DNA of 40,096 nucleotides from an uncultured Eggerthellaceae bacterium (GTDB lineage Bacteria; Actinomycetota; Coriobacteriia; Coriobacteriales; Eggerthellaceae). The stretch lies in assembly GCA_965147515.1 (NCBI GenBank), contig CBCTKQ010000001.1, positions 1-40,096 on the forward strand. Reading direction: 5' to 3'. The notes beneath the pieces are model-generated. The model searched no databases, was not told where the DNA came from, and saw only the letters and a program-made list of their open reading frames with translations. Shown here one piece after another: positions 1 through 40,096 of this stretch. The position numbers and the translations under genes were made by a program. Numbering within the stretch: the first letter of the stretch is position 1; the number at the start of each line of letters is the position of its first letter.

Positions 1-641
1 AGAGGGCCGAATGGTTCTGCGAGGACCACGGCGCAAGGCAGCTGGTCGTGGACGTCGACCCGTTGGCGGACGACGATGTGCGCGGCAACGGGCCGGACCG
101 CTGCTACCACTGCAAGCGGGACATCTTCGCGCTGGCCATGCAGGCTGCGAAGGCGGAAGGCTTCGACGTGCTCGCCGACGGCACCAACCTGGACGACACC
201 GGCGACTACCGTCCAGGCGCGAAGGCCCTGGCCGAGCTGGAAGTGCAAAGCCCGCTGCGTGACGCGTCAATGACGAAGGGCGACATAAGGGAGCTGTCTC
301 GCGCCATGGGGCTTTCCGTATGGGACGCTCCCTCGTGCGCGTGCCTTGCCACCCGCGTGGCGTACGGGACCCCGCTTCGCCCTGAGGTGCTGAAGCGCAT
401 CGACGAGGCCGAGGACTACCTGCGCAAGCTGGACTTCGACCCCGTGCGCGTGCGCGTGCACGGCGACGTGGCCCGCATAGAGGTGGGGCGCACCCAGATA
501 GCGCGCCTTGCCGACCCGGCCACGCGCCTGGAGGTGACGGCCCGCATGAAGCAGCTGGGGTTCGTCTACGTATGTGCGGACCTGGAAGGATTCCGTTCGG
601 GAAGCATGAACGAAACGATGGAGGGAGGCAGCGATGCCTAG
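1..641 (+). CDS. larE: LarE-type ATP-dependent sulfur transferase (nickel-pincer nucleotide cofactor synthesis), 5' end cut by window edge
   Basis: The frame is open from nt 3 and the track start at 48 is an internal GTG. Motifs DRCYHCK and PSCACLATR plus the C-terminal VRVHGDVARIEV region match the LarE/PP-loop ATPase C-terminal half. It overlaps the larB start by ATGCCTAG. Confidence 0.8.
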   Translation, partial: RAEWFCEDHGARQLVVDVDPLADDDVRGNGPDRCYHCKRDIFALAMQAAKAEGFDVLADGTNLDDTGDYRPGAKALAELEVQSPLRDASMTKGDIRELSRAMGLSVWDAPSCACLATRVAYGTPLRPEVLKRIDEAEDYLRKLDFDPVRVRVHGDVARIEVGRTQIARLADPATRLEVTARMKQLGFVYVCADLEGFRSGSMNETMEGGSDA

Positions 642-1392
642 CGAGCTTCGACGCCTGCTTCAGCAGGTGAAGGACGGGGAGGTGTCGGTCGACGACGCCG
701 CAGAGGCCATAAAGGTGAAGCCGTTCGAGGACATCGGGTACGCCAAGGTCGACCTTCACAGGAAGGCGCGCCAGGGCGCTTCAGAGGTGATATACGGCGA
801 AGGAAAGACCGCCGAGCAGATCGCAGGCATCGTGTCGGCCATGCAGCAGGCCGGCCAGGGCGACGTCATCATCACCCGCCTTTCGCGCGAGAAAGCGCAG
901 CTGGTGGCGGGCGTGGTAGACCTTCAGTACTTTGATGCCGCGCGCATGGGGATCGTCGGAAGCATCCCCGAGCCCGACGGCTGCGGCAAGGTGCTGGTAG
1001 CCACGGGAGGCACCAGCGACATGCCCGTGGCCGAGGAGGCGGCGCTTACCGCCGAGATGCTGGGCAACGAGGTGGTGCGAGCCTACGACGTGGGCGTCGC
1101 CGGCATACACCGCACCTTCGCGCACATGGACGACATAATGGGCGCCAACGTGATAATCGTCGTGGCAGGCATGGAGGGCGCGCTTGCCAGCATAATCGGC
1201 GGCATGGCCGAATGCCCCGTGATCGCCGTGCCCACGAGCGTCGGGTACGGCGCGTCGTTCGGCGGCGTGGCGGCGCTTCTGTCCATGCTGAACTCCTGCG
1301 CCAGCGGGGTTTCGGTGGTGAACATAGACAACGGGTTCGGGGCCGGCTTTTTGGCCAGCAGGATCAACCACATGGGAAAGGTGGGCGAATAG
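634..1392 (+). CDS. larB: LarB, pyridinium-3,5-biscarboxylic acid mononucleotide synthase (AIR-carboxylase/PurE-like)
   Basis: 252 aa. N-terminal LLxxVxxGxxSVDxA, DxxRxxRxGxxEVIYGxGKT and a C-terminal PurE-like VIAVPTSVGYG segment. Translationally coupled to larE. Confidence 0.85.
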   Translation: MPSELRRLLQQVKDGEVSVDDAAEAIKVKPFEDIGYAKVDLHRKARQGASEVIYGEGKTAEQIAGIVSAMQQAGQGDVIITRLSREKAQLVAGVVDLQYFDAARMGIVGSIPEPDGCGKVLVATGGTSDMPVAEEAALTAEMLGNEVVRAYDVGVAGIHRTFAHMDDIMGANVIIVVAGMEGALASIIGGMAECPVIAVPTSVGYGASFGGVAALLSMLNSCASGVSVVNIDNGFGAGFLASRINHMGKVGE

Positions 1393-1394
1393 CC

Positions 1395-2024
1395 GTGGAA
1401 AGCCTTCTTGTAGACTGCGGCGCCGGCGCGCGGAAGGCGCAGCTTGCGAACATGCTTCTGGAATACCTGGACGAAGAGCAGCGCGCCGCGTTCGTGCGCG
1501 AGTTCAACGCGCTGGGCCTGCCCGGCATAACGGGCGAGCTGGACGGCGACGGCGCGTTCGCCGTGCTTTCCGACGGCCGCACCGAGTCGGAGGCCCACCA
1601 CGAGCACGAGCACCGCACCGTGCAGGACGTGCGCGGCATCGTGGAGGCGTCGGGCGCGCCGACCTCGGTCGTCGACGACGTCATGGGGGTATACGCCGTG
1701 CTGGCCGCCGCCGAGGCCAAGGCCCACGGCACTGACGAGTCCCACGTGCACTTCCACGAGGTGGGAAACGATTTCGCCATCGGGTACATAACCGCCTTCG
1801 CCATGCTTTTGGGGACGCTTTCGCCCCAGGTGGTGGAAGCGACGCCCATAGCCACCGGGCTCGGCTACGTCGACTGCGCGCACGGCAGGCTTCCCATTCC
1901 TGCGCCCGCCACGGCGAACATCCTGGAAGGCATGCCGCACTTCGCCGGCGACGTGGAAGGCGAGCTTTGCACGCCCACGGGCGCGGCGATCGTGAAGCAC
2001 TTCGCCGACAGGTTCGTCGGCTAG
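1395..2024 (+). CDS. larC: LarC-like nickel insertion protein, N-terminal (DUF111) half only
   Basis: GTG at 1395 lies 3 nt after the larB stop. His-rich HHEHEH, VHFHEVG, LPIPAPAT and GELCTPTGAAI motifs match the LarC N-domain. The ORF stops at 2024, about 210 aa versus about 400 aa for full LarC. Confidence 0.65.
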   Translation: MESLLVDCGAGARKAQLANMLLEYLDEEQRAAFVREFNALGLPGITGELDGDGAFAVLSDGRTESEAHHEHEHRTVQDVRGIVEASGAPTSVVDDVMGVYAVLAAAEAKAHGTDESHVHFHEVGNDFAIGYITAFAMLLGTLSPQVVEATPIATGLGYVDCAHGRLPIPAPATANILEGMPHFAGDVEGELCTPTGAAIVKHFADRFVG

Positions 2025-2053
2025 CGTCGCCTGGGGTGGAAGGGGATCAGGCA

Positions 2054-2866
2054 ATGGAAGTGATGGAGGCGCCCTTCGCGCAGGAGTTCGTGCGCACGGC
2101 CTACGAGGGCTGGAAGCAGGGATGGCACGAATGCAACGGCGGGAACCTTTCCTACCGCCTTCGCTCCGAAGAGATCGCGCAGGTGGCGGAATGCCTAACT
2201 CCCGGCGAATGGCGCGAGGTAGGCGAGGGCGCTAAGGCCCCAGGCGTCGCGGGCGAGCTTTTCATGGTTACCGCCGCGGGGTCGTTCTTCAGCAACATGG
2301 AAAGAGTTCCCGAACGCTGTGCGGGAATCATCGAGGTGGATGCCTCTGGCACGCGCTTTAGGCAGTGCTGGGGGTTCGCCGAAGGCGGCCGCCCCACCAG
2401 CGAGCTGCCGTCGCACCTTCTGAACCACGAGTCGAAGAAGGTGGCCACCGACGGCGCCAGCCGCGTTGTCTACCATGCGCATCCAGCCAACCTGATCGCT
2501 TTGACCTTCGTGTTTCCGCTTGAGGGAAAGGCCTTCACGCGCGAGCTTTGGAAGGCGATAAGCGAATGCGCGCTGGTGTTCCCGCAGGGCGTCGGCGTGC
2601 TGGAGTGGATGAACCCCGGGTCGGTGGAGCTTGGCCGCGCCTCGGCCGAGCTGATGCGCGAGCATGACGCGGTAGTGTGGGCGCACCACGGGCTCATATG
2701 CTCCGGCGACACGTTCGACGCGGCATTCGGGCTGCTGCATACCATCGAGAAGGCGTCCGAGGTGCTGGTGAAGGTGCGCTCCATGCAGCCCACGATGGAA
2801 AGCTTCATCACCGACGAGAACATCCGCACGATGTCCGAAGCCTACGGTTTGGGAATCAAGCTGTAG
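2054..2866 (+). CDS. class II (metal-dependent) aldolase/adducin-family protein, rhamnulose-1-phosphate aldolase-like
   Basis: ATG at 2054 follows GGAAGGGGA. GGNLSYR, YHAHP (HxH metal ligands) and WAHHGL motifs are typical of RhaD/FucA-type aldolases. Confidence 0.75.
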   Translation: MEVMEAPFAQEFVRTAYEGWKQGWHECNGGNLSYRLRSEEIAQVAECLTPGEWREVGEGAKAPGVAGELFMVTAAGSFFSNMERVPERCAGIIEVDASGTRFRQCWGFAEGGRPTSELPSHLLNHESKKVATDGASRVVYHAHPANLIALTFVFPLEGKAFTRELWKAISECALVFPQGVGVLEWMNPGSVELGRASAELMREHDAVVWAHHGLICSGDTFDAAFGLLHTIEKASEVLVKVRSMQPTMESFITDENIRTMSEAYGLGIKL

Positions 2867-2915
2867 AATAGGTCGCCAACCAAAACCCTTTCGAACCTGG
2901 CAGGTCAAGGAAGCT

Positions 2916-4652
2916 ATGGATGCGATCAAAGGACAACTTACTCTCAGAGGCGTGCTCATAGGGTGCATAGGGTGCGCCGTCATAACGGCCTCGTCGGTGT
3001 ACGTGGCGCTGAAGATGGGCGCTCTGCCGTGGCCGATCATCTTCGCGGCCATCCTGTCGCTGTTCCTGCTGAAGTGGATAAGCCGGGGCAAGTCCACGCT
3101 GAACGAGGCCAACGTCACGCACACCGTGATGTCGTCGGGCGCCATGGTGGCCGGCGGCCTCGCGTTCACCATCCCGGGCGCATGGATGCTGGGCCTTGCG
3201 GACGACGTGTCGTGGGTGCAGCTTGCGGTCATCGCGCTCGGTGGCTCGGCTTTGGGGCTTCTGGGCTCCATCGCGCTGCGTAGGCACTTCATAGACGAGG
3301 TGAAGTTGGAATACCCCATCGGCGAGGCCGCGGCGCAGACGCTGAAGGCGGGCGACGCCGGCGGAAGCACCGGCAAGATGCTGTTCGGGTCGATGGGCTT
3401 CGCCGCCGTCTACACCTTGTTGCGCGACGCGCTGGGGGTCATTCCGTCGATGCTGTGCAACCTGAGCATCCCAGGCGTCGCGTTCGGCATTTACAACTCG
3501 CCCATGATGCTGGCCGTGGGCTTCCTGGTGGGGACCGGCGCCATCGTAGTGTGGTTCGCGGGGGCGGTGCTGGGCAACTTCGGCGTCATCGTCGGGGGCA
3601 GCGCCGCAGGTCTTTGGAGCGTCGAGTTCGGCCAGCAGCTCGCGTCGTGCCTGGGCATGGGGTGCATGATGGGCTGCGGCATCGCCGTCATCGTGCGCGA
3701 CATCATACCCAAGGCCGCGAAGAGCCTGTCGGCCCGCATGGGAAGGCAGATGGACGAGTCTAGAAACATGTGCCTGAAGGCGCAGGTGGTTCCCAACCTC
3801 GAGGCCGACGCCTGCGGGGACGTCGCTGCGTCCAGGCGTCGCGCCCGCGGGATAGGCGTGGGCGCGCTGGTGCTGGCCTGCGTGGCCGTGGCCACATGCC
3901 TGCTGCTCGACCTGCCGTTCCTGGTGTCGCTGGCGGTGGTGGTCGCCGCGTTCGTGGCGTGCGCCATGAGCGCCCAGAGCGTGGGGCAGACCGGCATCGA
4001 CCCCATGGAGATATTCGGGCTGATCGTGCTCTTGTGCGTCGCGGGAATCGCCCAGATGGCCCAGGTGAAGCTGTTCTTCATAGCGGCGCTTGTGGCGGTT
4101 GCCTGCGGTCTTGCCGGCGACGTCATGAACGACTTCAAGGCAGGCAGGGTGCTGGGCACCAACCCGACGGCGCAGTGGGTGGGCCAAGCCATCGGCGGCA
4201 TCGTGGGGTCGGTGGTCGCCGTGGCCGTCATGTGCGTGCTTCTGCAGGCGTACGGCCCCGACGCGTTCGGCGTGGGCAAGGAGTTCGTGTCGGCCCAGGC
4301 AAGCGTCGTCGCCACGATGGTGTCGGGAATACCCAACCTTCCGGCGTTCCTCATCGGTTTGGGCGTCGGCTTCGTGCTGTACCTGCTTCGCTTCCCCTCG
4401 ATGATGTTCGGCCTGGGCATCTACCTGCCTTTCTACATGTCCCTCACGACCTTTCTTGGCGCCATGGCGAAGGTGGTGTTCGACGCGGTGATGAAGCGCC
4501 GTCGTGCGTCCCTGGACGACGAGGCGCGGCAGGCCGCGGAAAGGCGCACCGAGGAAGGCGGCATGGTGGTGGCGTCGGGCCTGCTGGGCGGCGAATCCGT
4601 CATGGGCATCGTGCTAGCCATGATCGTGGCCGGAGGCGCCCTTCTGGCCTAG
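2916..4652 (+). CDS. OPT-family oligopeptide transporter
   Basis: 578 aa polytopic protein. The N-terminal TxRGVxxGxxxxxxxxAxxxYxxLKxG and HTxxSxGAxxAGG pattern is typical of bacterial OPT proteins. AAGGAAG RBS. Confidence 0.75.
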   Translation: MDAIKGQLTLRGVLIGCIGCAVITASSVYVALKMGALPWPIIFAAILSLFLLKWISRGKSTLNEANVTHTVMSSGAMVAGGLAFTIPGAWMLGLADDVSWVQLAVIALGGSALGLLGSIALRRHFIDEVKLEYPIGEAAAQTLKAGDAGGSTGKMLFGSMGFAAVYTLLRDALGVIPSMLCNLSIPGVAFGIYNSPMMLAVGFLVGTGAIVVWFAGAVLGNFGVIVGGSAAGLWSVEFGQQLASCLGMGCMMGCGIAVIVRDIIPKAAKSLSARMGRQMDESRNMCLKAQVVPNLEADACGDVAASRRRARGIGVGALVLACVAVATCLLLDLPFLVSLAVVVAAFVACAMSAQSVGQTGIDPMEIFGLIVLLCVAGIAQMAQVKLFFIAALVAVACGLAGDVMNDFKAGRVLGTNPTAQWVGQAIGGIVGSVVAVAVMCVLLQAYGPDAFGVGKEFVSAQASVVATMVSGIPNLPAFLIGLGVGFVLYLLRFPSMMFGLGIYLPFYMSLTTFLGAMAKVVFDAVMKRRRASLDDEARQAAERRTEEGGMVVASGLLGGESVMGIVLAMIVAGGALLA

Positions 4653-4751
4653 GAGGCCTGCACGTTTCCGGCGGGGCGGGGCCGAATCCCCGTTGGCGAA
4701 GCGGCAGTTTCCCGCCGCGTTTCCGCGAAGGTCTCGATATACTGGTTCTCC

Positions 4752-6122
4752 ATGGAAGACCGCCGCCGCACATACATAATGTTCGCCATCGTCACCCTGG
4801 CCTGCGCGTTCGGAAGCCTTGCGCAGACCGCGACGAACTCCATGCTCGGCGGGGTGCAGGCGTCGTTCGGAACCGACGAGAGCACGGGCCAGTGGCTCAC
4901 CACCATCTACATGCTCACCATAGGGATAACCGTTCCGTTGGTGACGCACCTGTCGCGCCGGTTTTCCGTGCGCAGGCTTATCCTGGTCTCGCTGGCGTTC
5001 ACGCTTGTCGGGTCGCTTGTGTCTGCGGTCGCGCCGACGTTCCTCGCGCTGGTGTGCGGGCGCGTGCTGCAGGCCATAGGCACCGGCATCACGCTTCCCA
5101 TCCTGCAGACCATAGCCATGACGCGCTTCCCGCCTGGGCAGAACGCCACGGCCATGGGAATCGCCGGCATCGCCATGGGCTTCGCGCCCAACATAGGCCC
5201 GCTGATCGGCGGAGTGCTGGTGGGGACTCTTGGGTGGCGCAGCTTCTTCTGGATGCTGCTGGCAGCCGCCGCGGCGCTTGCCGTGGCTACGCTGCTGCTG
5301 GTCAGCCGCAACGAGCACAAGCCGCAGGACGCGCAGCTCGACTTCGCGTCGTTCCTTCTGTCCACGCTGGGCTTCGGCGGGCTGCTGCTGGGCTTCTCGA
5401 ACGCGGCCAACATGCCCCTGGCCGAGGCTGCGGTGTGGCTGCCCGCGCTGGTCGGCGTCGTCTGCCTGGTATGGTTCATAGCGAGGCAGAGGCGCATCGA
5501 GCACCCGCTGATAAGCATGGACATCTTCGGGTCGCGCACCTACGTCGTCAGCTTCGTGGCGCAGAACTGCCTGTTCGCGTCGTTCATGGGAATAACGCTG
5601 ATCGTGCCGTTGTTCGTCATCAACGTCATGCAGCTGACGCCCGTCGACGCCGGGCTCGTCTTCCTTCCGGTCACCGTGCTGGCGATCGTGTTCAACCCGC
5701 TGGCCGGAATCCTCAGCGACAAGATCGGCGCGCGCCCCGTCGTCGTGGGAGCGTCCGTGGCGCTTTTCGCGGGCGCGTTCGCCATGGCGTTCATCGACGA
5801 GACGACTCCGCTTTGGCTGGTGACCCTTTGGCAGGTCGTGCGGGGGATTGGCGTCAGCTCGCTCATCGGGCCGCTGAACTCGTGGGGGATGACGGGCCTC
5901 GCGCCGAAGAACATGATCGACGCCAGCGCCTTCTTCACCACCACGCGACAGGCGTCCGCGTCTCTGGGAACGGCGCTGATGATGCTGGTTTTGGCCGTGT
6001 GCGGATCCACTGCCGCCGTCGGGGCCTCGGCAGCCTTCGGGTTCCACCTGGCCTTCGGGCTTTCCGCCGCGTTTTCGCTCGCGGTGCTGGCCTGCGCCAT
6101 CCTCTTCGTGCGAGACAGGTAA
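4752..6122 (+). CDS. MFS transporter, DHA2/EmrB-like (about 14 TM)
   Basis: 456 aa. Motifs GRVLQAIGTG and GPLIGGVLVxxLGWRSxFW are typical of drug:H+ antiporter-2 MFS. The start is uncertain (4752 or 4779). Confidence 0.75.
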   Translation: MEDRRRTYIMFAIVTLACAFGSLAQTATNSMLGGVQASFGTDESTGQWLTTIYMLTIGITVPLVTHLSRRFSVRRLILVSLAFTLVGSLVSAVAPTFLALVCGRVLQAIGTGITLPILQTIAMTRFPPGQNATAMGIAGIAMGFAPNIGPLIGGVLVGTLGWRSFFWMLLAAAAALAVATLLLVSRNEHKPQDAQLDFASFLLSTLGFGGLLLGFSNAANMPLAEAAVWLPALVGVVCLVWFIARQRRIEHPLISMDIFGSRTYVVSFVAQNCLFASFMGITLIVPLFVINVMQLTPVDAGLVFLPVTVLAIVFNPLAGILSDKIGARPVVVGASVALFAGAFAMAFIDETTPLWLVTLWQVVRGIGVSSLIGPLNSWGMTGLAPKNMIDASAFFTTTRQASASLGTALMMLVLAVCGSTAAVGASAAFGFHLAFGLSAAFSLAVLACAILFVRDR

Positions 6123-6207
6123 GCACATCCCCTGACACGCGCTGGAACGCCCTGAATTCCCGTAGCGCTATAATTGGAGGACCTGCAGACGCGACGAAGG
6201 ACATGGC

Positions 6208-7848
6208 TTGAAGAAGGCGCTACTGCTCATCCTCGGCATCGTCGCCGTGTGCTTTCTGATCGCCAACGCCGACTACCTGTCCAGCTTCCTGGACACGATG
6301 ATGACCGGCGCCCTCGTGCCGATAATCGTATCCATCTTGCTCATGCTGGGCCGCCACTTCGTGCAGGCCGCGTCCTACGACGCCGCGTTCGAGGCCGTGG
6401 GGCATCGCACCGGCTTCTGGCACAACGTGGTGCTCATCTTCTCGCTTGTGTTCATAAACACGTTCTGCCTGTTCAGCGGGGCCACCGGCGTGGCGTTCAT
6501 CATCGACGACGCGCACAGGGAGGGCTGCGACGCCGGCCAGTCCACGGGCGGCGCGATACTCTCGCAGATAGGCTACTTCGCTGCGGTCTTCGTGATATCG
6601 GTCATCGGGTTCGTCACCATGTGGGTGTCGGGGCACATGAACACCGTCTTCCTCGTAGGCGGATTGTTGCTTGCGGGCGTGCTCGTGGTGCTGTCCAGCC
6701 TGTTCTTCATAGGGCACTTCAAGCCGCGCATCCTGTACCGCGTGTTCCTGCTGCTTGAGAAGCTTCTCAACAAGGTGCTAGGCGTCGTGCACAGGTCGAT
6801 GAAGGTTGGATGGGGGCGCACCACCGCGCATTCGTTCATAGCCACGTCGAACCTGCTCGCCGCCAACCCCAAGGGCACCGCCATCACGGTGGCTTACGCC
6901 TCGTTCTCGGCGATCCTGAACATGGCGTGCCTGGTGGCCATCGGCTACGCGTTCGGGTTCGAGAACGTCGAGGCCCTGGTGGCTGCGTTCGCCGTGGCAG
7001 CCATTTCGGTGATCTTGAGCCCCACGCCGCAGGGCGTCGGCGTCGTGGAGGCCATGATCGCGGCGATTCTCACGGCCTATGGGTGCTCGGTCGCGACCGC
7101 CGCCGCCATTGCTCTGGTCTATCGCGGGATCATGTTCTGGATACCGTTCTGCATCGGTGCGGTCATGCTGTCGCAGTCGGGCTTCTTCAAGTCGAAGAAG
7201 TCGGCCACCGAGCTGCAGAAGCACAAGGACATCGCATGGATGTCGGGCACGCTCGTGTTCCTGGTGGGCATCGTGAACATCGGGTTGGTGTTCGCCCCCG
7301 ACGCGCTGGTGCCTTACACGATGCTCACCTCGTGGGTGAACATGGGGTCGCTGGTTGCCGGCGTGCCGCTGATACTGGCGTCGGTCCTTCTCATGGCATG
7401 CGCGGTAGGGCTGGTGATGCGCTTCCGAACCGCATGGGCGATCACCGTGTCCGCCCTGGTGCTGATCGGCGGAAGCGAGTTCGTGTTCCAGGGCACGTGG
7501 CAGGTGGGCGTCGCGTCGATGCTGCTGATGTGCTGGCTGTTCTGGAAGCGTGACGCGTTCGACCGTCCGTTCTCGGTCGAGGCCGTGCGGTCCGACGTCG
7601 CGGCATGGAAGGCGAAGCGTGCCGAGAAGAAGGCGGAAAAGGCCGTCCGTGCGTCCGAGAACGACAAGCGCCTGGCCCAGGCCCGCGTCGACGAGGCCAA
7701 CGAGGAAAGGCGGCTTGACCAGGAAAGGGTTGGCGCGGAATCCGGGGCCTCCGAGTGGGAACAGCGTGCCGAAGCCGGACGCGCCATAGGCCAGAAGGTG
7801 ATCGAGAAGGCCAAGTCCGACGCGGCCGCCAAAGAACCGACGGCATGA
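6208..7848 (+). CDS. flippase-like / lysylphosphatidylglycerol-synthase TM-region (UPF0104) membrane protein with extra TMs and a charged C-terminal tail
   Basis: 546 aa, TTG start. The SPTPQGVGVVEA motif is characteristic of the LPG_synthase_TM family. No aminoacyl-PG synthase domain is present. The last ~110 aa are a Lys/Glu/Ala-rich predicted coil. Confidence 0.6.
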   Translation: MKKALLLILGIVAVCFLIANADYLSSFLDTMMTGALVPIIVSILLMLGRHFVQAASYDAAFEAVGHRTGFWHNVVLIFSLVFINTFCLFSGATGVAFIIDDAHREGCDAGQSTGGAILSQIGYFAAVFVISVIGFVTMWVSGHMNTVFLVGGLLLAGVLVVLSSLFFIGHFKPRILYRVFLLLEKLLNKVLGVVHRSMKVGWGRTTAHSFIATSNLLAANPKGTAITVAYASFSAILNMACLVAIGYAFGFENVEALVAAFAVAAISVILSPTPQGVGVVEAMIAAILTAYGCSVATAAAIALVYRGIMFWIPFCIGAVMLSQSGFFKSKKSATELQKHKDIAWMSGTLVFLVGIVNIGLVFAPDALVPYTMLTSWVNMGSLVAGVPLILASVLLMACAVGLVMRFRTAWAITVSALVLIGGSEFVFQGTWQVGVASMLLMCWLFWKRDAFDRPFSVEAVRSDVAAWKAKRAEKKAEKAVRASENDKRLAQARVDEANEERRLDQERVGAESGASEWEQRAEAGRAIGQKVIEKAKSDAAAKEPTA

Positions 7849-7970
7849 CGGAGGCGTCCCCTGTTCACCCGCGCAACGTATCACAAGGATTTCGAGCAGG
7901 CACGCGCCCTGTGCCAAAAGCGAACGTCCCCCTGGTATACAATTTGCGGAAACGATCGAAGGAGCTGTCC

Positions 7971-8465
7971 ATGGCTGACAACGACGGGTTCGACTTCTCG
8001 GGCGAGTTCGACGACATCGACAACGTAGGCGACCTGCTGGGCGACTCCCCGGCAGAAGGCGCTCCTGCCGCCGGGGAGGCTGCCGTTCCCCAGCCTTCGG
8101 ACGGCGCCGAGTTCTACGCATGGCAGGTTTGCCTGGCCGACTCGGCCACCAATTCGCTGATGGACGCCGACGACTACCCCGACTACATAGTCAACCGCGA
8201 GACCATCACGCAGATGCTGGGCATAGGCATGTCCAGCGGCCAGAACGCCTTCCCGCTGAACGGCCAGATGTTCGTCGTCGCCATCAGCATCCGGGTGGGC
8301 GAGGGCGAGATCAAGTTGATAGGTCCCGAGCATCCGCGTTATGCGGCGGTGGCCGCCGTCGTTTCGGAGGAGCTGCTGAAGGGACAGGACCGCGGCATGG
8401 TGGCCGACCTTCCGAACGGCACGCTTGTCGCCATCAAGCCCCCTGCCGACCCCAGCAAGCTCTAA
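7971..8465 (+). CDS. hypothetical acidic protein (164 aa)
   Basis: ATG at 7971 lies 6 nt after GAAGGAG. Codon usage is consistent with the neighbours. I recognise no family. Confidence 0.5.
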   Translation: MADNDGFDFSGEFDDIDNVGDLLGDSPAEGAPAAGEAAVPQPSDGAEFYAWQVCLADSATNSLMDADDYPDYIVNRETITQMLGIGMSSGQNAFPLNGQMFVVAISIRVGEGEIKLIGPEHPRYAAVAAVVSEELLKGQDRGMVADLPNGTLVAIKPPADPSKL

Positions 8466-8612
8466 GCCTCGCCGCCCTGTCTGCACCCTGCACTTCCGCC
8501 TCAGCGTCTGTCGCGGGCTTTCTCTTCGTGTGCCCGCCAGCGTAACGTTGGGGTGCCGAAGGTTCCCGCGCGCATCCGGAAGCGCCTTGCAGGCCGTAGA
8601 ATCGTGGGCATC

Positions 8613-9953
8613 ATGGGTGCCGTCCGAAGACATTACGAGCGGGTCATAGTTGCCTGCGCCTTCCTGCTGTTGTTCGTCAACGTGGGCTTCACCTCCACGG
8701 CCTTCAGCGTGTACCAGCCCTACCTGGTGGAGCTTCCCGGCGTGGGGAACGTTGGCGGCTCGTTCGTCGTGACAATCCGAACCTGCGTGGCGTTCGTGTG
8801 CATGTTCTTCACGGGCGCGGTGTTCAGGCGGTTGAACCCCCGCATCGGGTTCTTCGCCGCCACCGCCTGCACTGTGCTGTCGTTCTTCGTGTTCTCCAGC
8901 GTGCAGAACATGGCGGGCCTCTGTGTCGCCAGCGTGCTAGCGGGCGTGGGCTACGGGTTCGGCGGCATGGTGGCATCGACGTACCTCATAGGGAACTGGT
9001 TCAAGGGAAAGGTCGGCTCGGTGTCGGGCATCGTCACCATGGGAAGCGGCGTGGCGGCGGTGGTCGTGCCCGTGCTGGCCGGATGGGTGATAGAGGCGTC
9101 GTCGCTTTCCGCGGCGTTCATGATAGAGGGCATGGTCTCGCTGGCCATAGCGCTGGTCGTGCTGTACTTCGTTCGCATGACGCCCTACGAGATGGGGCTC
9201 GAACCCATCGGGGTTGCGCCGGACGGTGGCGCATCAGCGGAAGGGGAGGGAAGCGGCCCCAAGGCCTCCGCCACCGAAGGGAGGCCAAAGAGCACGAAGG
9301 CATCGGGGAGCCCCAGGCACCCGAAGCATCCCAAGGTGCGCCTTGCCACCGTGCCGCTTCCCAAGGGCGCGTACGTTGCAATGATGTTCGCCATAGTGCT
9401 GCTCGGCGGCGTGTCGGTGGCAGGCTACAACTACTTCGGCATACTGCTCACGTCCAACGGCGTAGACCCGGTCGTCGCGGCGGCGGTGATATCGGTCGCC
9501 GGCGTGTTCCTCACGTTGTCGAAGTTCGCCGTGGGGAAGGTTTGCGACAGGTTCGGGACCTTCGCGGGCTCGCTCGTGTTCTTCATGCTGCTGCTTTCGG
9601 CCATGGTGCTGTGCAGCCTGATCGGGCGCGGGGGAGTGTCCGAGGCGGCGTTCGCGGCGGTAATCCTGGGAATAGGGATGCCGCTTGGCACCACGGGGGT
9701 GTCGCTCTGGTCGCTGGAGCTCAGCTCGCCAGACCAGATGCTTAAGACCATCAGGCACTTCCAGCTGGCCTACGCGTTCGGCGGGTTCGTGTTCAACATG
9801 ATGCCAGGCGTGCTGGCCCAGGCCACGGGCAGCTACAACAGCACCTACGACGTGCTTTCCGTCATGACGCTCGCATGCGCAGTGATAGTGCTTTGGGTGT
9901 ACGCGCACCACATCCTGCGCGCCCGCAGGGAATACGACAGAAGCCACATTTGA
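8613..9953 (+). CDS. MFS transporter with a long basic central loop
   Basis: 12-TM pattern. The start is taken at ATG 8613 (the track start is GTG 8553). The central loop is rich in P/K/G/S. Confidence 0.7.
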   Translation: MGAVRRHYERVIVACAFLLLFVNVGFTSTAFSVYQPYLVELPGVGNVGGSFVVTIRTCVAFVCMFFTGAVFRRLNPRIGFFAATACTVLSFFVFSSVQNMAGLCVASVLAGVGYGFGGMVASTYLIGNWFKGKVGSVSGIVTMGSGVAAVVVPVLAGWVIEASSLSAAFMIEGMVSLAIALVVLYFVRMTPYEMGLEPIGVAPDGGASAEGEGSGPKASATEGRPKSTKASGSPRHPKHPKVRLATVPLPKGAYVAMMFAIVLLGGVSVAGYNYFGILLTSNGVDPVVAAAVISVAGVFLTLSKFAVGKVCDRFGTFAGSLVFFMLLLSAMVLCSLIGRGGVSEAAFAAVILGIGMPLGTTGVSLWSLELSSPDQMLKTIRHFQLAYAFGGFVFNMMPGVLAQATGSYNSTYDVLSVMTLACAVIVLWVYAHHILRARREYDRSHI

Positions 9954-9989
9954 TTTGCGCCACGTTCGGCGGCTATGATAGGATGATTC

Positions 9990-10014
9990 CTGCTGCGAAC
10001 AGCAGCACCTTTTT
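9990..10014 (+). terminator. putative intrinsic terminator after the MFS gene
   Basis: CTGCTG-CGAA-CAGCAG hairpin followed by CACC and TTTTT. Confidence 0.45.
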
Positions 10015-10020
10015 GCGAGT

Positions 10021-10097
<77 letters not shown>

Positions 10098-10107
10098 CGA
10101 GAAACAC

Positions 10108-10142
10108 GAGGCCAGAGGGCATATCCTCTGGCCTCTTTTGTT
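10108..10142 (+). terminator. intrinsic terminator after tRNA-Pro
   Basis: 11-bp stem GAGGCCAGAGG/CCTCTGGCCTC, 6-nt loop, then TTTTGTT. Confidence 0.75.
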
Positions 10143-10199
10143 GGGTGGTGCCAAAATGGTGCACAGGAGCACGCCTTGTGGCCGCGAAGCCTCTTCCAT

Positions 10200-10236
10200 G
10201 GCCGCACGATGCCCAATGCATGCGGCCTGTTTTTTT
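10200..10236 (+). terminator. second terminator-like hairpin with T7 run
   Basis: GGCCGCA ... TGCGGCC stem with a 14-nt loop, followed by TG and TTTTTTT. Confidence 0.45.
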
Positions 10237-10310
10237 GTGCGTAGCGGGCAAGCGCAGCCATGTTGTGATACCCTTGTGCGCGTAAATTTCTACGAAAGTT
10301 GGTGTGTCAG

Positions 10311-10598
10311 ATGAAAATTCTCGGACTGGGCGTTCCCGAGCTCCTTATCATCCTCGTAGTGGTGCTGCTCATATTCGGCCCGAAGAACCTTCCCAAGCTG
10401 GGCTCCGCCCTGGGAAAGACAGTCAAGGGTCTGCGCGACGGCATGGACGCCGGCAAGAAGGAAGTGGCCGAGTCCTCAGACGACGAGGAGACGGTCGAGA
10501 CGGTGGTCGAGGAAGCTCCGGCCGAACCCGAGAAGGCGGCCTCCGAGCAGCCGAAGAAGACGGTCAAGAAGGTCGTGGTGAAGAAGAAGTCGGAGTAG
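10311..10598 (+). CDS. tatA: twin-arginine translocase subunit TatA/E
   Basis: MKILGLGVPELLIILVVVLLIFGPKNLPKLG is the canonical TatA N-terminus. The tail is acidic then basic. Confidence 0.9.
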   Translation: MKILGLGVPELLIILVVVLLIFGPKNLPKLGSALGKTVKGLRDGMDAGKKEVAESSDDEETVETVVEEAPAEPEKAASEQPKKTVKKVVVKKKSE

Positions 10599-10708
10599 CT
10601 TCTCCGATGTCGCCCTGCCCGAAAGGGCAGCGAGGCGCAAGCAACGGACGGTACCTGGGCACGCCTGCAGACGGGCGTGTCCGTGCGTTAGAAGGGAACT
10701 AGGCATAA

Positions 10709-11179
10709 ATGGCAGACAGCAACTACATCCTCACCCCTGAAGGCCGCCAGAACCTGGAAGAGGAGCTGCACTATCTCGAGACTGAAAAGCGCGCCGAGAT
10801 AGGCGAGCGCATCCGCGTCGCCCGCGAGTTCGGCGACATCTCCGAGAACTCCGAATACGACGACGCCAAGAACGAGCAGGCCATGATGGAGGGCCGCATC
10901 GCCGAGATAAACCACATCCTCAGCGAGGCCACCGTCGTCAAGACCCCGAAGCGCTCGTCGAAGGTCAACGTCGGGTCCACGGTCACCGTGAAGATGGGCG
11001 GCAAGGAACGCGTGTTGACCATCGTGGGCGGCGCCGAAAGCGACGTAGCCGCCGGCAAGGTGTCGAACGAGTCCCCCGTGGGCGCTGCGCTGCTGGGCTG
11101 CAAGAAGGGCGACAAGACCACGGCTATCGGCCCCACCGGGCGCGAGATCCCGCTTGAGGTTCTCAAGATCGAACACTAA
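10709..11179 (+). CDS. greA: transcription elongation factor GreA
   Basis: 156 aa. The coiled-coil N-domain carries FGDISENSEYDDAK. The C-terminal domain carries SxxSPVGxALLGxKKGD. Confidence 0.92.
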   Translation: MADSNYILTPEGRQNLEEELHYLETEKRAEIGERIRVAREFGDISENSEYDDAKNEQAMMEGRIAEINHILSEATVVKTPKRSSKVNVGSTVTVKMGGKERVLTIVGGAESDVAAGKVSNESPVGAALLGCKKGDKTTAIGPTGREIPLEVLKIEH

Positions 11180-11209
11180 TCCCGCAATGTCGAATAGGCT
11201 TGACGGAGA

Positions 11210-11236
11210 GGGCGGGCTTTCAGGTCCGCCCGTTTT
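11210..11236 (+). terminator. putative intrinsic terminator after greA
   Basis: GGGCGG ... CCGCCC stem followed by GTTTTG. Confidence 0.5.
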
Positions 11237-11249
11237 GCAAGGAGAGGCA

Positions 11250-12749
11250 ATGGCTGAAGAAATCGTTGAAACGCTCGAGGTAGAGGACGACCCCATCGAG
11301 GTGCGCAAGGCCAAGCGCGCGGCGCTTCTCGAGGCCGGGCGCGACCCTTACGGGCATGCGTTCAAGCGCAGCGACTTCGTGGCCGACCTCGAAGCCGAAT
11401 ATGGCTCGCTCGAAGACGGCGAGACCACCGAGGACGAGGTCAGCCTCGCCGGACGCATAATGGCGCGCCGCGTGCAGGGAAAGATCGCCTTCCTCGAGCT
11501 TATGGACCCGACCGGCACCATCCAGCTGTTCTGCCGCATCAACGCCTTGGGCGAGGAAGCCTTCGACGAGATCAAGGACATCGACGTGGGCGACTGGCTT
11601 GGCGTGCACGGCGCCGTCATGCGCACGCGCCGCGGCCAGCTTTCCGTGGCCGTCGACGCCTTCGAGCTGCTGTCGAAGTCGATCCGCCCGCTGCCCGAGA
11701 AGTTCCACGGGCTGACCGACAAGGAGACGCGCTACCGCCAGCGCTACGTGGACATGGTGATGAACCCCGAGGTCCGCGAAGTGTTCCTGAAGCGCTCCGC
11801 CATAGTGTCGGCCATCCGCGCCTACATGGAGGAGCAGGGCTTCATGGAGGTCGAGACGCCGTTCCTCAACGGCATCCTGGGCGGCGCCAACGCGAAGCCG
11901 TTCGTCACGCACTTCAACGCGCTGGACCGCGACTACTACCTGCGCATCGCCACCGAGCTTCCGCTTAAGCGCCTGCTGGTGGGCGGGTTCGAGAAGGTGT
12001 TCGAGCTGGGGCGCCAGTTCCGCAACGAAGGAATGGACCACACGCACAACCCCGAGTTCACCACCATGGAGGCCTACGAGGCGTTCAGCGACCTCGAAGG
12101 CATGATGCGCCTGACGCGCGGGTGCTTCCAGGCGGCCGCGCAGGCAGCATGTGGAACGCTGCAGGTGGAATACCAGGGCAACGTCATCGACCTGTCGGGC
12201 GACTGGCGCGTGGCTTCCATGATCGAATTGGCAACCGAGGGCGCGGGCGAACCCATCGACTTCGGGCGCACCCGCGACGAGCTTGTGGCAATCCTCGAGA
12301 AGCACGGCGGCCATGCCGACGACGCCTGGGGGAAGGGCAAGCTGATAGCCGAGGTGTTCGAGGCCGTGGCGGAAGAGAAGCTGGTGCAGCCCACGTTCGT
12401 GGTGGACCACCCGCTCGAGGTCAGCCCCCTGGCCAAGAAGAAGGTCGACAACCCCGAACTCACCGAGCGATTCGAACTGTTCATCTGCGGGCACGAGTAC
12501 GCCAACGCCTTCACCGAGCTGAACGACCCCATAGACCAGGCCGAGCGCTTCATGGCGCAGGTGGCCGCCAAGGACATGGGGGACGACGAGGCCATGGGCT
12601 ACGACGCCGACTACATCCGCGCGCTGGAGTACGGCATGCCGCCGGCGGGCGGCGTGGGCATCGGCATCGACCGCATGGTCATGCTGCTCACCGGCAGCGA
12701 GTCCATACGCGACGTGCTGCTGTTCCCGCACATGAGAGACGAGGCATAG
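11250..12749 (+). CDS. lysS: lysine--tRNA ligase, class II
   Basis: ATG at 11250 follows AGGAGA. OB-fold N-domain (GRIMxxRxxGKxxFxxLxD), class II motifs (FRNEGxDxTHNPEFT, GxGIGIDRxxMLLT) and a C-terminal FPHMRDEA. Confidence 0.93.
   Translation: MAEEIVETLEVEDDPIEVRKAKRAALLEAGRDPYGHAFKRSDFVADLEAEYGSLEDGETTEDEVSLAGRIMARRVQGKIAFLELMDPTGTIQLFCRINALGEEAFDEIKDIDVGDWLGVHGAVMRTRRGQLSVAVDAFELLSKSIRPLPEKFHGLTDKETRYRQRYVDMVMNPEVREVFLKRSAIVSAIRAYMEEQGFMEVETPFLNGILGGANAKPFVTHFNALDRDYYLRIATELPLKRLLVGGFEKVFELGRQFRNEGMDHTHNPEFTTMEAYEAFSDLEGMMRLTRGCFQAAAQAACGTLQVEYQGNVIDLSGDWRVASMIELATEGAGEPIDFGRTRDELVAILEKHGGHADDAWGKGKLIAEVFEAVAEEKLVQPTFVVDHPLEVSPLAKKKVDNPELTERFELFICGHEYANAFTELNDPIDQAERFMAQVAAKDMGDDEAMGYDADYIRALEYGMPPAGGVGIGIDRMVMLLTGSESIRDVLLFPHMRDEA
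12711..12749 (+). repeat. att core copy A (functional 3' end of lysS)
   Basis: The 39 nt GACGTGCTGCTGTTCCCGCACATGAGAGACGAGGCATAG recur with 29/39 identity at 25417-25455. The terminal 21 nt recur with 17/21 identity at 30671-30691. Confidence 0.7.
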
Positions 12750-12797
12750 AAATATAGCCTCTGAACTGGGAACTTATTTTCCGAAAAGTGCCAAAAC

Positions 12798-12828
12798 CTT
12801 ACGGCTTACGGCATATTTACGGCAAAAG
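12798..12828 (+). repeat. TTACGG direct-repeat array (candidate integrase arm sites), left arm of island 1
   Basis: Sequence CTTACGG CTTACGG CATAT TTACGG CAAAAG. An inverted CCTTACG lies at 12841-12847. The array is homologous to 25503-25523. Confidence 0.6.
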
Positions 12829-12907
12829 TCTTCAGAGATGCGTAAGGCTTTCGTAACGCACTGATACATAGTCGGCCGCGACCGACAGGATGGGAGACCG
12901 TCTTTAC

Positions 12908-12941
12908 AAGACCCGTTGAGGCAACTCGGCGGGTCTTTTTT
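12908..12941 (+). terminator. strong intrinsic terminator (likely the effective lysS terminator, element-borne)
   Basis: 13-bp stem AAGACCCGTTGAG / CTCGGCGGGTCTT (2 G-U pairs), GCAA tetraloop, then T6. Confidence 0.8.
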
Positions 12942-12973
12942 GTCTCAGATCGAAATGGAAAGGAGCAGTCCTG

Positions 12974-13485
12974 ATGAAACCGAGGGTGATAGCCGTCGCC
13001 AACCAAAAGGGCGGCGTGGGCAAGACGACCACCGTGGCGAACCTCGGGGCCGCGCTCGCGAGTCGTGGCGAGAGGGTCTGCTGGTGGATGCCGATCCGCA
13101 AGGGAGCCTCACCTCGTCGCTGGGGTGGAAGAACCCCGACGAGCTGGAGGTGACGCTGGCTACCCATTTGGAAGCCGCGGCCCGCGATGTGGAGCTGCCG
13201 GTGCGAGAGGGTCTGCTGAGCCACAAAGAGGGTTTCGACCTCATGCCTGCCAACATCGAGCTAGCGGCGGTCGATGTGGAGCTCGTCACGGCGATGTGCC
13301 GCGAGGCGGCCATGGGAGAGTGGCTTTCTGGATTGAGGGACGACTACGACCGCATCCTCGTCGACTGCATGCCCTCCCTCGGGATGCTCACCGTGAACGC
13401 CTTGGCCGCAGCCGACAGCGTGCTCATTCCCGGGCAGGCGCAGTACCTGCCCGCCAAGGGGATGGGGCTTTTGATTGAGGTTTGA
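12974..13485 (+). pseudogene. parA: ParA/Soj-family ATPase, frameshifted (near 13077) and C-terminally truncated
   Basis: [35 protein letters not shown] (deviant Walker A) is in frame 2. The continuation [16 protein letters not shown]... is in frame 1. The reading frame ends at GLLIEV, about 80 aa short of a normal ParA. Confidence 0.8.
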
Positions 13486-13509
13486 CGATATAGGGCGCTC
13501 TTGTATAAT
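13482..13509 (+). promoter_or_regulatory. near-consensus sigma-70-type promoter at the parA truncation junction
   Basis: TTGACG (13482-13487), a 16-nt spacer, then TATAAT (13504-13509). The TGA stop of the parA remnant lies inside the -35 box. Confidence 0.55.
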
Positions 13510-13559
13510 TGCCTAGTTAAAATCTCCGTGGGCTTTTCCGGGCTTATGTCATCTTTTTA

Positions 13560-13592
13560 CCACGGCCTCATGTAAGGGGTCGTGGTTTTTTA
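13560..13592 (+). terminator. intrinsic terminator about 50 nt downstream of the junction promoter
   Basis: CCACGGCC / GGGTCGTGG stem followed by TTTTTTATT. Confidence 0.65.
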
Positions 13593-13639
13593 TTCAAGTT
13601 GAGCCGACGATCCGCGATAAAAAGAAAGGATTATATCGG

Positions 13640-14575
13640 ATGTTGGCAAAAACAAAGACGCAGATGGTATCCGCACTCGAAGTTTTCGCTGGCGGCGCTT
13701 GCTACGGGGCTAACGCGACGATGTATAAGCTTGCATATGCCGATGGCTTCTCGTGGCCGCAGGTTGTTGGATGCCAAATGTGGTTTGCGGTGGCTCTCTT
13801 CGGAGTTGTCGTGGTCTTTTCCTGCTTCCTGGGAAGAAACTGGGTTTCCTTAGATAAAGTCGCAGTATTGAAACTTATGGGACTCGGTGCTCTTAGCTGC
13901 ATAACTGCTATTCTCTATTGCTTTGCTATGTCACGTCTTCCTGTTGCAGTTGCTTTGACGCTTCTTTTCCAATTCACTTGGATAGGGCTAGTCATTCAAA
14001 TTATCATAACGCGCCGCCTTCCTAGGCCAACGGAGATTATTTCATGTGTCATTATCCTGGGCGGAACAGTATTGGCGAGCAATGTATATAAGGTTGGCTT
14101 GTCCGGCTTTGACCCAATCGGCCTTGTTTGTGGATTCATGTCGGCGGTGAGTTGCGCTCTGTTCGTTACCTTGTCTGGTCGAGTGCAGGCCCCCTGTTCT
14201 TCGGCGCAAAGAGGCTTTATCGTATGCTTGGGTTCTGGGGTCGCATCTTTATTCGTTTGCCCCGACTTTTTGATATCCGGTGTCATTTTTGAAGGAATCG
14301 CGCCCTACGGCTTTGTCGTCGGACTGTTCGGTATGTTATTGCCGGTGTTGCTGTTTGGGTTAGGAACTCCTAATCTGCCTGCTGGCGTTTCGACCGTACT
14401 TGCAGCGTCGGAGCTCCCTGCGGGCTTGATAGTATCCGTGGTGATGTTGGGAGACGAGATAGGCGTAATGCAATGGGCTGGTGTTATAGCAATACTTTTC
14501 GGCGTTATCGTGTCGCAATTGAGATTCGGCGGCATAGCAGCTCGTGTGGACAAAGATGCACCCTGCTATCAGTGA
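13640..14575 (+). CDS. DMT-superfamily (EamA-like) transporter
   Basis: 311 aa, 10 predicted TM in a two-repeat architecture, AAAGGA RBS. It is a paralog of the CDS at 29701-30645. Confidence 0.75.
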   Translation: MLAKTKTQMVSALEVFAGGACYGANATMYKLAYADGFSWPQVVGCQMWFAVALFGVVVVFSCFLGRNWVSLDKVAVLKLMGLGALSCITAILYCFAMSRLPVAVALTLLFQFTWIGLVIQIIITRRLPRPTEIISCVIILGGTVLASNVYKVGLSGFDPIGLVCGFMSAVSCALFVTLSGRVQAPCSSAQRGFIVCLGSGVASLFVCPDFLISGVIFEGIAPYGFVVGLFGMLLPVLLFGLGTPNLPAGVSTVLAASELPAGLIVSVVMLGDEIGVMQWAGVIAILFGVIVSQLRFGGIAARVDKDAPCYQ

Positions 14576-14612
14576 CCATCTTGCGCGGCGAAACAAACGA
14601 TGAGGTGTGAAC

Positions 14613-16100
14613 TCATTGCGTCTCGTCGCGCAGGTCAGCCGTTCTTTGCTCTCCGTATAACTCAAATAAATCGAACATTTCCATTTTCGAATGAATGCCC
14701 ATCTTACGATATATGTTGTAAATGTGCGTCTTAACTGTTCCAGGAGCAACGTAGAGCTTCTCTGATATATATGATGCGGTCATACCGCTTAGCAAAAGCG
14801 GTAAGACCTCCATTTCGCGATTGGACAAACCCCATTCCCCTCCGAATGCCTCTATCATCTCGCTTTTGATTGCGCTCGCTTCTTCCAGTACATTCACGCT
14901 GGATGGACGGTCGCCCGTCTGCACTTCCTCGATGCTTTTCCTTTCGTCGGTCGCAGATCGAGCGGCAAATACCTCCTTCTCCGTAAAGACCAGGGTTGAA
15001 GCAACGACAATGAGCGGAACGCTGATCGCAACATCGAAGAGAAGGGGATCTACGACAGGAGACATAAGGTGCGTAAACAATCCCAACAGCCATCCGCATA
15101 GCATGCCCAGCGTTATCGCGGCACGCGCAACACCGAGAACGCTGACGGCCGATAGCCCCTGTAGCTTGACCTTGTTGCACAAATCGTTCAGGGCAAGTAT
15201 CTCAAACACAAGGTATGCAGATATGACCATAAAGCAGGCGAACGTCGTTGAAGATGCATTACCGAAAAGCAATGCAGCGACCCCGATGCTCATCGCGGAT
15301 GGAACAAGGCGATAGAGCTGATAGACTGACTGAATGTCCTTGAGGCGGACAAAGGCTATCGCAAGTATCACGCCAACGACAAGACAGCACGGGGCTTCAA
15401 CAAAGGGCCCAAGGAGATAGCTTTCAATGCCGTTCGAGACTATCGTGCTCGTCAGCATGCCGAATACGAGCGCGTACAGGCAAAGAGCGACGCTTATCCT
15501 GCCGATATACGGGAACAGCCTGAATGGAAACGGGTCCTTTGAGACATACTCGAAGATGTTGCTGGATGTATTGACTCGGTAATGCTTATACGAGAGATAG
15601 AAGGTTGCGCAAGAGAAAACCGGCAATACGAGGGCGCATCCGAGAGCCAGCGGACGGGTAAGCGCGCTGACGAAGATGCTCACCGCCGCACCGAACGCAT
15701 AAGACGATGCAACGTACAGAGCAACCTCCCCAATCCTGTTGTTGCCGAAAAAGCACATCCAGAGAATGAACATGCATGCATCAGTTGCACCCAGTAAAGC
15801 CGCAGTGACGAGCGACAGCCCCTGTATTCCCGAGATCGCCAATGCTGAGGACAGCAAGCCACATGCAAGCGACATGGTGAACAAGGTTTTCCTGATAAAG
15901 CCGTTCGTCATCCGTTTGGCGCCCAAGAGTATGACGGCTATGAAGACGAGGCGAAAGAAGAGTTCGGTGGACTCGAAGGACAAACCCATCACAGTCTCTT
16001 GCTCTAGAAGCAAGGATGGGCTGACGCATACCAAAAACAGCCATGCCCAATAAAAACCGAACCCCAACATTCTTAGGGGAAACAAATCATGTTTATTCAT
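14613..16100 (-). CDS. membrane-embedded LuxR-family transcriptional regulator (polytopic N-terminal sensor plus C-terminal GerE/LuxR HTH)
   Basis: 495 aa. About 380 aa carry 10-12 hydrophobic helices. The C-terminus has LSNREMEVLPLLLSGMTASYISEKLYVAPGTVKTHIYNIYRKMG. It is divergent from the molybdoenzyme operon. Confidence 0.85.
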   Translation of the reverse strand: MNKHDLFPLRMLGFGFYWAWLFLVCVSPSLLLEQETVMGLSFESTELFFRLVFIAVILLGAKRMTNGFIRKTLFTMSLACGLLSSALAISGIQGLSLVTAALLGATDACMFILWMCFFGNNRIGEVALYVASSYAFGAAVSIFVSALTRPLALGCALVLPVFSCATFYLSYKHYRVNTSSNIFEYVSKDPFPFRLFPYIGRISVALCLYALVFGMLTSTIVSNGIESYLLGPFVEAPCCLVVGVILAIAFVRLKDIQSVYQLYRLVPSAMSIGVAALLFGNASSTTFACFMVISAYLVFEILALNDLCNKVKLQGLSAVSVLGVARAAITLGMLCGWLLGLFTHLMSPVVDPLLFDVAISVPLIVVASTLVFTEKEVFAARSATDERKSIEEVQTGDRPSSVNVLEEASAIKSEMIEAFGGEWGLSNREMEVLPLLLSGMTASYISEKLYVAPGTVKTHIYNIYRKMGIHSKMEMFDLFELYGEQRTADLRDETQ

Positions 16101-16313
16101 AACCAGTCCTCATACGAGTAAAACAATGTGTTTAATACTATCTACCGAATGCGTATTTCTGCATAAACCATTAGTCATAAATCCTCAATCTACCTCAAAG
16201 TTTATATCCTACGGCCTCCTCAAAGGATAGCTTTTCCTCTTAAGGTCGGTATAGGTGTGTCCGCCATGATGCACCTATCCGGACAATCCCACAATGAGAG
16301 GAGAGATAAGCTT

Positions 16314-18959
16314 ATGGGATCCGGAAAGGAAACAAGGGGCGATACCGTTTATCGAGGAATAGCTTGGTCGGCTTTTGCATGCAGCGCCAATACTTCATGC
16401 GTTGATGTGAAGGACGACAAGATCCTGCGCATTCGCCCGCTGCATTACGATGATGTTGCGAGTGTCGAAGAGCGCAAGCCGTGGAAGATTGAAGCGCGCG
16501 GGAAGGTATTCGAGCCGGGCGAAAAGACGATGATTCCACCTCTGTCCATCAGCTACAAGAAGCGAATCTATTCTAAGAATCGCATTTTGCATCCGATGAA
16601 GCGCGTCGACTGGGATCCGAACGGAGAGAGAAATCCACAAAACCGAGGGAAATCGAAGTACGTCCAGATTAGCTGGGATGAAGCCACCCAGATCATCGCA
16701 GATGAGATCAAGCGCGTTCACGATGCGTACGGGCCTCTCGCAATCCTCTGCCAGGCGGACGGGCATGGAGAGACCAAAGTCGTCCATGCGCCCCATGGTG
16801 CCCAGGCGAACCTTCTCGATCTGTGTGGCGGCTATACGCTACAGTCTCGGCAGCCCGATAGTTGGGAAGGCTGGTATTGGGGCGGCAAGCACATATGGGG
16901 CAACGAGCCCGTTGGCATGCAGGTTAACCAGCGCAATCTTTTCAAGGATGTTGCCGAACACGGCGATGCGGTGCTGTACTGGGGGTGCGATCTCGAGACG
17001 ACGCCGTGGGGTTGGGGCGGCGAGCAGCCGAGCCGTATGGCGTATTTCCTAGAAGAGGTCGGTCTCCGTTCGTTCTTCATATCGCCTGACCTCAACTACA
17101 CTGGGGCTGCACATAAGGGCAAGTGGATTCCCGTCCTGCCGAATACCGATGCCGCCTTGCAGCTTGCTATCGCCTATGTGTGGCTGACCGAAGGCACGTA
17201 CTACAAGGAATATATCGAAAGCCACACCATAGGCTTCGACTGGTTCGAGCGCTATGTCCTTGGCGGCGAGGATGGCATTCCCAAGACACCGAAGTGGGCA
17301 GAGGGCAAGTGCGGCGTGCCTAGCTACACGATCAAAGCATTCGCTCGTTATTGGGCAAAGCATGCCGTCTCCATCGCCCACGCTGACGGCGGCGGAATGA
17401 TCCGCTCCCCCTTCTCGGCCGAGCCTGCTCGTCTTGAGGTTGTCCTTATGGCCATGCAGGGCATCGGACGGCCGGGAGTAGGACAGCTCCATCTGATTGA
17501 GTTCGGGCAGTTCGGCTTTGACGAGTGGAACCCGATGCCCCGCTCTGAAAAGTACTTCGAGGTGCCTGGCGCATATCACGGCTGGATGGAACTCCTTGAC
17601 GGGCATCCTTCCTTCATCCCAAAAACTATGATTCCTCAGGCTCTCATGTTGGAAGAGGGGGAGAAGCTGCATTGGCACGGTCACGGTGTTTGCACTGCTC
17701 CTCGGCTTGACCAATTCATGCCGTTTGAGTGGCCCCTCGACGGCGAGCCTTATATCCATATGATCATCTCTGATTCGCCCAGCTGGATGACGTGCTGGAA
17801 TTGCGGCAACGCCATGCAGGACGCTCTGCGGAATCCGCGAATCGAGACATACGTCATGCAGCATCCTTGGTTTGAGAACGATGCCACGTTTGCCGATCTC
17901 ATCCTTCCTGTAAGTACCATGTTCGAGCAGAAAGACATCGCTGTCGATAACTGGAGCGGTCAGTTCAACATGATGTACATCCAAGACGAATGCATCAAAC
18001 CTCTTGGAGAATCGAAGTCTGACTGGGAGTGCGCCATTGAAGTCGCTCGGAAACTCGAGAAGTTCGGTGGTGTCTATGAGAATCTCGTTGAGCGCTATAC
18101 GCAAGGCAAGGACGTCGATGCCTGGATCAAGGCTGGCTTTGAGAGTGCGAATGTCGAGCCAGAGATGATGACGTACGAAGAATTCGCTGAGAAGAAGATG
18201 TGCCTTGCCCCTACCGCCGAGGGGTGGGAGGACGACCCCGTGGCGCTGTCCAAATGGTATGAAGATTGGTCTCAGCAGCCCATGCAGACTCCGACGGGGA
18301 AGATAGAGATTTACTCGACCGGTCTTGCCAAGTACTTCCCCGATGACAAGACGCGCCCTGTCGTACCTCACTGGATTGAAGAGTCCGAAGACCTCAAAGA
18401 GCGCCTTTCCTGTGAGCGCGCTCAGGATTACCCCTTCCTCATGATTACAAACCACCCTCGTTGGCGCGTTCACTCTGAGCATGACGATGTGACCTGGCTA
18501 CGGGAGATCGAGACGTGCAAGGTCAAAGGTCCCGACGGGTACATGTACGAGCCTGTGTGGCTGAACCCAATCGATGCCGGAAAGCTGGGCATCGCCAATG
18601 GTGACGTCGTGAGCGTTTTTAACGAGCGCGGTTCTGTGCTCGGTGGCGCAATCGTCACCGAGCGCACCATGCCCGGCACGGTATATCAAGACCACGGTGC
18701 GCGCATCGACGCCATTGTCCGTGGAACCGGAGGTCTTGATCGCGGAGGTGCCAACAACCTCATCTGCCCCTTGGCCACCGCATCGGAAAATACGCTGTCT
18801 GAGGCAACCAACGGCTTCCTTGTGAACGTTAGGAAGGTCGATGTGGCCGCCCTTGCCGATGAGTATCCGGAGGCGTTCGATCGAGAGTATGACCCTGCTG
18901 ATGGCCTGAGGGTCTCAAGCTGGCTGGTTGACCAGCCGACCGAGGCCGATCAAAGATAG
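16314..18959 (+). CDS. bis-MGD molybdoenzyme large subunit, pyrogallol-phloroglucinol transhydroxylase (AthL)-like, cytoplasmic
   Basis: ATG at 16314 follows GAGAGGAGAG. PWKIEARGKVFEPGEKT...ILHPMKRVDWDPNGERNPQNRG...ISWDEATQIIADEIKRVHDAYGP closely parallels my recollection of the Pelobacter acidigallici transhydroxylase alpha N-terminus. There is no CxxCxxxC FS0 motif and no twin-arginine signal peptide. Confidence 0.8.
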   Translation: MGSGKETRGDTVYRGIAWSAFACSANTSCVDVKDDKILRIRPLHYDDVASVEERKPWKIEARGKVFEPGEKTMIPPLSISYKKRIYSKNRILHPMKRVDWDPNGERNPQNRGKSKYVQISWDEATQIIADEIKRVHDAYGPLAILCQADGHGETKVVHAPHGAQANLLDLCGGYTLQSRQPDSWEGWYWGGKHIWGNEPVGMQVNQRNLFKDVAEHGDAVLYWGCDLETTPWGWGGEQPSRMAYFLEEVGLRSFFISPDLNYTGAAHKGKWIPVLPNTDAALQLAIAYVWLTEGTYYKEYIESHTIGFDWFERYVLGGEDGIPKTPKWAEGKCGVPSYTIKAFARYWAKHAVSIAHADGGGMIRSPFSAEPARLEVVLMAMQGIGRPGVGQLHLIEFGQFGFDEWNPMPRSEKYFEVPGAYHGWMELLDGHPSFIPKTMIPQALMLEEGEKLHWHGHGVCTAPRLDQFMPFEWPLDGEPYIHMIISDSPSWMTCWNCGNAMQDALRNPRIETYVMQHPWFENDATFADLILPVSTMFEQKDIAVDNWSGQFNMMYIQDECIKPLGESKSDWECAIEVARKLEKFGGVYENLVERYTQGKDVDAWIKAGFESANVEPEMMTYEEFAEKKMCLAPTAEGWEDDPVALSKWYEDWSQQPMQTPTGKIEIYSTGLAKYFPDDKTRPVVPHWIEESEDLKERLSCERAQDYPFLMITNHPRWRVHSEHDDVTWLREIETCKVKGPDGYMYEPVWLNPIDAGKLGIANGDVVSVFNERGSVLGGAIVTERTMPGTVYQDHGARIDAIVRGTGGLDRGGANNLICPLATASENTLSEATNGFLVNVRKVDVAALADEYPEAFDREYDPADGLRVSSWLVDQPTEADQR

Positions 18960-18970
18960 GAGCACAAGAA

Positions 18971-19795
18971 ATGAAGGTTTTTGTTTACGACCTAGATAAA
19001 TGCAATGGCTGTCATAATTGCCAGATCGCCTGCAAAGACGAACATGTGGACAACGAATGGCTCCCATACGCAAAGCCCCAGCCTGATACCGGTCATTTTT
19101 GGTGCAAGGTTGAAGAGGAAGTTTGCGGTAAAACGCCCCACGTGCGCGTCAACTATCTTCCCACGCAATGCAACCATTGCGACGAGGCTCCATGCATGAA
19201 GAGCAGCGATGCGCTTTACCGGCGCGACGATGGTCTGGTGATCCTTGACCCTGAGAAGTCCAAAGGCCAAAAGGAGATAGTTGATTCGTGCCCCTATGGT
19301 GCCATCTACTGGAATGAAGAGCTGCAAATCCCCCAGAAGTGCACGGGCTGCGCCCATCTTCTCGATGACGGGTGGGAGGCTCCTCGGTGCGTAGACGCTT
19401 GCTGCACGGGCGCGCTCAGGTTCGGGGAAGAGGCGGACTTTGCTGACGAGCTGAAGGACGCCGTCGTCTTGCGGCCTGAGCTGGGCACCTCGCCGCGCGT
19501 CTATTACTTGAACAAACCGAAGCGCTTTGTTGCAGCCACCGTTGTAGACATCGACGCGGACGAGGTTGTCGAGGGTGCAGAGGTTCTTTTGCAGCGGACG
19601 AGCGACGATGCGGTCGTGCTGACGGGCCAAACCGACGAGTTTGGAGATGTCTGGCTTGAGAACATCGACCCTGACTCATACAGACTGTGGATGAAAAAGG
19701 ATGGATATCTTGATCAATCGATCGACGTCGATCTCACCGCAAAGGATCAAGCATACCCGGAATTGCAGTTCTTCAAGGCCCCTACCCGAGCCTGA
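18971..19795 (+). CDS. iron-sulfur small subunit (BthL-like): 3x[4Fe-4S] ferredoxin domain plus C-terminal beta-sandwich domain
   Basis: Cys groups are CNGCHNCQIAC, CNHCDEAPC, SCPYGAIYW and CTGCAHLLDDGWEAPRCVDAC. The last ~90 aa resemble a carboxypeptidase-regulatory/Ig-like fold (TGQTDEFGDVWLENIDPDSYRL). The 274-aa length matches the transhydroxylase beta subunit architecture. Confidence 0.8.
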   Translation: MKVFVYDLDKCNGCHNCQIACKDEHVDNEWLPYAKPQPDTGHFWCKVEEEVCGKTPHVRVNYLPTQCNHCDEAPCMKSSDALYRRDDGLVILDPEKSKGQKEIVDSCPYGAIYWNEELQIPQKCTGCAHLLDDGWEAPRCVDACCTGALRFGEEADFADELKDAVVLRPELGTSPRVYYLNKPKRFVAATVVDIDADEVVEGAEVLLQRTSDDAVVLTGQTDEFGDVWLENIDPDSYRLWMKKDGYLDQSIDVDLTAKDQAYPELQFFKAPTRA

Positions 19796-19830
19796 CTCAC
19801 TCAAGACGCGCAAGCACATGATTTTGGGAG

Positions 19831-21360
19831 ATGACAATGGATACAACTCAAGATATAAAACAAACACCCAAGAAGGAAAAGCTGGAACGCGGTAACGGCA
19901 TGAACCAGTTGCCAAAGACGCCTCATCTTTTGGCGTTTGGTCTGCAGCATGCACTCATCATACTCTTTCAAACACTTCCTGCTCCTTTGCTCATTTCGGC
20001 AGGCGTTGGATTAGATGCCGTGCAAACGGCATTGCTGGTGGCGTCTGCGTTGTTTGTAAGCGGCATCTGCACCTTCATCCAAAGCTTTGGGCTCGGTCCG
20101 ATAGGCGCAAAGATTCCGATGGTCATGGTCGGCAGCTTCGTCTTCATCGCGCCGGCTGCGCTGATCATTCCACAATCTGGGTTCGGCGGGTATATGGGAG
20201 CCTGCATCGTTGCGGCAATCGTATGCGGAGTGATATTCGTCTTGTTCTCAGGATGGCTCAAGGTTATCTTTCCTTCTTTCATTTCTGGAGCGGTTCTGCT
20301 CGTCTTGGGCACGGGACTCATTGGCAACGCGCTTAACAACTGCGCTGGCGGGGCGGGCGTCGAAAATTATGGCGACCCCATGTTCCTTGCTCTTGCAGGC
20401 ATCACATTCCTGATAACACTTGTACTTAGCGTCTTCGGTAAAGGATTCATCCAGGGTGCGGCTCCTCTTATCGCATTGGTCATTGGCTTCATAATCAGCA
20501 TCTGTCTTGGAATGGTCGACTTCTCCTCCGTTGAAGAGGCTGCTTGGTTCGGCGTGCCTCAGCCTCTTGCTTGGGGAATATCGTTCCCGATAGATGCCTG
20601 CCTTGTTATGACCCTCGTCGCCGTCTGTGGCGTAGTCGAGATTCTCGGCACGACGTCCGCTACCGTGGATACGGCGGCAAGCAGGCCCGCAACCCTTGAG
20701 GAGACGCGAAAAACGGTTCTAACGCAGGCCGTTACAAGCGTCTTCGCAGGTATCTTCAACGCCGTCCCGACCATTTCCGGCTCTGCGAATATCGGCCTTA
20801 TGGGCATCACCAAAGTGTTCTCGCGTTATGCGGTCGCATGCGCAGGCGTGATCGTTCTCGTCATGGGCCTTTGCCCGAAGTTTGCGGCTGTGTTCTCCGT
20901 CATTCCCAATCCGGTGTTCGGTGGAGCCGTATTGATGATGTTCGGCACTATTCTTGTAAACGGAATGAAAATCATCATGGAAAGCGAGCAGACGGGACGC
21001 ACTCAAACGATCCTTGCCGTGGCGCTTGCAGTCGGAATCGGATTCAACTCGTTCCCTGACGCTTTGGCGCAGTTCCCGTTCTGGGTTTCCACGATGCTGT
21101 GCGGCGTACCTGGTACCGCCTTCGTTGCGGTCATCCTCAACGTGATCCTTCCTGGCCGCAACCTCAAAAAGCAGTCGCTCGAAGATCAGGGTGAGAAGCC
21201 GCGCGAGGACGAGCGCAAGGCCCTTGGCAACGAGACGACCGAAGAGAACCTCATGGGCGTCGAGGTGGATGTCAGCAATCTTGAGGCGCCCAAGGCGGGT
21301 GAGACCGTTTCACCCATCGACTTCGAGGCGGCAAAACGCCCTGACAATGAGAAGCGTTGA
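19831..21360 (+). CDS. NCS2/NAT-family permease (paralog 1) with a long acidic C-terminal tail
   Basis: FGLQHxL start, 14-TM-like pattern. The signature region is SGSANIGLMGITK. The start could be 19831, 19837 or 19900. Confidence 0.8.
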   Translation: MTMDTTQDIKQTPKKEKLERGNGMNQLPKTPHLLAFGLQHALIILFQTLPAPLLISAGVGLDAVQTALLVASALFVSGICTFIQSFGLGPIGAKIPMVMVGSFVFIAPAALIIPQSGFGGYMGACIVAAIVCGVIFVLFSGWLKVIFPSFISGAVLLVLGTGLIGNALNNCAGGAGVENYGDPMFLALAGITFLITLVLSVFGKGFIQGAAPLIALVIGFIISICLGMVDFSSVEEAAWFGVPQPLAWGISFPIDACLVMTLVAVCGVVEILGTTSATVDTAASRPATLEETRKTVLTQAVTSVFAGIFNAVPTISGSANIGLMGITKVFSRYAVACAGVIVLVMGLCPKFAAVFSVIPNPVFGGAVLMMFGTILVNGMKIIMESEQTGRTQTILAVALAVGIGFNSFPDALAQFPFWVSTMLCGVPGTAFVAVILNVILPGRNLKKQSLEDQGEKPREDERKALGNETTEENLMGVEVDVSNLEAPKAGETVSPIDFEAAKRPDNEKR

Positions 21361-21398
21361 TCGACGAATTGCCCACAAGAGCGCGGAGAGGTGCACGC

Positions 21399-22778
21399 AT
21401 GAAAGCTGATGGATACAAGATAAACGACAAGCCGCCGGTCAAAGAGCTGATTCCTTTTGGTATCCAGCACTCGCTCCTGATAGCATTCCAAGCCCTGCCA
21501 TACCCTCTTTTGGTTGCGGCGGGGCTTGGGTTCGACCCGGTTCAGACTGCGATCTTGGTGTCGTGTGCCTTCTTCGTTTCCGGGTTGTCTACTATTTTGC
21601 AGACGATGGGAATCGGGCCCGTTGGCGGCAAGGTGCCCATAGCAATGACCGTGAGCGTCGTGTTCGTTTCGCCAGCGCTCCTTATCGCTCCACAAGTCGG
21701 ATACGCTGGCTATGTCGGGGCATGCCTGGTCGGAAGCCTCATATGCGGTCTCGTTTTCTTTGCCTTCTCTGACAAGCTGAGAGTGATTTTTCCTCCGTTC
21801 GTCTCTGGGTCGGTCGTCTTCGTTTTAGGTGCGACCTTGATCGGTGTGGCGCTTGGATACTGTGCTGGCGGCAGCGGAAGCGTTGATTATGGGGACCCGT
21901 CGAACTTTATCTTATCCGGCGTGACCTTGGTTGCCGTGCTGGCATTCCATGTTCTTGGGAAAGGCTTTCTGCATGGCGCAGCACCCTTGCTGGGACTCTG
22001 CATCGGTTTCATCGTGGCAGTGCTCATGGGAAAGGTTGATTTCACTCCTGTGGCAGAGGCAGCTTGGTTCGGCTTTCCTCAGCCGCTCTACTGGGGAATC
22101 GAGTTTCCCTTGGATGCATGTCTCACGATCGGGTTTCTAGCGATCTGCGGCGTAGCAGAATTGCTCGGCGATGTTTCGGCCACGACGAAGATCGCAGCAA
22201 ACAGGATGCCGACAAAAAGAGAGACGCGCGGCGTTATCTTCACTCAGGCGATAACAAGCGCCATTTCCGGGGTCTTCAATTGTGGACCTACCATATCTGC
22301 GAGCGCAGATGTCGGGCTTCTCGGTTTCACGAAGGTTTGCAGCCGATATGTTGTCGCTGTTGCGGGCTCCATCATGGTGCTCGCGGGCATCTGCCCGAAG
22401 ATAAGCACTCTTTGTTCCGTGATCCCCACAGCCGTCTTTGGCGGAGCGGTCCTCCTTATGTTCGGCGTTATCCTCGTCAATGGCATTAAGATCATCATGG
22501 AATCGAGGCCGGATGAGAGGGTAGCGACCATCGTTGCCGTTTCCACGGCGATAGGGCTTGGGTTTAACGCATTCCCTGACGCCTTGGCGCAGTTTCCATT
22601 TTGGGTGTCGATGTTTCTGTGTGGCATACCGGGAACGGCTTTTTCTGCCGTGATCTTGAACCTGCTTCTTCCTGGCAGAAAAGGCTCGATGCAGTGGGAA
22701 GACGGTATCGAAGACATTGCAGGGCAGATTGCTTCTGTAGATGAAAGTCTTGTTGGAACGGATAGTCACGCTAAATAG
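21399..22778 (+). CDS. NCS2/NAT-family permease (paralog 2)
   Basis: ATG at 21399 follows GGAGAGG. It is collinear with paralog 1 (FGIQHSLL, GPVGGKVPIAM, ALAQFPFWVS). The signature region is SASADVGLLGFTK. Confidence 0.8.
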   Translation: MKADGYKINDKPPVKELIPFGIQHSLLIAFQALPYPLLVAAGLGFDPVQTAILVSCAFFVSGLSTILQTMGIGPVGGKVPIAMTVSVVFVSPALLIAPQVGYAGYVGACLVGSLICGLVFFAFSDKLRVIFPPFVSGSVVFVLGATLIGVALGYCAGGSGSVDYGDPSNFILSGVTLVAVLAFHVLGKGFLHGAAPLLGLCIGFIVAVLMGKVDFTPVAEAAWFGFPQPLYWGIEFPLDACLTIGFLAICGVAELLGDVSATTKIAANRMPTKRETRGVIFTQAITSAISGVFNCGPTISASADVGLLGFTKVCSRYVVAVAGSIMVLAGICPKISTLCSVIPTAVFGGAVLLMFGVILVNGIKIIMESRPDERVATIVAVSTAIGLGFNAFPDALAQFPFWVSMFLCGIPGTAFSAVILNLLLPGRKGSMQWEDGIEDIAGQIASVDESLVGTDSHAK

Positions 22779-22822
22779 CTGCTTTATGTGAATCAAATCT
22801 TGGTTCTGCCTTCTTTCTCTGT

Positions 22823-22866
22823 GGCGACGTCTCGCTTCTACCCCCTAGGAGACGTCGCCTTTCTTT
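22823..22866 (+). terminator. intrinsic terminator closing the molybdoenzyme/permease operon
   Basis: 11-bp perfect stem GGCGACGTCTC / GAGACGTCGCC, 15-nt loop, then TTTCTTT. Confidence 0.7.
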
Positions 22867-22942
22867 GCTCTTGAGCGTCATCTACACCGGCGCATTAGGC
22901 TTGGGCCACTAAGAAAATCGATCCTATTCGCTCATTACTGAT

Positions 22943-23163
22943 ATGACTCGGATTTATGGAAAACGGACTGAAGTTAAAGGCTCTGCGGTAAATTACTTCG
23001 TGTCTATTCGAGTTGATAAGCTAAATCAGATTGAGATTCGCGTTACGGAAGAGATATTTAATGCTCTGGATGAGCTTCAGAGCGAACTTTGGAGACTCGA
23101 AAGGAAAGAGTCTAGACGCTGTGCTCATTTTGAAAGTCTTAAAGACTGTCACATACCCCATGC
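22943..23163 (+). pseudogene. N-terminal fragment of a conjugative-element sigma-70-region-4-like regulator
   Basis: IEIRVTEEIFNALDELQSELWRLERKESRRCAHFESLKD fits the (V/I)xVxxE(I/V)(Y/F)...W(R/K)xE(R/K)...SL(D/E) N-terminal pattern of ICE/transposon-associated sigma-like proteins. The rest of the 193-aa track ORF is antisense to abiEii and is not credible. Confidence 0.35.
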
Positions 23164-23655
23164 TTATCGTGCCATGAGCCCTGAAGACGTTTGCGAAGGG
23201 TATCGCATGGCGCCTGGTACGAGCGAGTCGCCCGTGGTGATGTCGATCTTCACGATGGTGCGGATCTTGCCGAGCCTCACACCGATGTGCGCCCTGAATC
23301 CCGGGTACTCGTCTTCCTCTCTGATGTCCTCGATGTGGTCGGGCGAGTACTCGATCCCGTCGTCAGCCGCCATGGCGCATACATCTTCTATCATCGACTT
23401 GACGGCATCCTCGCTCATCGGCATTCCGACAACGGTGGCATCCATGTCCATGGTGGTGCGCTGGGCGATGCCCGCCATGGATGCGATGAGCATGCCTCCT
23501 TTGAGGACCACCTTATCGACGTAGGCGCTTTTCGCAATCCGTGCGAGGAAGCGCTCCAACAGGTGCATCTGGAGGACCGCCTGCGGGGATACTCCCGTCT
23601 TCTTGGCGAGGTTCTTCGCACGGTCCCTCAGGCTGGCATCGTTCATGGGGCTCAT
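23164..23655 (-). pseudogene. abiEii: AbiEii/AbiGii-family nucleotidyltransferase toxin, C-terminally truncated
   Basis: The N-terminal ~150 aa carry the NTase motif LKGGMLIASMAG...TTMDMDAT. Full-length members are roughly twice as long. There is a 4-nt ATGA overlap with the upstream abiEi. Confidence 0.7.
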
Positions 23656-24257
23656 AGCAGGACCTCCGCGTATCTTTGCAGGTCGCGCTCCACTCCGAGC
23701 GCCCGGGCGTACTCGGAGAGCTTCGCGAGGTCCTTGTCAGGTAACCTGAAGTATCCCTCGATCGCGCTTTTGAGTATCTGTATATCTATATCGTTCTTGC
23801 TCCTCGCGATTATCGCGTCGCAGACGCACCTCTCTTTGTCGTAGGCCCTCACGGGTGCGCCGGACATGCCCGTTATGTACTCGATCCCGATGGGGTAGGC
23901 ACCGGCGTTGGCGCGATAGACGATGGCGGATGGGTGCGCCGCCGCGAAGCTTGTCACGCTATAGGCGCTCGGGAACGTCACGTCGAGGGCGAGGGGGAAG
24001 CGATCGGAGAGCCCGTGCAGGTAGAGGGCGCTCGCGTGGGAGATGACGGCCCGCCCCCAGCGCGACGTGACGGTCTCGAAGTCATCGACCAGCACGTCGG
24101 GGAGCGCGTACACCCCGCGGGTCTCGCGGTTGATCGCCCCGCTTTCCGCAAGGCTTGCGATGAGCCCCGCGCTGAAGCCGGCGGCTCTTAGCTCGCTCTG
24201 CCTTGCGATGCCCCCCTTCGATTTGAGGAGTTCTATCAGCTCGTCAGTGCGCGTCAC
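23652..24257 (-). CDS. abiEi: AbiEi-family type IV antitoxin / transcriptional regulator
   Basis: GTG at 24257 lies 5 nt after GAGGAGAA. It has an N-terminal winged HTH (IARQSELRAAGFSAGLIASL...G.I......GVY) and a C-terminal AbiEi_4-like domain. Confidence 0.75.
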   Translation of the reverse strand: MTRTDELIELLKSKGGIARQSELRAAGFSAGLIASLAESGAINRETRGVYALPDVLVDDFETVTSRWGRAVISHASALYLHGLSDRFPLALDVTFPSAYSVTSFAAAHPSAIVYRANAGAYPIGIEYITGMSGAPVRAYDKERCVCDAIIARSKNDIDIQILKSAIEGYFRLPDKDLAKLSEYARALGVERDLQRYAEVLL

Positions 24258-24618
24258 CCGTTCTCCTCTATAGACGTCTATGCAGAAATATATCAATATT
24301 CTAGCACGAACGTCTATTGAGCGAATGTTCGATTGAAAATTTCAGCCGAGACCTTCCCTCAGCGCCCGCTCCTAGTCCGTCCATATAGGGAGGCAGGCGC
24401 CTCCCCGCGAACCTTGAGAATCCCATACCCGCCGCACCCTGGCAAGGCCAAGAGCGTGCCACGCGATGAGGGGCCTCGTGGGCCGGTGGGAGCCGCCGTC
24501 AAGGTGGCGCTGCGCGGAGGGGATGCCCCGTTCCGGACGAACTGGCTCGGGGCGGCTCCTCCCGCACATAGGAGATCGGAAAACTCGGGGAGAGACTCTG
24601 TATGGAAGTCCGCTTTGG

Positions 24619-25260
24619 GAGAAGCCCTACCTGACCCTTGAAGAGGCAGCGGCTTTCTTCCATATCGGCATCCATCGGCTGAGGGAATTGTCGAATGCGG
24701 ATGACTGCGACTTCGTTGTGTGGATTGGGAGCAAGCGCCTCTTCAAGCAGATTGATGTGAACCACACGCTTGTGTACTACAACACCGGAGGATACGGCTG
24801 CAAAGGCGGCTCGATGTATGCGATCAATGACACCAAGACGCCAGCGGGAATGCGGATCCTCCCGATGCTCGATGATGTGGAGGACTTGCTCGACGAGGAG
24901 ATCGAGCGCCAGCGAGCCGATCATATCCGCTCGCGTATGGTGATAGACGGCTACCGGGACTTCGTGTTCCTCAACCGATTCGGTGATGTGCTGAACGAGG
25001 GAACCCTCAACAAGGCTCTGAAACGAATCATACGCGACTGCAACTTCGAGCAGATGGAGAAGGGCGGCGATCTGCTCCTGCCGAATTTCAGCTGCCATTG
25101 GCTGCGCCACACGTTCTCGACAAGGATGGTGGAAAGCGGCCTCCACGACAAGGCGCGAATGTATCTGATGGGACACGAGAGCCTTGACACCACTGATACG
25201 ATTTACACCGATGCGCAGCCCGAGTTTCTCAGGCGCGAGATGCTGAAGATGGCCGCCTAG
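24619..25260 (+). pseudogene. in-frame fusion of an excisionase-type HTH N-terminus to the catalytic C-terminal domain of a tyrosine recombinase
   Basis: EKPYLTLEEAAAFFHIGIHRLRELSNADDCDFVVWIGSKRLFKQ is Xis/MerR-like HTH. It is followed directly by IDVNHTL...TKTPAGMRILPM...HWLRHTF...LMGHESLDTTDTIYTD, which carries the R, HxxR, H and Y catalytic residues. No arm-binding or core-binding domain and no clear start codon are present. Confidence 0.7.
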
Positions 25261-25282
25261 CAAGACGATCTCGCTGATTGAG

Positions 25283-25310
25283 CTTACGGCAACTTACGGT
25301 AGGTTTACGG
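25283..25310 (+). repeat. TTACGG direct-repeat array, right arm of island 1
   Basis: CTTACGG, CTTACGG and TTTACGG start at 25283, 25293 and 25304 (10-11 nt phasing). A further TTTACGG lies at 25386-25392. Confidence 0.6.
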
Positions 25311-25416
25311 TAAAATGGCTCAAGTTGCGTGACATTTTCAGAAGGGTCGTGTAACGGTGCAAGAAGAAAGCCCAGTTCAAGAAGGTTTACGGAAGGACGG
25401 CGAAGGTCAACAGAAC

Positions 25417-25455
25417 GACGTCCAACTTATCCCGCACATGCGCGAAGAGGCATAA
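25417..25455 (+). repeat. att core copy B (displaced or element-borne lysS 3' end remnant)
   Basis: It translates as DVQLIPHMREEA* versus lysS DVLLFPHMRDEA*. Identity to copy A is 29/39 nt. About 90 nt downstream is also homologous to the sequence downstream of copy A. Confidence 0.7.
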
Positions 25456-25502
25456 ATAAACACCCTATTAACTGGTAACTCTTTTTCGCGGAAACCGCAA
25501 AT

Positions 25503-25523
25503 CTTACGGATTTACGGCAAAAG
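25503..25523 (+). repeat. TTACGG repeat pair, left arm of island 2
   Basis: CTTACGG A TTTACGG CAAAAG. It shares the TTTACGGCAAAAG ending with 12816-12828. Confidence 0.6.
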
Positions 25524-25640
25524 CCTTTATGGTTGGGGTTATAGGACGCTCATTCCGTCATATAACCCCAGGGCATCTTGTAAAGCCGCATATTGCGATT
25601 GGAAAAGTGCAGCTTGCCCAAACGGTCGATGTTATTCCGG

Positions 25641-25709
25641 CCAAATGACCGAATTTATGTCGTCCAAATGACCGATGTTATTGTTGCCAAATGACCGAAG
25701 TTATTCTAA
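25641..25709 (+). repeat. three tandem 23-bp direct repeats upstream of the ATPase gene (iteron/operator-like)
   Basis: CCAAATGACCGA is exact at 25641, 25664 and 25687, each followed by (A/T)(T/G)TTAT. A partial copy GGTCGATGTTATT lies at 25624-25636. Confidence 0.8.
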
Positions 25710-25733
25710 ACTCCCTGGTAAAGGGAGGGTTTT

Positions 25734-27023
25734 ATGCAAAAGTATTACCCACGCGTTATGGATTCAATTCTCGACTTCGGCCTTCGTGCATCGGGTGCCG
25801 TTCTCATCCGCGGACCGAAATGGTGCGGTAAATCGACTACGGCCGAGCAGAAGGCGGCAAGCGTCGTTTTCATGCAGGATCGCGAAACGAGCGCTCAAAA
25901 CATCGAGTTGGCAAAGAATGCTCCGCCTCTTTTGCTTGACGGACCTGCCCCTCGTCTCATTGATGAGTGGCAAGTGGTTCCTTCGCTCTGGGATCAGGTT
26001 CGCTACGAAGTCGACAAGCGTGGGGAGAACGGCCAGTTCATACTCACGGGCTCAGCCACGCCTCTGGATGAGCCCGAGGGTGTAGGCTCCAGCCTTTACG
26101 AACATAGCGGAATAGGACGCATCAATCCCCTTACCATGCGCACGATGTCCCTCTTCGAATCGCAGGATGGGACGGGGGCCATATCGCTTTCTGCGCTGTT
26201 CGAGGAAAGGGATATCGAGCCGTCCCAATGCGGCCTGACATTAAAAGACTATGCCTACCTTGTCTGTAGAGGAGGATGGCCTCGAGCGGTTGGGCTTGAC
26301 CATGATGTGGCGCTTGAACAGCCCTATGTTTTCTACAACGGTCTTGTCAACGACGACATAAACCGTGTTTTCAAGCGCGCGAAGAACCCGGAGCGCATCA
26401 AGCGCTTCATGCGGTCCTATGCACGGGCCGTGTCCACTGAGACCTCGATTGCCGAAATCCGAAAGGACATGGCGGCGAATGATGAATCCGTCTTAAGCGA
26501 TGAAACTATAGCTCTCTATATCGCGGCCATGGAGAAGCTGTTCGTCATAGAGAACCTTCCTGCATGGAACCCCAACCTGCGTTCGAAAACCGCTGTGAGG
26601 TCGTCGGATACGAAGCACTTCGTCGACCCTTCCATCGCGACGGCCGCCCTAGGTCTCGGCCCCGAGGACCTTCTTAACGATCTTGAGACCTTCGGTCTTC
26701 TTTTCGAGTCCCTTTGCGTGCGTGATCTTCGCATTTATGCCGAAAGCCTTAAGGGTCAGGTCTATCACTATCGTGATAAGAAGGGGCGCGAGGTCGATGC
26801 GGTAATACACTTGCGCAACGGAAACTGGGCCGCTGTCGAGGTGAAGCTTGCGAACCAGGAGAGGATCGAGGAAGCGGCGGGAAACCTCATAAAGCTCGTC
26901 GCCGACATTGACACTGAAAAGATGAAGGCGCCCAGCTTCCTCGCAGTCGTGACGGCAACGCCTTACGCCTATCGGCGGGAAGACGGTGTATACGTGGTGC
27001 CGTTGGGGTGCATGCGACCGTAG
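25734..27023 (+). CDS. AAA-domain ATPase with C-terminal DUF4143-like domain
   Basis: 429 aa. Walker A is GPKWCGKST and Walker B-like is LIDEWQ. The C-terminal part carries FESLCVRDLRIYA and YHYRDKKGREVDAV, typical of the AAA_14/DUF4143 architecture. Confidence 0.75.
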   Translation: MQKYYPRVMDSILDFGLRASGAVLIRGPKWCGKSTTAEQKAASVVFMQDRETSAQNIELAKNAPPLLLDGPAPRLIDEWQVVPSLWDQVRYEVDKRGENGQFILTGSATPLDEPEGVGSSLYEHSGIGRINPLTMRTMSLFESQDGTGAISLSALFEERDIEPSQCGLTLKDYAYLVCRGGWPRAVGLDHDVALEQPYVFYNGLVNDDINRVFKRAKNPERIKRFMRSYARAVSTETSIAEIRKDMAANDESVLSDETIALYIAAMEKLFVIENLPAWNPNLRSKTAVRSSDTKHFVDPSIATAALGLGPEDLLNDLETFGLLFESLCVRDLRIYAESLKGQVYHYRDKKGREVDAVIHLRNGNWAAVEVKLANQERIEEAAGNLIKLVADIDTEKMKAPSFLAVVTATPYAYRREDGVYVVPLGCMRP

Positions 27024-27103
27024 GTTCTGAAATGTGACAGGGTGCGCGCCATTTGTTTCGTTTCTGCATGCACGAAAGTGCGTGAAGCGGACAATTCTTC
27101 AGG

Positions 27104-27793
27104 CTATGCGTCAAGCTTCGGAACGTACTTGTCGTCGTAGGCGAAATCCACGTAATAACGGTTGTCGATAGGCAGCGTATCGAAAATCTCCTTGCCGCGC
27201 TCGATGTACTTCTTGATGGTCTCGTCGTCCATCCCCAGCTGGCGCATGAAGAACCTGATACCGAACTCGGCTGACTCTTCGTACGTGTAGTCGAACTCCG
27301 AATGCTCCATGGCGTTCAGGATGCCGTCTGACATTCCAACCTGGGTCGAGACGATCAGGGCGAGTTCCTTATCGTCGATGTCGATCCCCTGGTCTTCCAT
27401 CACGCATTGATAGAAATAGCGGATGGCTTCGATGGAGGAGGCGGTCGGAAGCTTGTCGGCCGAGAGGTCAAGGAGGAAGCGGCGTATGTTCTCGTCCTCG
27501 TAGATTCGCTTCCACATGTGGTAGTTCTCGATCACCATCAGTTCGGTCTTGGAATAGCGGTCGCCGCACATCTTCTCTATGTACGTCTTGTTCTCGCGCT
27601 CGTATTCGGCGTCTATGATTGCAGCCAGCTCGCGCTTGCTGCCGAAGTGGTAGGTGATCGTTCCGGGAGGGATGTCTGCAGCCTTGCAGATGTCTTCATA
27701 GGTGGTGTTTTCGTAACCGTTGCGGTAGAAGAGCTTCTTGCAGGTGTCCAGGATCAGCTTCTTCTTCTTCTCGCCGGCGCTCATCTTGACCAT
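27104..27793 (-). CDS. TetR/AcrR-family transcriptional regulator
   Basis: N-terminal HTH KLILDTCKKLFYRNGYENTTYEDICKAADIPPGTITYHFGSKRELA. ATG at 27793 lies 6 nt after GGAG. It is divergent from the nitrilase operon. Confidence 0.85.
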   Translation of the reverse strand: MVKMSAGEKKKKLILDTCKKLFYRNGYENTTYEDICKAADIPPGTITYHFGSKRELAAIIDAEYERENKTYIEKMCGDRYSKTELMVIENYHMWKRIYEDENIRRFLLDLSADKLPTASSIEAIRYFYQCVMEDQGIDIDDKELALIVSTQVGMSDGILNAMEHSEFDYTYEESAEFGIRFFMRQLGMDDETIKKYIERGKEIFDTLPIDNRYYVDFAYDDKYVPKLDA

Positions 27794-27893
27794 CGTCGAC
27801 TCCGATCGAATCAATTCAACGATCCAATTATCGCCGAATATGTTTCCTTTTCAATCGAATCGCGAGGAAAGGCAAGCTAGGCGCAAGATTCGA

Positions 27894-27909
27894 AGTGAGT
27901 GTGCTCAAA
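27894..27909. promoter_or_regulatory. operator-like imperfect palindrome O1
   Basis: AGTGAGTGTGCTCAAA matches O2 at 12 of 16 positions (TGAGTG..CTCAAA). Confidence 0.5.
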
Positions 27910-27933
27910 ATCTGAAAATCATCAAAAATTATC

Positions 27934-27961
27934 TTGACGAAATCCGCACACAAAGAATATT
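27934..27961 (+). promoter_or_regulatory. putative promoter of the nitrilase operon
   Basis: TTGACG at 27934-27939, a 16-nt spacer, then AATATT at 27956-27961. Confidence 0.4.
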
Positions 27962-27975
27962 CTTTCATTACCGAA

Positions 27976-27991
27976 TTTGAGTGCACTCAAA
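27976..27991. promoter_or_regulatory. perfect 16-bp palindrome O2, candidate TetR operator
   Basis: TTTGAGTG|CACTCAAA is exactly self-complementary. An extra half-site TGCACTCAAG lies at 27999-28008. It sits between the putative -10 box and the nitrilase RBS. Confidence 0.65.
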
Positions 27992-28024
27992 AAAGAAATG
28001 CACTCAAGAGAGAGGAGGCCATGT

Positions 28025-28933
28025 ATGGCCGTTCTAGCAAGCGTCGCGATGGACCCCGTTCGCGACAAGGAGGCGAACAAGGCGAAGATGACCCGCTTCG
28101 TGAACGAGGCGGCGGCCCAGGGAGCGGATTTCATCCTGTTCCCCGAGTTGGCGTTGGGGGGCCTTCCGGAGAACCCGATGTTCATCTTCAACCCCAACGA
28201 CGCCTTCTATCAGCACGAAGTTGCCGAGGTCGTGCCCGACGGCCCTTCCACGCAGTACTTCATCAACCTGGCGAAGGAGAAGGACATCTACATCGCCTGG
28301 GGCATGACCGAGCAGGATCCCGACGATTTCGACATCATCTATAACTCGCTGGTCCTGGTCGGCCCCGAGGGATTCGTGGGAAAGTACCGCAAGGTGCACC
28401 TTCCTCTGACCGAGCGGATCATGATGTATCCGGGCGATGGCGATTACCCGGTGTTCGAGACCCGTTTCGGCAAGGTCGGCCTCATGATCTGCTTCGACAA
28501 GGCGTATCCCGAAGTCGCGCGCAGCCTTGCCCTCAAAGGCGCGGAAATCCTTCTGTGCCCGACAGCGTGGCCTTCCATCGAGCCCAGCGAGGACGACAAC
28601 GATTTCAAGGCGGGCAACGTGTTCAGCTTCGCCCGGGCCCTCGAGAACATGTGCTTCTTCATCGACTCCTGCGTGAGTGGGCAGTATGAGATGGGCCACA
28701 GCCGCATCATCGGGCCCAACCCTATGCAAATCTGCGCCACCACCGGGTTCGAGGAAGGCATGGCCATTGCCGACGTTGACGTTCATGGCGAGATCTTCAA
28801 GGCACGTCTGGCTTCCATGGCCGGTTCGGACCTGCTGAAGGACCGCAAGCCTGCCACCTACGGCGACTTGGTCAAGGCGAACAAGCGCAATCCAATCTCT
28901 GGGGACGTTGGGCAGTTCGAGCCGACTGCGTAG
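28025..28933 (+). CDS. carbon-nitrogen hydrolase (nitrilase-superfamily) protein
   Basis: ATG at 28025 lies 6 nt after AGGAGG. The catalytic triad context is present: FPELAL (Glu), YRKVHLP (Lys), GLMICFD (Cys). Confidence 0.85.
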   Translation: MAVLASVAMDPVRDKEANKAKMTRFVNEAAAQGADFILFPELALGGLPENPMFIFNPNDAFYQHEVAEVVPDGPSTQYFINLAKEKDIYIAWGMTEQDPDDFDIIYNSLVLVGPEGFVGKYRKVHLPLTERIMMYPGDGDYPVFETRFGKVGLMICFDKAYPEVARSLALKGAEILLCPTAWPSIEPSEDDNDFKAGNVFSFARALENMCFFIDSCVSGQYEMGHSRIIGPNPMQICATTGFEEGMAIADVDVHGEIFKARLASMAGSDLLKDRKPATYGDLVKANKRNPISGDVGQFEPTA

Positions 28934-29073
28934 CGTGGAGCAAGCCAGAAAGCTTGCCTGCTTTTCGATATCCGATGGGGCTGCCGGCATGACATCGCCT
29001 GGTAACGAACATGCCGACAGCATGATTCCGGGGTCGAAGACCCTGGAGACATTTTAAAGAAGGAGCGTTCTCC

Positions 29074-29622
29074 ATGAATCCATTCAAAGGTCCTGGCGGT
29101 TACGGTCGCATCGTCAACGGCGTCATGAACATCGTCATGTGCGCCATCCTGTCCCTATACGTTCTGTGGACGGTTCAAAACATCCCCGGCAACGAGGCGC
29201 TTCCGATATTGACGCCCATAGGGTTCTTCGTCTCGTTCGTCACTAGCTTCTGCGTGGGCGAGTTCGTCGGCGACCACGTTCCAGCGCTTGCGTGGGGACA
29301 GAAGCTTGCCGATGCCATGCATGTGAAAAATCGCATCGGGCGTCATTTCATCAGCGTGCTCATCCTCGCTATCGTCATGATAGGCTGCATCAGCTTCATC
29401 TGCACCTGGATCAACAACATCCAGCAGGTTGGATGGGATGGAACCGTCGCCGCATGGTGGATGGTGTTTCCCTTCCTGCTGGTGAGCGGCTACATCGTCG
29501 AGCTCATCATGCTTCCCATAGCAATGAAGATGGCGGCCGCAATCAGCGGCTTCGACCCGAACAACCTTCCTGCGCCTGAAGGTGACGTGAACGCCGAGAT
29601 GCCTGTGGAGCCTGGCGTTTAG
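29074..29622 (+). CDS. hypothetical 4-TM membrane protein
   Basis: 182 aa, AGGAG RBS 8 nt upstream, four clear hydrophobic segments. I cannot place the family with confidence. Confidence 0.6.
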   Translation: MNPFKGPGGYGRIVNGVMNIVMCAILSLYVLWTVQNIPGNEALPILTPIGFFVSFVTSFCVGEFVGDHVPALAWGQKLADAMHVKNRIGRHFISVLILAIVMIGCISFICTWINNIQQVGWDGTVAAWWMVFPFLLVSGYIVELIMLPIAMKMAAAISGFDPNNLPAPEGDVNAEMPVEPGV

Positions 29623-29644
29623 CAACACATTCACTCCCTAGATA

Positions 29645-29674
29645 GATGATGCCCGCTTTGATGCGGGCATCATC
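29645..29674 (+). other. perfect 12-bp hairpin (terminator-like, no U-tract)
   Basis: GATGATGCCCGC-TTTGAT-GCGGGCATCATC lies between the membrane protein and DMT genes. Confidence 0.6.
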
Positions 29675-29700
29675 ATGTACAAGGACGAGGGGATCGAACA

Positions 29701-30645
29701 ATGACTGCATCAGCGAGCATTTCGAAAGTCGAAAAAACACAAGCCAGACCAGGCCGCATCATAGCCATGCTGCTCGCCTTCGTCGCCGGCGCCTCGTACG
29801 GTGTCGCAGGCGCGGTCAGCCGCCTTGTTGCGCAGCAGGGATTCACGGTCAGCCAGATTGTGGTGGCCCAAACCTGGTCTGCGGTCATCATGCTGGGAAT
29901 TTTTGTGCTGGCAAAGTTTCGACCGCACATGAAGGCGAAGGAAATCTTGCAGCTCATGGGGGTTGGATGCCTGCTGATTCTGTCCGGATACTGCTACTAC
30001 ACGGCGATAAGCATGCTTACCGTGGGAACCGCTGTGGCGATACAGTTCCAGTACGTGTGGATCGTCGTGGTGATTGCGGCCATCGTGGACCGAAAGCGGC
30101 CTACCAAGTGGGTGGTGCTCTCGTCAGTGCTCATTGTCTTCGGGACCTTGTTCGCCAGCGGGATGGCAGGCGAGGTCATCGACAACGGCGGCCTTCGCAT
30201 GAATCCCGTCGGGCTGTTGGTGGCCGCCTGCTGCGCCATGAGCTACAGCTTGTTCATCTTCCTCAACGGCAAGGTGGCGGTGGAGCATCACCCCGTGACG
30301 CGCTCGTTTTTCATGATGGCAGGGGGCGTCATCCTGGCTTCCGTGCTGTGTCCTGGTTTCTATCTTGGCGAGTGCGACGTGGTTGCGATAATCCCGGGCG
30401 GCATAGTGATGGGGCTCATATCTTCCGTCGCTCCGTGCATCTGCCTTGCGGCTTCGTCTTCGAAGCTGCCTGGAAGCCTCGTGGCGATTCTGACCTCTTC
30501 GGAGCTTCCGTTCGCCGTTCTCGCCGGATTCCTCATGTTCGGAGAGGCCGTCACGCCCCTGGTGTCTTTCGGGGTGGTGCTCATCCTGTGTGCAATCGTG
30601 CTTTCCGAGATGGGGTCGTTCGCCAAAAGGAGGCGTCCGGCTTAA
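29701..30645 (+). CDS. DMT-superfamily (EamA-like) transporter, paralog of 13640-14575
   Basis: 314 aa, 10 TM. Shared blocks with the island 1 copy include LxLMGxG, FQxxWIxxVI, RxRPT and SSELP. Confidence 0.75.
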   Translation: MTASASISKVEKTQARPGRIIAMLLAFVAGASYGVAGAVSRLVAQQGFTVSQIVVAQTWSAVIMLGIFVLAKFRPHMKAKEILQLMGVGCLLILSGYCYYTAISMLTVGTAVAIQFQYVWIVVVIAAIVDRKRPTKWVVLSSVLIVFGTLFASGMAGEVIDNGGLRMNPVGLLVAACCAMSYSLFIFLNGKVAVEHHPVTRSFFMMAGGVILASVLCPGFYLGECDVVAIIPGGIVMGLISSVAPCICLAASSSKLPGSLVAILTSSELPFAVLAGFLMFGEAVTPLVSFGVVLILCAIVLSEMGSFAKRRRPA

Positions 30646-30670
30646 AGGTTAGGCCTCAAGCCCATTACTT

Positions 30671-30691
30671 CATACGAGCGAAGAGGCATAG
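30671..30691 (+). repeat. att core copy C (most degenerate lysS 3'-end remnant)
   Basis: CATACGAGCGAAGAGGCATAG versus copy B CACATGCGCGAAGAGGCATAA is 17/21 identical, including an exact 13-mer GCGAAGAGGCATA. A stop codon sits at the same position. Confidence 0.45.
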
Positions 30692-30784
30692 GCATCGCGT
30701 TCCAGCCTCGTTCTTGTTGACCAACCTCCACACGCGGTCAAGCCGCTAAGGGTATACAATGCTTATGCTTTTGTTTTATGAAGC

Positions 30785-32482
30785 ATGAAGCGTGCAGCGA
30801 ATCGGGCGGACGTTAGGCGTGGGCGTATGGACAGCAAGGACATCAACGACGAGCTTTCGATATTCGACTCGACGCAGGTGAACGTGATGGGCCTTCTCGA
30901 CGAGATGCCCGGAGGGTTCTTCATCTACCACGCCGACGGCGACGAGAGGCTGATATACGCCAACGACGCATGCCTGCGCATCTTCGGGTGCGAAACGCTC
31001 GACCAGTTCAAAAGCCTCACCGGGTTCACCTTCCCGGGGATGGTGCACCCCGACGACCTTGGCTCCATAGAGGAATCCATCGCGCGCCAGATACGCAACG
31101 ACAAGCACAAGATGGACTACGTCGAGTACCGCATCAACACGCTCGACGGGTCGGTGCGGTGGATACAGGACTACGGCCATTACGTGTCCACCGAGTCGGG
31201 CGACTTCTTCTACGTGTTCATAAACGACGCGACCGAGCGGCTTCGCGAGCGCATGGAGCAGCTCGAATGCATGAACAAGGACCTCGCCGAGGCCTTCAAG
31301 CGCGAGCGCGAGCACAAGGACATGCTTCGCAAGGCCCTGCAGCAGGCGAACGTGGCGAACGTCGCCAAGACGACGTTCCTCAACAACATGAGCCACAACA
31401 TCCGCACGCTGCTCAATGCCATTGCCGGATACTCCCACATGATCTTCGGACATGCGAAGAAGGCCGACCTTGTGAGGGAGTACTCGCAGCACATCGTGGA
31501 GGCCAGCGACCAGCTTCTCGAGGTCGTCGCCGAAACGCTCGAGGTAAGCCGGCTGGAGTCGGGAAGCTCGCAGCTGGTCGAAGAGGAATGCAGCCTGCCC
31601 GAGATCGTTGCCAACATAAAGGCCGCGTTCGTGCAGCGCGCCGTGGAAGAAGGCAAGGACCTTGCCGTAGAGGTCCACGCCCCCGACGATTCCCCGATAA
31701 TCGCAGACGTCCACTGCATCAACCAGATCGTCACCCAGCTGATGGACAACGCCTTCAAGTACACGTCCGAGGGCGACGTGATAAGGCTGCTCGTCGAAGA
31801 GGCGGACGACGCTTCGACCGGCCATGCCAAGGTCAAGATCCTGCTGTCCGACTCAGGCATTGGCATGTCGCCCGACTTCATCGAGCACATGTTCGAGCCG
31901 TTCGAACGCAGCGGGAACACCACCGACACCGGAATCATCGGAACCGGGCTCGGGCTGACCATAGTCAAATACATCGTCGACATGCTGTCTGGCAGCATCG
32001 ACGTGTCCAGCAAGGAAGGGGAGGGCACCACGATAAAGGTGGTGCTGACCCTGAAGCTGGCGTCGAAGTGCGACGTTGCCGGGCATGCTCCGAAGAGGCA
32101 TGGAGGCCGCTACAAGGTGCTGGTGGCGGAAGACAACGCGCTGAACCGCGAGATCATCACCTGCCTGCTCGAGGACTGCGGGCACCAGGTCAGTTCGGTG
32201 GTGAACGGCAAGGAGGCGGTGGAGGCGGTCGCGTCCAGTGCCCCGGGGGACTTCGACGTGGTGCTCATGGACATCCAGATGCCCGTGCTGAACGGCTACG
32301 ACGCAACGTCGCGCATCCGCCGGCTGAAGGACGACAGGCTTGCCAGCATCCCCATCATAGCCGTGACGTCCGACGCGTTCCCCGAGGACAGGAAGCGCTC
32401 CTTCAGCTGCGGCATGAACGAGCACATCCCCAAGCCCATCAACATCGACGTGCTGAACGCCGCGATGGACTCGGTGGTGTAG
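30785..32482 (+). CDS. hybrid sensor histidine kinase / response regulator with N-terminal PAS domain (cytoplasmic)
   Basis: PAS (GGFFIYHADGDERLIYANDACLRIFG...VRWIQDYG), HisKA (FLNNMSHNIRTLLNAI), HATPase_c (DSGIGM, GTGLGLTIV) and REC (VLVAEDNxxN...VLMDIQMPVLNGYDA...IPKP) are present, with no TM segments. The start could be 30785 or 30827. Confidence 0.85.
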   Translation: MKRAANRADVRRGRMDSKDINDELSIFDSTQVNVMGLLDEMPGGFFIYHADGDERLIYANDACLRIFGCETLDQFKSLTGFTFPGMVHPDDLGSIEESIARQIRNDKHKMDYVEYRINTLDGSVRWIQDYGHYVSTESGDFFYVFINDATERLRERMEQLECMNKDLAEAFKREREHKDMLRKALQQANVANVAKTTFLNNMSHNIRTLLNAIAGYSHMIFGHAKKADLVREYSQHIVEASDQLLEVVAETLEVSRLESGSSQLVEEECSLPEIVANIKAAFVQRAVEEGKDLAVEVHAPDDSPIIADVHCINQIVTQLMDNAFKYTSEGDVIRLLVEEADDASTGHAKVKILLSDSGIGMSPDFIEHMFEPFERSGNTTDTGIIGTGLGLTIVKYIVDMLSGSIDVSSKEGEGTTIKVVLTLKLASKCDVAGHAPKRHGGRYKVLVAEDNALNREIITCLLEDCGHQVSSVVNGKEAVEAVASSAPGDFDVVLMDIQMPVLNGYDATSRIRRLKDDRLASIPIIAVTSDAFPEDRKRSFSCGMNEHIPKPINIDVLNAAMDSVV

Positions 32483-32597
32483 CGCGAGGAATCGACCCGA
32501 CCCCATTGTTGCGCAGGCGAAAGGCGGCTGCTTTATGCGGGCGCCTTTCTCTATAGTGCGCCATTGGAACGCATCCAATGGCGCACTCGGTGCGATT

Positions 32598-34037
32598 TTA
32601 CTGTATGCCTGGAATGCTTGGGATGGTGGCGAAGCCCTGCTCCAGCTCCTCGTCGGAAGGCACGTGGTCGACCATCTCGCCGTTGCGGTGCGCGTCGTAG
32701 GCGAACATGTCGAAGTAGCCCGTGCCGGTCAGCCCGAACAGGATCGTCTTCGCCTCGCCGGTCTCGGCGCACTTCTTCGCCTCGTTCATGGCCGCCAGTA
32801 TGGCGTGCGCGCTTTCCGGCGCGGGCAGGATGGTCTCCAGCCGCGCGAACTCCTCGGCCGCCTCGAACACGTCGGTCTGTTTCACCGCGACGGCCTCCAT
32901 GTAGCCGTCGTGCTTCAGCTTCGACACGATGGGGCTCATTCCGTGGTAGCGAAGGCCGCCGGCGTGGTCGGGCGAGGGCAGGAAGCCGTTGCCCAGCGTG
33001 TACATCTTCACAAGCGGGCAGGTTTGGCCGGTGTCGGCGTAGTCGTAGGCGTAGCGGCCGCGCGTCAGGCTGGGGCAGCTGGCCGGCTCCACGGCGATGA
33101 AGCGCGTGTCGGGCTTGTTGCCCTTCAGCTTCTCGCGCATGAACGGCGCGATCAGGCCGCCCAGGTTCGATCCGCCGCCGGCGCACCCGATGACGATGTC
33201 GGGGTATTCGCCAAGCTCCTCGAAGGCGGCGTAGCTTTCAAGCCCGATGATCGACTGGTGCAGCACCACCTGGTTCAGCACGCTTCCAAGCTGGTAGCGG
33301 CCCTTGTTCTGGGGAACGTTCATCGCGCGTTCCACCGCCTCCGATATGGCGGTTCCCAGCGAGCCCGTTGAGTCGGGGTGCTCGGCCAGCATCTTCTTGC
33401 CGATCTCGGTGGTGTCGGACGGCGAGGGGGTGATGGTGGCGTTGAACGTGCGCATGATCGATCGGCGGAACGGCTTCTGCTCGTACGAGCACTTCACCAT
33501 GAACACGTCCAGGTCGACGTCGTAGTGGTCGGCGGCCTCAGCCAGCGCGGTGCCCCACTGTCCGGCGCCCGTCTCGGTGGTGATCTTGTCCAGCCCCTGC
33601 TGCTTGGCGTAGTACGCCTGCGCCAGCGCCGAGTTCAGCTTGTGCGAGCCCGAGGTGTTGTTGCCCTCGAACTTGTAGTAGATCTTGGCGGGCGTGTTCA
33701 GGAAGCGTTCGAGGTTGTAGGCGCGGCACAGCGGCGACGGGCGGTACACCTTGTACATCTCCTGCACGCCCTCGGGGATGTCGAAGTAGGCCGTCTCGTC
33801 GTCCAGTTCCTGCCTCACAAGCTCGTCGCAGAAGACGGGCGAGATGTCGTCGAAGGTTGCCACCTGGCCGTTGGGTAGGCGCATGGGCTCGGGGGGTTCG
33901 GGCATGTCGGCGCGGATGTTGTACCACTGCGTGGGGATCTGCTCCTCTCGCAGGTACAGCCTGTAGGGGGCTGCGGACGTTCCCGTCCCGTCCTTCGCGG
34001 CGCCTTGCTTCGTCTCTTCCTTGAGTCCTTCGGCCAT
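32598..34037 (-). CDS. TrpB-like pyridoxal-phosphate-dependent enzyme (TrpB2 clade of tryptophan synthase beta)
   Basis: 479 aa. The PLP-lysine context is GNNTSGSHKLNSAL. GCAGGGSN, TETGAGQWG and the N-terminal extension IPTQWYNIxxD are typical of TrpB2. GAAAGGAG RBS. Confidence 0.85.
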   Translation of the reverse strand: MAEGLKEETKQGAAKDGTGTSAAPYRLYLREEQIPTQWYNIRADMPEPPEPMRLPNGQVATFDDISPVFCDELVRQELDDETAYFDIPEGVQEMYKVYRPSPLCRAYNLERFLNTPAKIYYKFEGNNTSGSHKLNSALAQAYYAKQQGLDKITTETGAGQWGTALAEAADHYDVDLDVFMVKCSYEQKPFRRSIMRTFNATITPSPSDTTEIGKKMLAEHPDSTGSLGTAISEAVERAMNVPQNKGRYQLGSVLNQVVLHQSIIGLESYAAFEELGEYPDIVIGCAGGGSNLGGLIAPFMREKLKGNKPDTRFIAVEPASCPSLTRGRYAYDYADTGQTCPLVKMYTLGNGFLPSPDHAGGLRYHGMSPIVSKLKHDGYMEAVAVKQTDVFEAAEEFARLETILPAPESAHAILAAMNEAKKCAETGEAKTILFGLTGTGYFDMFAYDAHRNGEMVDHVPSDEELEQGFATIPSIPGIQ

Positions 34038-34268
34038 GGTGTTCTCCTTTCGTCGGCCGTTTCTTTCCCATGCAATAAAAAGACCCCCGTTACCGAGGGT
34101 CTCAAGATGCGCATGAGTATGAGTTTCGATAACCCGGTCCGGTATTTGGTTTTAACGCCACCACTTTCCACCAAGCACCGTGGTGCTTGGGATGCAGAAA
34201 TCTATGCGAGCGGCGGTGTTCAAGCCAATGCCTTTCCTTGGGTTGCGTGGAAGTATAGCACAAAAAAC
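34038..34268 (-). promoter_or_regulatory. 231-nt structured leader between the MFS stop and the trpB2 start (candidate attenuator/riboswitch)
   Basis: It contains a 9-bp hairpin CCAAGCACC/GGTGCTTGG, a TGGTGG..GTGGTGG tract, and an intrinsic terminator ending only about 36 nt before the trpB2 ATG. Confidence 0.55.
34074..34102 (-). terminator. intrinsic terminator inside the trpB2 leader
   Basis: Minus strand: AGACCCUCG-GUAA-CGGGGGUCU (9 bp, GNRA loop) followed by UUUUAUU. Confidence 0.8.
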
Positions 34269-35606
34269 CTACTGCCTGGTGTTGGGCTGCTGGTTGCGCC
34301 TGCCTTCCTTCGGGCGGATGAAGAAGGCGCAAACCAGCATCACGATGGAAAGCGGAACCATCGTCACCAGCGCTGCCTCCAGGTAGCTCATGCCGCCGTC
34401 TAGCAGCATGCCGTACACGGGCGAGAAGCAGTTGCCGACGCACTGCGAGAACTGCAGCACCGACATGCCCATGGTGGCCGCCATGGCCGACTGGAACATG
34501 ATGGTGGGGGCCAGCGGGCGAAGGCCGCCCCCGCCGAGGCCGGCGCAGAGGCCCATAAGCACGACGCCGGTCCACAGCAGGATTTCGTTCCCCGACTGGA
34601 ACAGCATGTAGAAAGTGACCATGTACAGAACCGCAACCAGCATGGGGATGATGCGCTTCATGTTGCCCGGAAGCTTCTGCATGATGGCGCCGCCCACGGG
34701 GTTTGACACGAGCCCTATGCCCGTGACCACGGCCAGCGCGCCTCCTGCCGCGGCCTCGGTCCAGCCGTAGCCGGCCGGGGCGTCAGACTGCAGGAAGGTG
34801 GGAAGGTACGTGTTCACGATGCCGGTCTGCCCTGCGATGAATATCGCGAACACTATGCCCAGCATCCATATCTTGTAGTTCTTCAGCAGCTTCATGCATT
34901 CTCCGAAGCTGCCTTCCACGTTGTAGCTGGTCCCTTCGCCCTCGGGCACCTTGTAGAACACCCAGAAGAGCACCAGCGCCGCCGCCGCGAACGCGATTAC
35001 GAACCAGAAGACGCCCTGCCACCCGGCCGTGGCCGCGATCTGCGGGCACACGATGGAGTCAAGCGTGATAGAAAGGGGCACCCAGCAGCACCAAAGGCCC
35101 AGGGCGAAACCACGCGTCTTCTCGGGAAACCACAGGGTTATGAGCGTCGGGGCCGCCACGCCCACCAGGCCTATGCCCGTGCCTTCCACGAACCGGCCGA
35201 TCATCAGCGTGGCCACGTTGTCGCCGCCAAGCACTTCCACGAGGCCGCCCACGATGACCCCCAGCGCCGAAAGCGCAATCGTGTTCCGCAGGCCTATCCT
35301 GCGGCATATGAACGCCGCGGGGAACGCCAGCAGGATGCCGATCAGCGACACCAGCGTCATGAGCCATCCGAATCCGGCCGCGTCTAGCCCGAAGCATCCT
35401 TCGGGGCTGATGCCCGGTATGTAGATGAAGTAGGTGGGGATTGAAACCAGTTTGAACTGCGCGAGCGGCGCGGCGAAGCTTATCAAGAACGTGACGACCC
35501 ATATCACCCAGGCGTAGGCCGGCGTCTTCTGCGGCGGGTTCTGGTGGTGTATGGGGGAGTCTGCGACTGCGCGCGCCTTGTCCTCTGCGATGGCTTGGGC
35601 GGTCAT
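34269..35606 (-). CDS. MFS transporter
   Basis: 445 aa, 12 TM, with motifs GRFVEGTGIG and FPEKTRG. It lies upstream of trpB2 on the same strand. Confidence 0.8.
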   Translation of the reverse strand: MTAQAIAEDKARAVADSPIHHQNPPQKTPAYAWVIWVVTFLISFAAPLAQFKLVSIPTYFIYIPGISPEGCFGLDAAGFGWLMTLVSLIGILLAFPAAFICRRIGLRNTIALSALGVIVGGLVEVLGGDNVATLMIGRFVEGTGIGLVGVAAPTLITLWFPEKTRGFALGLWCCWVPLSITLDSIVCPQIAATAGWQGVFWFVIAFAAAALVLFWVFYKVPEGEGTSYNVEGSFGECMKLLKNYKIWMLGIVFAIFIAGQTGIVNTYLPTFLQSDAPAGYGWTEAAAGGALAVVTGIGLVSNPVGGAIMQKLPGNMKRIIPMLVAVLYMVTFYMLFQSGNEILLWTGVVLMGLCAGLGGGGLRPLAPTIMFQSAMAATMGMSVLQFSQCVGNCFSPVYGMLLDGGMSYLEAALVTMVPLSIVMLVCAFFIRPKEGRRNQQPNTRQ

Positions 35607-35675
35607 GTGGAACCTTTCTCTCAGTTTCTTGGATACAGGTTGTTCGCCGGCGTTGCGGGCCGGGCCCTTTACTGG

Positions 35676-35840
35676 CTAGTCGAGCTCCAGCAGCCTCTTC
35701 ACCTCTTCGAGCTCGCCGATGATGAACTCGTCAAGAGAATGCGCCGCGTCGTCGCCGTGCTCGGAGTTCATGTTCTTGACAAGCTTGATGACGTTGTCGA
35801 TGCGGACCACTGCCGACATCTCGTTGTAGCTCGTGTTCAT
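35676..35840 (-). CDS. small acidic helical protein, 54 aa (below the ORF-track cutoff)
   Basis: ATG at 35840 is preceded by AGGAGGAACGA. Peptide: MNTSYNEMSAVVRIDNVIKLVKNMNSEHGDDAAHSLDEFIIGELEEVKRLLELD. It ends 69 nt upstream of the MFS start. Confidence 0.6.
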   Translation of the reverse strand: MNTSYNEMSAVVRIDNVIKLVKNMNSEHGDDAAHSLDEFIIGELEEVKRLLELD

Positions 35841-36232
35841 TCGTTCCTCCTAATGCGGGCCTTCTTCGTGTCAACCGGCTGCATTCGAAGCTATCGGAAG
35901 GCGCGGATCGCGCGTCAGGCGGCGGTTCCGAAAAACGGGAACTTGGCGATAGGCGAGTATTAGACGCCAGTTCGAAGGCTCATACCAACGTATTGAAACA
36001 ACGCGGCTCATACCTCCGGATAGCGGGTATGAAGCGCCTTGGGGATATAAATGCAACCAGTTTCCAACCACGCGCCTGACGTCGGAAGGGCGGCGCGCGG
36101 CTGGGGCGGCCGAGGAAGACACTCGGACGCCGGCTTTGCATGACCGGCTTTGAGGGCATATGGAGAAACGGTTCGAAGCAAGGCCTTTGCCGCATGGCGA
36201 TAACGCCGTGCGACGAGAAGGAGGGAGTGGAG

Positions 36233-38605
36233 ATGGCAGAAGACGTTCTGACCAAAGACCGAAACGACATCGGCACCACCAAAGAGGAGAACCAGTTCAA
36301 CTTCGGCGCTGGCGAGCGCCCGGAGATGCAGGACTGGAAGCATCCCGGCGAGTGGCAGTACATGGAGGACGGGATGCTTGTCACCCGCACGTCCGTGTGG
36401 TCTGCGCCGGGTTGCCACGAGGGATGCGGGGTGCTGGTGTACTCCGACCCCGAGACCGGGCGCTTCATCAAGTGCGAAGGCGACCCGGACGACCCCTACA
36501 ACCGGGGTGCCCTTTGCCCGCGCTGCCTTGCCTTCAAGCAGGTGGAGTTCCATCCGGACCGCATTCTCTACCCGATGAAGCGCATCGGCGAGAGGGGCGA
36601 GAACAAGTGGGAGCGAATCAGCTGGGACGAGGCGCTGGAGACGTGCTACAAGGAGTTCCGCCGCATCGCGATGACCTACGGCGGCGACAGCATCCACTGC
36701 CTGCGCGGCACCGCCCGCGACAACCAGTGGCAAGTTGGCCGCATGGCGAACACCATGGGAAGCCCCAACGAGTACGGATTCCTTTCGGGCACGGCTTGCT
36801 ACCTGCCCCGCCTGTCGCTGATGATCATGACCTACGGCGGCATGCTGATCGCCGACTTCTCGCAGTTCAGCGCCCTGCGCTACGACGACCCAGAGTGGCA
36901 GTGCCCCGAGTGCACAATCGTCTGGGGATGCAATCCCACGATCTCGAACCCCGACTTCTTCATGGGCCACTGGGTGACCGACGCCATGAAGCTGGGATGC
37001 AAGCTGATCTCGGTGGAGCCTCGCGTGACGTGGCTGGCCGCGCATGCCGACATCCACCTGCAGCTGCGCCCCGGCACCGACACGGCTCTGGCGCTGGGCA
37101 TGATCAAGGTCATCATCGACGAGGACCTGTACGACCACGACTTCGTCGAGAAGTGGACCTACGGCTTCGACGAGCTGGCGGCACGTGCCCGCGAGCTGTC
37201 GCTTGACCAGGTGTCCGAAATGACCTGGGTCCCGAAGGAGAAGATAATCGCCGCGGCACGCATGTTCGCCAACGCGCACCCCGCCAACGTGGTGTGGGGC
37301 CTGGCCGTCGACATGCAGTCGCAGGGCACCCCGTGCGCGCAGGCCATCGCGGCGCTGTGGACCATCACGGGCAACCTGGATATCCCCGGCGGCATGTGCT
37401 ATACCGCCGCCCCCATGGGCGTCGACCAGCCTTCCGCAGGCGCCTGGGGCATCTACGACCTCATCGACGAGGAGACGCAGAAGAAGCGCGTCGGCTGGAA
37501 AGAGTACCCGATGTACCGCTACGGGCTCACCCAGGCCATGCCCGACATGTCCCTAGAGATATGCGAGGCCGGCGACGTCAAGGGCGTCTGGATCCAGACC
37601 TCCAACGGCATCGCATGCATGAGCTGCGAGACCGACCGCTGGTACAAGGCCATGAAGAAGCCTGAGTTCATCGCCGCCTGCGACGTGTTCATGACGCCGA
37701 TGATCCAGTCGAACGCCGACATCGTGCTGCCGGTGCAGACCTGGGCCGAGAAGCATTCCGTGCGTGCGCACTACTACTTCCTGTCGGCCATCACCGGCGG
37801 CTGCGCGGCCGAGGGCGAGGCGCTGTCCGACTGCGAGATCAACCGCCGCCTGGCGCAGTACTTCGACAACGACGACGAGTTCAACAAGGCCATCAACCGC
37901 CCCGAGGGCAAGCAGCACACCTGGCCCTGGGAGACCGAGGACGAGGTCTACGACGAGATCGTCAAGCCTTCCGGCTTCACGTTCCACGAGCTCATGGAGC
38001 AGGGCCCGGTCTACCAGAAGTACGTGTACAAGAAGTACGAGAAGGGCCTCATGCGCCCCGACGGCCAGCCTGGCTTCAATACCCCCACGGGCCGCATCGA
38101 GTTCTACTCCACGCTGTTCGACGCCTACGGCTACGACCCGCTGCCCTACATCGAGGAGCCGGGAATCGGCCCCGTGTCCACGCCTGACCTGTACGAGGAG
38201 TACCCGCTGATCATGATCACGGGCGCCCGCACCACCTCGTTCTTCCACTCCGAGCACAGGCAGATCCCGTACCTGCGCCAGCTGACCCCCGACCCGTGGG
38301 TGCAGATCAACCCGAAGACGGCCGCGGAGCACAACATCTCCGAAGGCGACTGGGTGTGGATCGAGAACCACCGCGGGCGTTGCCGCCAGCGCGCACGCGT
38401 CACCTGGGAGGTGTCCGAGAAGGAAATCGCCGCGCAGCACGGCTGGTGGTTCCCCGAGCAGGACGGCGCAGAGCCCAACCTCTACGGCTTCCGCCAGTCC
38501 AACATCAACCAGCTTCTGGCGAACAAGCCCGGCCGCACCGGCTTCGGCGCCGACCTTAAGTGCACGCTTGCGAAAATCTACCGCTGCAGCGAGGAGGACC
38601 TGTAA
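36233..38605 (+). CDS. molybdopterin (bis-MGD) oxidoreductase catalytic subunit, cytoplasmic, DMSO-reductase superfamily
   Basis: ATG at 36233 follows AGGAGGGAG. The N-terminal Cys group is WSAPGCHEGCG...KCEGD...LCPRC. ILYPMKRxGERGxxKWERISWDEAL, the molybdopterin domains and the C-terminal barrel (INPKTAAEHNISEGDWVWIEN) are present. There is no Tat signal. Confidence 0.85.
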   Translation: MAEDVLTKDRNDIGTTKEENQFNFGAGERPEMQDWKHPGEWQYMEDGMLVTRTSVWSAPGCHEGCGVLVYSDPETGRFIKCEGDPDDPYNRGALCPRCLAFKQVEFHPDRILYPMKRIGERGENKWERISWDEALETCYKEFRRIAMTYGGDSIHCLRGTARDNQWQVGRMANTMGSPNEYGFLSGTACYLPRLSLMIMTYGGMLIADFSQFSALRYDDPEWQCPECTIVWGCNPTISNPDFFMGHWVTDAMKLGCKLISVEPRVTWLAAHADIHLQLRPGTDTALALGMIKVIIDEDLYDHDFVEKWTYGFDELAARARELSLDQVSEMTWVPKEKIIAAARMFANAHPANVVWGLAVDMQSQGTPCAQAIAALWTITGNLDIPGGMCYTAAPMGVDQPSAGAWGIYDLIDEETQKKRVGWKEYPMYRYGLTQAMPDMSLEICEAGDVKGVWIQTSNGIACMSCETDRWYKAMKKPEFIAACDVFMTPMIQSNADIVLPVQTWAEKHSVRAHYYFLSAITGGCAAEGEALSDCEINRRLAQYFDNDDEFNKAINRPEGKQHTWPWETEDEVYDEIVKPSGFTFHELMEQGPVYQKYVYKKYEKGLMRPDGQPGFNTPTGRIEFYSTLFDAYGYDPLPYIEEPGIGPVSTPDLYEEYPLIMITGARTTSFFHSEHRQIPYLRQLTPDPWVQINPKTAAEHNISEGDWVWIENHRGRCRQRARVTWEVSEKEIAAQHGWWFPEQDGAEPNLYGFRQSNINQLLANKPGRTGFGADLKCTLAKIYRCSEEDL

Positions 38606-38973
38606 TGTCTCAACTTGGAATACTAGTCGACTACCAGTACTGCACCGGCTGCTACTCCTGCGAGGTCGCATGCCAGGCCGAGCACGAGTTCCCGCTGGAA
38701 CAGTGGGGCGTCAAGGTCATGACGAACGGCCCCTGGCCCATCCGCACCGAGGACGGCGAGCCGACCGACCAGTACGTGTACGACAACATCCCGTCGTTCA
38801 CCAGGCTCTGCGACCTGTGCGCCGAGCGCCGTTCGAAGGGCAAGCTTCCCAGCTGCGTGTTCCACTGCCAGGCGAAGTGCATGGAGTTCGGAACCGTGGA
38901 GGAGCTTTCGAAGAAGCTCGACGAGAAGCCCGAACAGTACCTCTGGGTGCCGCCCTGCGGAGGGCAAGACTAA
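38605..38973 (+). CDS. small 4Fe-4S ferredoxin-type subunit (122 aa)
   Basis: TAATG start overlap follows GAGGAGGA. Cys groups are CTGCYSCEVAC and CDLCAERRSKGKLPSCVFHCQAKC. Confidence 0.85.
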   Translation: MSQLGILVDYQYCTGCYSCEVACQAEHEFPLEQWGVKVMTNGPWPIRTEDGEPTDQYVYDNIPSFTRLCDLCAERRSKGKLPSCVFHCQAKCMEFGTVEELSKKLDEKPEQYLWVPPCGGQD

Positions 38974-39009
38974 CCACACGCCTGTAAACCGATTTCAAGG
39001 AGGAAACCC

Positions 39010-39195
39010 ATGGCAGACGGAATGGAAGACATCGTCGAGCGTCTCGACCACGTCGACGTGCGCGCTCCCCGCGAGTTCAGCCACACGGTCACCCCGCTCG
39101 AGCGCGAGCAGGGCAGGATCGACTGGCGCGTGCGCTGCTCGGAGAACATGCGCAAGATGAAGAATCACGAGGTCAACCCGATCTATCAGAAGTAG
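39010..39195 (+). CDS. hypothetical 61-aa protein
   Basis: A strong AAGGAGGA RBS lies 4-5 nt upstream, in operon position. No recognisable family. Confidence 0.55.
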   Translation: MADGMEDIVERLDHVDVRAPREFSHTVTPLEREQGRIDWRVRCSENMRKMKNHEVNPIYQK

Positions 39196-39206
39196 TCCCG
39201 GCCCGT

Positions 39207-39238
39207 TCTGCGGCATGCCTTCCAAGGCGTGCCGCAGA
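39207..39238 (+). other. 13-bp GC-rich hairpin (terminator/processing-site-like, no U-tract)
   Basis: TCTGCGGCATGCC-TTCCAA-GGCGTGCCGCAGA. Flanking bases extend the pairing with bulges. Confidence 0.55.
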
Positions 39239-39356
39239 CGGCCCATGGAATGGCTCACGCATATGGCCCTGAGCCCTTCCACGGGCCGCGCAAGCGGCGA
39301 AAGCAGCAAGCACAAGCAGGCATCGATAGCAGGCCTTGAAGGACAGGAGGGTCGCC

Positions 39357-39905
39357 ATGGACGTAGCAAAGCTTAGGGAAGAGGTAGGAAACGCGCCCAT
39401 AGGGGACCGTGCGAGGCTTGCCAAGGTGCTTGCGTTGGTGACGGTCGTCGACAACATCAAGCCCGAGTACGCTGCAGCTCTTGAAGCGGCCGAGGGCTAC
39501 CAGGACTTCCTGACGGCCGTTTACGAGGACGAGTCGAACAAGAACGCCCTGGAATGGGCCGAGATCGCCAAGCTCAAGCGTCAGAACTGGCTGCGCTTCT
39601 TCGAACCCAAGCTGCTGGTGCAGAACCTTCGCATGAAGACAGACGGCCTTCCCCTGCAGATGGGGTCAGGCGTGGTGCTGGCGCCCACGGGCAGTCGCGA
39701 CAACATCGCCAACCTCTACCTGTTCCCTTACGGCGGGTTCAACAAGAACGCTGCCGAGTTCGTCACCTCTATAGGCGGCACCTTCACGGTGGCCGACTAC
39801 GAGTTCTTCGGAATATACGGGCTGTACAAGTACCGCGGAAACGTGATCTTGGAAGAATGGGAGCCCGAACGCGACCCCGTGCACGTGCCTGACCCGCTGA
39901 ACTAG
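39357..39905 (+). CDS. hypothetical 182-aa soluble protein
   Basis: ATG at 39357 lies 6 nt after AGGAGG. No recognisable motif, and it does not look TorD-like to me. Confidence 0.55.
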   Translation: MDVAKLREEVGNAPIGDRARLAKVLALVTVVDNIKPEYAAALEAAEGYQDFLTAVYEDESNKNALEWAEIAKLKRQNWLRFFEPKLLVQNLRMKTDGLPLQMGSGVVLAPTGSRDNIANLYLFPYGGFNKNAAEFVTSIGGTFTVADYEFFGIYGLYKYRGNVILEEWEPERDPVHVPDPLN

Positions 39906-39914
39906 GAGACACCC

Positions 39915-40096
39915 ATGAGCCGCAAGAGGAAGATGACGCCTTCCCAGAAGGCCTCGGCCAGGTGGGATGACGATGCGGCCGCTTCTGCGGCCATGCGCGC
40001 GGCCGATGAGCCGTCAGTGGACGAAAAGCCTGCGAACGGCGACCACTTCGTGGTCTCGCTGGCGCTTATCGGAGTCGTGGCCACAGCGGCCATCGT
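39915..40096 (+). CDS. hypothetical membrane-anchored protein, 3' end cut by window edge
   Basis: ATG at 39915 follows AGGAGA. A basic N-terminus (MSRKRKMTPSQK) is followed by the hydrophobic FVVSLALIGVVATAAI. Confidence 0.4.
   Translation, partial: MSRKRKMTPSQKASARWDDDAAASAAMRAADEPSVDEKPANGDHFVVSLALIGVVATAAI

Follow-up and report, generated by a model that had tools for sequence, protein, structure and literature searches.

The closest structurally solved enzyme to the one analysed here is the Pelobacter acidigallici transhydroxylase AthL/BthL (PDB 4v4c), a pyrogallol hydroxytransferase whose β-subunit Fe-S clusters have no known catalytic role. Carriers of the NCS2 family fall into specificity classes, with Gln at the specificity position in xanthine/urate permeases, Glu in uracil permeases, and Pro in ascorbate permeases. 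Gordonibacter carries cytoplasmic two-subunit Mo dehydroxylases together with LuxR sensors and adjacent transporters (PMC7028382, PMC11887054), and a build of ~10 transmembrane (TM) segments followed by a GerE domain has been described for Eggerthellaceae substrate sensors (PMC11585353). XdhD, a Mo enzyme of another family, reduces urate to 2,8-dioxopurine, and the reductive uricolytic clusters of E. coli and C. difficile include the uric-acid NCS2 permease UacT (PMC12507026). We analyzed a 40,096-nucleotide stretch from a gut actinobacterium, an uncultured member of the Eggerthellaceae, hereafter the window, in which a sensor-controlled operon carried on an island points to Mo chemistry on uracil- or xanthine-like compounds.

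Organization of the operon

The module comprises a LuxR-type regulator, a two-subunit molybdoenzyme (α and β), two NCS2 permeases (NCS2a and NCS2b), and an EamA/DMT transporter; all six were found intact where the original prediction placed them (Table 1). The gaps separating α, β, NCS2a, and NCS2b measure 11, 35, and at most 38 nt. Translation of α is assigned to an ATG located 8 nt after AGGAG; the GTG at 16257, listed as the start of this open reading frame, is an unlikely start. For NCS2b, the orthologue P0207 favors the ATG at 21399, with a TTG at 21357 as a possible alternative.

Table 1 Features of the module and of the island that carries it.
Feature	Position	Strand	Description
Island, 12.87 kb	12752..25617		Strain-variable; inserted just downstream of lysS; empty sites
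Left imperfect direct repeat, attL-like	12710..12832	+	Takes in the last lysS codons; repeat families D4, D14
ParA-like ATPase fragment, 189 aa	12916..13485	+	TTG start; AAA_31 profile positions 34–162 of 177; within insert
EamA/DMT transporter	13640..14575	+	Pfam EamA; ~10 TM segments; converges on LuxR
LuxR-type regulator	14613..16100	-	~10 predicted TM segments and C-terminal GerE HTH; divergent from operon
cis element TAAACC-N4-GKYRTA	16164..16179	+	LuxR/α intergenic region, 150 nt upstream of α start
α, AthL-like bis-MGD molybdoenzyme, 881 aa	16314..18959	+	No Tat signal or FS0 domain; predicted Mo ligand Ser183
β, BthL-like	18971..19795	+	Fer4_11 and CarboxypepD_reg; C-terminal β-sandwich
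NCS2a permease	19831..21360	+	Atypical NAT motif SGSANIGLMGITK; TM8 motif VEILGT
NCS2b permease	21399..22778	+	Motif SASADVGLLGFTK; TM8 motif AELLGD; 53% identical to NCS2a
AbiEi-type antitoxin/regulator gene	23652..24296	-	Island cargo
Recombinase remnant, 264 aa	24466..25260	+	Tn916-Xis-like HTH and partial tyrosine-recombinase catalytic domain
Right imperfect direct repeat, attR-like	25416..25527	+	lysS-3'-end-like sequence CCCGCACATGCGCGAAGAGGCATAA

The permease pair is conserved with one α clade

A survey of related loci, whose counts are lower bounds, revealed that LuxR-α-β-NCS2-NCS2 is kept as a unit in Gordonibacter pamelaeae, Raoultibacter, and several metagenome-assembled genomes (MAGs). 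Two NCS2 genes directly follow β in every locus with at least 66% α identity and available downstream sequence (L001–L008, L012–L014, L101–L105, and L185–L188; the sequence of L092 stops within the first NCS2 gene), and the flanks of these loci are of at least five different kinds. The NCS2-linked α subunits are monophyletic (99/100 neighbor-joining bootstrap) and split into two subclades. In subclade I (72–95% α identity), the enzyme is followed by two atypical permeases with SAN/SAD motifs, and in subclade II (66–67%) by two UraA-like, uracil-permease-type proteins with the Glu-Asn motif. No NCS2 gene was found by tblastn in at least ~150 paralog loci among the matches listed (α identity of 60% or less), judged within the DNA available around each locus (at most 10 kb to either side); the open reading frames just downstream of β in such loci encode DASS/CitMHS carriers in 19 of 59 cases, MFS carriers in 11, and NCS2 in none. 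The pairing proposed in the original prediction is conserved and specific to a single α clade.

The permeases of the two subclades belong to different NCS2 subfamilies (25–29% identical to each other), with within-pair identities of 53% in subclade I and 41% in subclade II, and each pair was duplicated separately. The use of different subfamilies and the separate duplications argue that nucleobase-type carriers, and a pair of them, are functionally required. Sequence and literature searches for a characterized enzyme with such a permease neighborhood, a grouping that would have counted against the original prediction, returned none, and no description of the NCS2-linked α clade was found in the literature searched.

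Architecture of the molybdoenzyme

The closest solved structure to α is the large subunit of pyrogallol hydroxytransferase (4v4c_A, 411.7 bits, E = 4.6e-122, over residues 29–843), followed by the DMSO and TMAO reductases and the bisC family (229 bits; 343 bits against TIGR00509). The subunit matches the Pfam families AhtL-like_1st, Molybdopterin, and Molydop_binding, and contains PF21423; a Molybdop_Fe4S4 match in Pfam, an FS0 domain, a twin-arginine motif, and a TM segment were looked for in α, and none was found, in line with the original prediction as regards Tat and FS0. Ser183 of α, within QPDSWEGW, is the residue that aligns with the Mo-ligand Ser175 of AthL. The ligand serine of the transhydroxylase is therefore kept, at a site other than the one originally singled out for alignment, ILCQADGHGETKVVH, which corresponds to the region of AthL His144. 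Across 120 relatives, the residues that correspond to AthL His144, Asp174, Ser175, Trp176, and Glu177 do not vary. Identification of α as a catechol dehydroxylase was rejected, with only 34 bits to acetylene hydratase versus 297 bits for the other Mo enzyme of the window, an Ahy-like protein at 36140–38605.

The β-subunit is likewise BthL-like, as predicted, and its 12 Cys are positioned to bind three [4Fe-4S] clusters; its closest solved structure is the small subunit of the same enzyme (4v4c_B, 200 bits, E = 3.6e-58).

Atypical motifs of the NCS2 permeases

Both permeases match Xan_ur_permease at 226–230 bits and score 322–335 bits against NCBIfam pbuX, under its cut-off of 414. They keep the TM8 Glu and, within the TM10 signature, the G-x4-T-[RK] portion, and the specificity position is occupied by Ala, not Gln, Glu, or Pro. 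In NCS2b, Asp replaces the invariant Asn, and NCS2a is without the TM8 Asp/His. The TM10 motif of NCS2a, SGSANIGLMGITKVFSR, is nearest in context to SVCT1 SSSPNIGVLGITKVGSR. Because these motifs fall outside all three specificity classes, with a context nearest SVCT1, a non-nucleobase substrate is possible. Relatives bearing the SANIG motif (40–45% identity) adjoin 8-oxoguanine-deaminase-like amidohydrolases, with a DHO_dh-type reductase or a corrinoid methyltransferase set as the partner gene at these loci. Locus L012 has an additional NCS2 of the Gln-Asn (UapA) type.

Regulator, cis element, and DMT transporter

Wherever upstream sequence is available, clade I and clade II loci all have a LuxR gene at this position, at 44–67% identity in clade I and 28–31% in clade II. 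The architecture of the window's regulator is that of the Eggerthellaceae substrate sensors (PMC11585353), in agreement with the LuxR-plus-molybdoenzyme layout originally proposed. The intergenic region contains a 16-nt element that matches once in the window (0.01 expected), occurs once on the + strand upstream of α in every one of the 15 clade I and L106 loci, and is absent from all 173 other loci scanned; we regard it as a candidate operator or promoter.

The DMT transporter does converge on the regulator, but is a lineage-specific companion rather than a general member of the module. It lies beside the operon only in the nearest lineages (L185–L188 and L106), with 67% identity to the EamA protein at the same position in L185–L187 and 42% to that of L106; among the loci compared, no DMT gene adjoins the module at the G. 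pamelaeae, L013, mouse-MAG, or subclade II loci.

A strain-variable island downstream of lysS

Next to a recombinase remnant, the block forms an insertion that varies between strains. Contig L095 (98–99% nucleotide identity) joins position 12751 of the window directly to 25618, and the same junction is found in L093, L094, and L096 (88–94%). There are imperfect direct repeats of ~110 nt that take in the lysS 3' end; the left copy aligns with the right copy and with the empty site of L095. The GC content is 0.49–0.57 over 13.5–23 kb, most of the block, versus 0.62–0.67 in the flanks. The drop in GC, the empty sites, and the remnant bear out a lower-GC cargo block in an integrative element that looks dead; the insertion is wider than the 13482–22866 range of the original prediction. 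The recombinase, whose catalytic domain spans profile positions 67–170 of 172, looks decayed, and the cargo is under strong purifying selection (α versus L185: dN 0.029, dS 2.2, dN/dS ~0.01).

Proposed function and alternative explanations

We consider it moderately likely that the module is a self-contained unit, inducible by its substrate, in which NCS2 permeases import an oxo/hydroxy N-heteroaromatic base of the uracil or xanthine type for a cytoplasmic Mo enzyme. It is the neighboring genes that suggest the substrate class and the reaction type; the assigned transport directions and substrate induction are likewise putative. The substrate class is nonetheless better supported than in the original prediction. 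The polytopic LuxR-type sensor would turn on the four-gene operon, and one NCS2 permease would take up the base. The two-subunit AthL/BthL-family Mo-bisMGD enzyme would then strip or move a ring hydroxyl at the Ser-ligated Mo, most likely by a reductive dehydroxylation serving as an electron sink, with hydroxyl transfer as second choice; the three Fe-S clusters of β may act as an electron wire, although those of AthL/BthL have no known catalytic role. The second NCS2 paralogue, plus EamA where present, might export the product. The gene content of the module includes neither a partner that donates or accepts electrons nor an enzyme for downstream catabolism, so that reduction, oxidation, and redox-neutral transfer are all possible. 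The unit probably reached this strain on the 12.9-kb integrative island.

A polyphenol transhydroxylase or hydroxylase of the pyrogallol, gallate, or resorcinol type, with NCS2 proteins carrying phenolics or serving unrelated salvage, would agree with the closest solved structure, the retained Ser/His/Asp core, and the polyphenol specialism of Gordonibacter and its kin (PMC7028382, PMC11887054). However, α is just ~37% identical to AthL and carries Pro for Arg153, Ala for Tyr152, and Met for Trp354, with no Tyr aligned to Tyr404; because the pyrogallol-binding Arg153 is replaced and a Tyr404 equivalent is missing, α and the pyrogallol enzyme are not orthologues. Paralogs that plausibly act on phenolic acids adjoin DASS or MFS carriers and never NCS2 among the matches listed, and the NCS2 link is maintained over two NCS2 subfamilies, a family not known to carry phenols; we regard this explanation as unlikely. 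A base-like substrate would also suit a cytoplasmic N-oxide or N-hydroxy reductase for oxidized nucleobases, working by oxygen-atom transfer as in DMSO/TMAO/BisC-type enzymes, which are the next-best relatives and share the Ser ligand. This is quite unlikely, as α is clearly nearer AthL than the DMSO reductases (411 versus 229 bits), and soluble S-/N-oxide reductases lack both the AthL-specific N-terminal domain and a BthL-type β-subunit.

The SVCT1-like TM10 context of NCS2a would be expected if the substrate were ascorbate or another enediol or reductone, taken up by SVCT-like transport and attacked as AthL attacks the vicinal hydroxyls of pyrogallol. Against it, the defining Pro is Ala, NCS2b has Asp at the Asn position, the sister subclade uses UraA-like permeases with a uracil-type motif, and the SANIG relatives adjoin purine-type deaminases, making this very unlikely. 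That the permeases are ordinary nucleobase salvage genes, independent of the enzyme and adjacent by chance, finds room in consensus scans that left promoters and terminators unresolved, but is exceedingly improbable given the short gene gaps, a synteny that holds from 66% to 95% α identity over different flanks, the movement of the block onto the island as one unit, the lack of NCS2 in any paralog locus among the matches listed, and permease motifs that are non-canonical yet conserved.

Comparison with known systems

Like AthL/BthL, the module enzyme consists of two cytoplasmic subunits, with an AhtL-type N-terminal domain, no FS0 cluster, a Ser ligand in a PDSWEGW motif, and His144 and Asp174 in common between the α-subunits, and three [4Fe-4S] motifs and a C-terminal β-sandwich in common between the β-subunits. 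Unlike AthL/BthL, it comes with a LuxR sensor and a pair of NCS2 permeases, and α belongs to a large uncharacterized sister radiation (50–60% identity, among the matches listed), not to the AthL lineage. The permeases share the NAT/NCS2 fold family with UraA, UapA/XanQ, and SVCT1 and differ from them at the specificity position. The combination of a bis-MGD α, a small Fe-S β, a LuxR sensor, and a transporter resembles the Gordonibacter-type dehydroxylases Dodh, Cldh/(-)-Eddh, and Gp Hcdh (PMC7028382, PMC11887054), whereas the module enzyme lies on another branch of the DMSO reductase family, with α lacking FS0 and NCS2 in place of MFS carriers. XdhD belongs to the xanthine-oxidase family, unrelated to that of α, and is part of a complete pathway for ring cleavage (YgfK/UacX, SsnA, HyuA, and others) that the NCS2-linked module lacks entirely. 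It nevertheless provides a precedent for the Mo-dependent reductive loss of a ring hydroxyl or oxo group from an oxopurine in gut anaerobes.

The module and its enzyme

The original prediction, in which a membrane LuxR regulator diverges from an operon for a two-subunit molybdoenzyme and two paralogous NCS2 permeases within an integrative element, stands in all these parts. The six genes are all intact and lie in a low-GC region, with GC falling from 0.62–0.67 to 0.49–0.57 across ~13.5–23 kb of the window. Gaps of 11, 35, and at most 38 nt separate alpha, beta, NCS2a, and NCS2b. The EamA companion gene is also present in the nearest module lineage (L185 type) and at a further locus, L106.

Table. 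Features of the module and of the island that carries it (window coordinates).
Feature	Position	Strand	Remarks
EamA/DMT transporter	13640–14575	+	
LuxR-type regulator	14613–16100	−	~10 hydrophobic segments, C-terminal GerE HTH
16-nt element TAAACC-N4-GKYRTA	16164–16179		LuxR/alpha intergenic; single window match vs 0.01 expected
Molybdopterin oxidoreductase alpha, 881 aa	16314–18959	+	ATG 8 nt past AGGAG
Fe-S protein beta, 274 aa	18971–19795	+	
Xan_ur_permease gene NCS2a	19831–21360	+	
Xan_ur_permease gene NCS2b	21399–22778	+	
Imperfect direct repeats, ~110 nt, island ends	12710–12832 and 25416–25527		include last lysS codons
Xis/integrase remnant, 264 aa	24466–25260		inside island, at one end

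Among solved structures, alpha by a wide margin best matched AthL, the large subunit of the Pelobacter acidigallici pyrogallol-phloroglucinol transhydroxylase (PDB 4v4c_A; 411.7 bits, E = 4.6e-122, residues 29–843), compared with 229 bits for DMSO reductase and 33.9 bits for acetylene hydratase. Its Pfam domains are AhtL-like_1st (PF21423, 44 bits against a cut-off of 27), Molybdopterin, and Molydop_binding, and the Pfam search found no Molybdop_Fe4S4 (FS0) domain. The N-terminus of alpha, MGSGKETRGDTVYRG, lacks a twin-arginine motif, and no transmembrane segments are predicted in alpha or beta; with neither a Tat signal nor a membrane anchor, the enzyme is predicted to be cytoplasmic. Beta matched the small subunit BthL (4v4c_B) with 200 bits and combines a Fer4_11 domain with a CarboxypepD_reg-type C-terminal domain, and its twelve cysteines are spaced for three [4Fe-4S] clusters. 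By similarity, alpha and beta classify as members of the AthL/BthL-type branch of the DMSO reductase family. These results uphold the earlier reading of an alpha subunit with the transhydroxylase architecture and no Tat signal or FS0 motif, and of a beta subunit with three [4Fe-4S] motifs and a C-terminal beta-sandwich; the comparison proposed there between AthL/BthL and dehydroxylase-type enzymes came out clearly for AthL/BthL.

Assignment to the catechol dehydroxylases of the acetylene-hydratase-related clade was rejected on the low acetylene hydratase score and the missing FS0 domain. The window holds a comparator, the molybdoenzyme at 36140–38605, which carries Molybdop_Fe4S4 (FS0) and scores 296.9 bits against acetylene hydratase (2e7z); this contrast places alpha outside the catechol dehydroxylases as understood in PMC7028382 and PMC11887054. 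The comparator adjoins a divergent MFS gene (34269–35606), and 34269–38605 probably represents a catechol dehydroxylase locus of the Gordonibacter type.

Active site

The AthL sequence, rebuilt from the structure alignment with numbering that gives His144, Arg153, Asp174, Ser175, Trp354, Tyr404, and Tyr560, was aligned with the window alpha and 119 relatives. Ser175, Asp174, Trp176, and Glu177 (PDSWEGW motif) and His144 are invariant family-wide, in all 120 relatives, and Ser175, Asp174, and His144 correspond to Ser183, Asp182, and His151 of the window alpha. Ser175 is the Mo ligand of AthL, and Asp174 and His144 are its neighbours. The original prediction had looked for the Mo-ligand position near ILCQADGHGE; that stretch aligns instead to the His144 region, and the Ser ligand sits in PDSWEGW (Ser183).

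Other active-site positions differ from AthL. Arg153 and Tyr404 are the pyrogallol-binding residues of AthL. Arg153 is replaced by Pro160 in both the HMMER and the MAFFT alignments, Tyr152 by Ala, and Trp354 by Met, while Tyr404 aligns to Pro409 (HMMER) or to a gap (MAFFT), with Tyr414 and Tyr421 close by. Because Arg153, Tyr152, and Trp354 are replaced and identity to AthL is ~37%, the window alpha is best classified as a member of the AthL-like branch, not as an orthologue of the pyrogallol enzyme. Positions R14, R54, G269, F397, and F415 of alpha are clade-specific.

Two permeases of an atypical class

NCS2a and NCS2b both have the Xan_ur_permease fold (PF00860; 226 and 230 bits), are 53% identical to each other, and show 11–13 segments in a hydropathy scan, against ~14 TM segments for NAT/NCS2 proteins. 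The best model for both is the pbuX xanthine permease, at 322 and 335 bits, below its cut-off of 414. Their TM10 signatures, SGSANIGLMGITK in NCS2a and SASADVGLLGFTK in NCS2b, are non-canonical when compared with YGENIGVMAITR in UraA, FAQNNGVIALTR in UapA, and SSSPNIGVLGITK in SVCT1; neither A-N-I-G-L-M-G-I-T-K (NCS2a) nor A-D-V-G-L-L-G-F-T-K (NCS2b) matches the NAT signature [Q/E/P]-N-x-G-x4-T-[R/K/G]. Orthologues keep these TM10 motifs as well as VEILGT and AELLGD in TM8. The SANIG subfamily, to which NCS2a-type permeases belong, is small, with next relatives 40–45% identical.

Two such neighbourhoods were seen on gut contigs. In human-gut contigs L097–L099 (6546–10756), which also encode LacI, the gene for a SANIG-relative permease is flanked by those for a DHO_dh-type reductase and for an amidohydrolase whose best match is 8-oxoguanine deaminase (427 bits). 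In gut contig L100 (5904–10833), it is flanked by genes for a corrinoid protein and an MtmB-like methyltransferase on one side and for an amidohydrolase of the same kind on the other. Both clusters are compact and have no assigned function.

Conservation of the enzyme-permease pairing

The alpha family is large, with more than 5,600 matches at E = 1e-20 or better. Orthologues 72–95% identical (subclade I) occur on gut metagenome contigs, in a 299-member cluster, and in Gordonibacter pamelaeae, Raoultibacter massiliensis, R. timonensis, a mouse-gut MAG, and other MAGs. The exact protein of the G. pamelaeae orthologue (P0150) is indexed in 313 collection blocks, and the module context in this species is fixed as msrAB-LuxR-alpha-beta-NCS2-NCS2-trxB-prfA. 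Gene neighbourhoods were read for the 72–95% loci other than those of R. massiliensis and R. timonensis: among them, a divergent LuxR gene is present wherever upstream sequence is available, and two NCS2 genes follow beta directly wherever downstream sequence is available. Subclade II, at 66–67% alpha identity, keeps the LuxR-alpha-beta-NCS2-NCS2 order. A neighbour-joining tree of 121 sequences recovered subclades I and II as monophyletic (100/100 each), and together these NCS2-linked alphas form one clade (99/100).

At paralog loci of 60% identity or less (at least ~150, from genomes and metagenomes), tblastn found no match to the window NCS2 proteins; the subclade II NCS2 queries were run against the metagenome paralog set only, and locus counts from both collection scans are lower bounds. 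The 59 ORFs directly 3' of beta at paralog loci include 19 DASS/CitMHS anion symporters and 11 MFS, with NCS2 in 0/59. Judged from these neighbourhoods, the transporter family therefore tracks the enzyme clade. The subclade II permeases belong to another subfamily, 25–29% identical to the window NCS2s, and are uracil-permease-like (321–367 bits against PRK10720, Glu-Asn motifs). Because each pair is closer within (53% in subclade I, 41% in subclade II) than between subclades, the two-permease layout is read as having arisen twice. Locus L012 has an additional third permease, of the Gln-Asn type.

A queuine/7-deazapurine link through the tgt gene beside subclade II was considered and rejected, the bona fide housekeeping Tgt (448 bits) in loci L006–L008 being read as a hitchhiker. 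A 251-aa tgt fragment follows the subclade II module at L004 (7620–8375) and L005 (8580–9335), full tgt being found in L006–L008, and the arrangement suggests that the subclade II module moved with part of its tgt neighbour. A URO-D/MtaA-like gene past the subclade II permeases (41 bits) occurs in a single lineage only. The AthL-like family also shows a large expansion outside the gut. Loci in Dehalococcoidia, Chloroflexia, and Actinomycetes MAGs (L065, L070, L079–L081) carry three to five AthL-like alpha genes in tandem, with beta genes between them, within ~20 kb.

The island

In L095, a conspecific contig with 98–99% DNA identity, window position 12751 is joined straight to 25618, as it is in three more distant contigs; 12752–25617 is therefore a 12.87-kb insertion immediately after lysS. 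Three features identify an integrative island: the empty site, the direct repeats on either side, and the recombinase gene that sits at one end. The presence of the last lysS codons within the end repeats is as would be expected for integration into a gene 3' end. Besides the module, the island carries a truncated ParA-like gene, an AbiEi gene, and the Xis/integrase remnant. L095 is one of many metagenome contigs that encode a GreA identical to that of the window. Region 13482–22714 is collinear with L185 at 70–76% nucleotide identity, and the L185 copy lies in a non-island context. Against L185, dN and dS are 0.029 and 2.2 for alpha, 0.093 and 2.6 for beta, and 0.059 and 3.1 for NCS2a, with LuxR and EamA far more divergent (dN 0.24–0.25). 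Judged from its coding sequences, the island cargo is not decaying.

A tandem repeat of at least three 23-nt units (CCAAATGACCGAnnTTAT...) occupies 25618–25704, exactly at the right island junction and upstream of a DUF4143 ATPase gene, and the L095 empty site has similar units. A second strain-variable segment, 8462–10017, stops right at tRNA-Pro(CGG) (10021–10097); its MFS gene (8553–9953) is replaced by ~90 nt in L095 and in contig L093, and contig L096 keeps part of the segment. ORF 29646–30749 has no Pfam match at E = 0.001 or better, and the product of 29728–30612 is 30% identical to the L185 EamA (tblastn), making it a second divergent DMT-like gene.

Regulation

The LuxR gene is divergent from alpha, and its product has ~10 hydropathy peaks with GerE at residues 425–477. 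Each of the 15 loci of clade I and L106 has a single copy of the element TAAACC-N4-GKYRTA, always upstream of alpha and in the same orientation, whereas the 173 other loci compared have none; it is a good candidate for an operator or promoter element. Promoter and terminator consensus scans gave matches at chance level.

In G. pamelaeae contigs L102 and L104 (8281–9737), LuxR is split into 376–383 aa and a separate 68-aa ORF, compared with an intact 487 aa in L101 and L103, which suggests inactivation of the regulator in some strains.

Proposed function and alternatives

The module contains a sensor, an enzyme, and carriers only; around it, no downstream catabolic gene or dedicated redox partner is conserved at the loci compared. 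Because this is the layout of a single-step transformation, we favour a cytoplasmic Mo enzyme that would act on an oxo/hydroxy purine or pyrimidine by removing or moving a hydroxyl. In such an Eggerthellaceae-type scheme, the substrate would be imported, converted by the enzyme, and the product released. Our first choice would be reductive dehydroxylation as an electron sink, and our second a redox-neutral hydroxyl transfer, as in AthL. This chemistry is plausible in gut anaerobes because XdhD, a Mo enzyme of another family, was recently shown to remove an oxo group from urate reductively (PMC12507026). A bolder reading, tentative and somewhat on the unlikely side, would make this the first nucleobase-acting enzyme of the DMSO reductase family: an AthL-like enzyme that dehydroxylates oxopurines or oxopyrimidines or shuffles their hydroxyls, served by a dedicated new-class NCS2 importer/exporter pair. 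Under this reading, for example, urate might be converted to xanthine or to 2,8-dioxopurine; xanthine and 2,8-dioxopurine might be isomerised without net redox change, urate serving as co-substrate much as in the pyrogallol-tetrahydroxybenzene mechanism; or 5-hydroxyuracil or barbiturate might be interconverted.

The principal rival keeps the substrate a true polyphenol, as in AthL, with which alpha shares the Mo-ligand motif; the permease evidence points to N-heteroaromatic bases rather than phenols. Ascorbate-like enediols and base N-oxides are further, less favoured candidates. Finally, the adjacency of enzyme and permeases could be incidental; the neighbourhood survey proposed with the original prediction found the alpha-beta-NCS2-NCS2 pairing in both subclades and at none of the paralog loci searched.

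Significance and comparison with known systems

Each component is of a known kind; what is new is the way they are combined, together with the atypical class of permease and the class of substrate that it implies. The literature searched contained nothing connecting AthL-like enzymes with NCS2 carriers or nucleobases, and no characterised member of the NCS2-linked alpha clade. Work on Mo enzymes of gut Coriobacteriia has centred on acetylene-hydratase-related catechol dehydroxylases. The AthL-like radiation is equally expanded and has no assigned substrate in the literature searched; single genomes of Gordonibacter, Ellagibacter, and Raoultibacter carry several of its paralogs, and Dehalococcoidia carry them in tandem arrays. 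The shift of transporter type with enzyme clade (DASS, MFS, NCS2) offers a handle on substrate class, and the NCS2-linked clade is the one in which that class narrows most.

Should the enzyme act on an oxopurine or oxopyrimidine, its chemistry would be new to the DMSO reductase family, it would be a counterpart of XdhD without homology to it, and the permeases would form a new specificity class of NCS2; the module could also bear on gut urate and pyrimidine handling; common gut Eggerthellaceae such as G. pamelaeae would then have a previously unknown role in host purine and pyrimidine pools. With its function inferred, the module is a well-supported lead, and a readily testable one, as the orthologue is common in G. 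pamelaeae and a Gordonibacter expression host exists (PMC11887054). Island-free conspecifics, so far metagenome contigs only (e.g., L095), would provide a natural plus/minus comparison if isolated.

The module resembles Gordonibacter-type catechol dehydroxylases in its adjacent membrane LuxR-type regulator and two-subunit cytoplasmic build, as described in PMC11887054 and PMC11585353. The window LuxR also shares the build of the polytopic substrate sensors found beside Eggerthellaceae Mo enzymes, which have 10–12 TM segments and a C-terminal GerE (PMC11585353; preprint 10.1101/2025.01.17.632430). The defining reaction of pyrogallol-phloroglucinol transhydroxylase proper (AthL) is the redox-neutral passing of a hydroxyl from one phenol to another.
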